Source: Dipteris shenzhenensis
Taxonomy: Eukaryota
Reading direction: 5' to 3' (one strand)
NCBI GenBank assembly: GCA_047967505.1
Contig: CM106538.1
DNA: 64,000 bases
Shown: positions 1 through 64,000 of the stretch, one piece after another
How the letters are laid out: every line of letters begins with the position of its first letter
Position numbering within the stretch: the stretch's first letter is position 1
The notes under the pieces: model-generated
What the model saw: only the letters and a program-made list of their open reading frames with translations
Database searches by the model: none
What the model was told of the DNA's origin: nothing
Program-made: the position numbers and the translations under genes

Positions 1-385
1 GAGGCGGGAGAAGAGGAGAAGAAGACGGTGGGGGGACGTGGAATGGCAAGGCTAGCGGGAGGGCAAAAGGGCGAGAAGAGGTGTGAGGCGGCAAGGAGGG
101 GAGGCAAGGAGGCAGAAGGAGGGGGGGAAGTGAGGACGGGGGAGCAACAAGGGGAGGCAGAGCGGGGAAGGCAGTGAGTGGGGGCGGAGGCAACAAGGGG
201 AGGCAGGGGAGAAGGTAGAGCAGGGGGTAGAGGTGGAGCGGGGAAGGAAGGTGCAGAGCGGAGAGGGGGGAGGGGCGAGGCAGAGTGAGGGTGAGGCAAG
301 GAGGTAGGGCGAGCAGCGGGCGGAGCAAACAGGCCGCCGCAGGTAGAGGGGGGGAGCTCACTGAGCAGCTCCACCACCGCTTCGC
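1..385. repeat. G/A-rich low-complexity tract (degenerate GGCAAGGAGGCAGA-like units)
   Basis: Purine-dominated sequence with recurring ggcaagg/gaggcag motifs; no ORF in the track. Confidence 0.6.
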
Positions 386-389
386 TTTT

Positions 390-601
390 TGATATAGATT
401 GGATTAGTTATTGACACTTAGGTCACCTAGTACTTTTAGTGTCTTATGACACCTAGTACTAATGGTACCACTAGGACACTAGGAGGTCCTAGGGTTCTCT
501 TTTATAGTACTTTGTACTTTCATTTTCATTATACTAGTTGATGTGACGGCTTCCACTTCTTGCTCCACTCTTGTGCATCCTTTTGCTTCTGTGAGCCTAC
601 A
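390..601 (+). repeat. Copia 5' LTR (~212 bp; left edge inferred)
   Basis: Ends ...cctaCA one base before the PBS; starts at TG at the end of the GA-rich tract; no second LTR to confirm the left edge. Confidence 0.6.
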
Positions 602-602
602 G

Positions 603-614
603 TGGTATCAGAGC
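603..614 (+). promoter_or_regulatory. Primer binding site (tRNA-iMet)
   Basis: Exact TGGTATCAGAGC. Confidence 0.9.
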
Positions 615-994
615 ACTTCCTTCCCAAACCTGCTCGCTACTCCTAGCTTCCTGCTTCCATCTCTAGCTCTCGCACTTTAGCTCCATCGTGAAGCTCAGCT
701 ACCGGATGTCTTGCACAGCTCCGACGAGACCCCGCGACCTGTTGTCCATACAATTTCATAAAATTGTATGGATTTTCATACGATGTGCCAACTGTTTCAA
801 AAAAAATCCCATTCTGTACAGCGCGTCAGACCATGTTCGTACAATTGTATGGATTTCTGTATAGTTTTCGATTTCCGTATAGTTTTTGATTTTTGCAGAT
901 TTTCATACTTCGGCATCCATACAGTTCTGTACCGGCCGTACCATTCCGTACCGTTCGGAGCAGACATTGCAACAGATCTGCAATTTTTTGGCGA

Positions 995-1450
995 CACTTG
1001 GGGCTTTTGCATTTGGGCCACGATTTTGCAAGTAGATTGCAGATTTGTAGACAATTTGGGGCTTTTCTTGAATTTGCCCCATTTTTGGCTCAGTTTTGTT
1101 GTACAAATGGGGGCTTTTGGGTCTATTGCAGGCAGATTGCACAATACTTTTAGATTTGCATTGAGTTTGGCAACAAATTTCAGGCCATTTGATCACATTT
1201 GCAAATTACACCTTATTTTGGGGCTTTTTCATTCGGGCTACGATTTTGCAAGTAGATTGCAGATTTGTAGACCATTTGGGGCTTTTCTTGAATTTGCCCC
1301 ATTTTGCGCTCAGTTTTGCTCTACAAATTGGGGCTTTTGGGTCTATTGCAAGCAGATAACACAATACTTTCAGATTTGCAGTGAATTTGGCAACAAATTG
1401 CACGCCATTTGATCACATTTGCAAATTACAGCTTATTTTGGGGCTTTTTC
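995..1450. repeat. ~220 bp tandem duplication in the Copia 5' UTR
   Basis: cgattttgcaagtagattgc at 1021 and 1241; flanking sequence aligns. Confidence 0.85.
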
Positions 1451-1545
1451 AGATTTGGACAACAAGTCCTATTTTTTGCAGTTGCAAGCCTTGAGGCTAT
1501 CTTTTGGGTCACTTTGTCAATGCTTTTTGACTTGTCCCATTTGCA

Positions 1546-3858
1546 ATGGCTGGCAACAATCATGATTTATTTGGCATTCTTCATGAAGATGATAAGTTGG
1601 ATGGCACCAAATATCCGATGTGGTCTTATCTCATGAAACATATTCTTGTTGCAAGGCATTTTTGGAACATTGTTTCTGGGGTTGATCTGAGGCCAGCCAA
1701 TGCTACAATGGCTTGCCAGTCCCCCTGTAGAGGCTACTCCTCTTGATGCTTTATCCTCTAGCACCCCTGTTGCTGCTCTTCCAACTTAGGAGCAAACAAG
1801 ATGGGATGCAAGAGATCCAAATGCACATTCCTGTATTGCTTTATCATGCAAGAGAATCATTATTCCACACATCCGGTCATGCAGGATAGCAAAGGATGTT
1901 TGGGACAAATTGGCTTCTCTTTATCAGATTTGCAATGAGGCACGTGCTGCATATTTAAGAAGGCAATTGCAGGAAGTCAACATGAATGAAGGTGACTCTA
2001 TGGATGCATAGTTAACAAAGGTCAAGGACCTCATGGAACAACTTGCCAATATTGATGAAGTGGTGCCCAATTCTCAGCTTCTCAGTACCACATTGAATGG
2101 TTTGCCAGATAGAAATCAAGGGTTCGCTACAACCCTTTGACTAGTGGCCATGGGTAATCCAAACCACAACTGCTTTGATCAGTTAGTCACTTTGCTTTTG
2201 CAGGAAGAGCAAAGTCATGCTAATAGACAAGCTACTATTCCTGATCATGCATTTGCTTCTTAGCAGACAGGAAAAGGCAAGGCTTCCAAGCCTATGGGCA
2301 AGCCTAAATATGCACCTAACGCTGGCAATTCCTCCAATGCATCTCAAAATACAGCTGACAAGTCAAAGAAGAAAAGATGCAACTATTGTCGCAAGCAAGG
2401 GCATGAAAGTTCAGAATGCAGGAAGCGCATTGCTTCGAAGAAAAAGAAAGTAGGATTGACAGTCAATGCCTCACATGCAATTGAATCCCACGAGCCAGCA
2501 GAAGCCTCACATGCACATGCTCTCTAGGATGATTGGGCATGGACTGTCCATTGCTCCTTTGATCCCTCCAAAGTTGATGCATTCTTTACTGTTAATGTTC
2601 TTTTTGTGCCTGGAATTGAAGTCAACTTGATTTCAATTTCAATAATTGCCACTTCAAGTTTTAGAGTGATATTTGATGGATACAGATGCTTAGTATGTGA
2701 TCTTCATGATGACAATGCCATAGTTCTCACTGGCACTTTGCAAAAGCGGCTTTATCACCTTGATCATCACTAAGTTGTACTTTCTATTGAAGCATTTGCG
2801 ATTTTAGATTCACAGCTTGCTGAAACTCATCTTTGGCATGAGAGAATGGGTCATCTCAATTATAGAGCTCTTGCCAAGTTACATTCATAGGGCATGGCAA
2901 ATGATGTACCTCAAACTCACACAATTTCCAAACATGTGTGTGAGGGTTGTATTTTGGGTAAGATGCATCGGTTTCCTTTTCAAAAGAATTGTCCAAAATT
3001 CTCACAAAGGAAATTGCAGCTAGTGCACAGTGATGTCTGTGGCCTAATGAGGACAAATGCCATTAGGGGGTACAAATATTTCATGACTCTAATTGATGAC
3101 TTCACAAGGTATTGCTGGGTATACGCTTTAAAAGCCAAATCTAAAGTGTTCTCATGCTTTCAGAGCTGGCTGAATATGGTTGAGAATGAATCAAGATGGA
3201 AGCAACACAGATAGGGGGGAGAGTATATGTCAAAGGAGTTTGATGCATTTTTGTCTTCACGAGGCATTGTTCACTCATGCACTACTCCTTACACTCCTTA
3301 GCATAATCATGTTCCTGAAAGAAAGAACAGGTGCACTATGGAGATGGCTAGATGCATGCTTAAGGCCAAGTCCTTGCCCAATAAATTTTGGCTTGATGCA
3401 GTGATGTGTGCCAACTATGTGCTGAATAGATCACCTACAAGGGCATTGAGGTCTGTTACACCTTATGAAGCATGGAAACGTAGGAAGCCTTCACTTTCAC
3501 ACATGAGAGTTTTTGGATTTCTTGCATATGTTCATGTACCATCTCAGCTGAGACATAAGCTTGATAATAAGGCAATCAAATGCATACTTATTGGTTACAG
3601 CCAGGCGACAGAGGGTATCGGTTATACCAACCAAGTACTTGGAAGATTATTGTCAGTAGAGATGTAATCTTTACTGAAGATTCAGCTTCTCATCTTATGG
3701 ACTGCAAAGCTAGGCCACAAGTTGACATGTTTGATGCCTTTGACTCTTGGTTACCTCTGCTTCCCTCAGAGGGAGACTTCGACCAGCAACATGAGCTTCC
3801 CCTCCAACAAGCAATGATCAGCCAGCACCCCATGCTGATTTGTAGGTTCCTCTTTTAG
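1546..3858 (+). pseudogene. Degenerate Copia gag-integrase polyprotein
   Basis: ORF fragments 1546, 2294 (CX2CX4HX4C), 2894, 3338 (MARCML..W..AV..ANY..NRSP; KLDNKAIKCILIGY), 3580 (SRDVIFTE), with stops and frameshifts. Confidence 0.9.
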
Positions 3859-3912
3859 CACAAAATGATCCCAATATTCATGATGCAGTGATTGAAGAAA
3901 GAGCTTCTTATA

Positions 3913-4728
3913 GGCTTGGTTTTTTGGTTTTCCACGGGCTTGGGGATTCTCTTTCTAGTTTCCCTTTCCTGTACTCTCTGCTATAGATTTTTGCATTTGT
4001 TTGACTTGTGCTTACACTTGCTTTTGAACTTGCCTCACCAATTTGGCAATAGATTCGTGTTTGGGTAAGTTTTTAGCTTCTCCCATTGCTTGATCCTGTG
4101 CCTCTCTACGCTTAGCGAAGGCATTCTATTTGATCTTACTATTGAGAAGGCTGGTAATCCTAAAATTGTTGATGGCATTTTTAAAATCTCGAACCAACTA
4201 ATTGTGCCATTCCTTGGTAGTGTTTTTCCAAAGGATTTGTGGTGTGTCAAGTAGGTTGAGATCAGTCATCATCAAAGCCAAAATTTCACGAAGGCTAGCC
4301 TCAAAAGTTTGAGGGTAGTCCATGAGCTTTTTCTCTAAATTAGAGACTGTGAGTTTTTGGGCTTCAATAAGCGCATCATGGCATTTCATCCTATACTCAT
4401 TGCATAGGGCTGTCAAAGACTGCTGGATCGCGGTCTGTTTTTCGATCCTTTTGCAAAAGCTCTTAGCCCTGTCTAGTGCTTGGAAGGTCTTTTTGTACTC
4501 TTCAATGGACTTTCTAAGAAAATCCAAGCAATGTGAAGGTAGCTTGTTGATAGCTTCCAAGAAAGTAGTCGGGGTACTCGCAATGGCATCATCTGCATCT
4601 CGACGACGCTTCTGTCAATTTCCAACATTACTGAAGGGGTTATGTGGCACATCTTCACTGACAAAACGAAAGACCTCAAGAGCTCTAGAAGAAGCTCCCT
4701 CGTGGTCGCCTTCCGCTATATTCACCAT
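3913..4728 (-). pseudogene. Second, 3'-truncated copy of PLE ORF1 (coiled-coil protein)
   Basis: Aligns with ~8778-9586; MVNIAEGDHEG start at 4728; RKSIEEYKKTFQALDRAKSF and EAQKLTVSNLEKKL shared. Confidence 0.8.
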
Positions 4729-4736
4729 GATAACAA

Positions 4737-5703
4737 GGTTTAGGTTTTAGAAAAATAAGAAAAGGTGTGTAGTAGTGAAGTGTGAGTGATTGGCTAGCTG
4801 CGGCAGCAAAAAATGAAAAAAATGGAATTTGCGAGGGTCGGTTATGTGGTTAAAACTGTGTCTAAAAAACTATGTGAAGAATGTGCTTGTGAAGTGTGCA
4901 AAGGTGCTTAAAGTGCTAAGAATACATGTGTAAGGTAGAATACTCAAGTATTAAACACAAAACTAAGTAACCAAAAGCTCATGGACAAAAAGATGGCCAG
5001 AAGCACACACTGTACATGAACAAATTGATGTTCAAGTACTAATAAACATCCAAGCAAGCATGAAACAGTACGTGAGCAACAAGTTGCACAAGTACTCACA
5101 CACAAGAGCAATACATGATCAACAAAGTTGCACAAGTACCTCACATAAAGACACAAAGACACAAGAGACAAAAAGAGATAGAAAATCCTCTTTGTATTAC
5201 AAGCGGTGCTTTGTTCTAGCTTTGTTTCGCTTGATATTCTCAAGCTCATCAATGGAATACTTGAAAACTGAGAACACGAATGAGAGAAGCTCCCCCTTTA
5301 TAGTGGGGGGAGGCCACTTTTTGTCCTCTTTTCTTATGGGATTACTATTGGGGCATCGCCACGTGTCAATAGCCCACAAAATCAAAAATTTGATTTCTAG
5401 GGACTGGTTATGTTAGCCCAAAAATAACCCTGAAATGCTCAAAAAATGGTCCAAAAAGAGTGTGAAAAGTCCCAAAATGACAACCCGAGCCTGAGAGGTC
5501 TCATATGCCATAAAGGCGGATGCTCTAGGGGGTGTCTTACAAGGTAGGACGTGCACGGCCTAACTAGACCTAGGCATCTTAAGACGTGATTTGACCAAAA
5601 AAGAGCGAAGGTTTCATGGATTCCTCTAGCAAATGATTGGTCGAGGTAGATGCTGTAGCTCAAGATGTTGTTGGCAAAGTCGATGAAGTTTAGGATTTAG
5701 GGT
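4737..5703 (-). repeat. PLE pseudo-LTR unit 2 (~965 bp)
   Basis: Direct repeat of 5704-6683; bounded by aggtttaggttttag and gtttaggatttaggg. Confidence 0.85.
5205..5260 (-). ncRNA. Degenerate type I hammerhead ribozyme motif (pLTR copy)
   Basis: Minus strand ttcca-tTGATGA-gcttga-gaata-tcaagc-GAAA: perfect 6 bp stem II; first core C and stem III altered. Confidence 0.6.
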
Positions 5704-6683
5704 TCTAGAAAAATAAGAAAAGGTGTGTAGCAGCGAAGTGTGAGTGGTTGGCCAGCTACGGTACCAAAACAGTTGCTATGGCAACAAAAAATTAAAAAAA
5801 TGGAATTTTCGAGGGCCAGTTATGCAGTTATGTGCTTAAAATTGTGTCTAAAAAACTGTGTGAAGAATGTGCTTGTGAAGTGTGCAAAGATGCTTAAAGT
5901 GCTAAACATGAGTAAGGTAGAATACTCAAGTAGTAAACATAAAACTAAGCAACCAAAAGCTCATGGACAAAAAGATGGCCAAGAGCATACACTGTACATG
6001 AACAAATTGATGTTCAAGTACTAATAGACATTTAAGCAAGCACGAAACAGTACATGAGCATCAAGTTGCACAAGCACTCACACATAAGAGCAATACATGA
6101 GCAACAAGGTTGCACAAGTACCTCACACAAAGACACAAAGACACAAGAGAGACAAAAAGAGATAGAAAATCCTCTTTGTATTACAAACGGGTGCTTTGTT
6201 CCAAACTAGTTTTGCTGGATATTCCCAAGCTCATCAATGGAACACCCAAAATGTGAGCATACAAATGAGAGAAGCTCCCCCTTTATAGTGGGGGGAGGCC
6301 ACTGTTTGTCCTCTTTGCTTATGAGATTACTCTTGGGGCATTGCCACGTGTCAATAGCCCATAAAAGCAAAAATTTGATTTTCGGGGACCGGTTATGTTA
6401 GCCCAAAAATAACCCTAAAATGCTAAAAAATGGTCCAAAAAGAGTGCAAAAAGTCCCAAAATGATGACCTGAGCCTAAGGGGTCTCATATGCCATAAAGG
6501 TGGTTGCTCCAGGGGGTGTCTTACAAGGTGGGACCCACACGGCCTAACTAGACCAAGGCATCTTAAGACGTGGTTTGACCAAAAAAGAGCAAAGGTTTCG
6601 TGGATTCCTCCAGCAAATGATTGGTCGAGGTAGATGCTGTAGCTCAGGATGTTGGCAAAGCCGGTGAAGTTTAGGGTTTAGGG
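5704..6683 (-). repeat. PLE pseudo-LTR unit 1 (~980 bp; begins inside the RT C-terminus at (CCCTAAA)2)
   Basis: Direct repeat of 4737-5703 and inverted repeat of 10092-10912. Confidence 0.85.
6189..6247 (-). ncRNA. Degenerate type I hammerhead ribozyme motif (pLTR copy)
   Basis: Minus strand gggtgttcca-tTGATGA-gcttgggaatatccagc-aAAA-ctag-tt-tggaac..caccc; stem I intact, two core transitions. Confidence 0.6.
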
Positions 6684-8320
6684 CGATTCCCAAGTTTAAA
6701 GCTTTCGTGTACTTTGACTAGTCAAGCTTAAGAACAAGGGGGGTCCTTTCACCCACCGAGGCTTGCCTTTTGGAAGATCCTTTAAGTAGAGTCGATCTCA
6801 TCCTGTAGGTGATTTTGTTGAAGCAATTCCGTAGAGTCTTATCTGGGTAACCACGAGATCTAAGGCATTGGTAAAACAAGATTCTAAGCCTCTTGTAGCC
6901 TTCAAACGTGCTTTCCCTGATGACATAGCGACGAAGTTCTCCGATGATGAAAGACTCTTTTTGGTGCTTCAGATGCCAAGAAGAGTAAGGAAGATATTGG
7001 TACCTATTCAACTCTTTTTGGTATTAACTAGAAGAGAGCTTTCCTGTGAAAGAAAAACATGGTCCCTTGAAAAGGTGAATGTCCAGAATATCAACAAAGG
7101 ATGTAGAGTAGCATGGGGTAATTCTAATATGGTCCTGAAAATCTTTTCCATAATCTTCAAGGTATTTGTCCAGATCAGATGAGGATCCCACCCATAAGCC
7201 GAATGCATCATCAATGTAGCGCCTGTAATATAACAGCTCTGAAGGAGGCTGTTTAACTTCCTACATGTTCTCCATGTGACAAAGGAAAAGGCAAGCATAA
7301 ACCACGGCAAAGTTGCTTCCCATAGCTATTCCTATTATCTGATGCTAAAATCTGCCTTCGAATTCTAAATAGCAATTTTTTAAAACCAAAGTGGCAAGAG
7401 ACATGATGAGGTTCAGTTCCATTATCTTGAAGTCATTCCTGATCATCTGCCGCAAGGCTGTAAGACCTTGATCCGTGGGAATACTAGGATATAGAGATTC
7501 CACATCAAAGGTAAAGAGAATGACATCTTTTGGTAAATGCAACTCAGAGATTTCTTTCAGTAGAGTGATAGAGTCCTTGAAATGTTGTTTGTGTCGAAGG
7601 GAATCGGAAAAAGTTCGTGGTGCAACCAAATAGAAGCATGCTCAAATAGAAAACCATTGTAAGAGTAGATTGGTTTGCCTACCAAAGCGGGTTTGTGGAT
7701 CTTCAGGAGGAAGTACAGGGCACAAACTCGAAAACCTGAACTAGGCTTCTGGAGGATGTATCTGACCTCTTCTGACGAAGGGATCTTTGACTCTAAGCAA
7801 ACCTGTTGCAACTGAAAGAATAGCTCCTCTAAGGGAACCTCCTGAATTGGTTCATATACTGCTGCATCTGTCAATTGCCTTTCTCCCTCTTTGACATACT
7901 AAGACTTATCCAAGATGGCTAGACCAAGATTTTTTTCAGCTAGTTTGATCACAATATCTTGGTTATTTTGCAATCTTTTGAGAGCCATTATCAAGGAAAG
8001 AGGAAGGTGGCATTTGGAGAGATTGGAGCAACGGGAGATAGATTCATGGAGAAGTTGTCTGCTGATAATGATAATATCTTCGAGAGGTTGGAAAGTTTCT
8101 CAAGGGTTCCAATTAGGATTGGGTACTCTGAAGAGTGAAGCAGGCCTATCCGGATTGGAGCGATAAAACCATCGAAGGTGCATTTATCTCACAAAACATC
8201 AAAGTCTACGAAAAGCTGAGTTGGTTCTGGAGGAGCGGACAGAGGGATGTAGCCCAAACCTAAACCCAAGAGTTTCTTCTCATGAAAGGAGAGACATATC
8301 TGAGAGAGGTTATGGATCAT
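6544..8320 (-). pseudogene. Penelope-like reverse transcriptase (ORF2), no endonuclease domain
   Basis: MIHNLSQ..EKKLLGLGLGYIP start; IVIKLAEKNLG; KIHKP; FDVESLYPSIP; GIAMGSNFA; YYRRYIDDAF; YLPYSSWH..GELRRY..RGYP; ends PIICWRNPRNLCSFLVKPRL..stop; several stops and frameshifts. Confidence 0.9.
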
Positions 8321-9586
8321 AGTGTTGGAGATACAGCAATCAAACTCAGAAGGAGTTTCCTAGAGAAAAAGAGAAGAGCATAATGTTCTGGATTTAGGAG
8401 AGGGAGCCAAAAGAGCCGCCTTAGCCACGGGTGTTTTGGCCTCTTTCTCGACTTGGTGGAGCAGAGTTGTTGCTTCGTGCACGTGGTCGTTTCTATTGTC
8501 TTCCTGAACCAGATTTCTGGCATTCTGGTTTTTGCATGACGAGGAAGGTTGTGCATGTGAGGGGGTGAAAGGCTTCTATCGAGCTTTGTTCCCCTACTAT
8601 TGTCGGTTTCCCTGCTAGTTTCCCTGTCAGTTTCCTTGCAAGTTTCCCTGTCAGTTTCCTTGTGAGTTTCCTTGCCGGTTTCCGTGCTAGTTCCCTTGCC
8701 GGTTTCCCTTTTGGATTTGAGAACGATTGCCCTAACTGTTTCTCTATCTGTTTCCCTTCCTGTTTTGTCTATTTCCTTGGTTTTTGGTTTTCCACGGGCT
8801 TGGGGATTCTTTTTCTGGTTTCCCTTGCCTGTACTCTCTGGTATAGATTTTTGCATTTGTTTGACTTGTGCTTGCACTTGCTTTTGAACTTGTTGCCTCA
8901 CCAGCTTGGCAATAGATTCCTGTCTGGGCAAGTTTTCAGCTTCTCCCATTGCTTGATCCTGTGCCTCTCTACGCTTGGGGAAGGCATTCTGTCTGATCTT
9001 ACTGTTGAGAAGGATGGTAGTCCTGAAACTGTTGATGGCAATTCTAAAATCTCAAACCAACCGATTGTGCCATTCCTTGGTAGTGTTTTCCCAAAGGATT
9101 TGTGGTGTGTCAAGTAGGTTGAGATTAGTCATCAAAGCCAAAATTTCACGAAGGCTAGCCTCAAAAGTTTGAGGATAGTCCATGAGCTTTTTCTCTAAAT
9201 TAGAGACTGTGAGTTTTTGGGCTTCAATAAGTGCATCATGGCATTTCATCCTATACTCATTGCATAGGGCTATCAAAGACTGCTGCATCGTGGTGTGGGC
9301 TACATCATCTAGCACTAAGAGTTGTGGTGGTTTCAACTTCAGACTATTGGGAATTGCACCTTCTTGCTTCTATTCTTCGAGCCTTTTACAAAAGCTCTTA
9401 GCCCTGTCTAGTGCTTGGAAGATCTTTTTGTACTCTTCAATGGACTTTCTAAGAAAATTGTCTTGACGACAATCGATTTCCAACATTACCAAAGGGGTTG
9501 TGTGGCACATCTTCACTGACAAAATGAAAGACCTCAAGAGAGCTAGAAGAAGCTCCCTCATGGTCACCTTCCATTATATTCACCAT
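8317..9586 (-). pseudogene. PLE ORF1: coiled-coil, basic protein with an 8-aa (24 bp) repeat block
   Basis: ORF pieces 9370-9567, 9052-9336, 8317-8949; Q/K-rich helix VRQQVQKQVQAQVKQ; ETGK/ETDR repeats at ~8600-8710; duplicated at 3913-4728. Confidence 0.75.
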
Positions 9587-9599
9587 GATAACAAGGTTC

Positions 9600-9930
9600 G
9601 GCTAGGTGCGACTGCAAAACAATAGCTGCGGAAGAAAAAAATGGAAAAAATGAAAATTTCGGGGGCCGGTTACGTGCTTAAAACTATGTCTAAAAAACTG
9701 TGAAGAATGTGCTTGTGAAGTGTGCAAAGCTACTTAAAATGCTAAGAATACATGAGTAAGGTATAATACTCAAGTACTAAACACAAAACTAGGAAACCAA
9801 AAGCTCATGGACAAAAAGATGGCCAAGAGCACACGCTATACATGAACAAATTGATGTTCAAGTACTAAACATACAAGCAAGCATGAAACAGTACGAGCAA
9901 TAGGTTGCACAAGTACTCACACACATGAGC
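9600..9930 (-). repeat. Partial pLTR/5' UTR upstream of ORF1
   Basis: Aligns with ~4810-5110 and ~5790-6090. Confidence 0.8.
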
Positions 9931-10421
9931 TATAGTTTTTTGGATCGTCTCTGCAACAAAATCCCCTGCAGGATGAGATCAACTCTACTCGAAGCATCTT
10001 CCAAAAGGCAGGGCTCCGGCGGGTAAAAGGACCCCCCTTGTTCTTAAGCTTGACTACTCAAAGTACACGAAAGCTTTAAACTTGGGGGTCACCCTAAACC
10101 CTAAACTTCACTGCCTTTGCTAACAACATCCTGAGCTACAACATCTACCTCGACCAATCATTTGCTGGAGGAATCCATGAAATCTTTGCTTTTTTTTGGT
10201 CAAATCATAGCTTAAGACACCTAGGTCTAGTTAGGCCGTGCAGATCCCACCTTGTAAGACACCCCTTGGAGCATCCACCTTTATGGCATATGAGACCTCT
10301 CAGGCTTGGGTCATCATTTTGGGACTTTTTACATTGTTTTTGGACTATTTTTGAGAGTTTTAAGGTTATTTTTAGGCTAACATAACCGGTCTCCAGAAAT
10401 CAAAATTTTGATTTTATGGGC

Positions 10422-10496
10422 TATTGACACATGGCGATACCCCAAGAGTAATCCCATAAGCAAAGAGGACAAAAAGTGGCCTCCCCCAACTATAAA
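10422..10496 (+). promoter_or_regulatory. Candidate Pol II promoter in the pLTR (G-box/ABRE-like element plus TATAAA)
   Basis: TATAAA at 10491-10496 is conserved in all three full copies; GACACGTGGC is perfect at 5358-5367 and 6343-6352 (minus strand) and reads gacacatggc here. Confidence 0.5.
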
Positions 10497-10530
10497 GGGG
10501 GAGCTTCTCTCATTTGTATGCTCACATTTT

Positions 10531-10589
10531 GGGTGTTCCACTGATGAACTTGAGAATATCAAGCGAAACTAGTTTGGAACAAAGCACCC
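10531..10589 (+). ncRNA. Minimal type I hammerhead ribozyme (best-preserved copy)
   Basis: gttcca(10535-40)-CTGATGA-a-cttga/gaata/tcaag-c-GAAA-CTAG-TT-tggaac(10575-80); stem I extended by gggtg/caccc across a bulge; palindromic 4 nt stem III. Confidence 0.8.
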
Positions 10590-10896
10590 GTTTGTAATAC
10601 AGAGAGGATTTTCTATCTCTTTTTGTGTCTCTTGTGTCTTTTTGTCTTTGTGTGAGGTACTTGTGCAACTTTATGGCTCATGTATTGCTCTTGTGTGTGA
10701 GTACTTGTGCAATTTTTGCTCATGTACTGTTTAGTAGCACATTCTTCACATAGTTTCTTAGACACAGTTTTAAGCACGTAACCGGCCCTCGAAATTTCCA
10801 TTTTTTTATTTTTTGTTGCTGCGGCTACTGTTTTGCTGCCGCAACTGGCCAATCACTCACACTTCACTGCTACATACACACCTTTTCTTATTTTTC

Positions 10897-10963
10897 TAAA
10901 ACCCTAAACCCTGCCTGCAAATTGGTTTAGGGTTAGGGTTAGGGTCATGGTCAAGGTTTAGGG
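10897..10963. repeat. Short interstitial telomeric repeats in opposite orientations
   Basis: CCCTAAACCCT (10902-10912), spacer, TTTAGGG TTAGGG TTAGGG (10926-10944), TTTAGGG (10957-10963). Confidence 0.8.
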
Positions 10964-13096
10964 TAGACAGAAGAAGAGATGCCAATCTTTTAAGTTTCTT
11001 GCAAGAGATTTTGTTTAGTGCATTGGTGTCTGATTAGCAAATGTGAAGTTTGCTACGGTCTTGTGGACTTCTTGAGGCACATTGTCAATATTAACAATTT
11101 TTGTTTGTGCCTTGAGGAGAGCCATGACAGCATCGCCAAGTTGATGAGGTAAACTATAGAGATAATGGCGTTTGGCAGAAGTGTCAGAAAAAAGACCAGC
11201 TCTATAAATTAGCTACTATACATAAGCGTTATAGGCCTCTAGCTAGAAAAGATCACAAAGTTATAGAGCAGAATACAATTGGATGCCTATGTATGATCAT
11301 CAGTGAATGTCGGCAGAAATTGATTAGAGATTGCCGCAATCAAGGCATCAAGAGCATTGGGTTGGTGATTACCATCAACATTGGAAAAGATTTACTCTTT
11401 TGATTCGTCAAAAAGGAATTCCCACCAATTGCCGAGTACACCAGTGAAGCCTTTGGTAGTCTCGACTGCAGCATCACGTGGATTCCATCTGTGCACTATG
11501 ACTAGAGACATCATGTGACCATAAAATATTTTTAGAAGATCCTTCATTGCCTGAGGAGAGGTAGCATCAATATTAAGGATATAACCCAAAAAGGATTTGT
11601 GCTGCAAGCATCGCTGCAAATCACGTTGCTCGTCGAGATCACCGTGCATGAAATGAGTTTGGAATTCGGCGCGCATGAACTGGGAGTCAGGGGTATCATG
11701 AAAAGCCATACGACGTCCACGCCATGGTTGCTGCTATTGATGTTGTTGTTGCTATGGAGCCGAATCTTCATCCATTGGCTCAACCTTCGCTCCTTGATTC
11801 ATGTAAAGTGTCGAGAGATCAATGGAGGATGAAGTATCAGATCTGGGAGAAGCAGGTGGTGATTGTGGAGGGAGCTGAGGAGGTGGCAAGGGCATGGGAT
11901 CAACAGGTTGCGAAGGACCAGGGACTGCTTTGAAAGGATCACGTGAGTCAATATTGGCAAAATGGGTAGGATTAGTCCATTCGCATCGGTGGCCCTAGTG
12001 CCAAGTATTATCATACAAGTGGGAGGATTGATGGCAATAGTTTGTATGATGATGTGTCGGGATATTGACGGCAATAGTGTGCTTGTACTATGATGAGTAG
12101 CATCGGTAGGTAGGCGAGTAGCACTTTTGGAGGACATCCAGTCATGAATGGCGTCAGCCTTTTCAGGCGACAGACTTTGAGCAGAGGTAGTTGCTTCAAA
12201 TGTTGAGTCAGGGACGTCATCAGGAGCACATGGTATGGAAACATGGGAGGAAGATGGAAAAGAAAGACGCATCACTCTTTTCCCATGGTCACGATGAGGG
12301 CGAAGCTTGATGATAGACTTGGAGGGAGCATCCTCAATCTGGAATGTAGGAAGTTGAGAAAAAGCTTCCTCAAGAACAATCTGGTAATCCATTTCCCATT
12401 CAACAGGCATGGGAAGAGCATCAAACTTGAAGCGAGTAACATCTGCATTAGTTTTTCCATAAAGAATGCACTCATCTTTTGTGTTGACATGACGGGAAAT
12501 ATGATTGATAGTGGATACTAAATAGTTGATAGACTTGACATGAATTGCACAATACCTAGGATGGGGTTTCATAGAGAGACCCTTGACCTGGACATAAAGA
12601 CGAAGTATAGTAGAAAGATGCAGATTTGCTAAGGACATCTTAAAGTTCGGATATACAATTGTATGGATAGGTTCACGGTTAAGGTTACCATGAATAAGAC
12701 CAATTCTAGCATCTTTGAGATGAAGATGACGGGTAACTACAAGACTAGCCATACATGTGGCATTTACACCCATACGGAATAATGGTTCTATAGCTAAGAC
12801 GAAACAACCATAGTGTATGTACTGGTATCCTAAGTCCTGAAAAGCATCAATCTCATGGGGAGTAAACAGAGGAAGATATACACCAGTGGATCCTTCGTCA
12901 TAGCAATATTAACAACCACTTTAGCAATTTTAATATGCTTGAGAGCACGAAAGTGGAAAGCAGAGAACTTATAGATATTTTCAGGGTTGATAATCAGCAT
13001 GTTCCAATCAGTCTTGGGATCAATAATTTTAGAGGAAGAAGAAGCAGCATGGGTAGAGGTGAAGCGGGAAGAGAAAGATCACATTGCAATAGCCAT
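10964..13096 (-). pseudogene. Second viral copy: 30K-type movement protein plus N-terminal coat protein (truncated)
   Basis: Aligns with ~22180-24782; YIHYGCFVLAIEPLF, GLIHGNL..VYPNF; GFTGVLGNWW; lacks ~0.5 kb present in copy 1. Confidence 0.85.
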
Positions 13097-13234
13097 TGGA
13101 TATATGAAGGCTTGGAGACTTTACTACTTTCCTCATGCAGTTTGGCTCAACCTCAACATGCCTCTCTTTGGGCTTCAACAAGGAACACCTTGGCAACTTT
13201 CGGAACAAGTAAAGAATGAACAAGGCTCTCATTT

Positions 13235-13950
13235 CAAGAAGAAGCAGGATCTAGAAACAAGTGTGGAAATGAGTAGCAGAAGAGTAACAGGGAAGTGGAA
13301 ACACAGATGAAAGTTAGATGGAGTAAGGACAAGAACCCACAAGGATACCAAGAGGAAGGGAGAACACAAAGTTGGGAGAAGATGCATGGATTAGGTAGAC
13401 ATAAACGGGATAAGCAGTATGAGGAGATGTGTGGATAAGAGAAAAGGAAGAGTCAAAAGCGAAGAAAAACTCATACATGATGGTGAAGAAATGGTAGAGG
13501 GCATGCATGGAAAACTAAGAATAGGAAGAGGAGACAAAGGAACAAAAACTGAAGGGAGTAGAGGATTGGAGGCAAGGAGTCGGGAGCAAGGTTGTAAGGA
13601 AGCTGAAATTATATTGCAAAAATTGGAAACGCATACAAGCTCTGCCTTCTAGTAAGCCAAGGGTGCTCTTATATAGAAGCGAGGTTGGTGGCCAGCTGTA
13701 TTCCTCTTTGGTGGCCAACTGTATTCTAGTTCATGAGTGCGGGATTCATTTGTACATAGCCGAAAGATGAAAAGGACATAAAGGTGAAGGTCTTACCTAG
13801 GATAGTAGGCAGTGTCTAATCACCAAAAAAATCTTATGTACATTATGTCACGAGGTGAAGATCTTACCTGGGACATCAGACAGTGTCTAATCACCTTGAC
13901 AAGACAAAATGCTTATCCAAGATCATTCCTAGTGGGTAGGAGGAGCCCAC
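13235..13950 (-). promoter_or_regulatory. Viral large intergenic region with 35S-like TATA (CTATATAAG at 13668-13676) and duplicated upstream motifs
   Basis: Between the RNase H end and the MP start; repeats ggtggcca.ctgtattc x2 (13687-13727) and ggtgaag.tcttacct..cagtgtctaatcacc x2 (13783-13895); pyrimidine-rich leader downstream. Confidence 0.7.
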
Positions 13951-15214
13951 CATTCTGTTCTTGCTAGTAGGGTGCACCTTCACGTGATAACATGTCAGGA
14001 AGTACATTGGTGACACCTTTTTTCCATTCGAAAGTGAAGTCATACATGGTAAAGAACTCTTGCTAACAAGTGAGGCGTCTGCGATCAATTTGTTTATCAA
14101 TCTTGCGAGTGCAAAAGGTTTTAAAGTTTTGATTGTCGGTGCGGACAATGAAGGTTTTGTTGACTATGAAGAGTTCCATTTTCTGGATAGCATGCTTGAC
14201 TACCAAAATTTCTTTTTCAATGGAATGGTAGTTTTGCTCAGTACCTTGGAAAGTACTAGATTTGTAGGAACAAATGACCTCTTGTGTGGGAGTGCGCTCC
14301 AAGAGCACAACACCCTAGAAATTGTTAGATGCATCCGTCTCTATTATTAATAAAACATGTTCAAAGGGGATGCTTAAAGCAGGAAGGTGTTGGACTCAAT
14401 CCTTGATTCATTGACCAGCTTGAGTCCTCCTTAAGTCTAGGGTTGACCCCATGGTTGGCCATCTTTTCTGAGGCAAAGTTGGAGGGCATATCGATCTCAT
14501 GCCAATTGCTCATAGAAAGAGGAGATATGGTTGAGGCAACCAAGAAAGTGCGATCTTTGATTTCATCAGGGAAGGCAAGGAGGGCTTTCAAGACATGGTC
14601 CTACATTTGGTGGCAACCTTTATAGATGTGGACACTAAGAAATTCAATTGTCTCTTGCCCAATGGTGATTTTCTTGGCGGATAGAGCCCCAAGCCTTTAG
14701 CCTTGATTAATTCATACACAATAATTAGGTGCTTAAGGTGCGAAGAGGCATCCTTACTACATACAAAAATATCATCCATATGCACTAAGCAGAAATCATG
14801 ATATGCTCCAAAGATTGAATCCATAAATTTTTGAAACTCAATTGGAGCAGTCTTCAAACCAAACAGAAGAACATTCCATTGGTAAAACCCCTGAGGAACC
14901 ATGAAGCCAGTTTTATGGCGATCTTTAGGGACGAGACCAACTTGCTAGAAGCCACCTTTGAGATCAAATTTAGAAAAGATGGTGGATTGTGTAATCTTAT
15001 TGGGGATATAATTTATTACCAACTTCTTTTTACCACGCTTCTGCTCCAAGAGTTTGTTGACATAAAAGGTAGTTACAGCTCATTCGGAGTGAGTGGGAGA
15101 TGAGGCCCATATCTAGGAGTTCCTATATGTCTTGATTGCAAAGAATTTGATCATCCTAGGTAAACCCATAAGGGCTTTCTTTAAAGGGCTTCGAATTCTC
15201 CAGTAGGGAAAGTG
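13950..15214 (-). pseudogene. Caulimovirid RT-RNase H
   Basis: EQKRGKKKLVINY, FSKFDLKGGF, VPQGFYQWNVLLFGLKTAP, LVHMDD, ETDAS, NYHSIEKEIL, FIVRTDN, NVLPDMLSR; internal deletions. Confidence 0.9.
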
Positions 15215-15226
15215 AAACCTAGTGCT

Positions 15227-18200
15227 CCCTTACCTCAGGAGGAGACTCTTGATCCTATTTAGACAGACGCCTTCCAGACTCCAGAGGTGGATGTTGCTGC
15301 AACCCTAGACACTACAGTTCCACATCAGGAGGGGCCTTTAGATCCACCAGCCCCAGTCACTTTGGTCTCTGACCCCTTGGTTTCTGACCATGAGGGGACT
15401 ACAGGTACTTCTTCCCTGCAGACTGCTCCTGCCATAGTCAAGACAACGAGAAAGTGTAGGTGTAGATGAGGGCTCCTGATTCCTCTTCACCCCATCCACA
15501 GGCCTCCTCAACCCCCAGCTCCGGTTCTGCTGATAGAGAACTGGCAGGTCCTTCTCCTCCATCTTCCACGAGTGTAGGTCTTCTTTGCACTCCTTGGCCA
15601 GACTTGCTTATCAAGAATTCTTTTTTGGCATTGGCAGATTCGGCGACTTTCATGGATGATGAGGAGTTTGTGCCCTCCACCTTAGGGGTCCCGATCATTG
15701 GGATTCCTTCTAACAGGGCCTCCCTTTCAGCAGGTGTGGGGATCCTTTCACCTGTTGAGTTTCCTGCCCTCAGCAGGAGTGTTTTGGCCCAGGGGAAGTT
15801 GGTCTCCTCTACTAGGTCAGGTAAGCCTTTCCATCCAGCATCCTCTTGTCGATGAGGATAGTCAGCTGGAACATACAGGGCCTAGGCGGAGTTCCACACC
15901 GTCACTGTAGGTAGCTGATCCGGAACTAGCTTCATCCAAGCATCACTGGAGGTGCTATTGATATCCTTTTTATCCAGGAACACAAGATGGATGCCAGTGA
16001 TTGCTCTAAGTCTGGCAGACTGCTTTCAAGACATACCTTCTGGTTGCCTGCTATGGGCACAAGGGGAGGTACTTGCATTTTGATCTCTCTTTCTATTCTC
16101 CCCTTGGTTGTTGGTCATGGTATTATCTCCCCTTCTAGAGCTCAATGGATCATTATTTTGATTGGAGGGCGTAAGATTGGTCTTCTCAATCTTTATGCTC
16201 CCAACAACAGAGGGGAACAGATCTCCTTTTGGAAGGAGTTACTCTCTTGGGTCCCCATTGCAGATTCTTGGATCATTGGTGGCGACTTCAACATGGTTGA
16301 GTTGCCTTCAGACAAAAAGGGAGGTAGACAGGGTGGAATTCATTCTTTGGAGAGGGCAGCCTGGGATGCCTTTCTCTTTTAGTTCAGTGGCAGAGACACT
16401 TGGTTGGATGATGCCTTTCATATTATGCCACAGTCACTCCTGTACTCTTGGTTGAACATGAAAATACACATGCCCAGCACGGATTAACAGATTTTATGTA
16501 GACAATTGGGCACTTGACAGAGGAGGATCTATATGCATTTCTACTCGGGTTTCCACCTCAGATCATTTTCCAATGGTGTTGCAGATTATTGAGCCTCATT
16601 GGAGAGGATGCTCTGCTAGTGTCAGGATTCCGGATGCTTTTTATGCAGAGGAGAGCCTCACGAAGGATATTTTATAGATTTGGGTTTCTCACATATAGGG
16701 TGGAGCTATCCATCCATCTCAGGTAGCTGCAGCCTTATCCGGAATTAGTGACTATTATCATACAGTCAATGATTCTAGGAGACGTGAGATTCTCAAATGT
16801 GAGATTGGTATACGCCAGCAGTTAGGATCCCTTCAGAGGGAAGAGCAGAAGAGGCCCATAGATGCTTGGATTTAGGAGCGCCTTGTTGCAGCAAGGGCTC
16901 ATTTGCAGACATTGTTGGATCAGAGAGCAGAGTATGCCTTTCATGCACGGGAATCCTTTTGGATTCAAATGGGTGGCAGGGTCAACAAACACTTTTTCTC
17001 TACTCATGGGCCCAGATATAATAGAGATAGTGTTTCATAGCTTGTTGACTCAGACGGGGTGTTACAGTCACATCCTGATGCTGTCATGCATGTAGCTTCA
17101 GATTTTTTTGCATCCCTTCTTACTGCATATCTAGGCACACAAGCCATTGACGATGCTAGAGAGGTTATTTGGCAGTGTATCCATGTATTGGTTAAGGATG
17201 AGATGTATGTTTCTTTGGATGCACCTTTCACCAATGCACAATTCAAGATTGCATTACTTGCCCTTCACAAGGGCAAGTGCCCAGGTTCAGATGGACTTAC
17301 TGCCTCCTTTTTTATTACTTTTTGGGAGCAGATTGGTGATCACATTACATCAGCCCTATACGGCATGTGGGACTCTGGTGAGATGCCGGGATCACTTACA
17401 GATGGTCTCGTTCATCTCATCCCAAAGGGGGGTAATAGGAATCTTGTGTCTCAATGGAGACCCATCACTCTTTTGGGAACTTTTTACAAGATTCTGGCGA
17501 AAGCCATCAGTCTGTGGCTATATATTTTTCTTCTAGATTTGATTTATGACATGCAAACAAGGTTTGTGCATGGCAGAAGTATTTTTGATAATATTTTCTC
17601 ATTTTGGGAGGCCTCAGAATGGGCCATGCAGAGCCGCCAGAGATTGGCCATTCTACTCTTGGACTTTGAGACAGCTTATGATAGAGTAGACTAGGATTTT
17701 TTAGAGGGTACTCTATCTCGCTTTGGTTTTTCAGATGCATGGATTAGAGGAGTATCCTCTCTCTACAAATCAGCCCATAGCCAGTTGCTCATTTGGGGGG
17801 TAAGAGGGGACAGGTTTCAGATTTCCAGATCCGTCCGCCAGGGATGTCCTCTTGCCCCGTTTCTTTTTCTATTTGTGGCGGAAGCTATGAGTATCTACAT
17901 TAGATCTCAAGCTGATATTTATGGGCTGAGGCTTCCTATCCACTGGGAAGAAGAGCTCCTGGATAGTGAGTTGGCAGAGGACATGGCTGTTTTTTTGGAT
18001 GCCTCCCCCAGGACACTCACTTCCTTCCGGACAACCTTGGATTTGTTTTGCATGGCTACAAGTGCACACATTAATTGGCATAAATCCAGTGGTTTTTGGA
18101 TTTGCGAGGATGACACCCCGGATTGGGGTAATGATATTGGCTTCACTTAGGTATAGAGGGGCTTCTCTATTAGATATTTGGGCTGCCAGGTTGGGGTGGG

Positions 18201-20285
18201 CATCTCTCCCTCACAACAGTTTGCTCCGGTGTTGGAAAGCATTAGAAGAAAGCTCCTTTTCTGGAGCTCAGCCAAACTTGACTTGGCCTCTAGGGTGGTG
18301 GTGGTTAACCAGGTCCTTCTAGCCACAGCATGGTTTATATGCTCTTGTTGGTGCCACTCTAGCGATTGTATCACTCAGCTTAAGAGGCCTGTACGAAACC
18401 TTTTATGGAGTGGTCTAGATGGCACAACTGATGTTATAGTCAAAGGGCTTGGAGACCTTGATTCTTCCTACAAGAGAAGGGGGTTTGAATATCATCGACC
18501 CAGATCTACAGTTCAGAGCTTTACTCTGCAAGTTTGTTGTGAGAGGGCTTACAAGAGCCTTGGAAGGATTTTTTTATTAGATGCATACAGTCTCGCACGC
18601 CCACTTCAGGAGAGGATTGGACAACAGTACTAGATGGGTTTTCACCACAGCCCACCTCAGGTCTCCCTCTTCCCCTCTTATGGTTGCTATCCTGAAAGCA
18701 TGGGCCAGCTTCAGGAGTACTCTTCGCAAGATTCCCCCATCCACCCATGAAGAGATTGAAAGGCAGCCTATCATGTGGAATGATAGGTTTTTGGATGAGC
18801 TTGGCAGACCACTTGGAGCTTCTCCTTACATGCAATGGCCAAGATGGGAGAGGGGCCCTGCATTTACAGTGGGAGCATGGAAAGCCTTCAAGAAGCTTCC
18901 TGCAGACCAACAGGCCCAGATGGTTCTTAATCTCAGAGGGAGTGTAGGGAGAGTCCAACAGATTGATGCAGCCTTGCCCTTGGATTGGGTGGACACAGAT
19001 GACATGCCTATTACTTGCTCCACCTGGATGGGGGCATTTTCTAGATTGGGAGTTCCTTTACAGGTGATTGCTTTTCTTGACCCACATGAGGATGCCTTAG
19101 TATTTGATGTTTCTTCGGGGGGCAGGCTGTCCAGATCCACAGACGATATCTTGTTGGAGGTACCATTTTAGCCAGTCAGGATAGTAGGCTTCATGGAGCA
19201 TGGCTCTCTTTCACAGTGGTACTTGGATCCTGACCTACTTCTCCTTGCCCTTGGCTCATGGAGGTTGTGGCTCTATGGAGGTGTCCCAATTAAGTTTTTG
19301 CAGTGGGACCCTAGGGAATGGGAATGGATAGATGAAGGGCACCGAGAGAAGGGCATCCCCTTCTTTTGTTACACGGTCAATAATGCCAGAAATTCCAGCT
19401 CAGCTCTAGGGGTTGGAAGCCTACCAAAGCTCCTCATTGGGAGAACTTTTAGATTTCTACTGACTTGTAGAGAATTTTTTAGCAGAGGCTCTAGAAATCC
19501 CACTGGAATAGAAAAATCACACTCTTCTTTTGGCTTTCTATTCATGGTGGGATAGCAGTGAACCATTGGAGATCCAAGTTTAGAGCTGGCCCTTCTTGCC
19601 CTCGCTGCCTTTCTACTTTGGAGACAATACAACACTGCCTATGGGATTGCAGATCGGTGAGAATTATATGGAAGGGGATTGCAAGACTTTTCAGCACTTT
19701 TGTTTGCCTACCTTTCTATATGACCTGGGGATCAGTGACTTGGCTTACTCTTTTAGGACCCTTGGTATTTTTTGAGAGACTTGACTCCTCTTGGGCTCTT
19801 CACATCCGACGACACCTTGTGGAGTCATGCTCTCTAGAGGATGTTCTGGCCACTCTTTTCAGGGTTGCTCACTCCTCGGTCGACTCTCCATGGGAGATCC
19901 TAGCTAGCATTGCAGCATGGCACATTTGGAGAGCCAGATGCACTGAGGCTTTGGAGGGTTCTCAGGTTCACCCTTCTCAGACCTTGGCCAGTACTTGGAC
20001 AGATACGATACACACTCTGATGGCCATTTGGGTGACCATGCAAGGATCATCTCGAGCAGCCTCCTCTAGGAGAGTTACTTTTCTTAGAGATTGGAGAGAT
20101 GCTCCCTTCTTTGCTGAGACTTCTATAGGGTTGAGATGGCATTTTCAGCCTCAGCCTTGGTTTCTTTCTACCTCATTCCTCTGAGGTGTTTTTATTACAT
20201 GCCTAGCATGGTGTATTTCTGCACAGATCTTGCTCTAGCGGGTTTCTTTCTTACTTAATAGAAGTCTATTTTTTGAAAAAAAAAA
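15227..20285 (+). mobile_element. 5'-truncated L1-clade LINE with poly(A) tail and 12 bp TSD
   Basis: TSD aaacctagtgct at 15215-15226 and 20286-20297; A-run 20276-20288; APE endonuclease, RT and C-terminal zinc finger motifs. Confidence 0.95.
15900..20184 (+). pseudogene. L1 ORF2 (APE endonuclease-RT-zinc finger), disrupted
   Basis: NLYAPN, IIGGDFN, KCPGSDG, WRPITLL..YKILAK, LDFETAYDRV, VRQGCPLAP, LAED (for ADD), CPRC..ETIQHCLWDC. Confidence 0.92.
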
Positions 20286-20297
20286 AAACCTAGTGCT

Positions 20298-21040
20298 GGA
20301 AGATTTGCTTGAAGGCCAAGGGAGATTCGCTGCTGCAATCTTGGATGAACCATTGCTGCATTTCTTGCGGGGAAGATAGCATGAGGAGAGTATGTTGGGA
20401 GGCCCTCAAGCTTTTCTGCTCATCATTCTGGATAAGGCTTTAAATGTATTCATCTAATTTAGATCCTTCAAGGGGCCTTTGTGCATCATCAAGCATGGGA
20501 GTGAATGGATGAGGAGTAGGAGATGGCAACGGAGGAGTGGTACCATATTCAGGAGGGGGACTGACATATTCAAGAGAGAAAGGGGAAGAGCATTGATGAA
20601 CAATTTCCAAGTCTTCCATGAGGGGCTTTAATACCTTCTTTAGATGCTCTCGAGCCGGAAGACGAACTATTGCTCCTTGAATTGTCAGCACCATCTCTGT
20701 GGCAAAAACACCAAAAGGAAGGTGGCAGTTAAGAAAATCATTGCCAATGACCATGTCTACCCCCTGAGATTCTAGCTAATAGAAGTCGATCGAAGTTGAA
20801 TGTACATTAAGGGAGATTGGAATATTGGAAGCAAAATGTTTGTAGGCTATGAAAACACTACCTATAGTTGAGCCATGCATCTAGTCATGCGATTATAATT
20901 CCTGCCAGCAAGCCTGGGGAAGTGCTCTGTATTTACAAATATTGAAACCTGAGCTAGTATCAACAAGAGCTACTAAAGAATAGGGAGGAATGTCAGGGAG
21001 ATGAAGCTGTACATTTATTAGCCAGGTCTTCATGGGATTA
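20298..21040 (-). pseudogene. Caulimovirid aspartic protease and linker
   Basis: ALVDTSSGFNIC (~20940-20975) and DMVIGNDFL motifs; continuous with RT once the L1 is removed. Confidence 0.8.
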
Positions 21041-21899
21041 TGAATCGAAGAAGCTGGTTGGGTAAAAAAATCTTGCAGAGAGAAAACAGTGGTAGAGGGG
21101 CTAGCATTAGTGGAAAGAGAATAGAGCTTACATTGGGTCAGATGTTCTACTACCTTGCGATCAAGAGAATCTATTGATGACTGGAGTTTGGTGTAGTTTT
21201 CTATGATTGATGGATTTTGAGGCCATCAATGCTAATGCCAGGACTTTCGAATTGGTTGTAGCATAAAGGCCATTGAGAAGAAGACATCTCAGCTTTTGGA
21301 GCAGGGCTAGTATGGGGAAATATAGGTTGGAGGGGAGGAGCTAGTGCAGAGAGAGTAGACACAGGGGTTCGCCAGATAGGAAGGGGAAGATGACTGGAAG
21401 GTGGAATAGGTGTATGGGCAGAATGGGGAGGTCGGAAAATAGGACTAGAATACCGAGTGGATGGCTGATGGCGGTAAGTTGGGGATGCTAGAGAGGATTC
21501 ATAGAGTTCTTCGGAATTCTCTAGATCTCAGCTAAAGCCCCTACCTTTACCGTGGCCCCGATGCATGGAGCCTTGAGAGAACCCCTTAGGATAGTGTCAT
21601 GAAGGGGGTCATTCTTCGGGTGAATCACTGGAGCTCGTTGAAGAGATTTCAATGTCGATGTGGAAGGGGTCGCATTGGTGAGGATAATTCATCAGGCTAT
21701 AAACATTGGGATCATCTTCATCAGCACGAACCATGCATGAATAATCCTGAGAGTAATCATAAGAATCATTCAATTGACAAGCTAAACACTGAGGGGTATC
21801 TGATTCAAAACATTCTAGCATGGATTCACTAGATTTGCCTTGGGAAACAACTTCCCATTGGTTGCGATGCTGGATAGTAGTAAAGAAACCCTTGAGTTG

Positions 21900-24782
21900 G
21901 CATTGTTGAGAGTTACGTGGCTTCTCAGTGCAGTCTTTGGCAAAATGACCCTTTTTCCCACAAATAAAACAACTAAATTTACTAGCTGTGAAAGGGCGGT
22001 GTCATAGGAATCATTGGGGACACCTGAAATAGCGCTTGCGCCATCGTAGACATCAAAGCTTTGGAAAAGAAGTCAATCCATATGAGCATTTGGAATGTTG
22101 GGTCTGGGATCTTTTGTAACTTTTGGAGCATGGCTTGTTCGAGGGACAGAACTACTTTTGTCCCACAAATTATTCATAGACAAAAGAAGAGATGCCAATC
22201 TTTTTGAGTTTCTTGCAAAGAGTTTGTTCAATGCATTGGCATCTGATATATACCTAGACCATTTGGAAGAGATTAGTAAACATGAAGTCTGCTACGGTCT
22301 TGTGGACTTCTTGAGGCACATTGTTGATAGTAACAATTTTTGTTTGTGCCTCGAGGAGAGCCATGACAGCGTCGCCAAGTCGATGAGGTAAACTATAGAG
22401 ATAATGGCATTTGGCAGAAGTGTCAGAAAAAAGGCCAGATCTATAAATTAGCTATTGTACATGAGTGTTATAGGCCTCTAGCTGGAAAAGATCACAAAGT
22501 TGCAGAGTAGAATACTCATTGGATGCTTGTGTACAATCATCAATGAATGTCAATAGAAAGTGATTAGAGATTGCTACAATCAAGGCATCAGGAGCATTGG
22601 GTTGGTGATTACCATCAACACTGGAAAAGATTTGCTCTTCTGATTCGTCATCAAAAAGGAACTCCCACCAATTGCTAAGTACACTAGTGAAGCCTTTGGT
22701 AGTCTCAACTGCAGCATCATGGGGATTCCATTTGTACACTGTGACTAGAGACATCATGTGACCATAAAATATTTTCAAGAGATCCTTCATTGCCTAAGGA
22801 GAGGCAGCATCAATATTAAGGATATAACCTGGAAGGGATTTTTCCTGCAAGCATCGCTACAAATCAGGTTGCTCATCGCAATCGCTGTCCATAAAATGAG
22901 TTTGGAATTTGGCACGCATGAACTGGGAGCCAGGGGCATCATGAAAAGTTATACAACATCCATGCCATGGTTGCTGCTGTTGTTTTTGTTGTTGTTGTGG
23001 TGCCGGATCTTCATCCATTGGCTCAACCTTCACTCCTTGATTCATGTAAAGTGTTGGGAGATCAGTGGAGGATGAAGTCTTAGATCTAGGAGAAGCAAGT
23101 GGTGATTGTGAAGGGAGCTGAGGAGGTGGCAAGGGCATGGGATCAACGGGTTGTGGAGGAGTAGCAACTGCTTTGAAAGGATCGTGTGGGTCAACATTGG
23201 AAAAATGGGTAGGATCAGTCCATTCATGTTGGTGGCCCAAGTGCCAAGTATTATCACACAAGTGGGAGGACTCAGTAACAGGCTGAACAAACTGTGAATC
23301 TATAGAAGGGACTGAAGTGGTAGGTAGAATATGAATAGACTAAGGGAGGATAGGCCAAATCATAAGACTAATAGCCTTCAATGGAGTGAATGAACCATCT
23401 ATAGGAGTGGTAGAGGCTGGAGGCAAGGAAGGAGGAAAAGACTTATGCACAGAGGAATGTACAGAGGGAACAAGACTAGTGTGTAGCTGTTTGAGTTCTT
23501 TTAGTACAGTTTGGGTATTCTAATCTAATTTACCAACAGCTAAATTGTGTGAGTTGCACCAATTCAATTGTTGTTGCTCTATTGGCATGTCATTATCATC
23601 CACCTATGTCAATGCATAAGGAGCATGCACTGACTTAAGCGTGCCATCCTCGAATGTAGACTGGAATCCTTTGGAGCAGGGCCAATTTACTAGACGAACC
23701 ATATTCATAGGATGGAAACGCTCGGAAGCAGTAATGTTATCATAGTTCATATGATGATATGATGGGAGATTGACGACAATAGTAGCATCGATAGGTAGGC
23801 AAGCGACACTTGTGGAAGACATCTAGTCATGAATGGCATCAGCCTTTTCAGGCACAGCAGACTTTGAGCAGAGGTAGTTGCTTCAGATGTTGAGTCAGGG
23901 ACATCATCAGGAGCGCCTACTATGGAAACATGGGAGGAAGATGGAAAAGAAAGGCACATCACTCTTTTTCCATGATCACGATGAGGGTGAAGCTTGATGA
24001 CAAACTTGGAGGGAGCATCTTTAATTTGGAATGTACGAAGTTGAGAAGAAGCTTCCTCAAGAACATTCTGGTAATCCATTTCCCATTCAACAGGCATGGG
24101 AAGAGCATCAAACTTGAAGCGAGTAACATCTGCATTAGTTTTTCCATAAAGAATACACTCATCTTTTGTGTTGACATGATGGGGAATAAGATTGAAAGTA
24201 GATAATAAATAGTTGGATAGACCTGACATGAATTGCACAATACACAGAATGGGGTTTCATAGAGAGACCATTGACCTGGACATAAAGATGAAGTGCAATA
24301 GAAAGATGTGGATCTGCTAAGGACATCTTAAAGTTCAGATACACAATTGTATGGACAGGTTCATGATTAAGGTTACCATGAATAAGACTGATTCTAGCAT
24401 CTTTGGTATGAAGATGACGGGTATCTACAAGACTAGCCATACATGTGACATTTACACCCATATGGAATAATGGTTCTATAGCTAAGACGAAACAACCATA
24501 GTGTATGTACTGGTATCCTGAGTTCTGAAAAGCATCAATCTCATGGGGAGTAAATAGAGGAAGATATACACCAATGGATCCTTCGTCAGCAATATTAACA
24601 ACCACTTCAGAAACTTTAATATGCTTGAGAGCACAAAAGTGGAAAGCAAAGAACTTGTAGATATCTTCAGGGTTGATAATCGGCATGTTCCAAGCAGCCT
24701 TGGGATCAGTAATTTCAGAGAAAGAAGAAGCTGCACGGGTAGAGGTGAAGAAGGAAGAGAAAGATCGGATTGCAATAGCCAT
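21900..24782 (-). pseudogene. Caulimovirid movement protein plus coat protein (copy 1)
   Basis: ORF 24159-24782 with YIHYGCFVLAIEPLFH..LVDTRH..LIHGNL; CP region 22452-22790; zinc knuckle ~21930-21975. Confidence 0.88.
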
Positions 24783-25494
24783 TGGATATATGAAGGCTTG
24801 GAGACTTTACTACTCCCACAGAGACCTCAGGCTACAAAACCTGCCCTCCCTTGCAACACATGATGAGGATCCAGGTGGCCTACAGATTGTGCATTCATTG
24901 GGGAGGCATGGACATTGATCCCCATGGAGCAATGCTCTAACATGACCAGATCTCAAGTCATTCATAGCTTGCCGGGCCAAGTCAAAGTCTATGTGTGTTT
25001 TGCAACAACAAACATTCCTATCTTTGAGTTTCTTGATGTAGTAGGGCTTACAATGCTCAAAGCTCCTCTGCCTAATTGAAATGTTTGGATTCTGATCCAC
25101 AAACTTGAGATACAACTCCGTCTGCTGATGCAACATGCGAGAACAACAGAATAATGAGCCTCCTTTTTGCTACTACTAAAAGAATACAAAACACAATCTA
25201 ATTAAAGTATGTAATGAAGCAAAACAATTTTCAACCACCATGTTGGTTTAGGACAGTCACAATTTCAATCACCAAGATGGTTTAGGACATGTTTAGGATA
25301 GTCGCAATTTCAACCACCGAGATGATTTAGGACACTGTCACACTTTCAATCACCAGGATGGTTTAGCCTGATGGTCTCAACTTCACATATTAGACAATAA
25401 CAAGTATATTTCTTTTTATTTTTGAATTTTGCCATTAGAAAATAACAATATATTGCTTTTCATTTTCGAATTCCACAATTTAACAGTGGTATAT

Positions 25495-27706
25495 TGTTGG
25501 GATATCTCAAGGTGTATGCCTCAGGCACACCTTATGTTTCTATGTGTGAGTGCTAGAGGCACAGTTAGGTGCCCACAAGCACAGTTAGGTGGTGGAAAAG
25601 CCACATAGGATGATTGAGTGAATCTAGGAGCAGATTGAGGAGATGATTGTGGAGCTTTGAGGTCATCAGTGATGTCAGTGACCTTGTATGAGGTGCCTAC
25701 TTAAGGACCTCTTTCTTCTTCATTCTATAAGCAAGTATTCTGATTTTGTGTCAACTCTACTCTTTCCTTTCAGTGTTCCAACATGGTATCAGAGCCATTT
25801 GATCCCCCTTGAGCCCATTTCTGCCACATCATCATCATCATCTTCTTCTTCTTCTTCACCATCTCTCCCTCTTCTCCCAAAAATTTGCTTGAGCTTGTTC
25901 TCCTTCAATCCTCAACCATTTCCCACGCCCTTTCTGTTGGAGATCCCTCTTGTTAGGGCAAATTTCGGGCTGCAAGCAATTGGAGAATAACCTGCTCTGC
26001 TGGTCGTCATTGTGTGAACTTCGTCGAATCTTCTTTCTGCAAGTTCTCTATGCCTGCTCTGTCTTTTCCTAATTCCTTCCAGGGCAAGCTTCTCCATACC
26101 TAGAGCTACCTTGTGCTGAAATCTGAGCAGCAATGGCTACATATTGAAGGAGAAAACAGAGAAAAACCAGTCGACTTTGTTCATGAAGGTGAAGGCGACC
26201 TGACACATATTTTCGCCTCTTCTTCCCAGAAGATCTACTGTGGTATACCAGCTTTCTTTTGCCTCAGAAAGCCCTCTTTCTTTTGCTTTGAAGAGTGTGA
26301 TATGAGCCCTCCAAGTTCAGCTCTCTAGTTTTGACAGTTTTGACATACTTTTGAAAATGATGCTACATAAAATGCTACTCTAGCATTTCTGGTCTTTTGA
26401 AGTTTTTAATAACTTCACTACAAGTGTTGCTTCAGTTTTGTTTTGACTTGCTAGACCTGGTTGTGATTGGAAAGTGTTTATTTCATTCACTTCTATGAAG
26501 CATGCAAAAAGTAGCATCATTGTTTGAAAACTAGTCACTACTATTTGCTACATCAAGTGCCTATACTTTGGAAGTATTTTAGTTCTTTTTGCCTTGTAAG
26601 AGAGAGAAGACACTACCCAATACTTGGGTTAGAGCATCTCATGGCTTGCTTATGCCAAATATGTGAAAAGCCAAAACATCAAGCAATGTCTTGTTATGCT
26701 ACAAAGGATGAAAATGCCAACCTGACTTCCTTATTGAAGATTGCCAAAACAATGGTTGCCAAAAAGGAAGCAAATACAGAGATCTACACTCTCATGGCAC
26801 TTTTATTTGACTTCAAGTACAAGAAAAAGATGAAGGTCAGACACCTAAGATATGCTTCTCTACACAACTACGGAGATGACAAGATAATTGTTCTCATGAA
26901 GGATATGACTTTCAGATCCACTTGTTCTATCATAGTACCATCTTATAAGGCACTAGACACTGCCCATGTGGTAAGACCTTGCCTTAACATGGATATTTTG
27001 CCTCCACAAGATGAGGCATCCCATGAAGATTATGCATTTTAAATCATCTCTATGTATGCTCCAGATCTCTCTTTTTATGTCAAGGTACTCAGCCTGGATA
27101 GTCCTCCAAAATGAATGAAAATAAATTATTGTGTGTTGTGTGTTTTGTAAACACCTCTGGTCACCTTATGATGTAGGCCATGTGTATGTTTTGTTCCATG
27201 GTACCTCTTGCAGACATTGTGTGCATGTACATGCAAGGGAGATAACCATTGGAAGGTCTGTTTGTATCCCTTTCTGTTTACCTTACACCCAAGGAAACCC
27301 TTGCTAGCATGAGAACTTAGCCATAGATTTATCCTTGACCACCATGAGATGGCATGAGAAACTATGAGACTAGATGTATCCTTGACATAGCTTGAGGCAT
27401 TCCCTTGAGGGGGGGTTTGTTGGGATATCTCAAGGTGTATGCCTCAGGCACACCTTATGTTTCTATGTGTGAGTGCTAGAGGCACAGTTAGGTGCCCACA
27501 AGCACAGTTAGGTGGTGGAAAAGCCACATAGGATGATTGAGTGAATCTAGGAGCAGATTGAGGAGATGATTGTGGAGCTTTGAGGTCATCAGTGATGTCA
27601 GTGACCTTGTATGAGGTGCCTACTTAAGGACCTCTTTCTTCTTCATTCTATAAGTAAGTATTCTGATTTTGTGTCAACTCTACTCTTTCCTTTCAGTGTT
27701 CCAACA
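25495..27706 (+). mobile_element. Complete young non-autonomous LTR element (TRIM/TR-GAG-like), 2212 bp
   Basis: 289 bp TG..CA LTRs at 25495-25783 and 27418-27706, one mismatch seen; PBS TGGTATCAGAGCC at 25784-25796; PPT gaggggggg at 27407-27415; TSD TATAT on both sides. Confidence 0.95.
26641..27042 (+). CDS. 133 aa ORF with an N-terminal CCHC zinc knuckle (gag nucleocapsid-like) inside the small LTR element
   Basis: MACL-CQICEKPKHQAMSC fits CX2CX4HX4C; open from ATG 26641 to stop. Confidence 0.5.
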   Translation: MACLCQICEKPKHQAMSCYATKDENANLTSLLKIAKTMVAKKEANTEIYTLMALLFDFKYKKKMKVRHLRYASLHNYGDDKIIVLMKDMTFRSTCSIIVPSYKALDTAHVVRPCLNMDILPPQDEASHEDYAF

Positions 27707-29818
27707 TATATGACATGAATAGCAAGAAATTAAATTTAATGAATTTAAGTACTAAAAAATACAATAATTTCAACCATCGGGCTAGTCAATAACTAATGTT
27801 TGTTCAACCACATTGGTTCAGGACAATCACATAACTGGTGATTGAGCTGAAGCAGCCACAGTTGCATGATGTTCCAACCACTAGGCTGGTTTAGTAAAAT
27901 AACAATATATTGCGAAATAGGACAACAACTAATGTTTGTTCAACCGCATTGGTTCAAGACAATCACATCACTGGCGATTGAGCTGAACCAATCTACGATT
28001 GCAAGATGTTCCAATCACTGGTTTGGTTTAGGACAATCACATTTAGTCCAAGCCTAGTTTAAGAAAATAAACAAGTAAACTATCCCAAAGCTCAATCACA
28101 AACAACTACTAGGCTGGTTTAGGCACCACTGACCTGCGTTGTATCTAGCATGTGTATGATGTGCTCCTTAAATGCCTTTCGTCCTGTCTGCTTCTTATAG
28201 ATGCCCTTTCTATTTGGAGAAACTCTTGTATTTTCATGCCAAAATGTCGTCACTATAGCAATGAATTTTGCACTTATGCTGCCTCTCCTTTTCTTGCATT
28301 CTGTTGAAGCCCATAGACTTCTCGGATCGAGATGATCGTGCATTGATTCTACTCTATGTTCAATCGTTGGAGCCATGTTGGTCCCTCTGATTGACAACAT
28401 CTTCGACATTGTGTGCCCAAGATGTTTCTCCTTTGTTTTAGGGGACACCAACATAGCTAATGTCGCCCTCTTTGCAGCTAGTTGATCTAAGCTATGCACC
28501 CCTTTCACTTTCTATAGGCCATTTCTCAAGTTAGAGAGCATCGCCTCTTAGGCATGCATCTCTCGAGGTGTCGGTAGGGTTGTTACTCTACAAACTTTAG
28601 GGTGCAAGCTAAAGCTTGTGAAGACTCAAGAACTGCTGGTAATCACTTGACTCGCCTGATATTGCTGCCTCGAATGCTCCCACCAATCGTGACACCATAG
28701 CTCATGTTCTTCACTTCGATGGCAATGATCGAATGCCTGCATCTACAATCGCTTCTTGTTGCTGCTTTGCAAGGTTTCTCATTGTTTCTCCTTTCACAGA
28801 TGTTGCAAGAGTGTCTTCCGTTGCTGATTCGACACCGTGCTAGCACTTTCCTCGACCCACACTCTATTCCTTGTGCCTTGACCTAGCTTTTCAGCTTTTG
28901 TGTCTCGTAGCCTCTGTCTGCTTCTCTTGCAAGCCATGGTGAGCTGCATGTTGCCATTGACACCAAGGCCATGATCAATCTAGAATACACCCAAGGAAGC
29001 TAGCTGGTGAGGCAAGCAAAGAATAGAAGACAACTTAACCCGAAAGAAGACAATGGCAAACTAAAGTCTATGCAAGGACATGTCGAGGTGCGTGTGGGTT
29101 GCAGGGCATTTGTAGGGTGGGGGTAGGTTGCAAGTACTTAAATCTTCCAAGATTTGATGGGCAGGAGGTGTGAAAATTCAAAATTCATGGGAATAGCAAA
29201 ATTTCAGCCATCCGTTTTTCCCCCTCCGACGATACACATAAGCAAAATTGGATATTCCAAACAAATGCAATGTGGCCTAAAATGATTCTAAAGACAAATA
29301 GGCCAAAGGGCACGCTATCGTGTTTGATGCTGTGTATTATTAAATGCAATGACCTTTAGCATGCTTATGAGCCATATAGCAAGCAAGTGCATGGAAAAAG
29401 AAACAATTCAAAATTGTAAATAGTTTTGGATTTATTAAAATATCTTTGCACATGCACAAATTGCACTTTTTCAACTTCTTCCATTTTAGGATAAATCTAG
29501 ATACCAATACCAACAACTATCAATGTTTTAAGACCACCATGCACTAGTCCCAATAGTTTGGATTCCAAATTTTCAATCCATTTTGGTTTTCAACAAATCA
29601 AAAGAAATTTATGGAGCATGTCCTCAAATGGGTATGCATCACTTTAGCACAACATTAGAGGCCCATTAACCCATGCATAATGATCTCATTTAGGTGTGTC
29701 CTTGGATTGAGGAGAAGCTCATGTAGTGTACTTTAGAATGATTACTTGGTTGCATGTATGTATAGAATAAAATTTTGATGTTTTTGAATAAAATGCTATA
29801 TCCTATAGAATTTAGGAT

Positions 29819-31107
29819 TGTTGTCTCTATGCCAACATGGACATAGGTAGTACAGAATGTGTGTGTAGAGTAGCAGCAAAGCTCTGCTTGTACTTGCATA
29901 AGGCTAGAAATAATCCCTCTTAGAAATCCAACTTGCATGTTCTACATGCAAGTTCTACATACGATTCCTACATGCAACTCCTACATGCAACTCCTACATG
30001 CAACTCCTACATGCGAGTTCTACATGCAACTTCTACATGCGAGTCCTACATGCGAGTTCTACATGCAACTTCTACATGCGAGTCCTACATGCAACTCTTA
30101 CATGCGAGTTCTACATGCAACTCCTACATGCAACATGCAACTCCTACATGCAACTTGCAACTTCTACATGCAACTTCCATATGCAAGTTCTACATGCAGA
30201 GAGAGAATGTCTTACAATTCCTACATGCAGAAAGAGAAGCTCTCCAACTTGTATAAATACCCCATAGTGGAATAAAGCCCACACTCTTTGGAACATTGTG
30301 TTGAGTTGTACTTTGGTCTCAAGTGTCCATGCTTCCTTGCACTCCACATCCAAAGGCATGTCCTAACCTTGCAACTCCTCCTCCCCTCTCCTCCAACCTT
30401 GCAATTCATCCTCTCTTCCTCCTCCTTCCTCCTCCTCCCTTCTCCTCCTCCCTTCTTCTCTCCCTCTTCCCTCCTCCTCCTCCTCCTTCCTCCTCCTCCC
30501 TTCTCCTCCTCCCTTCTTCTCTCCCTCCTCCCTCCTCCTCCTCCTCCTCCTCCCTCCTCTCTCTTCTTTCTCCCATGCTCTTACACCTTCTTCCTCTCCC
30601 ACTCCTATGCTCTCCCTAAACCCTTAGTTCCTCAACCCTTAACCTCCATGATCTACGAGGGAGACGAGTTCTCCACCATGTACTCTACCCTGAACGTTGG
30701 ATCCTCCTTCTAACCCTAGAACCTCTTCTAAACTCTAGAACCTCTCTCTAAACCTTGGAATCTCCCTCTAACCCTTGAAACCTCCTTCTAAACCTTGGAA
30801 CCTCCTTCTAAACTCTGGAACCTCCTTCTAACCCTTAAACTCCTCCTAAACCCTGCAACCTCTAATGAAGGTGAAAGCCTTCATTACCTCAACCATGATG
30901 ATACAAGTTCCTTTTACATATGCATACACTATGTTTACTCACCACACTTAAGCCTACATCTCTCACCAGAATATGACTCAAGGTCCTAAGCTACATGTAT
31001 ATTACAAATGACAAACCCAATATATCTATAGGTGATAAAAAGCCTCGAAATCCTGCATACTAAGAATACCATGCTCTTCCTACGGAAGCCATGGGAAAGA
31101 GCAAACA
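29819..31107 (+). repeat. 5' LTR with internal 13-14 bp CATGCAACTCCTA array, CCT microsatellite and ~21 bp AACCCT-containing repeats
   Basis: TGTTG..AAACA ends; homologous to 40102-41299 and (reverse) 51399-52460; TATAAATA at ~30252. Confidence 0.9.
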
Positions 31108-31109
31108 TT

Positions 31110-31127
31110 TGGCACCATTGCTGAGGA
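31110..31127 (+). promoter_or_regulatory. Decayed tRNA-Asp primer binding site
   Basis: tggcaccattgctgagga versus TGGCGCCGTTGCCGGGGA; all differences are transitions. Confidence 0.7.
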
Positions 31128-32012
31128 GACTAGTGCCTCAAGTAATGAGTAAACATATGCAAGTATGTGTAAAAAACAAACTACTTTGAACTTTCACGAA
31201 CATATCACTCAAGAGCTAAGAGAGTTAAAATTTTTCCAACTCAAGTTTTAAAAAATAAAAATAATAATTCATAGTTGTGAAACTCTTCGTTACCAGTTTA
31301 GAAAAATGCATGTTTTCTAGAAAGACAACACCTTAAGGAATAAATCATACCATGTGATGGTTGTCAGAGTGTAGAGCCAAAATTTTTGAACATTTCTCCT
31401 TCTTACAAAAACACATTCTGACACAAGCACCAAAAGTTATGGGCAATCAATGATTAAAGGTTCTAAATGCCATAACACAAAAGAAAAATTGAAACCACCT
31501 CCCTAGTCAAACGTGGACAAATTCAAAGCTGCACATGTATTTGACTACTCAAATGTGGACAAATTCAAAGGTGCACATGTGTTTGACTAAATCCATAGCT
31601 CCCCCTCCTTCCCTATAAAAGTGCACCCATCCCTCTCATACTTCATCTTTCACATCTTGCCTCCATCCTCTTTCCCATTCCGAGCCCTATGCAAGACACT
31701 CCTCCCTCTCCATCGACCACCACCCTACTCCCATCCAAACAGGGTGAGTTACTTCGAGTCCATCTCGCAGCGATAACCTAGCCATCTACCCACCGTCCAT
31801 TCGTCCTCAACAATGACCACCACCCTACTCCCATCCTCACACAGTAAGTTACTTTGAGCCCATCTCAATAACCTAGCCATCCACCCACCGTCCATTCATC
31901 CTCAACAATCCTATTACATCGACAAAGACTTGGAGAGCGTCTAGGTGACCATCTCTTCCTCCCTTTGGATTTTCGTTAACGTTTTCCATCCGTCAAGTTT
32001 TTCTTTTTTCCC

Positions 32013-32390
32013 CCTCCCCCTCCACCATTGCCCCCTCCACCACCATCCCCCCCCCCCTCCCCCTCCTCCATCTCCTCCATCTCCCCCTCCACCCTCCACC
32101 CCCCTCCATCTCCACCACCACCCCCCCCTCCTCCATTTCCCCCTCCACCACCACCTCCTCCCCTCCCCCCTCCTCCATCTCCACCTCCCCCCCTCACCAC
32201 CACCCTTTCCCCCCCCCCCTGCCCCTCCATCTCCACCACCCCCTCCACCCTCAACCACCCCCCCCTCCCATCTCCACCCCCACCCTTCCCCCCCCCCCCC
32301 CCCCCCTCTCGACCACCCCCTCCACCACTCCCTCACCCCCTTCACTACCCCCCATCCCCCCCCCCTTACCCCGCATCCCCCCCCCTTCAA
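32013..32390. repeat. C-rich low-complexity tract (G-runs on minus strand) in the Gypsy 5' UTR
   Basis: ~375 bp of CCC/CCT/CCA. Confidence 0.85.
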
Positions 32391-33057
32391 TTAGATTAGT
32401 TAATTGTAGGTAGTTTTAACCCACATTTAGGGTTATAGGCTAGTTAGACTAACTGGAATTAACTTGGTTCCAACCCCTCAGTTGGACTTAAAGTCCATTC
32501 ACACCAACCTTAAGACCAAGCCCCCCCCTCCAAAAGGCTAATTTTACCCCTACTTCAACACTTCGTATCGTGCCCGTTTAGGACCCAAACTGGACCTCAT
32601 TTGAACCAAAATTTCACACACGAAAACACTATGCTATGGGGCATTTTTCTATCCCATTGCACACCATTTTGTCATCCCTAGCACTCGCTCATTTGCACCC
32701 CCATGCGGGCCTCGTTTCGCACTAATTCACTCGTATCTTTATGCCATGACCTTCGATTGACGATCCGTCTGCACTGGCACAGTTCCCTACACACATGGGA
32801 CAATGTTAGGCACATTATTAATATGACAGTCCCCACAACACTAACAAACACAACTACATTAACACCTGCACTTGCGGCAGAGACACCCTTTGCAACTCTC
32901 GCCCAAACTGCATGTAGTTGCGCTTTGGCCAACGCCTCCAACTCCAACACTCACCAAATCCACATACAACTCCACTGCAACCACTGCATCTGACAATCCT
33001 CTACCCCGATTCTCCCCCTGAAATTCAAGAAATCCCTTTAACTCCTCCACGCCACAA

Positions 33058-36000
33058 CATGGCTGGACGCCATCGCGACGATTATGGGGATATTGACCTC
33101 AATGCAGAGGCTGACAATTTCTTTAATCACAAAAATAATAACAATCAAGGCAGGCACCCCTTGGGAAAACTGGAACTTTCCAAATATAATGGTAGGGGAG
33201 ATCCAACCCATTTCCTCCAAGATTTTGATGTCGCATGCCGAGCAGGTGGAGATGGTGGCTTGGTTTCCCATGGCCTTAACTGATGAAGCATCTGAATGGT
33301 ACCTAGATCTTCTAGTGGAAGAGCGAGCCACATGGGACCTGCTTCAAATAGAATTTAAAAGATGCTTTCAAATGGAGAGGCTACAAGATGATCCCACTCT
33401 CCAACTAAGCAAGATCGAACAAGGCCGTCGAGAAAATGTACGCACGTACCTGGGCAAGATGAAAAGATTACTTGCCAAATGTGACCCACGCCCCAATGCA
33501 AAGTACCTCACGACCTAGCTCATTGCAGGACTAAGAAAGAAAATCTAGAAGGATATGAAAAAGATTACCAGCTATGAAAAGTTTAGTGCTGCTCATACGA
33601 CAGCCACTGACATCGAGGATGGCATGATAGACTCTGATAGTAGCAGTGATGATGGTAGATCTAGTGCATGAGATAAGCACTCTAAAAAGGAAAAATCCAA
33701 GTCCATTGCCAAAACATCAAATGAACATCGCCTAGAGGCCATGGCCATGAAGCTAAAAGAAGACATGATGCAGGCCATGGAACAAAAACTTCACTTGTCT
33801 TAGCCGCCAACTTAGACATATCCATGGCGAGAAAATGTCTAGTGTCCACACTACATGGCCAATCATATAGCAAATGAGTGCCTGGTCCTAAGAGCTAGGA
33901 TCACTACACAAGCAAATCCACCACCAAGGTTGTGGTGCCATATCTGCATCGTCAATAGTCATGATGAAAACAGTTGCATCTTCAACATGTGCAACAACCT
34001 GCCTCGACCTCAATAATACCAAGTGGCACCCATGCTAGTGTATAGGCAACTGGCACTTGCATAAGCACCCCCAGATCTGAGGCTAAATCCTATTCCCGTT
34101 TAGACACAAGTCCCACAACTACTCAGGAATCCGAATCCATGACCATATCCAAGAGCACCAAATCTAGGTCCTCAGGCAGTTCCAATGCATCAATTACAAG
34201 CCGAAGAAGTAGACTCACCATTTGAGTATGAAGTAGAGTACTCAATGTACTATGTAGAAGGTGTAGAGGGTCTAATACCAATTTATGCAAATCAAGTACA
34301 TCCCAACACACATAGAGCACCAATCAAGTGCTACGGTTGTGGAGAATATCACCGGGGCTAATACCAATTTATGCAAATCAAGTACATCCCAACACACATA
34401 GAGCACCAATCAAGTGCTACGGTTGTGGAGAATATCACCGGATTACAGAGTGCCCTCATCGTGGTAGCCCTACTAGTTTCCAACAACTTTGTAGAGATTA
34501 GGGCATAGGACATGCCTGTTTGGATTGTCCCATGAAAAATATGGTCCCACAACAAACAGAGGTTAAACCTGATGTCCCAATCGGCATCATTGGGGTGGAC
34601 CATCAAAGCCTAGGGCCGGCAAGCATAATGTCACAACCTGTGAATGTAATTACATGCCAACAGAAATAGGCCACCAAAGACCCTAACATTCCAATCCAAC
34701 CAAAGCGACTTCTTAAAAAGAAGCACAAGTGCCTCCACTCTACCAAGCAATGAGCAACCAAGCTCATCCACATCATCTCTAGAGCCTCAAATAAAAGAAT
34801 CTCCATACCCAAATGCAAAAGTGGAGAAGGCTCATTTTCAAGCACTTCAACAACGGGTACAAAAGGTACAAGCTCAATTTGAGGCTGAGAAATAAGCTCA
34901 AGGTCCAATCAATGACTCGGCTCCACAAAGTATTGATACTGTACTTGAGCTTCTCTTTAAACAACAGACTCCATGACATAAGGTATCACCATGTCAACTT
35001 GAAGGAGTTGCACTCTTTAGCATCCTGAGTTGCCCTGTGTCAATTCCCATCGGAATTGTCCCAATCTCTGGAAGAGTTTCAAAGGATGGATTGAACTCGC
35101 AAATCCCCCTCCACCTATGGACGACATTGAAGATATCCTTGTGTGGATGGGTGAGAGAGATAACATATGTAACATTACTGTGCCTTTGATCCACAAGGCA
35201 TATAATGAAGTCCAAGCCATAGTGGATGGTGGAGCAGGTATAAATGTCCTATCAAAGGAGCCCTATGATGAATGGGGTCTCCCACCAATGCAAAAGGCTA
35301 ATTTCATCATACACTTTGCCAATGATTCACAGGCTAAACCCTTGGGAATAGTGAATGGCATGTCCACAAAGGTCGCAAGAGTCTGCTTTTCCCTTCAATT
35401 CACAATCTTGGATCTTCCCAAAAAATCCTATCAAATCTTACTGGGACGTCCTTGGTTATGGGAAGCATTAGTCCTCCATAACTGGGGAATTGATAGACTT
35501 ACAATCCAGAATCGTGACACCGCAGTCAGGGTGAATGTGGTACAAGAGCTATAAAACCAATTGTGCCTAGAGTGTTGGATGACACATCTTCAACGACAAT
35601 CGTAGGCAAATCAGCTCCATGCCATAGCGGGTGATTCACAAAGCAATGTCAATAACTAGATACAAACATTGGCAACCATCGACAACTACCATTCATTAGA
35701 CCCCATCTTCTCACAGATAGATGCTAAGGTGCTACAAGTAGATCCTCCACTCACACATGAAGAACCAATCGATCTAGAGATGCCATTCTTTATGGCTGAC
35801 CTCAAGTGGGATAATGAACTTGAAGAAGGTACCCATACCAATGATGACTCAGATTTTCCTTGGGACCTTGAAATAGAGGCTGAGAATGCTAAAATTGAAG
35901 ATCAAGTCTCTGACAATGACTTAGCCATTTTGCATGACCTAATGGCAGTCGAGCTTCAAAAATTTGAACCTCCAAAGTTGAATAACAGCAGAAGATCCCG

Positions 36001-39000
36001 CAAGAAAGTTGAAGGAGGAAATCGCAGAAAAGCCAAGGCTGCACACTCCAATGAATTCAAACGAGTCCAAACAAGGATCGTCTAATTGTATCTTGCAAAG
36101 CCAGCTCCCTCAAAATTAGAACAACCACCTCTTAAATGGTTCCTTGAGGGACTGGAAGGAGTATGCGCAGCAAATGAACCCTTACTGGGAAACACCTTAC
36201 CAGTGGAAAAGTTACCCCACAGTTCCTAATGTAAGAAGTTTCAAAAATATAAGCCACATGTGCGGATGAAGCTCGATCAAGAGACTTTAGAAAAAGAAAG
36301 TCAAAAAGAGCCTAACAAATTGGTAAATGAAACTATGCCACCCAATACACATGGCACATGTCAGGCTAGTTCAACACCATCAAAGGCCGATCTTTGAGAA
36401 GTGCCAGAGTACTTCAAGAATTACATGTGGCAGTGCCCTAATAGCAATGCCAAGACCACTAAGAGAATTTGAAGTTCAAGAAACTGATAGCATTGGAGAA
36501 ACTCCAATCTATGAGGGACTGGCAAAAACACACACAATAAACCTCGTCCTGGAAGGGGAGGAAGAAAAACTGGTTCTCATTGGGAAACAACTTTGGTAGA
36601 AAGATGAAACCAAACTCAAAGCACTCCTAATAGAATACCGTAATTGCCTAGCATGGTCATACAAAGAGATGAAAGGAATTTCACCAGACGTGGCAGTATA
36701 CATGATACCTATAAGGGAAGGTGCTCACCCTAAGGTATGTGGACCTTATCGCACAAATCCTAAGTATGGCACCATAGTTTATGAGACGAGCTGGAAAAAC
36801 TCCTAGATGCCAGATTCATCTACAAGATAGAGCACATTGATTGGGTTTCACCCATCATCATTGTGCCTAAACGCAATAAAAAGCTTAGAATATGCATAAA
36901 CTTAAAGAATATGAATGCTGCCACAATTAGGGATCACTATCCCCTACCCTTAATAGAAACAGTGTTGGAAAAGGTGGCAAGCTCCAAAATATATAGCTTC
37001 TTGGATGGCTTCAGTGGCTATAACCAAGTGCAAATTGCTCCTAAAGACCAATCAAAAACAACATTTGCTACAGAATGGGGTATTTTTGCATATAGAGTCA
37101 TGCCATTCGGCCTTTGTAATGCCCCGGCCACATTCCAGCGAGTCATGTTCACAGCTTTCAAGTCATTTCTGAATAAGTTTTTACAAGTGTTCTTGGATGA
37201 TTTGTGCATCCATTCAAAACAAAAAGACCACTTCAAATGTCTTGAAGCAGTACTAATCAAATGCAAGGAGTAGGGCATCTCCCTAAATCCAACAAAATGC
37301 CAGTTCATGGTCACCCACGGAGTTGTTTTGGGACACATCGTTTCTCAACATGGGATTGCAACTGACATGGACAAAATCAAAATCATCATGGAATTGCCTC
37401 CTCCTACAAATTCCAAAAGTGTACAGGTCTTTATGGGACATGCCGACTATTATAGAAGATTTATATTGTGGTATGCCATGATAGCTAGACCACTTTACAA
37501 ATTATTAGTGGAATTCTTATGGACAAAAGAGTGCGACCAAGCCTTTGAGCTTTTAAAGTGGTGCCTAATCACAACACCCATCCTTATATCTCCCAATTGG
37601 TATATTGATTTTCATGTTCATACTGATGGATCCAAGTATGCAATTGAGAGTGTGCTTTGTCAACCTGGTGAACATAAGAAAGACTACCCATTCTACTTCA
37701 CCAGTCGACAACTCAATGATGCAGAGATCAACTATACCACCACAGAAAGAGAAGCCCTAGCAATGGTGTATAGCATTAAGAAATTTCGGCACTATCTACT
37801 GGCAAATGATTTTGTCTTCTACACCAACCATCAAGCATTGCTTTATCTTGTGAACCATTTGTGTACAACATGAAGAATAACCAGATGGCTCCTCTTGCTT
37901 CAAGAATTCAACTTTAAAATAGTGGTCTGCAAAGGTGCCCAACACTACATTGCCGATCACGTCTCGTGTCAAGTTGGGAGAAGCCGCCATTGGAGTAGAA
38001 GACAACTTGCCAGATGCCACACTATTTCAAATAGATGCTATTCCAGAGTGGTGTGGAGATATCATTGGGTACTTAATGGCAAGAAGAAGATGCCAGAAAA
38101 GTAATTCAAAAGGCTGCACCCTATCAACTCATTGCAGGACAACTATACAATATGGGCAAGGACCAGGTATTAAGAAGATGTGTAATGCCTCATGAGATCA
38201 TGCCAATCTTGAGTGAAGTCCACGATGGCATTGCAAGAGGACACTTCCAAGGGGAAGGCACAGCAAGAAAAGTCCTCCTCGCAGGCTATTGGTGGCCAAC
38301 ACTATGGGCAAATGCCTATGAATATGTAAAGGGCTGTGATGTATGCCAATGGACTACTAAACCACAACACAAAGACTTCAATCCCCTAACAACAGTTGTT
38401 GCACAAAAACCATTTGAAAAATGGGGGATTGACTATGTGGGTCCCATCCATCTAGTAGCAAAGGGAACACATGCACGCTACATCATTGTGGCCACTAATT
38501 ACTTTACAAAATGGGCTGAACTAAAGCAGTCAGAAAGGCAAATGCCAGAAGCATAGCAAGATTCTTATATGAAAATGTGATCACCCGATTCGAACGCCCC
38601 ATTGAAATTGTGTTGGATAGACACACACATTTTATCAATGAGGTAATCCAAGAACTCTTGTTTAGCTTTATGGTAATCCATAGAGAAAGCACACCCTACT
38701 ACCCCCAAGGGAATGGAGAGGCCGAATCCACCAACAAAATATTATGCATTATCCTCACTAAGGTAGTAGAACCACAGTGTTCTGATAGGGCAAAGAAATT
38801 GAATGCAGCCTTATGGGCATACAGAACCACACTCAAGGTCAGTACAGGGAACACACCTTTTCAATTGGTGTACGGCCTTGAAGCTGTGATCCCACTAGAA
38901 TTTGTAAAACCAAGCCTATGCATAGCAGTACATGTATGCATGGGAGACCATGAATCCTTGAAAAAAAGACTCTATTAGTTGGAGAAGCATACAGAGACAA

Positions 39001-39290
39001 GACTAGTTGCCTACCATGCCATGACAACAGAAAAATGTAGAAGAAAGACATGGTTTGACAGAAATCTTAAAGCTAAAGACATGAAGGAAGGTGACTTGGT
39101 CTTGTTATACAAGGCCAAAGTACATAAGGGGAAATTGAAGTATCTAGGTCAAGGACCCTATCAAGTAAGAAAGATGAATCCCATCGAAGTGTGCTGCTAC
39201 AAACATTAGATGGAGTCCAATTCAACACAACCATAAACGAGAGCCGATTGAAGCGATACAACATCAACACGCAAGCCATCCCCGACAATA
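33058..39290 (+). pseudogene. Gypsy gag-pol of element A (degenerate)
   Basis: gag (ALTDEASEWY..TWDLLQIEF), several CCHC-like knuckles 33840-34530, PR AIVDGGAGIN, RT FLDGFSGYNQ..MPFGLCNAPATFQR..FLDD, RH HTDGS..NYTTTERE, INT HDGIARGH..CDVCQ..WGIDYVGP..GPY. Confidence 0.92.
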
Positions 39291-40101
39291 ATGAAGTTTT
39301 GGGAACCCTATGTCTTCAATTGTTTGCACTTGATTGTTACACGCGCACTCACTAGCATATGCACGTTTTTGCACATATAGTTTGCACTAGATTGTTACAT
39401 GCAGCATATGCATGTTTTTGCACATCTAGGAAGACCTAATTAATTTTTAGGGATGATTGAGTCTTAGTTTCCCTATTAAATCCCACAAATAAGCATATAG
39501 TTAGTCCCTACCTAATCAACATATCACGTGCCCTCACACGATTTTGCATAAGCACATAATAGATTGCATCAATAATAGTATCACACACTTTCATTCCATA
39601 CTCTCAAAGCATGCAAAACCAGGACAAGAAGCTATGCCAAAACTCAAGATGAATTGGCAAAAGAGTCTATAGCCTCAGCAACGAGACCCTTGCCAAACAT
39701 CACAGCCATCTCCTAAATGTAAAAATATTAGACTTACATACAAACTTATCTACAAGCTCAATGATACAGGTGCAATCACATCCAACATGTATGCAAGATA
39801 GCAAGAAATACCAACCTCAACAACGAGGCCCCTGCCAAACCTCTTCCTAAGAAGATTTGATGGCAGAGTCCGTAGCCTCAACAGCAAGATCCCCTCTGAA
39901 ATTCACAGCCATCTACCCCTCCTCAAGAGGAGATAAGCTTTCTGATTACAAACCACAAATGGTATGGTGTAAAAGCATTACAGCAGGAATGACTCACATG
40001 CTACAAGCTTAATAGCCACTGGGTTACACACACGGCATCCCAACTTCAAAATCAAAATCAGCCATAACTCGAGGACGAGTAATCAAATGGATCCGGGAGT
40101 A

Positions 40102-41299
40102 TGTTGTCTCTGTGCCAACATGGACTTAGGTAGTACAAAATGTGTGTGTAGAGTAGCGGCAAAGCTCCGCTTGTACTTGCACAAGGCTAGAAATAATCCC
40201 TCTTAGAAATCCAACTTGCATGTTCTACATGCAAGTTCTACATACGATTCCTACATGCAACTCCTACATGCAAGTCCTACATGCAACTCCTACATGCAAG
40301 TCCTACATGCAACTCCTACATACAAGTTCTACATGCAACTCCTACATGCAAGTTCTACATGCAACTCCTACATGCGACTACATGCGAGTTCTACATGCAA
40401 CTCCTACATGCACCATGCAACTCCTACATGCAACTTGCAACTTCTACATGCAACTTCTAAATGCAAGTCCTACATGTAGAGAGAGAATGTCTTACAATTC
40501 CTACATGCAAAGAGAGAAGTTGTCCAACTTGTATAAATACCCCATAATGGAATGAAGCCCACACTCTTTGGGGCATTGTGTTGAGTTTTATTTTGGTATT
40601 CCAAGCAATTGCCTCAAGTGTCCATGCTTCCTTGCACTCCACATCCAAAAGCATGTCCTAACCTTGCAACTCCTCCTCCCCTCTCTTCCAACCTTGCAAT
40701 CCATCCTCTCTTCCTCCTCCTCCCTCCTCCTCCTCCCTCCTCCTCCTCCCTCCTTCTCTCCCTCCTCCCTCCTCCTCCTCCTCCTCCTCCTCCTCCTCCC
40801 TCCTTCTCTCCCTCCTCCCTCCTCCTCCTCCTTCTCTCCCTCCTCCCTCCTCCTCCTCCCTCCTCTCTCTTCTTTCCCCCATGCTCTTACACCTTCTTCC
40901 TCTGCCACTCCTATGCTCTCCCTAAACCCTTAGTTCCTCAATCCTTAACCTCCATGATCTATGAGGGAGACAAGTTCTCCACCATGTACTCTACCCTGAA
41001 CCTTGGATCCTCCTTCTAAACCTAGAACCTCTTCTAAACTCTAGAACCTCTCTCTAAACCTTGGAATCTCCTTCTAACCCTTGAAACCTCCTTCTAAACC
41101 TTGGAGCCTCCTTCTAAACTCTGGAACCTCCTTCTAACCCTTAAACTCCTCCTAAACCCTGCAACCTCCAATGAAGGCGAAAGCCTCAACCATGATGATA
41201 CATGTTCCTTTTACACATGCTTACACTATGTTTGCTCACCACACTTAAGCCTACATCTCCCATCGGAATACAACTCGAGGTCCTAAGCTACACGTATAC
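40102..41299 (+). repeat. 3' LTR of element A (3'-truncated)
   Basis: Starts tgttgtctc; homology to the 5' LTR stops after gtatact. Confidence 0.9.
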
Positions 41300-41416
41300 T
41301 TCCCCTATGATCCACAAGGATTTAATACAATAATCATGCCATGACACCGAGCCCCATAAGTCCTTCTTGATTTAAGACATTACATGGTAGTCAAAGTCGG
41401 CCAATGTATACATAGT

Positions 41417-42395
41417 GTCTTCAAATATGACCCATTCTTTGGATACACAAAAAAATTGAGGACTTCTTTTCTTGTCTATCCATAGTCATGTGCTACAATC
41501 ATATATCAAACTCTAAATTTAAGTGACAAGGAATCAAAGCAACAAACTTGAAGTCCTTGATTGGCTATTTCGAAGAAGGGAAAATGAGAAATAGAATTCA
41601 CTCTAAGGAGGCAAGTTAATTGTTTTTCATTTCTTTGTCAAGGGCTTTCTGATAAAAAGGTACTTTTGAGGGTCTTGAAACATAACAACTCATCCTTTAC
41701 ATCTACAAGTCAAAATTTTTGTGATAGCTTGTGTGGAGGTTGCACCCATTTGTCCTATCATGTAGCAATTAGGGGCTAATAAACAATCCACTATGCTAAA
41801 CATGGTCGAATGTGGAGTTGCATGCCTCGGGATCAGGAGCAGGGGAGAGCAAATTCCTAGTATCAATTGTAAGTATGCTTTCTTTTAGAATGAAAATTCT
41901 CAATGTCTTCAAACATGACGCATTCTTTGGATACACGTAAAAAATGAGGGCCTATTTTCTTGTCTATCCATAGTCATGTGCTACAACCATATATCAGAAA
42001 CTCTAAATTTAGGTGACAAGGAATCAAAGAAACAAACTTGAAGGTCCATAATTGGCTATTCTAAAAAAGGGAAAATGAGAAATAGAATTCACACTGAGGA
42101 GGTAGGTGAATTGTTTTTCATTTCTTTATCAAAAGGTTTCTGATAAAAAGTTACTTTTGAGGGTCTAAAAACATAACAACCCATCCTTTACATCTACAAG
42201 TCAAAAATTTTGTGATAGCGTGTGTGGAGGAGGTTGCACCCATTTGTCCTATAATGTAGCAATTAGTGGCTATTAAACAATCCACAATGCTAAACATGGC
42301 TTAAGGAAGAGTTGCATGCCTCGGGAGCAAGAGCACAGGGGAACAAATTCCTAGTATCAATTGCAAGTATGCTTACTTTCAGAATGAAAATTCTC
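41417..42395. repeat. ~488 bp tandem duplication, non-coding
   Basis: gtcttcaaa.atgac.cattctttggatacac at 41417 and 41905; units align throughout. Confidence 0.9.
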
Positions 42396-43529
42396 TATGT
42401 TCATGGCCTTTGTAAAGATGTTGGGCCTCTTTTACAAGAGCTATTAGAGAAGATGAATATAAGGGGGATTTGCAAGGGACTCCTTATGGTGTCACGTAAG
42501 GGTAAGGGAGGGTTTTTTTTAGAAGTTGTGGTTTAAGCTTATAAGTTAGGGGGTAAGGGGGTTTCTTTGTGGCTTGGCCGGGGGGGGGGGGCAGTTCAAA
42601 GGGGGAGGGGCATGGGGGGTGGAGAGGGAGGAAAGGAGGGAGGGATTTGAAGAAGTCTCTCAAATGGATTGTCTTTATGATTGGACTACTTATTCATACC
42701 TTGTAGCTGCTTAAAATTATACTTAAACTTTCTTTTTGTATTTTGTTCATGTGATTTAATGTATATCAAAACTTGTATTAGTTTGGATTTTGTGTGAAAC
42801 ATGATATTAAATATCACCCAAGATGTATAATATTTCTCATACACACTCAACAAAGGTAGCATATGCATATATTGTGAAAGCGCACATAAATTGAATATAA
42901 TTAAAAAAGGGTGGATTATGGTTCCTATGCTAATATGCTCCTTCAATAGGGGTAGCAATAATTTTACAATGAAAACTTATAAACTTAAAATGGGGGTATT
43001 TTTATTGCCCATAAGGAAACCTTAAATAGGGGTTTTTTTGTGAGGTTCATGCATGCAAGTGACATGGCCCTTTTATAAGAAGTGAACCCCCTAGGAGTGA
43101 ACATTCAAAAGTTTTAGGGCTTGTTCTCAATTTTCTTCTATCTTGTATGAAACTCACCTGTCCTCTAGATACTAGGGTCTAGCCATTCTCCAAAAGTCTA
43201 AAGAATTGGTCGCGGTAGAATAGACTCATGGTGGAGAGCTCTTAGTGCCCCCCCCCCCCCCCAAGTCCATCATGACATCTAAAGGTATAGTAGGTCCAAC
43301 CATATAATACAGTTGATCTCATCCCATGGGACCAAGAGATCAGGGGCATCCAAGCTATACTAAAAGGAGGGGAGATGGCCCATCTGAATACCTTGGCTAT
43401 CACACCATTTGAAATTGTGTGTGTACTAGGCCATGCGAACCTCACTCTCAACTAACTATATAGATGACTTTAGTGCTACCCTTAGTACTCTCCCTTTAGG
43501 TAAGGTCCAAACCCTATAAAGGTAAGTGA

Positions 43530-45700
43530 CAGTCTGGAAGATGGCATCAATCCTACAATGGGAATTACTTCCGAAACTTGCAAATCATAAAAAACACAAC
43601 GAAAACTATACACAAAAATATGTATGATCTTCCAAAACTCACAAACAAAAAAGATAAAAAGTGTGCTGGGTGCAATCTCCCCCCATAGGAGTGGTGCTCA
43701 CCATCTTCCACCTGCTATGTGTTTGATTGATTCAATAATTTTTAGCAACAATTGATACAAGCTCATGTACATATCCTCCATGCACGAATTGGAGATAAGC
43801 CCCACACGCCTTCTAAAATAGCTTGCCTTTTCTAGAAATAGAATTTGCATTTCCCACTAGCTAATATGCTTAGGCTGAGCCTCTAATGTTCCAAAAATTA
43901 AAATTGTACATGAGCATTTGTAATTTCAAAAACTAGGCTTTCTGAAGTAAGCCTTGTTTATTCCCCGTATCACTAGTTGTGCCTTACATGTACAAAAATA
44001 TGGTGAATCATGCTTGCCGCTTATAGCCATCACCCGATTAGTTCCTCTTCCCCTAAATTCACAACATCCATAAATAATGAAAATATTACAGGCGTAAGAA
44101 ACCTTGGAATCAATCACCAATATTACTCAATCTTTCAGCATTTAAGCGATGCAAAATCAACAAATCATAGATGGATGCTGCACACATGCGATGCATACCA
44201 TCGCATGGGGCAGACATGCATAAATCATATGGATGGTTCACACACTGCTACGCATAACGTCATCATGTAAGTAGTGCACACATTGATACACACTCATACA
44301 ACCATAGCCATATATCCAGCCATGCGTACAGATGGTGCATGCACTATTACACATACCGTCACTCATCGCGTAAGTGCTGCATACACTGCTACACACTCAT
44401 CGCATAAGTGGTGTACACACTACTACACACTCATATGAACAACAAGCACACACTGCATTAGCTGTGCGACAAAATGCTAGATCTCACAACTAAATATTGA
44501 AAGATCTTGTAACATCCCTCTTGCTTGATATCGCGATTTTCCTCAATTGCATGATAGAAAGGTAGTCAACAAATCAGGGTACTAGCAAAAATATATTGTG
44601 GGCATCCACTTTGCATCCTCTATAGGGTGGTTCTTGAATGTAACAAGATAAATGGGATATGAATGGCCAGGTCTTATCTCAGTGATTCGTGTATAAATGA
44701 TACAGTCTGGCTCTAATAGCTGGTCTCTCCTTGAAGCAAAAGTGCCTCCTCTACAATAGGTTGAATCGGTGGGTTTTCACAAAAAGGTTTCAAGAGATGC
44801 ACATGAAAAGAATTATGAATTTTCCAATGTGGCAGTAATTCTAACTGACATTGATACGCTCTAAAAGTTTAAAGGGACCATAGGATTTAGGGGGCAAACT
44901 TTACAATAGGATGTGTCTCAATACTCTTAAGTTGACACTTTTCAATTCGTAACAGTAGGTTGCCTTTTTCAAATAGAACTCTTTTTCTCCCCTTGTTTGC
45001 TCATTTAGTATATACATCTTGAGCATGGTGTATTTGGTTTGACACGATTACTTTCGGAAGGCTGTGGTGAACAAAGATATGCTTGATGAACAAATGAGTA
45101 GCTTGAACTATTGTCAAAGTCTTTTTGCACGGAATAAAATAAGCATGTTTGCTAAATCTATCTATGATAGTCTAAATCATATCAAAACCTGAGCTAGTTG
45201 TATGAAATCCATAGAGATTTGTTCCCATGGAAAGAATCAGTAAAGGCAAACCTTGATATTTGCCCTTGTAGCTCTTAACTTTCTAGCAAATAAGGCATTG
45301 TGCAACAAACAATGCAACATTGACTTTAAGCTTGGGCCAAAAAAAATATTGAACTAAATTTGACACATTGTAGTGATACCCTATGCCCCATGTAGGGTGA
45401 TTGATGCACCTCTTCTAGTACCAAATGACGAAACAATGCAGTGATGCACAAGCACTTTTCGTAGAAAAGGTAGTCATCATTAATGGAATATGAGGCCATA
45501 GGGGTACTAGCTTGCTTAATTTTATGCCAAAATTTTGAAAAGTCTCGATCAGTGGCATAGGCATCCTCCTTCATAGGCTTGAAAGGGTCTCCCTTGATGA
45601 TTGAGACATTATATAAGCTAGGTTGTTGGCTCAATGCATTAGCAACTGTATTTTCTTTACCTGATTGGTATTGGATCTTCAGTTTAAAGCAATGGGAAAG
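43530..45700 (-). mobile_element. Degenerate chromovirus-type Gypsy remnant (integrase, chromodomain, PPT, 3' LTR starting at 44514)
   Basis: VLEEVHQSPYMGH integrase zinc finger; IHNSFHVHLLKPF; YLVTFKNHPIEDAKW chromodomain-like; gcaagaggga then TGTTACA; far LTR boundary uncertain. Confidence 0.7.
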
Positions 45701-45709
45701 GGTAAGAAG

Positions 45710-45776
45710 TGAGTTTTTTTAGCGAGTTTAGGAGCGAGTTTTTCTTGGCAACCAGCATGTTTTGTTCCACTTATGA

Positions 45777-45853
<77 letters not shown>

Positions 45854-45938
45854 TTGTCGTACGTATAGATCCTCTATCTCCATCTATATGTAACTATGTC
45901 ATATCTCTCTCTATCCCCTCTCTCATGCATGCACTGTG

Positions 45939-45984
<46 letters not shown>

Positions 45985-46648
45985 CCCACCTTTTTTACCA
46001 TGATAATTTGTCTTTTTTCCCCGCCTTTTTAAGTAAAATTTTCAGCCCAAAAGGGCTTTTAAAGGAGAGCTAGCATGCATAGAATCACACCAGATACAGA
46101 ATTTCATGAAAGTAATACAAGAAAATGAGATCATTTGATGTGTTCCAATCATTTTGATACGAAACATGATTAAATTTGGATATTTCTAGCAAAAGTTGTG
46201 AAATTGTTTTTAGCCTAAGCTGGCATCCAGAGGAGGGCGCTGGTGCCCTTCTCTGGATGCCAATTTGGGCTAAGAAAAGTTATTTGATTTCTTTTTGTAG
46301 TCTCTCTCTCTCTCTCTCTCTCTCCCCCCACCCACCATGATTATTTGTCTTTTTTCCCCACCATTTTGGATAAATTTTTAGCCCAAAAGGGCTTCTTGAG
46401 GAGAGATAGCATGCACAGAATCCCACTAGATATATAATTTCATGACATTAACAAAAGAAATGAGCTCATTTGATGTGTTCCGATCGTTTTGATACCAAAC
46501 ATGACTAAATTTGAATATTTCTAGCAAAAGTTGTGAATTTTTTTAAAGCCCAAACTGGCATCTAGAGGAGGGTGTGGGCATCCTCCTCTAGATGCCAATT
46601 TGGGCTTTAAAATTTTTTGTTAATTTCTTTTTTTAGTCCCCCTCCCCC

Positions 46649-46701
<53 letters not shown>

Positions 46702-47211
46702 GTGTGTGTGTGTGTGTGTAAGAGAGAGAGGAGGGGGATACTAAAAAAAGAAATCAACAAAATTTTTTAAAGCACACTCCTCTGGATGCTAGTTTGGGAT
46801 TTTTTTTAAATCACAACTTTTGCAAGAAATATCCAAATTTAGTCATGTTTGGTATCTAAATGATTGGAACACATCAACTGAGCTCATTTCTCTTGTTATT
46901 TTCATGAAATTTTGTCTCTAGTGGGATTCTCTGCATGGTAGCTCTCCTCTAGTAGCCATTTTGGGCTAAAAATTTATCCAAAATGGTGGGAAAGAAAGAC
47001 AAGTTACAATGGTAAAAAAGGATAGAGGTAGAGAGAGACAGAGAGAGACGGCAGGACGGCAATGCGGGCATGAGAGAGGCTGTAGAGAGAGATGTGACAT
47101 AGTTAGACATAAACGAAGATAGAGGGTCTATACGTAGGACGAAGAGACAAATAAGACAAGATAGAGGGTCCACACGTAGGATGAAGACATGTGTGTGTGT
47201 GTGTGTGTGTA

Positions 47212-47258
<47 letters not shown>

Positions 47259-47427
47259 ACGAAGAGAGACATGTCATAGAGAGGGGGGTTGGTAAGGTGT
47301 TGAGAGCACACACACACACACACACACAAACACATAGAGAGAGATGTGTCATAAGTGGAATAGGTGGAACAAAACATGTTGGTTGCCAAAAAAAACTCGC
47401 TCCAAAACTTGCTCAAAAAGCTCGCTC
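45710..47427. mobile_element. Foldback/MITE-like non-coding element with long inverted arms and (CT)n/(GA)n/(GT)n microsatellites
   Basis: 45710-46300 is the reverse complement of ~46740-47427 (ttggcaaccagcatgttttgttccac versus gtggaacaaaacatgttggttgccaa); extra tandem unit 46300-46640. Confidence 0.75.
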
Positions 47428-49206
47428 CTCGCACACACTCTAAAGCAATCAATAAAGGCAGTCCATTTTATCTATCTATCTGAGATCACTGGTTGAGTAA
47501 GGAGATGTCTAAGGCTTTGGTGATCAGTCTTAATAATTAAGGACTAGTAGATTGTAGCACGTCAATCAAAAGAATTCACGAACTAATTAAGGACTGGGAG
47601 ATTATAGCACATCAATTGCAGATTACAAAGACATAGTTTGAAGAGGACTCTTATAACTCATCCATGCTATTTGAAAAACCCAAGTCACTCACAACAATGT
47701 GTCTTGCATAGGATAATAAAAGGAGGCTGTCTCTAATAGACATAATGCTAAAGAGGATAAAGCTAAGGAGGACAAAAGGACACTATGAAAAGTAGGGATA
47801 TCACCATGATAAGGCAAGACAAGATTTTCATTCCAATATGCCTTCTTAAATAGGCAACTCTACACAATCTTCTTTATTCTTCTAGATACATTCATCCAAT
47901 CATTTTTAGTCACAATCATTCTCATCCAATCATATTTTTCTTCTCTACCACTCTTCTACCCTTCTCAAACTCTCTAGCATCATATGTTCCAACAAACTCA
48001 CTAAGGATGGCATCATCCCTGGGCTATTATAATCAGAGCATATATTTGGCTAGCTAGAAATGAGCTATTGTTAATGATTTGTCTGTTAGTGCTATGGATT
48101 TTTTTTCTTATTAGTTCAACAGAGTGTTTCTCTTCCAAAATTGATGATTACAGTGTGCCTTCTACTAAGCTACATTCCTCTATGAGGCCCTGTGGCACCT
48201 TGATCATTATGTCTTCAACTATAATGATGCACGTACTCAACTGCAGATGGAAGTGGATGAACATAATAGCATGTTTATCAGTTGCAAAGACATTATCAAA
48301 GACACACAGAATCATGTCATTCCTTTGCTTTTTCCCTATCAGAGAAGAAGTGCTTTGAACCAAGCTCGGCTCATCCTATTTCCAGAGATATAAGCAAGCT
48401 AACTTTTGCCTTCTAGGAGCCTATTAGATACTCCCTAGACGGAATCTGTTTTGCTGTCTACAAATATTATCGCTTGAGAGAATTTTTAGTTAGCGTGGTT
48501 TACCTCAATGTGCAGCAACTCTGAAATGACATTGTACAAATCTTATATGGTAATGTAATTACAAAATGCTTTGCTCAAAAAAAGTATTAGAGACATCACA
48601 ATATGGTCTTGAACATAACCCTTAATCTTTTTCAAGGACTTTCTAGACTTATGCCTTTTTCTTCTCTAGAGCTCTGAGGCTACTTAAATACCAAAGCATA
48701 CACACTCGGATAGGTCATGCAAAATAATCTCAATTAATAACTGCACAAACCGAGTCACATTAAGAATCACTAGAAAATGATTTTTGACTTAAGCATCCTA
48801 GATCATAAAGTATTCTAGACTTGACTTTAGACCTCATGTGAGTGAGATTTCTAAAAGCCATGCATAGTTAAGCATTGGCATACCACAACATATTAGGAAG
48901 TGTGTTTGTTTGGAAAAGCTTGCATTTCTATTTAGGACTAATGAATAATCTTCCAAGCTTTTGCTTTATAAATTTCATAAAATGCTAAAATGTTTTAATT
49001 ACTTCCCACTACATGCCCACCTTCTAAGAAGAATATGAGCTAAAGCGAACCCCATTTTGGTCCTGATAAGCATCCATCTTTGCACGATAGCCAATGTTTG
49101 TAACCACGCATCTCTAAGTCTGTTGGCAAAGGTGGAACATGTGATCTGTGGTGGAACATGGGGCTAGTGAGAAAACAAAGAATGTGCAGTAGTAGGGGAA
49201 TAGTTA

Positions 49207-50339
49207 CTACTGGCACACAAAGCTGGCCTTCATCCTTTGAACGACCCCCTTGTGTTCTTGTGCAGGAAGCTCGCCCACAGCAATCATCTGTTGAACACGA
49301 TCTGTTATCTCGGCCAACTCTTTTCTCTTTGTCTCTTCGATTTCTGCCTTCCACTGCATCACGACAAATCAACATCAGCACAACATAGCCTGTTTTCTTG
49401 ATCTTGGAGGCGGAGCGGGATCGCGCTGCTTCGCCAAGAATATGCACCCTTCAACCAATTGACTAAATGCTGAACGATTCTTTGATTAGCACGACTTAGG
49501 AAAGGCCTGCATTGCCAAGGTCACTAATTCATGACGAACAAGGATTCTCCAAGTTTAGAAGAAAATGCAGCATTACCAAGATTACACTTAGCGCAATCAA
49601 CGTAGACCATCAAGATTCATCGGTGCCTGTATCATTTTGGGGGGATTAGCTGGCTTACCCTTTCTGCTTTTGTATATGTGTCTGCTATAGCCGCTTCTGC
49701 CTCTTCCTGAGCCCGTGAGTTGATCCTGTTTGCTTCCTCTCGAGCTCTTTCCAGTATCTTTTCGGCTTTCACCTGCAACTTGAGACGGGACTTGTCAAAC
49801 TTTGCCGCACAAAGATCATGTTAGTGCACACGCACAAGGTAAGTGCAACTGATTACTTACAGCAGCGTGCCGGATGACACGCTCTGCCCTTTCCTCCTCG
49901 CGCTTCTTGGTCTCCAAAGCCCTCGATTCGTCGTGGTTCCTTTGCCTTTCTGCTTTTGCCTGCTAGAACGTGGATTTGACTGTGAATCGCTTGCTTGGGG
50001 ATCCCTAAAGAAACACACAACGAAAGCCGGTTCAAGACGTACTAACCATCGGCTCACCAGATTTTTCTGGGCGCGAGCTTCCACCTTTCTTGATTCGGCC
50101 TCCTTGTACGCATGCGCCTCCGCCTCGACCCTCCCACGGTGCGCCTCGGCGAAGGCCTCCGCCTTCTCATTCAAAGGCTTCGTGTTCACAGACGAGGTGC
50201 TGTTGGGGGAAAGCCGGCCAGATTTGGCATCCTGATACAGCACGGGCGAAGCGGTGGTAGCTACCAGAGCTCTGTTCTGATGCGCCAAGGCGGGGATTGG
50301 GGGGGCGTCACCATTGTCGAGGTGCTTGGGATTTTGCAT
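49207..50339 (-). CDS. Remorin-like coiled-coil protein, 213 aa, 4 exons (50339-50058, 49959-49861, 49772-49659, 49353-49207)
   Basis: Three GT-AG phase-0 introns give an open frame: Pro/Ser-rich N-terminus, then EAEAHAYKEAESRKVEAR..KAEKILERAREEANR..WKAEIEETKRKELAEITDRVQQMIAVGELP..KASFVCQ stop. Confidence 0.8.
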
Positions 50340-50544
50340 TTCCCAGCGGCCGAGGCAGAAGAAGAATCAAAAACGTGTGCAAAGAAGGAAGTTTGAGAGT
50401 GTTTGAGGTAAAAAAGGGTGCAGGGCGGAGGAAACCATCGCCATGCAAGATCAGCAGGCTTTCGTCGCCATGCAACAAAGCAAAGATCTTGCAGCAAGAA
50501 TGGCCCCCTCTTTCATAAATTCCTCGGACATTTGAATTCAAAGC

Positions 50545-51360
50545 ACATTGCCTAAGTTGTTAATCTTATCTAGGTTGGTATCCTCCTTCCAAAGGAGAGG
50601 TGCCCACAATGTGCGATCTCAGATCATGTTCCACCGCTATGGAGATTCCACCTGCCGGGCCAGATTGGCAGGTCAATGGATGTACCCTTAAAATTTAAAA
50701 AAAGTCTGCCTAAGATCGAAAGTCTTCTGCACAGCAATTAAAAGGGCGTGGAAGGACGGAGATCCATCGCGAAGTGAACCTTGTGCCAGGTGGGATGCCG
50801 CCATTCGTAGAGTGATGAAGATAGTAAAGGAGGCGGACATTCAGTGCAGGAGTAGCAAAAAGAGGGAGGAGGAAGACCTTTGCCAAATCAAAGAAGGTCT
50901 GCGGACGGCGCTACAGGAGTCCCCCAAGGATTCGACTTTAGGTACGCTTCTCTCCTTGATCGAGGCCGCTATGCAGAAGCTAGTCTAATTGGTTGCAGTA
51001 GAACAAGCCTCGCATTAATAGCAGGCTAGCGTGGTTAGCAATGGGAGACTACCCGATAAGGACTTTCTTCCAATCACTCAAAAGGAACTAGACTAGAGAT
51101 CACATTGACAGGATCATGGATGGTGAAGGCCGATTGGTGATGGAGTTTGGCACGTGGCAGAGGTCTTTAAAAGGGAGTTGAGTGCAATAGTGGGCGAAAA
51201 CGCAATCCAAGATAACGACTGGCGAGTCAACATGGACCGAGCCCTTAGGGGCCTAGAATGTAGAGTATCGGATTATCAAAGAAGAAGGATGGCCAGACCA
51301 TTCTCTGTCGTGGAACTCGAGGAAGCCCTTAAGGAGTTAGCAAATGATAAGTCTCCAAGC
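50545..51360 (+). pseudogene. Old L1 ORF2 fragment (endonuclease end to RT start)
   Basis: SDHVP at ~50619; RPFSVVELEEALKELANDKSP at ~51295-51357. Confidence 0.7.
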
Positions 51361-51398
51361 ATTATAAATTGCTATGTTGCATGTGAAGCATGCATCCT

Positions 51399-54300
51399 TG
51401 TTGGCTCTTTCCCATGGCTTCCACAGGAAGAGCAGAGTATTCTCAGTATGCAGGGTTCCGAGGCTTTTTGTCACCTAAAGATATATCAGGGTTGTCGTTT
51501 GTAGTATACGTGTAGCTTAGGACCTTGAGTTGTATATTGGTGAGAGACATAGGCTTAAGTGTGGTGAGCAAACATAGTGTATGCATGTGTAAAAGGAACG
51601 TGTATCATCATGGTTGAGGTAATGAAGGCTTTCGCCTTCATTGGAGGTTGCAAGGTTTAGAAGGAGTTTAAGGGTTAGAAGGAGGTTCCCGAGTTTAGAA
51701 AGAGGTTCCAAGGTTTAGAAGGAGGTTTCAAGGGTTAGAAGGAGATTCCAAGGTTTAGAGAGAGGTTCCAGAGTTTAGAAGAGGTTCTAGGGTTAGAAGG
51801 AGGATCCAAGGTTCAGGGTAGAGTATATGGTGGAGAACTTGTCTCCCTCGTAAATCATGGAGGTTAAGGGTTGAGGAACTAAGGGTTTAGGGAGAGCATA
51901 GGAGTGGGAGAGGAAGAAGGTGTAAGAGCATGGGAGAAAGAAGAGAGAGGAGGGAGGAGGAGAAGGGAGGAGGAGGAGGAGGAGGGAGGAGGAGAAGGGA
52001 GGAGGGAGGAGGAGGAGGAGAGGATGGATTGCCAGGTTGGAGGAGAGGGGAGGAGGAGTTACAAGGTTAGGACATGCTTTTGGACTTGGAGTGCAAGGAA
52101 GCATGGACACTTGAGACAATTGCTTGGAATACCAAAGTAGAACTCAACACAATGCCCCAAAGAGTGTGGGCTTCATTCCATTATGGGGTATTTATACAAG
52201 TTGGAGAGCTTCTCTCTCTGCATGTAGGAATTGTAAGACATTCTCTACAAGTTGCAAGTTACATGTGGGAGTTGCATGTTGCATGTAGGAGTTGCATGTA
52301 GAACTCACACGTAGAACTTGCATGTAGAACTTGCATGTAGGAGTTGCATGTAGGAATCGTATGTAGAACTTGCATGTATTTCTAGCCTTATGCAAGTACA
52401 AGCGGAGCTTTGCCGCTACTCTACACACACATTTTGTACTACCTAAGTCCATGTTCGCACTCCCGAATCCATTTGATTACCCATCCTCGAGTTATGGCTT
52501 ATTTTGATTTCGAAGTTGGGATGCCATGTGCGTAACGCAGTGGCTGTTGAGCTTGCCATGTGCCGGTCATTGTGCTATAATGCTTTTGCACCATACCATT
52601 TGTGGTTTGTAGTCAGGAAGCTAATCTCCTCCTAAGGAGGGGTAGACGACTGTGAATTTTAGAGGGGATCTCATTGTTGAGGCTACGGACTCTGCCATCG
52701 AATCTTCTTGGAAAGAGGTTTGGCGGGGGTCTCGTTGTTGAGGTTGGTATTTCTTGCTATCTTGCATACATGTTGGATGCGATTGCACCCGTATCATTGA
52801 GCTTGTAGATAAGTTTGTATGCAAATCTAATATTTTTACATTTAGGAGACGGCTGTGATGTTTGGTGGGGGTCTCGTTGCTGAGGCTACATACTCTTTTG
52901 CCAATTCATCTTTATATTTGGCATAGCTTCTTGTCCTGGTTTTGAATTCATTGCATGCTTTGAGAGTATGGAATGAAAGTGTGTGATACTATTATTGATG
53001 CAATCTATTATGTGCCTATGCAAAATTGTGTGAGTGCACGTGATGTGTCGATTAACTATATGCTTATTTGTGGGATTTAATAGGGAAACTAAGACTAAAT
53101 CATCCCTAAAATTTGATTAGGTCTTCCTAAATGTGCAAAAACGTGCATATGCCAGTGAGTGTGCGTGTAACAATCTAGTGCAAACTATATGTGCAAAAAC
53201 GTGCATATGCTAGTGAGTGCGCTTGTAACAATCTAGTGCAAACTATTGAAGACTTGGGGTTCCCAAAACTTCATTATTGTCAGGGATGGCTTGCGTGTTG
53301 ATGTTGTATCGCTTCAATCGAGTCCCGTTTATGGTTGTGTTGAATTGGACTCCATCCAATGCTCATCCAATGTTTCTAGCAGCACAACTCCGATGGGATT
53401 CATCTTTCTTACTCGGTAGGGTCCTTGACCTAGATACTTCAGTTTCCACTTGTGTACTTTGGCCTTGTATAACAAGACCAAGTCACCTTCCTTGATGTCT
53501 TTAGCTTTAAGATTTCTGTCAAAGCATGCCTTTCTTCTGCGTTTTTCTATTGTCATGGCATGGTAGGCGACTAGTCTTGTCACTGCTATACGTAGGCTTG
53601 GTATTACAAATTCTAGTGGGACCACAGCTTCAAGGCTGTACACCAATTGAAAAGGTGTGTTCCCTGTACTAACCTTGAGTGTGGTTCTGTATGCCCATAA
53701 GGCTGCATTCAATTTCTCTGCCCAATCAGAACGCTATGGTTCTACTACCTTGGTGAGGATAATGCATAATATTTTATTGGTGGATTCGGCCTGTCCATTC
53801 CCTTGGGGGTCACTAGTAGGGTGTGCTTTTTCTATGGATTATCATAAAGCCAGACAAGAGTTCTTGGATTACCTCATTGACAAAATGTGTGCCTCTATCC
53901 GACACAATTTCAATGGGGCATCCGAATCGGGTGATCACATTTTCGTATAAGAATCTTGTTGTGCTTCTGGCATATGCCTTTCTGACTGCTTTAGCTTCAG
54001 CCCATTTTGTAAAGTAATTAGTGGCCACAATGATGTAGCATGCCTGTGTTCCCTTTTTGCTGGATGGATGGGACCCACATAGTCAATCCCCCATTTTTCA
54101 AATGGTTTTTGTGCAACAATTGTTGTTAGGGGATTGAAGTCTTTGTGTTGTGGTTTAGTAGTCCGTTGGCATACATCACACCTTTTACATATTCATAGGC
54201 ATCTGCCCACAGTGTTGGCCACCAATAGCCTGCAAGGAGGACTTTTCTTGGTGTGGCTTCCCCTTGGAAGTGTCCTCCTGCAATGCCATCATGAACTTCA

Positions 54301-57300
54301 CTCAGGATTGGCATGATCTCATGAGGCATTACACATCTTCTTAATACCTGGTCCTTGCCCATCTTGTATAGTTGTCCTGCAATGAGTTGATAGGGCGCAG
54401 CCTTTAGAATTAGTTTTCTAGCATCTACAGCTTTCATTTCAGGGGGTGGTCTTCCTACCATTAAGTACCCAATGATATCTCCACACCACTCTGGAACAGC
54501 ATCTATTTGAAATAGTGTGGCATCTGGCAAGTTGTCTTCTACTCCAGTGGCTTCTTCTCCCAACTTCACACAAGACATGTGATCGGCAATGTAGTGTTGG
54601 GCACCTTTGCGGACCACTATTTTGAAGTTGAATTCTTGAAGCAAGAGGAGCCATCTGGTTATTCTTCCTGTTGTACACAGACAGTTCACAAGATAAAGCA
54701 ATGCTTGATGGTCGGTGTAGAAGACAAAATCATTTGCCAGTAGATAGTGCCGAAATTTCTTAACGCTAGATGGACAAAAGCAGGAGAGCCTAATCCGCCT
54801 TCACAGAAACCCTCATCCACATTTAAAGCAACTGAATAACACAATCACAAGGCAAAAGGCATTTATTCAACATCCTTGTCTCAACACCCCTTACATTCAA
54901 TTCATACCCTGGCTACATTTTCTCCCAAGCCAAACAACCTAAACAACCCAGTGGATTATACATCTCAACACAAGCTCCTACTAATTAAGCTCAAGCTCAG
55001 GAAACACATAGATGACCCATGAACCATAAAACTCCAGAAAATGACAACTTCAGTTGTGCATAACAACCATGAACACATCCTGACAACTCAAGGTACAACA
55101 ACCGTGCTCACATTTCCTCTGACAAAATTCATGAAGAACAACCCCAGATCTCTTTGACTTCAAGTAGCATATGCTCAAACACTACCCTGTAAGAGGTGTG
55201 CTATACAAGCATGTTATGTAATTATAGCACCTTGGACTCCATGAAGCTCACTTTTCATCATTTACATGCTGCCCATAACCTCGTCATCACAAGAAAGGCT
55301 TCTTCTATAATCAACAATGAGCACCGGGTATGCTACAAGCATCCAAGCATACACACTGTCTTTACAAGATATGCATGGGGATGTACATAGCCAGGTCACT
55401 GTCAAAAACCTACCATCTAGAAACTCCCTTTGAATCATTTGTGTATTGAGGTGAGCTAGGCTTCTTTGATGCAACTCGCCATCCCGTCTTCTCTTCCGGC
55501 CAAGTCTCAAAGACAAGCACTTAACACCCACAGCCAAGCCTCTCTGCTCGTCCTCTCTACTACGTACCTTGTCTCAAATCCTCCAAAAAACAACCGTATA
55601 CCACATGGCCTTACCAACTTGCATTCCAGAATTATAGAGAACCTCATCGCGTGAAGATAGCCAGCAGCCAACTGCTCTCTCGTCATCACAGAACACCCAG
55701 CACTCACGATCCTCTAGCCTCGTTCCAAAGTTCCCAGCAAGAGCTAACTACGCCTCACAGCTCCTCCTCTATCGTCCAAGCCCAACCCTCCAAAGCTCTC
55801 TCTCAGTAGTGCTGCTATCTCTTACTCACAGAATTCGTGGCACTCGTGGACTCCATCAACAGTCACCTCCACATGATCATAGCACTGTAGCTACTCTCTT
55901 CTCACAGAGCACAACCACTCATGGACTCCAGGCCTGCATAGGAGCGATGCACCCAGCCAAGTCCCTAAGCTCTCCACAGAAGCAAACAGCCGTAATGCAT
56001 TTGTCACATACAAGCTCCTAGCTCACGTACAATCAACGATCAACTACCTTGCAACCTCTCATAGTTGCTTCTACAGCGTCCTAGAGTTCACAGAGCTCAC
56101 GACCTCCTTGGGCAAACCTTGACCTCCTTCGTAGCTTTCGGTGTAGGCCTTCCCTCCAACGGACCTCCAGTCGGCTCACGTACCGAGATCCAAAGCCCCC
56201 GGCTCATCATATCATCTCCTCGCTGCTTCTGTGGCCTGTCTCTGCCCCCGTGCAATGACTCCCTTGTTCTCAGAGCTCATGAAGCTCCCTTCTCTTCCAA
56301 GGTCCTCCCGCTTCTTCTGTGGCAACACCTCTACTGTCACCAAGCTCTCTTCTACTCACCGCCTAGTAGCCTCAACTCCAATACGAGCCTCCCTGCTCAC
56401 CACAGAGCACACACGGACCTCTGGCCTTCACGGTTCTCCTCCCTTCCACTACGATCCTTCCAGCATAATTACGTCCATCCGCTCCCAGCTCTTTGCAAGC
56501 TCATCGAACAACCGAGCTTCCCCTCCCTGAAGAGCCCCAGTCTCCCTTTCTCTCTACACAATCCTTCCCCCTAGGCCACATTCCAGCTCTCAATGGTCCT
56601 TTTCTCTGTGCACCGGCCCCTTCCAGCAAGCCTCCCTCTCTGTCGTTTGAGATCTTCATTGCTGTTATCCCATGTGCTTGCCAGCTCGTCGACGAGAAGC
56701 ATCCTTTCCTTCTACATAGCATGCATGGCCTCCTTCCTTATAAATTAGCCATGTCATGCTTCCTTTTTTACCACTCTTCCACCTTGCCTCAAAAACATTA
56801 CACCAAGACCATTGATGCCCAAAATCCCATCCTTTAACACACCAATGCATGCCACAAGCGCTTAGCATCTAATTGCCCACCGACCATCCACATATGATGA
56901 ACACCATCCTAACACAATGGATTTTCAAGACAACCACGACAAAAAAATGCTCAGGCCCTCATACAAAAAGGATTCGGGACAACCATGAAGAGTACATGTC
57001 ATCCCACAACAAAACCTCGTCACACTCTAAATATCATGCTTTGGATTATTTGGTGATCCTACACTGCACTTAATTATCTCCCGAAGTCCCTGTGGAAGTA
57101 TCAACCATCTCAAGAAAGTATATCATCAGTGTGGAGTCCTTCATGAGGGTGTCCATAGCTCATTTCCACCACCAACTAGCTATGTACATAGCTATGCACT
57201 CACCCATCAACATGCAACAAGTGAAAAATATTTTTTCTTTTTTATCCACACAATGCTATACACCATTGCTAGGGCTTCTCTTTCTGTGGTGGTATAGTTG

Positions 57301-57987
57301 ATCTCAGCATCATTGAGTTGTCGACTGGCAAAGTAGAATGGGTAGTCTTTCTTATGTTCACCACGTTGACAAAGCACACTCCCAATTGCATACTTGGATC
57401 CATCAGTATGAACATGAAAATCAATATCCCAATTAGGAGATATAAGGATGGGTGTTGTGATTAGGCACCACTTTAAAAGCTCAAAGGCTTGGTGGCACTC
57501 TTCTGTCCATAAGAATTCTACTAATAATTTGTAAAGTGGTCTAGTTATCATGGCATACCGCAATATAAATCTTCTGTAATAGCCGGCATGTCCCATAAAG
57601 ACCTGTACACCTTTGGAATTTGTAGGAGGCGGCAATTCCATGATGATTTTGATTTTTTCCATGTCAGTTACAATCCCATGTTGAGAAACGATGTGTCCCA
57701 AAACAACTTCGTGGGTGACCATGAACTGGCATTTTGTTGGATTTAGGGAGATGCCATACTCCCTACATTTGATTAGTACTGCTTCAAGACATTTGAAGTG
57801 TTCTTTTTTGTTTGAATGGATGCACAAATCATCCAAGAACACTTGTGAAAACTTATTTAGAAATGACTTGAAAGCTATGAACATGACTCGCTAGAATGTG
57901 GCTGGGGCGTTACAAAGGCCGAATGGCATGACTCTATATGCAAAAATACCCCATTCTATAGCAAATGCTATTTTTGATTGGTCTTTA
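51399..57987 (-). mobile_element. Gypsy element B (same family as A, opposite orientation): 3' LTR, 3' UTR, INT, RH, part of RT
   Basis: LTR 51399-52460; 52460-54768 and 57252-57987 are the reverse complement of ~37045-40100; interrupted at 54769 and broken off at ~57987. Confidence 0.92.
54769..57251. mobile_element. 2.5 kb non-coding insertion in the RNase H of element B (unclassified)
   Basis: RH sequence resumes exactly across it; flanking duplication aacgcta (54762-68) / aatgcta (57252-58); weak terminal inverted similarity tggacaaaa / ttttatcca. Confidence 0.7.
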
Positions 57988-58510
57988 AACACAGTATTAG
58001 ATAAAGTGGGACAAAAGTTGCATTTTGGGAATTTCGAAATTGGGTGGATTTCATTAAAATTGGGAAAGGCTTCATTAAATTTGGGAAAATTTCCATTGAT
58101 TGTGGGAATTTTACCAATATTGAATAAGCTAATATTTGGAATTCCAATGATTATGAAAAACTTCATTGGTTGTGAAACAGTTCATTGCGTATAAAAACCA
58201 GAACAAAGCATTTGTGGCAGAGTTTGAAAATCATGTATTTGGTGGTGTTAATAAACACCGTCTAGGGACAACATGTATATTTTACTTGAGGTGTTAATAA
58301 ACACCAATTGGTGGTGTTAACAAACACCATGCATAGTGAGCTCCACTAGAAACAAAGCAGTTGTTAGTGAAGGTCAGCTTCTGAAAATTGTCATATTAAT
58401 AATATGCAAATACCCATTGACAAGATAACAACAATTGAGAAACATCACATGAGAACACACCTTACAATGGAAGTTTGGGAGATTAAGAGGGAGAAAATCG
58501 ACACCATTTT

Positions 58511-59450
58511 CTATGCTCTGATACCAAGCAAGCTCTCTTGTGCTTTGATACATACGCTTTGTGGAATCTTGATCTTCTTGGGTCTATTTATGGATTTTGA
58601 TGTCCATGACCAGACAATTGCATCAATACACTCCCATACCTGTGGATCCAACCTATTCTCTGCCCAATACTTGTTCCAGTAATCAACATAGGCATCTGCA
58701 TCACTGAGCCCCTTTCTCTTAACTGATGGTGCCCAATATTGAATTAATAATTTCTTGAAATTAGGAGAAGCAGCATCCATCTCGGCACTTGATATGGAAA
58801 CCCCAAGCCATATGGGGTATATAGGATCTGATGGGCTCACCAAGACGAAGTCACCTTGCTTAACATCCACCATTGGTCTAAACTCTTCCCTCAGCTTACC
58901 TTTTAGAGGCCCACAATAGTGATCATTCCATTCCTCATAGCCTTGGAAATCATTAATGCAAGCATCTATATCATCCTCCTCATCAGGAGATTGTGTTCTT
59001 GGCCAAAACTCTCTGTACACTCCTATCTCTGAGATGTTTTCCTGTTCGAGCTCACCGATCATGGTTTTCCAATAGTCTATCACTGGCCTAATGTAGGACT
59101 CATAGGATGCATTCTTTCCACTTGCACATTTCTCCCAAAACTTAATGTAATCCTTTATCCCTGATATTACTTGCAAGTGATCTCTCACAAATGCAGCCAT
59201 TGGCAGTATATCCGAACAACGTGTTGGCAACAATGATCGACCCTCACTATCTTTCTTCCATAGCTCAATTCCCCCTTCAATGGGCATCCAATTCGGTGAT
59301 TTTGGATGCACCTTGTACTGCATCATTGGTATGTCACCTTGCATGTAAAATCGAAATTGTAATGGCTTTGCATGTCCAACTAGCATTTCTTGCCCATCAC
59401 ATAGGTAGCCATCTACATAATCCTTGAAGTTAGGAACCAAATGGTGCTGG
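58511..59450 (-). pseudogene. 5'-truncated putative DNA-transposon protein, C-terminal part (~310 open codons)
   Basis: VPNFKDYV..GHAKPLQFRFY..PMMQYK..WMP, then VKQGDFVLV..PIWLG..IQYWAP and a Trp-rich tail; resembles transposase-associated proteins from memory only. Confidence 0.45.
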
Positions 59451-60751
59451 TGAAGATGATGTACATTTTTTGAATGGATCAAGCTAAGTAGTTATTGAAG
59501 TACATTCTTATGCTCTTGAAAAGACTGTAGTTCTTGTCAAGGCCTATTACAAGAGGCTTTTAGAGCCTTGTGTGGTTTATGGAGCCCAAGTGTATACTTG
59601 AAGCTCAATGACACATCTCTAACTTCGTATATCTCGCCGTCCTTGCTTATTTCTCTAGAAGGATTTTGGCTGACACCACTACTTTAACGTCCCTCTTGTT
59701 CTCTGATCATAAGCCAATTTTAATATCCCTTGAGAAGGGTGTAGAGAGGATTCTTAGATCCTAGTTTAATGACAATGATTTTAATAGGTTACATAAAAAA
59801 AAAGTGCATAGGTGGGATATATTAAACGTGTTAAATTTGTTTTTTAACAAAATGCAAAATGTTAAACTAATGAAGGTAAAATTTTGAAAAACCCTAGTAC
59901 CTTCTCTTTCATTTCGCTCGTTGCCCTATGTTGATCGCCTCGCATGCCGTGCTGCTGTGGATCTCCTCGTGCGTGTAGATAGCTTTTCCTCACAATATCC
60001 TCAAGCATAGCTTTTCCTCAATCGTAGATTCCTCGTGCACGTAGCTTTTCCTCGTGCTCATAGCTTTTCCTCAAGCGTAGCTTTTCCTCAAGGCTCTCAC
60101 AAATCCTCTTTTAAGCTTACACGTATGCATTCCCGGGATTCAAAAGGTTTTTATTCACAAGGTAGATCTCAAGCTTCTGCTTCAGTGACGGAATCGGAGA
60201 AGCATAGACTCAAGGAGCGCTTCGTTCATGGACGCCTCCTTAAAGAATAGAAAATCAGCCGCCTTCCGTTCCAATCGCTACTACAAGTAATCGGCGCTTC
60301 GTTCGTAGTAGCGAGTCTTGGATCAAGTGCATCGAGCAGTCTGAGTCCGTCACGGGTATATCTCTCCTCTCTTTCTTTCAACCCTCCTATTATCTTGTTG
60401 CGTCGATGGTGGACGAGGAAGCCAAATTGCAAGAAAGAAAGCAAAAAATCCAAAAATTAAAGAGGAAGCTATCGAACTGATTGAGCGTCAATTGTGTTGT
60501 TTCCTTCCAGCTCCATCAACTACGACCATCAAGCTCCGTGCGACCTCCTTGATTCAGCCCCTGCCTCAAGACTCTCCATACGAGCTGTGGTGAGTAAAAC
60601 TCTGAGACTCTGAGACTCCTCTCCAATTTGTTTGGAATGAATAGAAAGTGAATGAGGGAAAGGCATCAATTGAAATGAGAGAAAAGGTCTTGATTTGTCT
60701 GAAATGTAGATTTGAAAGTTAAAAGTGATAGTTTGAAACTACTAAATAATT

Positions 60752-61503
60752 CAAATTTTGAAATATAGCTCTTCCCGCCATTGTTCCCTTTTGAATTTTG
60801 GATATATAGAGTGGCACTTATGCCATTCTCTCCAATATTAAATTTAAATTCAAATTCATATTGATATTTTTAATTTCAATTTGTATTTCAAATTGAAATT
60901 ATTCTTTTGAAATTGTATTTCAAAACCTAAATTCTAGTTTTCAAATTTTGATTTCAAGTTAAACTTCAATCTCAATTTTGATTTTCATGATTGAATGGCA
61001 AATTTAGAGATTGAAATTCTAATTTTAAATGGAGAATGGCACTAGATTTTCATGATTGAATGGCAAATTTAGAGATTGAAATTCTAATTTTAAATGGAGA
61101 ATGGCACCAGTGCCATTCTCCAAGACCTCATAAGAAGTCCGTGAGAGTGGCACTAGTGCCAATATCCCTTGAGATAAATAAAATTTTGAAATATAGCTCT
61201 TCCCGCCATTGTTCCCTTTTGAATTTTGGATATATAGAGTGGCACATATGCCATTCTCTCCAATATTAAATTCAAATTCAAATTCAAATAATTCTGTTTG
61301 AAATTGTATTTCAAAACCGAAATTCTAGTTTTCAAATTTTGATTTCAAGTTAAACTTTAATCTCAATTTTGATTTTCATGATTGAATGGCAAATTTAGAG
61401 ATTGAAATTCTAATTTTAAATGGAGAATGGCACCAGTGCCGTTCTCCAAGACCTCATAAGAAGTCCTTGAGAGTGACACTAGTGCCGATATCCCTTGAGA
61501 TAA
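60752..61503. repeat. AT-rich ~430 bp tandem duplication with an internal ~62 bp duplication
   Basis: aaattttgaaatatagctcttcccgcc at ~60753 and ~61181; gattttcatgattgaatggc repeated at 60981, 61045 and 61371. Confidence 0.85.
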
Positions 61504-61559
61504 ATTGAAAGACTTGCAACACTAGTCAAGATTTATGTGTAAGATTTGGTACCAAAATA

Positions 61560-64000
61560 AAAGTATCAATGATACACTACCAATAAAATCAATGGAATGC
61601 CAATCTACATGTTGAGTTTGTGCAGATTTCCACTGGGATCTACATAATGGAACTTAGATCCCCAAACTCACATGTGTATTGGAACCTGGCACCATTCTCC
61701 TATGATCACTGGAATACCCCTCCTATAATATTAGGGTAAACAACTGTACCAAGGGAGAATGGTAGTGGTTCCAATCTCTTATTAGGCCCTAGAAAATGGC
61801 ACTGAGAAGCCTAAACTCACATGCCATTCTTCTATGTTCCACCGGTGGAGAATGGCAGTGGTACCATTCTCTAAAACATCCACAAGGAATCCTAAACTCA
61901 CATGTGCATTAACACTTTTGCCATTATCCTACTGCAGCCAATAAAATTAGTGGAATGTCAATCCATAGGTTTAGTTTGTCTAGATTACCACTAGTGGAGA
62001 ATGGCAGTGATGCCAATCTCATGCAGGCACCTACATAATGACACTAAGATCAACAAACTCACATGTGGACACCATTCTCCTATGATCACTGGAATACCCC
62101 ACCTAGAATAGTAGGGTAAACATTTGTACAAGTGGAGAATGGCAGGGTGCCGATCTATTATTAGGCCCTAGAAAATGGCATTGAGAAGCCTAAACTCACA
62201 TGTGCATGCTTCTCAATGCCATTTTCTAGGGCCTAATAAGAGATTGGCACCACTGGAGAATGGATTTGTGTCAATCTTTGTGGAGAATGCCACCAGTGGA
62301 GAATGACAGTGGTGCCAATCTCATACCAAGACCTTAAAAATGGCACAAGGAATCCTAAACTCACATGTGCATTGGCACTCTTGCCATTATACTACTGCAC
62401 CCAATAAAATTTGTGGAATGTCAATCTACAAGTTTAGTTTATCTAGACTGCCACCAGTGGAGAATTGAACTGATGCCAATCACATGCAGGCAACTACATA
62501 ATGACACTGAGATCCTCAGACTCACATGTGGATTGGAATCGGGCACCATTCTCCTATGATCCTTGGAATACCCCTCCTAGAATATTAGGGTAAAGATTTG
62601 TACCAACGGAGAATGGCAGTGGTGCCAATCTCTTATTAGGCCCTAGAAAATGGCACTGTGAAGCCTAAACTCACATGTGCAACCAATAAAATTAGTGGAA
62701 TGTCAATCTATAGGTTTTGTCTAGATTACCACTAGTGGAGAAGCCTAAACTCACATGTGCATTCTTCTATGTAGTGATCACTGTCTCCGCTGTGTACAAA
62801 TGTTCACCACTCTCCTATGATCACTGGAATACCCCTCCTAGAATAGTAGGGTAAACATTTGTACAAGTGGAGAAAAGTGGTGCCAATCTCATACCATGAC
62901 CTGAAAACATGCACAAGGAATCCTAAACTCACATGTGCATTGGCACTTTTGCCATTATCCTACTGCAGCCAATAAAATTAGTGGAATGTCAATCTATAGG
63001 TTCAGTTTGTCTAGATTACCACTAGCGGAGAATGGCAGTGGTGCCAATCTCTTATTACGCCCTAAGAAATGGCATTGAGAAGCCTAAACTCACATGTGCA
63101 TTCTTCTATGTAGTGATCACTCTCTCCGCTGTGTAGAGATCATATGGAATTGTGTCAATCTCTTATAAGGCAGTGGAATGTCAATCTATAGGTTTAGTTT
63201 GTCTAGACTACCACTAGTGGAGAATGGCAGTGATGCCAAACTCATGTTGGCACCTACATAATGACACTAAGATCATCAAACTCACATGTGGAATGGAATC
63301 GGACACCACTCTCCTATGATCACAGGAATACCCCTCCTAGAATAGTACGGTAAACATTTGTCATTGAGAAGCCTAAACTCACATGTGCATTCTTCTATGT
63401 AGTGATCACTGTCTCCGCTGTGCAGAGATCATATGGAATTGTGTCAATCTCTGTGGAGAATACCACCAGTGGAGAATGGTAGTGGTGCCAATCTCATACC
63501 ATGACCTGCAAACATGCACAAGGAATCCTAAACTCACATGTGCATTCTTCTATGTAGAGATCACTGTCTCCGCTGTGTAGAGATCATATGGAATTGTGTC
63601 AATCTCTGAGTTCATCAAACTCACATGTTGATTGGAATCGGACACCACTCTCCTATGATCACTGGAATACCCCTCCTAGAATAGTAGGGTCAACATTTGT
63701 ACAAGTGGAGAATGGCAGTGGTGCCAATCTCTTATTAGGCCCTAAGAAATGGGAAGCCTAAACTCACATGTGCATTCTTCTATGTAGTGATCACTGTCTC
63801 CACTGTGCAGAGATCATATGGAATTGTGTCAATCTCTGTGGAGAATGCCACCAGTGGAGAATGGCAGTGGTGCCAATCTCATACCATGACCTGATAACAT
63901 GCACAAGGAATCCTAAACTCACATGTGCATTGGCACTTTTGCCATTATAGAATGCCACCAGTGGAGAATGGCAATGTTGCACAAGGAATCCTAAACTCAC
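61560..64000. repeat. Mosaic satellite / subterminal repeat array, runs off the window
   Basis: Many copies of aaactcacatgtg and gtggagaatggcagtggtgccaatct in shuffled modules. Confidence 0.85.

Follow-up and report, generated by a model that had tools for sequence, protein, structure and literature searches.

In this study, we describe, within a 64,000-nt stretch of Dipteris shenzhenensis DNA (hereafter the window), an array of one Penelope-like element (PLE) at 3915-10912, with the minus strand as its sense strand and its copies placed head-to-tail, which is very probably a dead, roughly 10%-diverged, endonuclease-less retroelement of the Coprina type. The recurrence of a TATA box paired with a hammerhead ribozyme and of C-rich repeats, together with the location of some relatives at (CCCTAAA)n, argues for an endonuclease-less, telomere-priming PLE of this type. 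Among mobile elements, PLEs without an endonuclease are those most closely related to telomerase. As a genomic feature, the locus is one decayed copy belonging to a type of family already described in plants: endonuclease-less EN(-) PLEs have been reported in Selaginella, Pinus taeda and Picea abies, according to the accessible parts of PMC12477314, PMC4209133, PMC13159263 and PMC9033089 (Table 1 therein), so that the window element joins a known kind and its novelty had initially been estimated too high. The details new here are the (CCCTAAA)2 inside the reverse transcriptase (RT) reading frame and the pseudo-LTR anatomy of a 982-nt unit. The locus and its relatives provide a detailed plant anatomy of an endonuclease-less PLE, in which a TATA box fires into a hammerhead, a leader follows, and the boundary between pseudo-LTR and ORF1 bears a telomere-complement repeat.

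Organization of the array

The initial annotation had proposed a Penelope-like array at 3913..10912, made of head-to-tail units and an inverted fragment. ORF1, RT and units are indeed present, and repeat comparisons recovered every part where it had been placed (Table 1). Each unit follows the order ORF1, RT, pseudo-LTR, and the array ends at 9935-10912 in an inverted, 5'-truncated copy on the plus strand. ORF1 copy A, which matches the ORF1 of relatives (tblastn; L001, E=2e-38), is cut off at 3913/3915, where it meets a Ty1/copia pol fragment, with copia rve/SH3 domains at 2891-3664; at the other end, an endogenous caulimovirid fragment lies beyond the G-rich run. The PLE units are roughly equidistant (K2P 0.10-0.12), and neither blastn nor tblastn found further PLE copies in the 64-kb window outside 3915-10912.

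Table 1. Parts of the PLE array and adjoining repeat (window coordinates)
Feature	Position	Strand	Remarks
ORF1 copy A, 5' part	3915..4728	-	ATG 4728-4726; 5 in-frame stops
C-rich telomere-like repeat, sense CTAAAACCTAAACC	4737..4750	-	closes unit; ORF1 ATG 8 nt further on
Pseudo-LTR unit u1	4751..5688	-	RT tail, 3'UTR, TATA box 5302-5297, decayed hammerhead 5263-5204, leader
CCCTAAATCCTAAA	5689..5702	-	3' repeat of u2 fused with the RT-internal motif opening u1
Pseudo-LTR unit u2	5703..6543	-	past RT stop: 3'UTR, TATA box 6287-6282, hammerhead 6247-6188, leader
PLE reverse transcriptase pseudogene	6544..8415	-	natural stop 6546-6544
(CCCTAAA)2 within RT frame	6670..6683	-	codes A-L-N-P-K-L
ORF1 copy B, decayed	8317..9586	-	ATG 9586-9584
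5'-truncated pseudo-LTR, leader part only	9599..9934	-	upstream of ORF1 copy B; terminal repeat degenerate
Inverted copy	9935..10912	+	157 nt RT 3' end (9935-10091) plus one unit
Inverted copy, (CCCTAAA)2 coding TLNPKL	10092..10105	+	within RT frame
Inverted copy, TATA box	10491..10496	+	
Inverted copy, hammerhead	10531..10590	+	core intact
Inverted copy, terminal AAACCCTAAACCC	10899..10912	+	
Degenerate G-rich TTTAGGG/TTAGGG run	10927..10964	+	outside element, 12 nt beyond C-rich end

A reverse transcriptase without endonuclease

The window RT is a pseudogene with six premature in-frame stops and three frameshifts; the YIDD motif noticed earlier is intact, read as RYIDD, in a gene that is nevertheless dead. 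The features of a PLE-type RT (N-terminal motifs, DKN/DKG, RT1-7 and thumb) are recognizable, including an ADKN-type motif (ADKNLG), the thumb and an ICWRNPRNL tail. It is aligned by tblastn to residues 1-618 of the intact relative P0004 over 8415-6565, and the best homolog found by phmmer shows 64% identity (E=1e-137). Its named relatives are proteins of Cryptomeria, Ginkgo and Selaginella, the nearest of them including a Selaginella protein at 45% identity. Pfam returned no match to the window RT pieces or to intact P0004, from a library apparently without PF28514 and PF26215; the RT homologs carry precomputed PF28514 (DUF8422) and PF26215 (HTH_animal).

In line with the original description, the RT frame opens at IHNLS..LLGLGLG and stops 9 codons past ICWRNPRNLCSFLV, which matches the intact homologs (alignment A1), and its end is that of the intact 560-626-aa relatives from Cryptomeria, Ginkgo and Selaginella. 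A GIY-YIG search of the window and of 70 related loci, translated in all six frames, found none (best E=0.16 among 8488 ORFs), with positive controls recovered in 6/6 cases at E<=7e-59. Among the matches listed in two homolog searches, PF01541 occurred in 1/120 and 5/120, all at <=36% identity. In the RT tree, the window sequence falls within a 27-row clade (support 99) together with the Selaginella, Cryptomeria and Ginkgo proteins, and all six GIY-YIG-positive sequences sit apart from it in a separate 22-row clade. The tree was built without curated Coprina, Athena or TERT references, and the name of the clade therefore rests on the Selaginella protein, a putative equivalent of Repbase Sm1/Sm2.

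The window copy is heavily mutated and, according to the accessible parts of PMC8557442 and PMC10473749, EN+ Dryad elements occur in conifers, which would fit an endonuclease-bearing PLE (either a conifer Dryad, which belongs to Penelope/Poseidon, or a Chlamys/Naiad element, whose endonuclease is N-terminal) that lost its endonuclease in this copy only. Such a loss is, however, extremely improbable, given the outcome of the six-frame search, the separate position of the EN+ sequences in the tree, and the intact relatives, which end at the same residue and whose reading frames extend no more than about 75 residues upstream of the IHNLS motif. The window element shows neither the C-terminal GIY-YIG endonuclease of Dryad (Penelope/Poseidon) nor the N-terminal GIY-YIG with CxC linker of Chlamys/Naiad: no GIY-YIG was found upstream of the RT, and visual inspection of the linker revealed no CxC motif. 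The membership of the endonuclease-less class put forward in the initial annotation is thus supported by the RT end, the GIY-YIG absence, the tree and the conserved C-rich repeats.

The accompanying ORF1 is present as well, and it is conserved and placed head-to-tail after the RT in the relatives L002, L054, L006 and L014. The coiled coil once attributed to it is only faintly suggested by the AF2 model (long helices, pLDDT 50.7) and, as confidence for this piece is low, we call ORF1 no more than helical. The ORF1 and RT frames overlap but differ in intact relatives; in the window, the frame of ORF1 copy B is continuous, with 244 stop-free codons reaching the RT N-terminus. One ORF is taken as typical of Coprina and two of Athena in the accessible part of PMC13159263.

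A pseudo-LTR with TATA box and hammerhead ribozyme

The 982-nt unit is a pseudo-LTR composed of RT tail, 3'UTR, TATA box, type-I hammerhead, leader and C-rich repeat, next to which comes the ORF1 ATG. It starts at the (CCCTAAA)2 inside the RT frame and runs through the RT stop codon and a 3'UTR of about 260 nt to a TATA box, which precedes the ribozyme by 37-50 nt; a leader of 300-490 nt follows the hammerhead, and the unit closes with 1.5-2 telomere-complement repeats, C-rich and immediately followed by the ATG of the next ORF1. The TATA box is found in 3/3 window copies and in 11/11 relatives examined. A script located a sense-strand hammerhead in 14 related loci, and inspection by eye added L014 and L051. 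Pairing is kept in 90.6% of cells, vs 27-40% with the partners slid, compensatory changes occur in 4/11 pairs, and fold z-scores range from -1.8 to -3.9. The window element has the hammerhead in the pseudo-LTR that is typical of Coprina, although its copies are mutated: each of the three window ribozymes carries a damaging change, that of u2 having C3->U and G12->A. Rfam gave nothing at E<=1 over 8 kb and nothing at the gathering score in 16 loci, the Hammerhead_3 match being sub-threshold (14.2 bits vs a gathering score of 48.5, E=1.3; 121 nt). Our literature search did not find a TATA box described in combination with a Penelope-like hammerhead.

Two such units of about 982 nt stand in tandem (4737-5702 and 5689-6683; K2P 0.10 apart), and this duplication begins exactly at the RT-internal (CCCTAAA)2 motif. 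Since each unit carries a type-I hammerhead, they could be a retrozyme-like, non-autonomous pseudo-LTR derivative, amplified via hammerhead-processed RNA separately from the autonomous insertion, and the accessible part of bioRxiv 10.64898/2026.07.22.740005 reports an origin of animal non-LTR retrozymes from the pseudo-LTRs of PLEs. We consider this unlikely: only two units are found, both with mutated ribozymes, and L014 and the inverted copy show the same continuity from RT tail to unit although neither has a duplication. Non-LTR retrozymes consist of non-coding tandem units, each with a type-I hammerhead; the two units here have decayed hammerheads and are contiguous with an autonomous copy. 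The duplicated pseudo-LTR would be best explained by a template jump, or by a deletion, between (CCCTAAA)2 copies flanking ORF1-RT.

Telomere-like repeats

The 14-mer CCCTAAACCCTAAA, allowing at most one mismatch, has three matches in the window vs 0 in each of 100 shuffles. The 10-mer CCCTAAACCC has 15, whereas the shuffles averaged 3.4 and never exceeded 9. Of these 15, seven fall within 5693-10963; the other eight were rejected as PLE parts, four of them sitting inside the two LTRs of a gypsy element.

The five heptamer sites annotated earlier (4737, 5688, 6670, 10092 and 10902) are all C-rich on the sense strand of the element. This orientation holds, whereas their reading as junctions fails at 6670 and 10092, since 6670-6683 and 10092-10105 are inside the RT coding frame and so are not junctions of separate insertions. 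Reverse-complement telomeric 3' repeats on the sense strand, as in Coprina, are found at 10899-10912, 4737-4750 and 5689-5702. They are conserved in relatives: 43 C-rich vs 2 G-rich runs were counted in 20/70 loci, many of which are near-duplicates. L029 and L051 terminate in perfect (CCCTAAA)n arrays, and L031, 99.3% identical to L029, is a 5'-truncated copy capped by such an array; the perfect sense-strand arrays adjoining relatives measure 34-106 nt. These three relatives are telomere-adjacent, unlike the window copy, around which no telomeric array was found within 3.9 kb to the left or 53 kb to the right.

The two in-frame motifs encode an ALNPKL-type peptide (LNPKL) that is kept in 9/21 clade members, and a G-rich telomere-like string at 8258-8267 likewise encodes the conserved N-terminal LLGLGLG motif, so that coding sequence can mimic a telomere repeat. 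It might thus be argued that the heptamers are unrelated to telomeres, being LNPKL codons and a short leader motif that resemble CCCTAAA by chance. This is very unlikely, because the inverted copy ends exactly at its C-rich repeat, because the arrays next to relatives are perfect and one of them caps a 5' end, and because C-rich runs prevail so strongly, although many of the loci counted are near-duplicates.

Relation to known elements

The features of Coprina and Athena considered here are those given in the accessible parts of PMC8557442, PMC6431247 and PMC13159263. Coprina (Repbase Sm1/Sm2 of Selaginella moellendorffii; fungal Cc1 and Pc1; Coprina-1_Alen) lacks an endonuclease, as does the window element, and shares with it a DKN-type motif, a helical ORF lying upstream, a type-I hammerhead within pseudo-LTR repeats and short reverse-complement telomeric repeats at the 3' side, the relatives of the window element being also located at telomeric arrays. 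The window copy differs in being interstitial and dead, in having its hammerhead 150-490 nt upstream of the terminal repeat, and in its second telomere-complement motif, inside the RT frame. The EN(-) PLEs of Pinus taeda and Picea abies (Lin et al. 2016, via the accessible part of PMC9033089), with which comparison is by description only, are likewise endonuclease-less; the closest named homologs of the window RT are also of seed plants, namely the gymnosperm proteins of Cryptomeria and Ginkgo. The Athena/Terminons of bdelloid rotifers resemble the window element in the absence of endonuclease, in 5'-truncated telomere-capped copies, in head-to-tail chains and in a C-rich repeat near the hammerhead, Athena having an ORF1 with coiled coil plus RT. 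In contrast, they are rotifer-specific, use other telomere repeats, can be giant, and their hammerhead immediately adjoins the repeat (PMC6431247, accessible part).

Proposed priming and origin of the locus

A promoter in the pseudo-LTR would drive transcription of tandem PLE copies, and the C-rich repeat of the resulting RNA may anneal to the G-rich 3' end of DNA at a telomeric overhang or at a healed break. This DNA end would then prime reverse transcription by the element's own RT, so that an endonuclease would not be needed. The putative priming site is the boundary between pseudo-LTR and ORF in a multi-copy RNA, a position comparable to that at which PAc, an EN+ PLE (Poseidon, Anolis), initiates reverse transcription internally in vitro (PMC11167929). 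In PAc, too, tandem copies give a multi-copy RNA, a pseudo-LTR promoter is presumed, the hammerhead lies at the pseudo-LTR/ORF boundary, and the AC-rich priming site is close to the ORF start rather than at the RNA 3' end (PMC11167929). However, PAc has a GIY-YIG endonuclease, which cuts AT-rich DNA (PMC11167929), and its start site is without primer homology, whereas the putative one of the window element is complementary to telomeric DNA. The coincidence of the pseudo-LTR/ORF1 boundary with the in vitro start site of an endonuclease-bearing PLE offers a testable link between the two priming modes.

Regarding the locus itself, the layout of this single example suggests that two cDNA tracts, extended from two DNA ends, may have grown toward each other and been joined at 9934/9935. 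The left one, 3'-truncated, would have started at a break in the copia element, at a junction that carries no telomeric seed, and the right one at a short G-rich seed, so that the locus might stem from the repair of an internal break or from the fusion of two element-capped ends. It is thereby a possible example of break repair by an endonuclease-less PLE. A less likely, albeit serious, possibility is that the array grew stepwise as a terminal (subtelomeric) chain and was internalised later by chromosome fusion or rearrangement, rather than being built at an internal break. Head-to-tail units separated by short C-rich repeats are known from Athena/Coprina chains (accessible parts of PMC6431247 and PMC13159263). 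At 10899-10964, a C-rich repeat is opposed to a G-rich one, and the flanks are unrelated transposable elements, copia on the left and caulimovirid on the right. Nevertheless, the leftmost copy has neither a 3' end nor a telomeric seed at 3913, the locus has no long telomeric array, and divergence is about the same across the units, as compatible with a single event as with several.

A more far-reaching proposal, which we regard as rather doubtful, would be that the RT-internal (CCCTAAA)2 is kept for its RNA sequence rather than for the peptide, as a second site for telomere annealing or template switching, and that jumps between the two telomere-complement sites on either side of ORF1-RT make the pseudo-LTR. 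A cDNA stopping at the RT-internal (CCCTAAA)2 would then end in a ready-made telomere seed, and the locus would record an ancient chromosome break patched from both ends by an endonuclease-less retroelement.

Organization of the array

Repeat finding, a blastn comparison of the window with the element's sense sequence, and tblastn searches using intact homologs established the layout of the array and confirm the ORF1, the Penelope-like element (PLE)-type reverse transcriptase (RT), the head-to-tail units and the inverted copy described in the initial annotation. The minus strand is the sense strand of the element, except in the inverted copy. ORF1 copy A is cut at 3913/3915, where it abuts a Ty1/copia pol fragment. 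Neither blastn nor tblastn found additional copies of the element in the whole 64-kb window; in the remainder, all domains identified belong to transposons or endogenous caulimovirids.

Features of the array and its surroundings in the window
Feature	Position	Strand	Remarks
Tandem repeat, 220 bp	998–1451		2.1 copies, 92% matches; left of array
Ty1/copia pol fragment	2891–3664		positions are those of the rve and SH3 domains; left of array
ORF1 copy A	3915–4728	−	ATG at 4728
Two tandem units	4737–5702 and 5689–6683	−	about 982 nt each
RT	6544–8415	−	
ORF1 copy B	8317–9586	−	
5'-truncated unit	9599–9934	−	
Inverted copy	9935–10912	+	3'-terminal 157 nt of the RT and one unit
Type-I hammerhead	10531–10590	+	within inverted copy
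Caulimovirid ORF	11802–12908	−	movement-protein domain PF01107, E=8e-12; directly flanks array
LINE	15930–20181	+	Exo_endo_phos endonuclease, RVT_1, zf-RVT; split over several frames
Second caulimovirid ORF	24162–24806	−	movement-protein domain PF01107, E=2e-15
Ty3/gypsy direct repeat	29819–31001 and 40102–41298		1.2 kb, 91% identity
Ty3/gypsy domains	33042–38553		gag, protease, RT, RNase H, integrase; between the two repeats

ORF1 copy B contains at 8601–8709 an in-frame 12/24/36-nt repeat that codes for a (K/R)ETD/GKET-rich stretch. The two movement-protein ORFs are endogenous pararetrovirus fragments, and the one next to the array has a sole database relative, 40% identical.

A reverse transcriptase without endonuclease

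The window RT is a pseudogene with three frameshifts and six premature stops, in which RYIDD is intact; Pfam did not recognise its pieces. A sequence search with it returned 183 matches at E≤0.001, the best being the intact homologous protein P0004 (64% identity, E=1e-137); the named matches, all uncharacterised, come from Cryptomeria japonica, Ginkgo biloba and Selaginella moellendorffii. The intact relatives, 560–636 aa long, start at most about 75 residues ahead of IHNLS..LLGLGL and end 6–13 residues past ICWRNPR.L.SFL, which is the exact end point of the window RT frame, so that the stop right after the thumb motif, as originally read, is borne out. The conserved N-terminal LLGLGLG is encoded on the sense strand (8258–8267) by a string that is G-rich and resembles a telomere repeat, so that the RT bears a G-rich mimic close to its start in addition to the C-rich motif close to its end.

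Searching matches of length 341–1087 with P0004 as query, PF01541 was found in one of the 120 matches listed, and with the window RT as query in five of the 120 listed, all five at most 36% identical. Pfam detected the GIY-YIG endonuclease (EN) in all six PF01541-type proteins versus none of five members of the EN-less group, three of which are 962–1066 aa long. The absence of GIY-YIG, proposed from the sequence at the outset, is further upheld by an HMM made from the endonuclease parts of the six EN+ proteins (controls E≤7e-59), whose best hit among 8488 six-frame ORFs from the window and 70 related metagenome loci had only E=0.16. In a midpoint-rooted FastTree of 160 proteins, assembled without curated PLE references, all six EN+ sequences fall with three named animal proteins in one clade (22 rows, support 99), and the window RT stands apart from them in a clade that also holds the proteins from Selaginella, Cryptomeria and Ginkgo (27 rows, support 99).

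EN(-) PLEs have previously been described in Selaginella (Repbase Coprina Sm1/Sm2) and in the conifers Pinus taeda and Picea abies (PMC12477314, PMC4209133, PMC13159263 and PMC9033089), and the array is therefore of a kind already known. It contributes helpful anatomical information and two leads of modest weight, namely the pairing of a TATA box with a hammerhead and a coding telomere motif.

Telomere-like heptamers and telomeric relatives

The CCCTAAA-type heptamers of the array are real and non-random, and all five sites are C-rich on the sense strand, as first reported. Their interpretation as junctions stands for 10899–10912, a true element end where the inverted copy finishes with AAACCCTAAACCC, followed by unrelated DNA, and fails for 6670–6683 and 10092–10105, which are RT codons. 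The latter two are part of the reading frame, some 45 codons short of the RT stop, and code for ALNPKL and TLNPKL, respectively; since they are within the RT frame, the repeated unit begins inside the RT gene. Of the 21 clade members with a readable C-terminus, 9 keep LNP[KTE]L here, among them the Selaginella protein and members of both seed-plant subclades, and the related locus L014 has nucleotides identical to those of the window at this RT-internal motif. The element end at 4737–4750 stands 8 nt before the ORF1 ATG, and at 5689–5702 an element end is fused with the motif internal to the following unit. In a related locus (L059, 2635–2671), a perfect telomeric palindrome, with G-rich and C-rich repeats head-to-head, lies about 90 nt past the RT stop; the order at window 10899–10964 (C-rich, 12 nt, G-rich) is the reverse.

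The relatives tie the family to telomeres. Exact telomere-type runs of at least 12 nt are present in 20 of the 70 metagenome loci, 43 being C-rich versus 2 G-rich on the RT sense strand, counts that are not independent because many loci are near-duplicates. In loci L029 and L051 the pseudo-LTR is followed by a terminal, perfect (CCCTAAA)n array, and L031, 99.3% identical to L029, is 5'-truncated inside ORF1 and capped by 106 nt of (CCCTAAA)n. Terminal arrays and 5' capping are both signatures of Athena and Coprina (PMC8557442, PMC6431247 and PMC13159263).

ORF1 is conserved as well (L001, E=2e-38), and in L002, L054, L006 and L014 it comes after the RT in head-to-tail order. Intact relatives have an ORF1 and an RT that overlap but occupy different frames, in agreement with the frameshift drawn for PLEs in the Fig. 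1 legend of PMC8557442; the window copy has a single frame common to both across the boundary. In five intact relatives (L001, L010, L020, L023 and L036) ORF1 ends in ..RPKN[VDG], overlapping an RT frame that starts with a basic KKR.ARRAKR stretch; the RT frame of L001 has no ATG ahead of the RT domain. These features suggest that the RT may be expressed by ribosomal frameshifting.

Hammerhead and TATA box in the pseudo-LTR

The repeated unit is a pseudo-LTR (pLTR) with a conserved interior. The hammerhead of the inverted copy comprises helix I, CUGAUGA, a helix II of 5–6 bp and GAAAC, then a helix III of 2 bp with a 2-nt loop, forming the palindrome ACUAGU, and finally the cleavage site, followed by the returning strand of helix I. 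In the tandem units the hammerheads carry C3→U in combination with either G12→A or a scrambling of helix III. A script found the motif downstream of the RT, on the sense strand, in 14 related loci, and visual inspection found it in L014 and L051. Among 12 aligned sequences, 90.6% of cells pair, versus 27–40% with slid partners; four of 11 pairs vary on both sides, and the covariation score was matched by none of 500 shuffles. Rfam gave only a sub-threshold match. The shape agrees with the canonical type-I hammerheads of Selaginella PLE pseudo-LTRs, as reported in PMC4209133.

A TATA box lies 37–50 nt upstream of CUGAUGA in all three window copies and in 11 of 11 relatives examined, within sequence that does not itself align. 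We found no paper, in the literature searched, pairing 'TATA box' with PLE hammerheads; a pseudo-LTR promoter has been assumed for other PLEs (PMC11167929). The hammerhead is 150–490 nt upstream of the C-rich repeat, whereas in Terminons the two are immediately adjacent (PMC6431247).

A model for priming and for the origin of the locus

We propose that the pseudo-LTR promoter would drive transcription of tandem copies and that a G-rich 3' DNA end may anneal to the C-rich repeat where the pseudo-LTR meets ORF1, thus priming the RT. In the case of the EN+ element PAc, reverse transcription starts in vitro at the same place, by internal initiation on multi-copy RNA at an AC-rich stem-loop situated just within the ORF (PMC11167929). 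Two (CCCTAAA)2 copies flank ORF1-RT, and a template jump or deletion between them would produce exactly the pLTR-pLTR junction seen.

As for the locus itself, the 3' ends of the minus-strand copies point left and that of the inverted copy right, the two 5'-truncation points meeting at 9934/9935. The right side, read on the minus strand, consists of flank, then GGGTTTAGGGTTT, then antisense element, and this tract looks as if a short telomeric seed had primed it. No seed is present on the left, where the 3'-truncated element abuts copia; 3' truncation without a seed is a hallmark of endonuclease-independent insertion at breaks. Both flanks are unrelated transposable elements. The array may have arisen by repair of a break from its two sides or by fusion of two ends each capped by the element; both scenarios fit.

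The units are about equally diverged (K2P 0.10–0.12, transition:transversion about 3:1), which resembles the LTR divergence (91% identity) of the Ty3/gypsy element in the same window. Each LTR of the latter has two CCCTAAACCC-like 10-mers. GC skew is strongly negative (−0.35 to −0.45) at 30001–34000 and 40001–42000, regions that overlap partly with the gypsy LTRs and their vicinity.

Follow-up and report, generated by a model that had tools for sequence, protein, structure and literature searches.

A telomere-complementary stretch within the reverse transcriptase coding frame of decayed Penelope-like elements in Dipteris shenzhenensis

Layout of the locus and identity of its elements

The window, meaning the whole stretch of 64,000 nucleotides that we analyzed from Dipteris shenzhenensis (assembly GCA_047967505.1, contig CM106538.1), holds at 3915-10913 a set of decayed Penelope-like elements (PLEs) without an endonuclease, a land-plant element of the Athena/Coprina type. 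Four decayed units, X, A, ‘mid’ and B, form a head-to-tail chain with minus-strand sense, and one inverted fragment, copy C, completes the set (Table 1). All window copies are decayed, and they differ from one another by 8-17% in sequence. The order within a unit is ORF1, the reverse transcriptase (RT) ORF, a tail of ~0.85-1 kb that includes a hammerhead ribozyme, and a terminal stretch of telomere C-strand (CCCTAAACCCT), here called T2. The ORF1 ATG lies ~10 nt past the end of the preceding unit in the window and in the related loci L002 and L005; copy A, for example, begins with TTGTTATCATGG at 9594-9583 and has its ATG ~10 nt in. L005 is intact and has two ORFs, with the ORF1 stop at 368 and the RT ORF start at 446.

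Table 1. Coordinates of the PLE units and their features in the window
Feature	Position	Strand	Evidence
Copy B, limited to 5′ end and ORF1-like region; similarity ends at 3915	3915..4736	-	blastn
T2 of ‘mid’, CCTAAACC, followed directly by the copy B 5′ end	4737..4744	-	
Unit ‘mid’, 5′-truncated, tail only (T1 to 3′ end); upstream pseudo-LTR of copy B	4745..5688	-	
Junction motif CCCTAAATCCTAAA: T2 of copy A and T1 of truncated ‘mid’ in one 14-nt stretch	5689..5702	-	
Copy A, ORF end and 3′ tail down to ...TTCTAGAA	5703..6669	-	
Copy A hammerhead remnant, core mutated (TTGATGAG ... CAAAAC)	6200..6237	-	
Copy A decayed RT ORF, PLE type, no GIY-YIG domain	6544..8415	-	tblastn, homologues
T1, in-frame CCCTAAACCCTAAA, read (A)LNPK	6670..6683	-	sequence and nucleotide conservation
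Copy A 5′ end and decayed ORF1-like region	8415..9594	-	5′ end matches copy B, L002/L005
Unit X, 3′ part of tail; upstream pseudo-LTR of copy A	9615..9920	-	blastn of element against window, alignment
Copy C, inverted: last 140 nt of RT coding before T1, T1 at 10092-10105, tail	9951..10901	+	
Copy C hammerhead, intact core (CTGATGA ... CGAAAC TAGT T)	10541..10575	+	
T2 of copy C, CCCTAAACCCT	10902..10912	+	
Degenerate G-strand telomere repeats (TTTAGGG TTAGGG TTAGGG ... TTTAGGG)	10926..10965	+	

The chain has been rearranged. The 5′ side of unit X was cut at 9920-9951 by a head-to-head join with copy C, and the alignment shows a ~60 nt deletion at the X|A junction, where the T2 of X was lost. 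The array does not lie at the end of the window: its flanks, both non-telomeric, extend for ~53 kb and 3.9 kb. The tract of G-strand repeats, oriented oppositely to the T2 of copy C and starting 12 nt past it, may mark a former chromosome end.

The minus-strand RT frame carries the motifs FDVESLY, GIAMGS, YIDD and LPYSSWH, also reads the internal motif T1, and ends with TAG at 6546-6544. An earlier, sequence-only reading had proposed that this ORF runs through a telomeric repeat as far as 6544, and the homologues agree with it; their alignments reach query residue 355-362 of 365, ending 3-10 residues from the stop. Copy A has four in-frame stops between 7641 and 6547, and a frameshift farther upstream breaks the reading. 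The TAG on the minus strand at 6718-6720 had been called only apparent. It corresponds to TAC (Y) in the inverted copy, at 10055-10057 (LKLDYSKY), and homologues have Y or F at this position; therefore, the stop is a decay mutation.

The RT query (P0001) matched 10564 proteins at E ≤ 1e-3 and 341 at E ≤ 1e-30, and tblastn with P0152 against copy A covered residues 1-618. The homologues have in common the motifs FDVESLYPSIP, GTAMGS, YIDD, YQYLPxxSWHP and ICWRNPRNL..LV. Judged from its sequence, the enzyme is of the PLE/TERT-related type, with a thumb and a C-terminal linker. The RT ORF ends ~13 codons past the ICWRNPRNL..LV linker, which is the point at which intact homologues (555-626 aa) end as well. 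The GIY-YIG domain (PF01541) is absent from close homologues and appeared only in matches of ≤36% identity, these more distant matches resembling endonuclease-containing PLEs. A Pfam search of the ORF pieces and intact homologues returned nothing above cut-off; the precomputed accessions are PF28514 and PF26215. A Selaginella protein of 45% identity is among the homologues. No relative was found in the viral contigs searched, and the genome contigs gave two distant matches (26-29% identity) in bacterial bins, which we left aside.

The copy C hammerhead is the only strict core match in the 64 kb. Besides the remnant in copy A, a decayed hammerhead with a mutated core lies in ‘mid’ at ~5252-5215. 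An alignment of 22 sequences, 21 of them from related loci, shows an invariant core, a palindromic ACNNGT helix III and compensatory changes in five of the seven predicted pairs. Of 76 related loci, 40 carry the ribozyme in sense orientation and one in antisense. Rfam (E ≤ 10, 3500-11500) reported no hammerhead, a blank that we set aside because the motif was found by core match and alignment. Short reverse-complement telomeric repeats are present at the 3′ end of the window elements: apart from the T2 of copy C and of ‘mid’, one lies within 5702-5689. C-strand telomere dimers occur on the sense strand in 41/76 related loci and G-strand dimers in 3/76. The hammerhead and T2 are separated by 327 nt in copy C (10575 to 10902), by ~500 nt in copy A and by ~100-1300 nt in relatives.

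A telomere-like motif in the coding frame

The plus strand reads TTTAGGGTTTAGGG at 6670-6683, two perfect heptamers that the minus strand translates as A/T-L-N-P-K (gcc cta aac cct aaa in the A-L-N-P-K form first noted, correctly, from the sequence), ~45 codons before the RT ORF stop. We refer to this stretch as T1. With at most one mismatch, the 14-mer occurs three times in the 64 kb (5689-5702, 6670-6683 and 10092-10105), compared with a mean of 0.03 in shuffled sequences and no shuffle out of 100 that reached three. The 11-mer core, at the same tolerance, has 11 occurrences in the window against 1.17 expected. Unrelated CT-rich repeats elsewhere in the window account for six of these 11.

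Two other ways of reading the region were considered and rejected. All three window copies have, past T1, a second open frame (TLNF...WTIF) of 84-95 codons, but homologues follow the RT frame, and by our own reading this alternative closes after ~20 codons in the related loci L005 and L064. We also rejected T1 as the 3′ terminus of a shorter element, since 45 conserved C-terminal codons lie beyond it.

The sequence-only reading had called for a test of constraint at the synonymous sites of the T1 codons, and both codon spelling and alignment revealed such constraint, far exceeding the demands of the protein. We aligned the window codon by codon with two distant relatives at ~54% nucleotide identity (525 nt, of which 38.9% are the same in all three). 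No stretch of eight or more bases is invariant across these lineages except the 15 nt of T1. Each pairwise comparison likewise has its longest run of identity there, at 15-17 nt, the next longest being 11-12. L005 and L064, which are both of the LNPK relatives with readable DNA, spell CTA AAC CCT AAA. Under each lineage's own codon usage, the probability of the T1 spelling is 0.016 (window), 0.0028 (L005) and 0.011 (L064), and conserved leucines have the same codon in only 12-28% of pairs. On this evidence, T1 is evidently kept at the nucleotide level and is not a chance coding artefact.

LNP stands at the T1 position in 17 of 140 aligned homologues, and 16 of these fall within one clade of 35 (SH-aLRT 99) that includes a basal Selaginella protein, in a protein tree built by a quick search with SH-aLRT support. 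As far as the aligned sequences tell, LNP looks ancestral to the plant clade (Selaginella, Ginkgo, Cryptomeria) and seems to have been lost about four times. T1 itself is evidently old, with occurrences in Selaginella-, Ginkgo- and Cryptomeria-type relatives. At the T1 position, 64 of 66 related loci have a telomere match of ≤9 nt, and many are in telomeric head-to-tail arrays. The nearest DNA relatives (L054, L058 and L061) read ACC CTA ATT CCT, followed in L058 and L061 by (CCCTAAA)n arrays. Arrays can therefore be built without T1. The further expectation that relatives would carry their own host's telomere motif at this site failed in this sample, with 19 mainly CCCTAA-flanked loci having ≤6 nt of CCCTAA there. 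Instead of selection for priming, the conservation of T1 could reflect a different role of the nucleic acid, or T1 may have been copied anew from T2 or the telomere time and again.

The T2/T1 junction and its possible origins

Unit ‘mid’ begins exactly at the motif, as had been read from the sequence, though at 5689-5702 rather than 5688-5704 and with one mismatch (TTTAGGATTTAGGG). It is indeed fused there to the telomere-like 3′ end of the previous unit, with ~12 nt in common. Upstream of the junction lies that 3′ end (...TTATTTTTCTAGAA), and downstream the sequence that follows the internal motif (CTTCATCGAC...). The tail end of copy A runs through CTAGAA+CCCTAAA(T)CCT, and the post-T1 sequence begins in the same bases, with no extra repeats between them. 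In tblastn with a full-length homologue, ‘mid’ matches over 5700->5581 and only from residue 579 (LNP...) onward. Copy B shows the canonical unit boundary, T2 followed by TTGTTATCATGG, and L002 and L005 have a comparable one, which makes the A|mid junction the exception.

This T2/T1 junction occurs once in the window. The other 5′-truncated copy, C, starts 140 nt upstream of T1 at a rearrangement junction, and the start of the tail upstream of copy A is unreadable because rearrangement has cut it. The tails of A and ‘mid’ are only 87% identical (blastn), so nothing ties both to one event. In the short contigs of relatives, telomeric tracts lie at fixed unit boundaries, and no clear variable 5′ truncations were scorable.

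The sequence-only reading proposed that the same bases code for protein and serve as a template-switch or priming site. The first half stands, as the codons for TLNPK are at the same time a telomere C-strand motif; the second half, in which switching or priming would make the join, fits but has a single junction to draw on. We put its chance at a little under even, and consider that it best explains the junction. The steps that we infer are these. T2 in the RNA would pair with the G-rich telomeric overhang and prime reverse transcription, as in other endonuclease-less PLEs. Since ORF1 starts right after T2, the promoter would lie in the preceding tail, and so templates would be longer than one unit. 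The cDNA could then run back into the upstream unit, where at T1 its 3′ end would read ...TTTAGGGTTTAGGG, a ready telomere seed. A cDNA stopping at this point would leave a chromosome end needing no healing: telomerase might extend it, or it might pair directly with T2 in the next RNA to arrive. The outcome would be tail-T-tail joins such as 5702-5689, with an upstream pseudo-LTR that starts at T1.

Recombination after insertion would yield a product identical to the junction that we see. The chain may once have read A - T2 - full-length unit - T2 - B, from which ~2.9 kb (the 5′ end, ORF1 and most of the RT) would have been lost when the T2 of A and the next T1 underwent unequal exchange or a microhomology-mediated deletion, leaving the tail joined at the common 12-14 nt. 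T1 would then matter for the junction only as a patch of DNA homology. The copies are old and rearranged, as the deletion at X|A that took T2, the inversion at 9920-9951 and the divergence among copies attest; T1 and T2 are also the only telomere-like patches in each unit, so any exchange between such patches must land there. A homology patch of 12-14 nt is short, however, and recombination leaves unexplained why T1 is the most conserved coding nucleotide stretch in three lineages. We consider this account unlikely, although it has a real share of the probability.

The nucleotide-level conservation of T1 would be expected if it were a DNA or RNA signal for the tail promoter, and its confinement to a plant-associated clade fits such a role. 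T1 contains AAACCCTAA, a putative plant ‘telobox’. Transcripts starting at or near T1 would give cDNA beginning there, and thus a pseudo-LTR start without a template switch; the position of the ORF1 ATG past T2 in the window, L002 and L005 does mean that transcription must start in the preceding unit. A start at T1 would, however, lie inside the RT coding sequence and upstream of the hammerhead, whose cleavage would remove T1 from the transcript, and relatives without T1 keep the same unit layout. A regulatory role or an RNA start at T1 seems to us distinctly improbable. Least probable, at only a slight chance, is coincidence, in which TLNPK is kept for the protein, common ancestry or chance accounts for its codons, and ‘mid’ was by accident truncated at T1 before telomerase capped it. 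There is only a single junction, the locus was chosen for its striking look, and the L of LNP is a conserved hydrophobic position across the wider family. Yet NP is freely replaced in relatives (TLIPS, TLAQL, ALVRN, MLENL), and uniform truncation would land within the 14-nt motif ±2 nt of a 3.9-kb unit in ~0.5% of cases by our own rough estimate. Coincidence is already disfavoured by the codon spelling, at 0.003-0.016 per lineage, and by the three-way identity.

Returning to the priming proposal, we can extend it to the clade as a whole, in a form that we think rather doubtful. A telomere-complementary stretch of 11-15 nt, older than the lycophyte/seed-plant split if it was inherited vertically, would have been kept in the RT coding sequence of the plant clade for a use of the nucleic acid as such: the cDNA stop would act as a self-capping G-strand seed, prime the next element on its terminal C-strand, set the pseudo-LTR start and build chains. 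In its boldest form, T1 and T2 together would resemble a telomerase template within the mRNA of a TERT relative.

The locus holds a known kind of element with a conserved dual-use motif that is undescribed in the literature searched and for which priming or template switching is a proposed mechanism. Pseudo-LTR formation by PLEs and chromosome-end extension by those without an endonuclease are still largely inferred, and an in vitro system for PLEs first became available in 2024 (PMC11167929). If codons double as a telomere-pairing site, they would offer a concrete, mutable handle, as synonymous changes in T1 should alter junctions and leave the protein as it is. The finding bears on the proposed link between PLEs and the origin of telomerase. 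It also bears on where telomere-associated retroelements occur: a recent review regards them as rare in plants, but here they have gymnosperm relatives.

Comparison with known systems

The template of telomerase RNA spans ~1.5 telomere repeats, pairs with the 3′ end of the G-strand and is read by TERT, an RT related to that of the window element. T1 differs in lying in the coding region of an mRNA, and nothing in the locus points to its repeated copying.

Endonuclease-deficient PLEs of the Coprina and Athena clades were reportedly described by Gladyshev and Arkhipova in 2007. According to the portions of the sources available (PMC8557442, PMC6431247, PMC13159263, PMC12477314), they are like the window element in having a PLE-type RT without GIY-YIG, a 3′ reverse-complement telomeric stretch and a hammerhead in the terminal repeat, and in forming head-to-tail chains in which truncated copies are joined via short telomeric repeats. 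The window element differs in its second telomere-complementary stretch, which lies in the RT coding frame and is conserved in nucleotides; no mention of such a stretch was found in the literature searched, partly available as excerpts, and the original descriptions of the Selaginella elements may contain it. It differs further, as far as the excerpts go, in that T2 follows the hammerhead at 327 to ~500 nt and does not adjoin it, and also in that the locus is not at a visible chromosome end and has relatives in seed plants (Cryptomeria, Ginkgo). The accessible part of a 2025 review (PMC12477314) names Selaginella as the only plant example, and that of PMC13159263 describes Coprina Sm1/Sm2 in Selaginella. 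A single ORF would distinguish Coprina from Athena, which has two, but a Coprina with two ORFs is on record (PMC13159263); L005 has two, and decay has obscured the count in the window copies. The only pointer to Coprina here is the Selaginella protein of 45% identity.

The Terminons of bdelloid rotifers are said to have been described by Arkhipova and colleagues in 2017. Going by the summary of PMC6431247, they resemble the window element in their 3′ C-rich stretch with a hammerhead, their long chains and their 5′ truncation by telomeric repeats. In contrast to the window element, they are giant (up to 40 kb), carry many extra ORFs and have the telomeric stretch immediately downstream of the ribozyme, an adjacency that T2 in the window does not show; the same summary mentions no internal coding telomere motif.

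Finally, Poseidon of Anolis (PAc) is a canonical PLE with an endonuclease. Like the window element, it forms tandem units and has a hammerhead, in its case near the boundary of repeat and ORF; it makes multi-copy RNA from a pseudo-LTR promoter and starts reverse transcription at a defined internal RNA site, as we propose for the window element too (PMC11167929). The target of PAc is AT-rich DNA, which is cleaved by the GIY-YIG nuclease that the element encodes and shares no homology with the start site (PMC11167929), whereas the window element has no nuclease and its presumed pairing sites are complementary to the telomere.

A telomere motif in the RT frame

The window's decayed, endonuclease-less Penelope-like element (PLE) carries a telomere C-strand motif, T1, within its RT coding frame. 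The motif is TTTAGGGTTTAGGG at 6670-6683 on the plus strand and CCCTAAACCCTAAA on the minus strand, where gcc cta aac cct aaa reads A-L-N-P-K in the same frame as the RT motifs FDVESLY, GIAMGS, YIDD and LPYSSWH. The sequence-only reading, which had reported perfect in-frame heptamers here, was correct. Allowing one mismatch, the 14-mer has three matches in the window (5689-5702, 6670-6683 and 10092-10105), a count reached in 0 of 100 shuffles (mean 0.03). Its 11-nt core CCCTAAACCCT is found 11 times at the same tolerance (1.17 expected), five times in the PLE and six in unrelated CT-rich repeats. At most about 2.7 repeats fit in the frame, read directly from the sequence, because a third heptamer gives CCC TAA, a stop.

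The CT-rich repeats (30500-30900, 40900-41200, 51800-51980 and ~44882) combine telomere-like 11-mers with tandem units of ~20 nt (acctccttctaaaccttgga). Two pairs, 30614/30844 and 40920/41150, share a 230-nt spacing, lie 10.3 kb apart and could represent the terminal repeats of a different element.

We searched the translated RT (7641->6547, X at four in-frame stops) against 1.84 billion representative proteins, obtaining 10564 matches at E<=1e-3, 4023 at E<=1e-10 and 341 at E<=1e-30. The best alignments run past T1 to query residue 355-362 of 365, the homologues end within a few residues of there, and the family's conserved C-terminal linker (LHRLCQHPELQHLPRPIICWRNPRNL..LV) lies past T1; the frame passes through the motif, as had been proposed. 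At 6718-6720 the TAG is a decay mutation: the inverted copy has TAC there (10055-10057, LKLDYSKY), and homologues have Y or F. The ORF terminates at 6546-6544, so both the apparent stop and the extension to 6544 had been read correctly. No GIY-YIG domain follows this stop; among the 120 matches listed, PF01541 (GIY-YIG) occurs only on proteins with at most 36% identity, and Cryptomeria japonica, Ginkgo (Gb_02531) and Selaginella moellendorffii are the only named organisms among close relatives (45-54% identity). In all three copies, a second frame that begins inside T1 (TLNF...WTIF) continues unbroken for 84-95 codons, beyond the end of the RT ORF. In the related loci L005 and L064 this frame is closed, so it is probably a chance feature of closely related copies.

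Unit layout in the window and in relatives

All PLE family sequence of the 64 kb lies within 3915-10913. At 9920-9951, X, the truncated tail upstream of copy A, is joined head to head with copy C, itself truncated at its 5' end. L064 resembles this join: inverted tail copies, with arms at 2369-2793 and 3717-3946, lie beside a truncated element. Relative to the mid/B junction, the X/A junction (9595-9615) lacks ~60 nt of tail end, including T2, the telomere C-strand stretch that ends each unit. Degenerate G-strand repeats (TTTAGGG TTAGGG TTAGGG TCATGG TCAAGG TTTAGGG) begin 12 nt past the T2 of copy C in opposite orientation, and the two form a short telomere palindrome (10902-10965), possibly a fold-back or a chromosome end healed long ago. 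At 998-1437 the window also holds a 220-nt unit in two tandem copies, 92% identical.

Coordinates of PLE units, junctions and telomere-like matches in the window
Feature	Position	Strand	Remark
X	9920->9615	minus	tail fragment
Copy A 5' end	9594-9583	minus	TTGTTATCATGG; then ORF1-like region
Copy A RT coding	8415 to 6547	minus	
Copy A T1	6683-6670	minus	
Copy A tail	ends at 5703	minus	end ...TTCTAGAA
A/'mid' junction	5702-5689	minus	14 nt, CCCTAAATCCTAAA
'mid'	5688->4745	minus	starts with sequence that normally comes after T1, to own end
T2 of 'mid'	4744-4737	minus	CCTAAACC
Copy B	4736->3915	minus	5' end TTGTTATCATGG and ORF1 region
Copy C	9951-10901	plus	final 140 nt of RT coding before T1, then T1, tail
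Copy C T1	10092-10105	plus	
Copy C T2	10902-10912	plus	terminal CCCTAAACCCT
Second frame TLNF...WTIF	6423-6677	minus	
Second frame TLNF...WTIF	5439-5696	minus	
Second frame TLNF...WTIF	10098-10385	plus	
Non-element CCCTAAACCCT matches	~30.6, 30.8, 40.9, 41.2, 44.9, 51.9 kb		CT-rich repeats

The window has a single match to the strict hammerhead core CTGANGA...GAAAC, at 10541-10575 in copy C; the cores of copy A (6237) and 'mid' (5252) are point-mutated. An alignment with hammerheads of 21 related loci shows no variation in the catalytic core, a covarying 6-nt palindrome as helix III (ACTAGT, ACATGT, ACCGGT, ACGCGT), and compensatory changes in five of the seven pairs predicted for helices I and II. 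Rfam did not report the hammerhead at E<=10; the type is known from PLEs, according to a passage of PMC4209133.

A scan of metagenome contigs for encoded relatives yielded 76 related loci. C-strand telomere dimers lie on the sense strand in 41 of them and G-strand dimers in three, and the hammerhead signature CGAAACnnGT is on the sense strand in 40 versus the antisense strand in one. The layout that recurs runs from the ORF end to the hammerhead (+250-1100 nt), the telomeric tract (+100-1300 nt) and the next unit; the tracts lie at fixed unit boundaries and vary in repeat number. In L002 and L005, the next unit opens with sequence resembling TTGTTATCATGG of the window and has its ORF1 ATG ~10 nt past T2.

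Apparently intact, L005 (1-3389) combines two ORFs (Q-rich ORF1, then RT) with an intact hammerhead at 2530, but its only T2 is degenerate (AGCCCTAATC); its contig continues into the next unit's ORF1, and it is therefore a tandem unit or a read-through transcript. L010, L011, L039, L040 and other ERZ loci carry CCCTAA-type and CCCTAAA-type tracts on the same contigs (CCCTAA upstream and CCCTAAA downstream in L010). They also have a short (CCCTAA)2 whose position is fixed, 609 nt ahead of the RT match; elsewhere in the clade, then, there are internal telomere-like stretches. In L007, a 5'-truncated copy of a T1-less relative (515-760) starts ~45 nt upstream of the T1-equivalent site and adjoins G-strand telomere repeats (TTAGGGTTTAGGGTTTA) on the sense strand, the reverse of the usual orientation.

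Conservation of T1

LNP occupies the T1-homologous position in 17 of 140 alignable homologues (TLNPK, TLNPT, SLNPE and similar). A quick maximum-likelihood tree of 47 proteins places 16 of these in a single 35-row clade (SH-aLRT 99) that includes the basal Selaginella protein; among the 19 LNP-less rows of this clade, 14 form one nested group. In all, the label changes six times, most simply read on this tree as one gain, about four losses and one uncertain long branch.

DNA is readable for two LNPK relatives only, and both have telomere codons at the site (TTC CTA AAC CCT AAA in L005, ACC CTA AAC CCT AAA in L064). Given each lineage's own codon usage, the telomere spelling of LNPK has a probability of 0.016 (window), 0.0028 (L005) or 0.011 (L064), and only 12-28% of pairs share the same codon at conserved leucines. 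In a protein-guided codon alignment of the three (525 nt, 38.9% of columns identical in all), CCTAAACCCTAAACT is the sole run of at least eight bases identical in all three lineages, exceeds the run at the YIDD catalytic motif, and is the longest identical run of every pair (15-17 nt, next longest 11-12). This alignment is the clearest evidence that T1 is conserved at the nucleotide level.

The telomere match at this position is at most 9 nt in 64 of 66 related loci, including the nearest DNA relatives L054, L058 and L061 (AAA ACC CTA ATT CCT); (CCCTAAA)n arrays follow in L058 and L061 despite the short match. The 19 loci with mainly CCCTAA flanking dimers have at most 6 nt of CCCTAA there, so the expectation that relatives carry the host's motif at T1 fails in this sample.

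Junction formation and comparison with known elements

Each unit has two telomere-complementary stretches, and the canonical unit boundary is T2|TTGTTATCATGG. At 5702-5689, T1 and T2 overlap exactly with no extra repeats, which upholds the earlier description of a unit beginning at T1, fused to the preceding unit's telomere-like end. We tentatively favor a mechanism that we rate a little below an even chance, plausible on the basis of this one junction. T2 would pair with the telomeric overhang and prime cDNA synthesis. Since ORF1 lies directly past T2, the promoter would be in the preceding tail and RNA templates would span more than one unit. A cDNA reaching the upstream T1 would end TTTAGGGTTTAGGG-3', an end that could seed a telomere or anneal to the T2 of a following RNA; the outcome would be a tail-T-tail join and a pseudo-LTR, the upstream tail copy preceding a unit, starting at T1.

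The window offers this mechanism one scorable junction, at T1; copy A's upstream tail and copy C's start are both cut by the inversion, copy C reaches 140 nt beyond T1, and the copy A and 'mid' tails are 87% identical and therefore cannot be assigned to one event. Recombination in DNA between T2 and T1, later than insertion, would be a less likely source of the same junction. We give still less weight to T1 being kept as a promoter or RNA-start signal where RNAs begin, although T1 contains AAACCCTAA, which we take to be the plant telobox. Coincidence we judge very improbable. T1 could also have been kept perfect by repeated re-copying from T2 or telomeres, without selection on priming. For the dual use of T1 in coding and priming, as the sequence-only reading had it, nucleotide conservation and the T1/T2 overlap speak in favor, and the single junction and the lack of a T1 match in nearly all related loci speak against; its observation is confirmed and its interpretation partly supported.

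The layout of the window and its relatives matches the published picture of endonuclease-less PLEs, with the difference that T2 does not adjoin the ribozyme, lying 327 nt after it in copy C. By most tested features the element is such a PLE, of the Athena/Coprina type, and it works like one. The literature searched, whose scope excluded the PNAS 2007 and MBE 2017 primary papers, describes no telomere motif internal to a coding sequence. Two things are new relative to that literature, a telomere stretch that is in frame and conserved in its nucleotides, and the fact that it coincides with a unit junction; we regard the element as a known kind with a conserved dual-use motif undescribed there. 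Selaginella is the only plant example given in a 2025 review (PMC12477314), whereas the relatives found here extend to gymnosperms.

Follow-up and report, generated by a model that had tools for sequence, protein, structure and literature searches.

Does the segment at 10531-10589 of a 64,000-nt stretch of Dipteris shenzhenensis DNA (contig CM106538.1, the whole analysed stretch being called here the window) encode a genuine hammerhead ribozyme (HHR), what kind of element carries it, and can it still act? The preliminary description had placed there a type I hammerhead in the terminal repeats of a Penelope-like element (PLE), and this assignment is supported by a covariance model, by the homologues of the reverse transcriptase (RT) and by the repeat copies. 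The segment is very probably the gene of a genuine type I hammerhead ribozyme from a plant lineage of endonuclease-lacking (EN-) PLEs ending in reverse-complement telomeric repeats, which is left in the window as three mutated relics within a dead element.

The sequence at 10531-10589 is identical to the string given in the preliminary description. Its elements follow each other in the order GGGU, GUUCCA, CUGAUGA, A-CUUGA-GAAUA-UCAAG-C, GAAA, CUAG, UU, UGGAAC, AAAGC and ACCC (Table 1). In this copy, referred to as the plus copy, the catalytic core (C3 U4 G5 A6 N7 G8 A9 / G12 A13 A14) is complete, the A15.1-U16.1 pair is present and H17 is U, i.e. not G. Helix III could comprise 1 bp in a monomer and 6 bp (ACUAGU) in a dimer. 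For the monomer the lowest energy (-15.2 kcal/mol) belongs to an alternative fold and not to the hammerhead fold (-12.5), and co-folding of two copies gives -38.2 kcal/mol vs 2 x -15.2 for the monomers (the dimer is better by 7.8), in an energy model that cannot represent the active fold.

Table 1 Positions of the predicted hammerhead copies, their parts and the surrounding element in the window
Feature	Position	Strand	Remarks
Best-preserved hammerhead copy (plus copy)	10531..10589	+	sequence and covariance model R1, 34.2 bits
Outer helix	10531-10534 / 10586-10589	+	
Helix I	10535-10540 / 10575-10580	+	strands GUUCCA / UGGAAC
Core CUGAUGA	10541-10547	+	
Helix II hairpin	10548-10564	+	A10.1.C11.1 mismatch
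GAAA	10565-10568	+	
Palindrome ACUAGU	10568-10573	+	A15.1-CUAG-U16.1, perfect 6-nt palindrome
A15.1, U16.1 and H17 (U)	10568, 10573 and 10574	+	standard hammerhead numbering
Predicted cleavage site	between 10574 and 10575	+	after H17 = U
TATA box TATAAA	10491..10496	+	~40 nt before the ribozyme's first base
Inverted 5'-truncated copy	9951..10913	+	end of RT ORF, 3' UTR with TATA box and hammerhead, 338-nt tail, terminal AACCCTAAACCC
Plant telomeric repeat, reverse complement, at the 3' end of the plus copy	10896..10912	+	CTAAAACCCTAAACCC, including AACCCTAAACCC at 10900-10911
Unit tail	9934-9595	-	first part of head-to-tail array
Full-length unit (~3.9 kb)	5697..9594	-	EN- PLE; 5' end TTGTTATCATGG at 9594, 3' end AACCCTAAA at ~5704-5697; coiled-coil/basic ORFs, RT, hammerhead A
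RT of the full-length unit	6721-7641, ORF end ~6544	-	3 in-frame stops; frameshifts further upstream
Decayed hammerhead copy A	6189..6247	-	R1 20.5 bits, E 0.0022
5'-truncated unit B	4737..5703	-	starts in telomere-like repeat of ORF C-terminus; hammerhead B; ends in AAAACCTAAACC (4748-4737)
Decayed hammerhead copy B	5205..5260	-	homology by repeat alignment; R1 10.0 bits, E 2.9 (noise level)
5' part of next unit	4736 to ~3915	-	

Searches with general hammerhead patterns gave little in the window. A crude pattern search that allowed up to 3 mismatches yielded three matches where 0.97 were expected, and the same number was reached by 6 of 100 shuffled sequences, a result that is not significant. 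Rfam models applied at their gathering thresholds gave no match in the window and none in 20 related loci; in E-value mode the model Hammerhead_HH9 (RF02275) aligned end to end with the window copy at 11.9 bits, the gathering score being 52. A strict hammerhead descriptor did not pick up the window copy because of its A10.1.C11.1 mismatch.

The RT region of the full-length unit shows the hallmarks of PLEs. Its read-through translation (P0001) has 189 longer homologues, down to an E-value of 4.7e-111, with DUF8422 and HTH_animal domains (plus RVT_1). The best homologues are ~550-660 aa long, and Cryptomeria japonica, Ginkgo (Gb_ identifiers) and Selaginella moellendorffii are the named relatives among the nearest; the nearest Atlas clusters, from rotifers, chordates and arthropods, show the same families. 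The GIY-YIG endonuclease domain (PF01541) occurs in none of the best 30 of the 189 homologues and is present in more distant ones (~30-35% identity). Both here and in the homologues the ORF stops ~57 codons past the RT thumb, with no endonuclease following. A Pfam search detected no GIY-YIG domain in seven ORF fragments of the element, nor any RT match in them, and the Pfam library, in which PF28514 and PF26215 were missing, gave no match for P0001 or for P0002. Judged by these sequence features, the host belongs to the EN- PLEs.

On the minus strand this element forms a head-to-tail array composed of a unit tail, a full-length unit, a 5'-truncated unit and the 5' part of a further unit, and the array is flanked within the window by ORFs of other transposons. 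Units end in a AACCCTAAACCC-like sequence, which is the plant telomere repeat in reverse complement, and the 5' end of the next unit, TTGTTATCATGG, comes directly after it. At the junction near 5704 a CCCTAAA stretch is common to the 3' end of one unit and to a telomere-like run in the coding sequence of the next, and at the junction 9595/9594 the last 55 nt are missing and the joint is placed at an internal AACC; both junctions would fit priming by short telomere-like microhomology. The repeated regions described earlier as pseudo-LTRs do exist, but they are really the 3' regions of head-to-tail, partly 5'-truncated EN- copies joined at telomere-like repeats. Genomic 5' ends lie at TTGTTATC, straight after the telomere-like repeat, and the 3' ends follow the predicted cleavage site at a distance of 338 to ~500 nt; this site matches neither end of the genomic copies. 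Repeats of the TTTAGGG type were seen only in degenerate form, at 10926-10963. The sequence CCCTAAACCCTAAAC at 10092-10106 was considered as a non-coding telomeric tract and rejected, as it falls within the ORF's C-terminus (LNPKL, LNPTL in homologues).

Relatives of the element were collected with the broken RT frame as a query, read through with X at its three stops; an alignment of 21 homologues led to 67 loci from a metagenome collection. A first scan, by a regular expression that specified just a palindromic 4-mer and both core boxes, revealed sense-strand hammerheads in most of them. A covariance model (R1) was built from 32 distinct related motifs (MAFFT alignment A2) after dropping duplicates and instances too near contig ends; the window sequence was deliberately left out of it, and the window was searched whole with filters off. 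An Infernal-type model search for a type I hammerhead had been proposed as a check in the preliminary description. With the roughly calibrated R1 the plus copy was recovered with an E-value of 1.8e-7, the top unrelated match in the window reaching 11.7 bits (E 0.86), and Rfam models stayed below gathering. By this comparison the motif is not a chance occurrence.

Among the 67 related loci R1 gave 53 matches distributed over 51 of them, 52 in the sense and one in the antisense orientation. The ribozyme lies downstream of the RT match in 41 cases, 104-1068 nt past its end, and upstream in 12 cases, 1.6-3.2 kb before its start, i.e. in the preceding copy; locus L035 holds two ribozymes 257 nt apart. 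No match at E <= 0.01 was obtained in 16 of the 67 loci. Less than 700 nt of contig follows the ORF match in 11 of these, and L027, L031, L046, L061 and L062 have at least 700 nt there and are still without a match at this threshold. Two-unit CCCTAAA patterns occur in 11 of the 67 loci, 60 in the sense and one in the antisense orientation, the repeats being located roughly 130-500 nt downstream of the ribozyme, and long telomeric arrays begin or end the contigs of L039, L040 and L052.

The variation among these relatives follows the predicted structure. Core columns C3 U4 G5 A6 G8 A9 G12 A13 A14 are invariant in all 32 distinct rows, and A15.1-U16.1 is A-U in all of them. Covariation was counted on A2, a MAFFT alignment not fitted to structure: standard pairs fill 93.1% of 377 cells, compared with 30-40% after shifting the 3' partners by 1-3 columns, and 10 of the 12 pairs show changes on both sides. 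Cells are paired to 89.1% in helix I, which is the open-ended helix as expected of type I, and to 92.2% in helix II, with both-side changes in 8 of the 9 pairs of these two helices. The observed covariation score was reached by 0 of 500 shuffles, a count that overstates independence since the sequences are kin. The pair G10.1-C11.1 is found in every relative, three rows seeming unpaired only through an extra U after A9. At H17, U occurs in 33 of 35 distinct relatives, A and C once each and G never, so GUU is the family's own state; this refutes the earlier proposal that the GTT triplet of the window is a methylation-decayed GTC.

The three helix III 'pairs' in A2 had been selected by the palindrome filter, and the loci were therefore rescanned without it. 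All 48 core-plus-helix-II candidates of the rescan are in the sense orientation, and the insert is palindromic in 47; the 48th (L019) fails the helix I criterion only and shows CUAG in the regular-expression scan. Five palindromes (CUAG, CAUG, UGCA, CCGG and CGCG) occur among the relatives.

The outer helix, described beforehand as gggtg/caccc, is weak in the window, 3 bp when only Watson-Crick pairs adjoining helix I are counted and 3-4 bp overall, but it is real in many relatives. By this strict measure a run of at least 5 bp occurs in 23 of 36 cases vs 4.3% of shuffles. A loose measure, the longest complementary run anywhere in the flanks with G-U allowed, barely discriminates (mean 6.8 for cognate, 6.0 for non-cognate and 5.5 for shuffled flanks). 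Relative L010 aligns over the full 77 positions of Hammerhead_HH9 with 32.5 bits (local E 5.7e-7), below the gathering score given above. The designation of the motif as 'minimal' has to be qualified in view of a helix I of 6-7 bp with a short outer helix, of G10.1-C11.1 in the relatives, and of the nearest Rfam model, the canonical-type HH9. By its comparative structure the variant is of a small palindromic helix III type and not the helix-III-less min-HHR of PMC4209133.

A hammerhead had been claimed for every full pseudo-LTR, and all three repeat copies that span the region do carry a homologous segment; a fourth, partial repeat copy (9934-9636, minus strand) ends before reaching it. It had also been suggested that the minus-strand homologues complement the defects of the plus copy, which is correct in that the A at 10.1 of the plus copy is G in both of them, but each has defects of its own. 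In copy A, C3 is changed to U and G12 to A (at the C11.1-G12 CpG), and an A to C change makes a mismatch in helix II. In copy B, C3 is again U, the helix III / 3' helix I segment is swapped for CAAAGCUAG and the 5' outer region is altered. The core is thus not intact in either, and the C at C3 of the consensus is supported by one of the three window copies and by the relatives. Genuine decay can be seen at the C11.1-G12 step, which is a CpG in all members, G12 having changed to A independently in window copy A and in locus L052. According to the accessible part of PMC11167929, the C3-G8 pair is required for activity.

Between the plus copy and copy A the ribozyme segment is identical at 54 of 59 positions (91.5%), compared with 90.6% identity across 720 nt of the repeat; it is conserved no better than the rest, so there is no sign of constraint since the window copies arose. 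All three copies being damaged and the RT gene broken, they are to be read as relics. The proposed ribozyme action can, to judge from these defects, no longer occur in the window: the plus copy has A.C at 10.1-11.1, copies A and B are without C3, copy A is without G12, and copy B without helix III and the 3' strand of helix I.

A TATA box precedes the plus copy (Table 1), and copies A and B each have an equivalent box upstream. Of 35 distinct relatives, 28 have a TATA[AT]A motif at -45..-15 of the model match, a count inflated by kinship; 200 draws of random positions in the same loci averaged 1.2 of 35 and never exceeded 4. The usual distance from a TATA box to the start site puts the start at about the first bases of the ribozyme; with the box ~30 nt upstream, transcription probably begins at the 5' edge of the ribozyme. 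A TATA box upstream of a Penelope hammerhead was not found described in the literature searched, and a prior description is possible.

A 4-nt self-complementary insert closed by A-U cannot form a hairpin, so two ribozymes must pair for helix III to be made. The palindromic insert of the family thereby implies pairing between two ribozymes and is strong comparative evidence for a dimeric action, as the preliminary description had supposed for the 4-nt palindrome and in agreement with PMC4209133. In an active element two copies would pair ACUAGU with ACUAGU into a 6-bp helix III, the partners being either two ribozymes on one read-through transcript of the head-to-tail array or copies on two transcripts. 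A transcript started at the TATA box of the upstream unit would run through the downstream unit and have a ribozyme at each end. The cut at each site would fall after G-U-U and would produce a 2',3'-cyclic phosphate end and a 5'-OH end. Such cleavage would remove a leader of ~50 nt and split multi-unit transcripts into defined RNAs, which could then be reverse transcribed, primed on telomere-like G-rich 3' ends. Lunse, Weinberg and Breaker reportedly described dimer cleavage of type I PLE hammerheads in 2017.

The ends of the genomic copies, lying off the cleavage site, are a point against a simple 'end-making' role. In another PLE, as far as the available part of PMC11167929 goes, the HHR cleaved only in the presence of the protein of the element, and catalytic mutants had no effect on insertion in vitro.

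A more far-reaching proposal, which we hold to be improbable, is that the TATA box works together with the hammerhead as a single module, with transcription by Pol II starting at the 5' edge of the ribozyme, and that dimer cleavage would yield uncapped unit-length RNAs (5'-OH, cyclic phosphate) that would be circularised by a host RNA ligase and reverse transcribed once round from a telomere-like G-rich 3' end on CCCUAAA. In a head-to-tail array every transcript would then begin and end with a hammerhead. With one round of reverse transcription on a circle, it would be understandable that the genomic 5' end (TTGTTATC...) of each unit directly adjoins the telomere-like repeat, where neither promoter nor cleavage site lies.

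Other accounts of the motif start from particular features of the sequence. The CUGAUGA box includes a C-box-like UGAUGA, weak E-value-mode Rfam matches to SNORD66, snoZ107_R87 and snoZ112 (12.1-12.7 bits, E 4.2-4.9) were obtained, and the simple pattern search was not significant, all of which would suit an accidental resemblance or an RNA of another class, for example a C/D-box snoRNA. These scores, however, are far under the gathering scores (32-50 bits) and the snoRNA assignment was rejected; the E-value of about 2e-7 given by an independent model, the gap to the next unrelated match and the homologous covarying motifs in 51 of the 67 related loci make an accidental or snoRNA-like origin scarcely credible. 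The spacing of 982-985 nt between the minus-strand hammerheads could mean that the 982-nt tandem pair (the tail carrying copy A and unit B) represents a retrozyme-like, non-autonomous element with hammerheads at its borders, separate from the autonomous element and spread as a small circular RNA. The closely spaced ribozymes of L035 would suit such an element, and animal non-LTR retrozymes have been proposed, in the accessible text of a preprint (bioRxiv 10.64898/2026.07.22.740005), as derivatives of PLE terminal repeats. Unit B, however, starts in the C-terminal coding sequence of the RT ORF and ends at the telomere-like 3' terminus of a full unit, with the normal 5' end of another unit after it, which is what one expects of an autonomous copy that has been 5'-truncated within a head-to-tail array, not of a hammerhead-to-hammerhead unit; only one such pair is present within the window, and we consider a retrozyme origin very unlikely.

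The other rival accepts the fold and disputes its use: a hammerhead-shaped structure may have been kept as a 3' module, for example for RT recognition or positioning near the telomeric tail, self-cleavage having no role in the life cycle. GUU, which the family keeps, is a slower cleavage triplet than GUC, and the window copies end off the cleavage site. PLE min-HHRs are poor cleavers in vitro (PMC4209133). In the accessible parts of the respective papers, catalytic mutants of the PAc HHR left insertion in vitro unchanged and no RNA-seq reads ended at the cleavage site (PMC11167929), and a 3'-terminal 'ribozyme fold' exposing the telomeric stretch is drawn in a review (PMC6431247). A mere scaffold would nevertheless not need a catalytic core that stays unchanged at every position in 32 of 32 distinct relatives whose helices vary freely. 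H17 is never G (35 of 35 rows), and a palindromic helix III is what marks dimer-activated cleavage (PMC4209133); a purely structural role is therefore unlikely in our estimation. The reading we prefer is a genuine type I hammerhead that would act as a dimer in an active element and has decayed in this array.

HHRs in the terminal repeats of PLEs, the dimer model and canonical type I HHRs in Selaginella EN- PLEs have been reported by Cervera and de la Pena 2014 (PMC4209133). The present family resembles those type I hammerheads in the sense-strand HHR within the repeated terminal region, in the very short helix III with a palindromic insert, in G10.1-C11.1 of the relatives and in the proposed dimer action. 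It differs in that it is not of the helix-III-less min-HHR form, in that H17 is U in nearly all members, and in that the plant-type members are without an unpaired base between A9 and 10.1, which only the distant group of L056, L058, L060 and L063 has. The nearest named RT relatives here include seed plants (Cryptomeria, Ginkgo), and the Selaginella HHRs were compared by description only.

EN- PLEs with an HHR and reverse-complement telomeric repeats at their 3' ends are described, in the portions available, in PMC8557442 and PMC6431247. With the Athena/Terminons and Coprina elements of these sources our element shares the absence of a GIY-YIG endonuclease and an HHR near the 3' end, a likeness of architecture, as well as head-to-tail arrays and 5'-truncated copies joined at reverse-complement telomeric repeats. 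Unlike what the same portions describe, the repeats here are of the plant type CCCTAAA and lie roughly 130-500 nt after the ribozyme instead of 'immediately downstream', a TATA box precedes the ribozyme, and the array in the window is embedded among other transposons.

Hammerhead_HH9 is a canonical metazoan type I model, with which the family shares the outer helix, the internal loop, an inner helix I of 4-6 bp and the run CUGAUGA-GCUC...GAGC-GAAAC, L010 matching over all 77 model positions. It departs from the model where the helix III hairpin is replaced by A-U and a 4-nt palindrome, and the scores of the relative L010 and of the window copy remain under the threshold of 52 bits. Plant LTR retrozymes carry type III HHRs and animal non-LTR retrozymes type I HHRs, according to the accessible parts of PMC7761336 and 10.64898/2026.07.22.740005. 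Hammerhead-bounded repeat units tied to retroelements and, in the animal forms, dimer-dependent type I ribozymes are common ground with what those parts report. The ribozyme here, in contrast, belongs to an element with an RT gene of its own, the hammerheads of plant retrozymes are of type III, and there is no evidence here of circular RNA.

Hammerheads have been listed for all PLE clades except Naiad and most Chlamys in the available part of PMC8557442, and EN- PLEs for Selaginella, Pinus and Picea in that of PMC9033089; a hammerhead is therefore to be expected in an element such as this one. The association between hammerheads and EN- PLEs is already known, and the family represented in the window is a well-supported addition and not a new kind. 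What is added is a coherent, covarying ribozyme family, missed by Rfam models, in a plant EN- PLE lineage with relatives in Cryptomeria and Ginkgo. To this come the conserved GUU triplet, the five palindromic variants of helix III and the distance between the ribozyme and the telomeric tail, some of which may already have been described. Further additions are the conserved TATA box, which suggests where transcripts start, and the junctions, which point to priming on telomere-like microhomology. If the improbable circular-RNA proposal were true, a plant autonomous retroelement would replicate via a ribozyme-made circular RNA, which would link PLEs, retrozymes and viroid-like RNAs. Together, the TATA box and the junctions make the question of what the PLE hammerhead is for testable in plants.

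The C-terminal part of the reverse transcriptase (RT) ORF of the Penelope-like element contains a perfect telomere repeat that codes for LNPKL, replaced by LNPTL in homologues. The 5′-truncated unit B of the minus-strand array starts exactly at this coding repeat (5689-5702), which looks as if it had been used as a telomere-like priming or healing site. The junction at which the full unit follows the first tail (9595/9594, minus strand) was compared with the 3′ ends at 4790-4737 (-) and 10856-10912 (+). It is located at an internal AACC and lacks the final 55 nt of the 3′ end, the telomere-like repeat included, which suggests that reverse transcription can begin at internal microhomology. The copies differ in their tails: three on the minus strand have a segment of approximately 170 nt downstream of the ribozyme that the plus copy lacks, near position 10735.

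Features of the array and its surroundings
Feature	Coordinates	Strand	Remarks
Perfect two-unit plant telomere repeat CCCTAAACCCTAAAC (sense strand)	10092-10106; 6670-6683; 5689-5702	+; -; -	Within RT ORF C-terminus
Tail segment, ~170 nt	5874-6041; 4888-5062; 9714-9885	-	Downstream of ribozyme
Hammerhead palindrome, 10 nt	10566-10575	+	
Degenerate G-strand repeats (TTTAGGGTTAGGGTTAGGG ... TTTAGGG)	10926-10963	+	Twelve bases past 3′ end of inverted copy
12/24-nt tandem repeat	8601-8709	-	Within basic ORF upstream of RT
Further putative transposon-like ORFs	2891-3858; 14588-14944; 15930-16382	+; -; +	ORF list only
220-nt tandem repeat	998-1451		

In the hammerhead of the plus copy, as in all plant-type relatives, the helix III palindrome reaches 10 nt (AAACUAGUUU) because H17, the cleavage-site nucleotide, and position 1.1 are both U. 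The predicted cofold optimum makes use of this extended palindrome, whose pairing of A13 and A14 could compete with the active fold.

Among the related loci, L035 carries two hammerheads on the same strand, 257 nt apart (5490-5552 and 5747-5809), the second with the core change G5 to U; here the ribozyme region has been duplicated in a short tandem. A distant group with RTs approximately 30% identical (L056, L058, L060 and L063) has ribozymes in which the palindrome is CGCG, A9 is followed by an extra U, helix II is of the GGCC type, and H17 is U, A or C. In L056 telomere-like repeats (~3399-3420) precede the ribozyme, at a distance of about 70 nt, instead of lying downstream of it. In many relatives the module of TATA box and hammerhead is flanked by long CT/GA dinucleotide or pyrimidine-rich tracts, found upstream of the TATA box, for example in L019, L021 and L013 (4020-4065).

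The tandem repeat in the basic ORF codes for (K/R)ETx(K/R)ET-like repeats. The ORF list contains integrase-like frames, one RT-like and one endonuclease-like frame, and the putative integrase-like frames adjoin the point where the array breaks off (~3915). The G-strand repeats are located 3′ of the C-strand end of the inverted copy, so that repeats of both types face each other; this arrangement could be what remains of an interstitial telomere or an end-to-end fusion.
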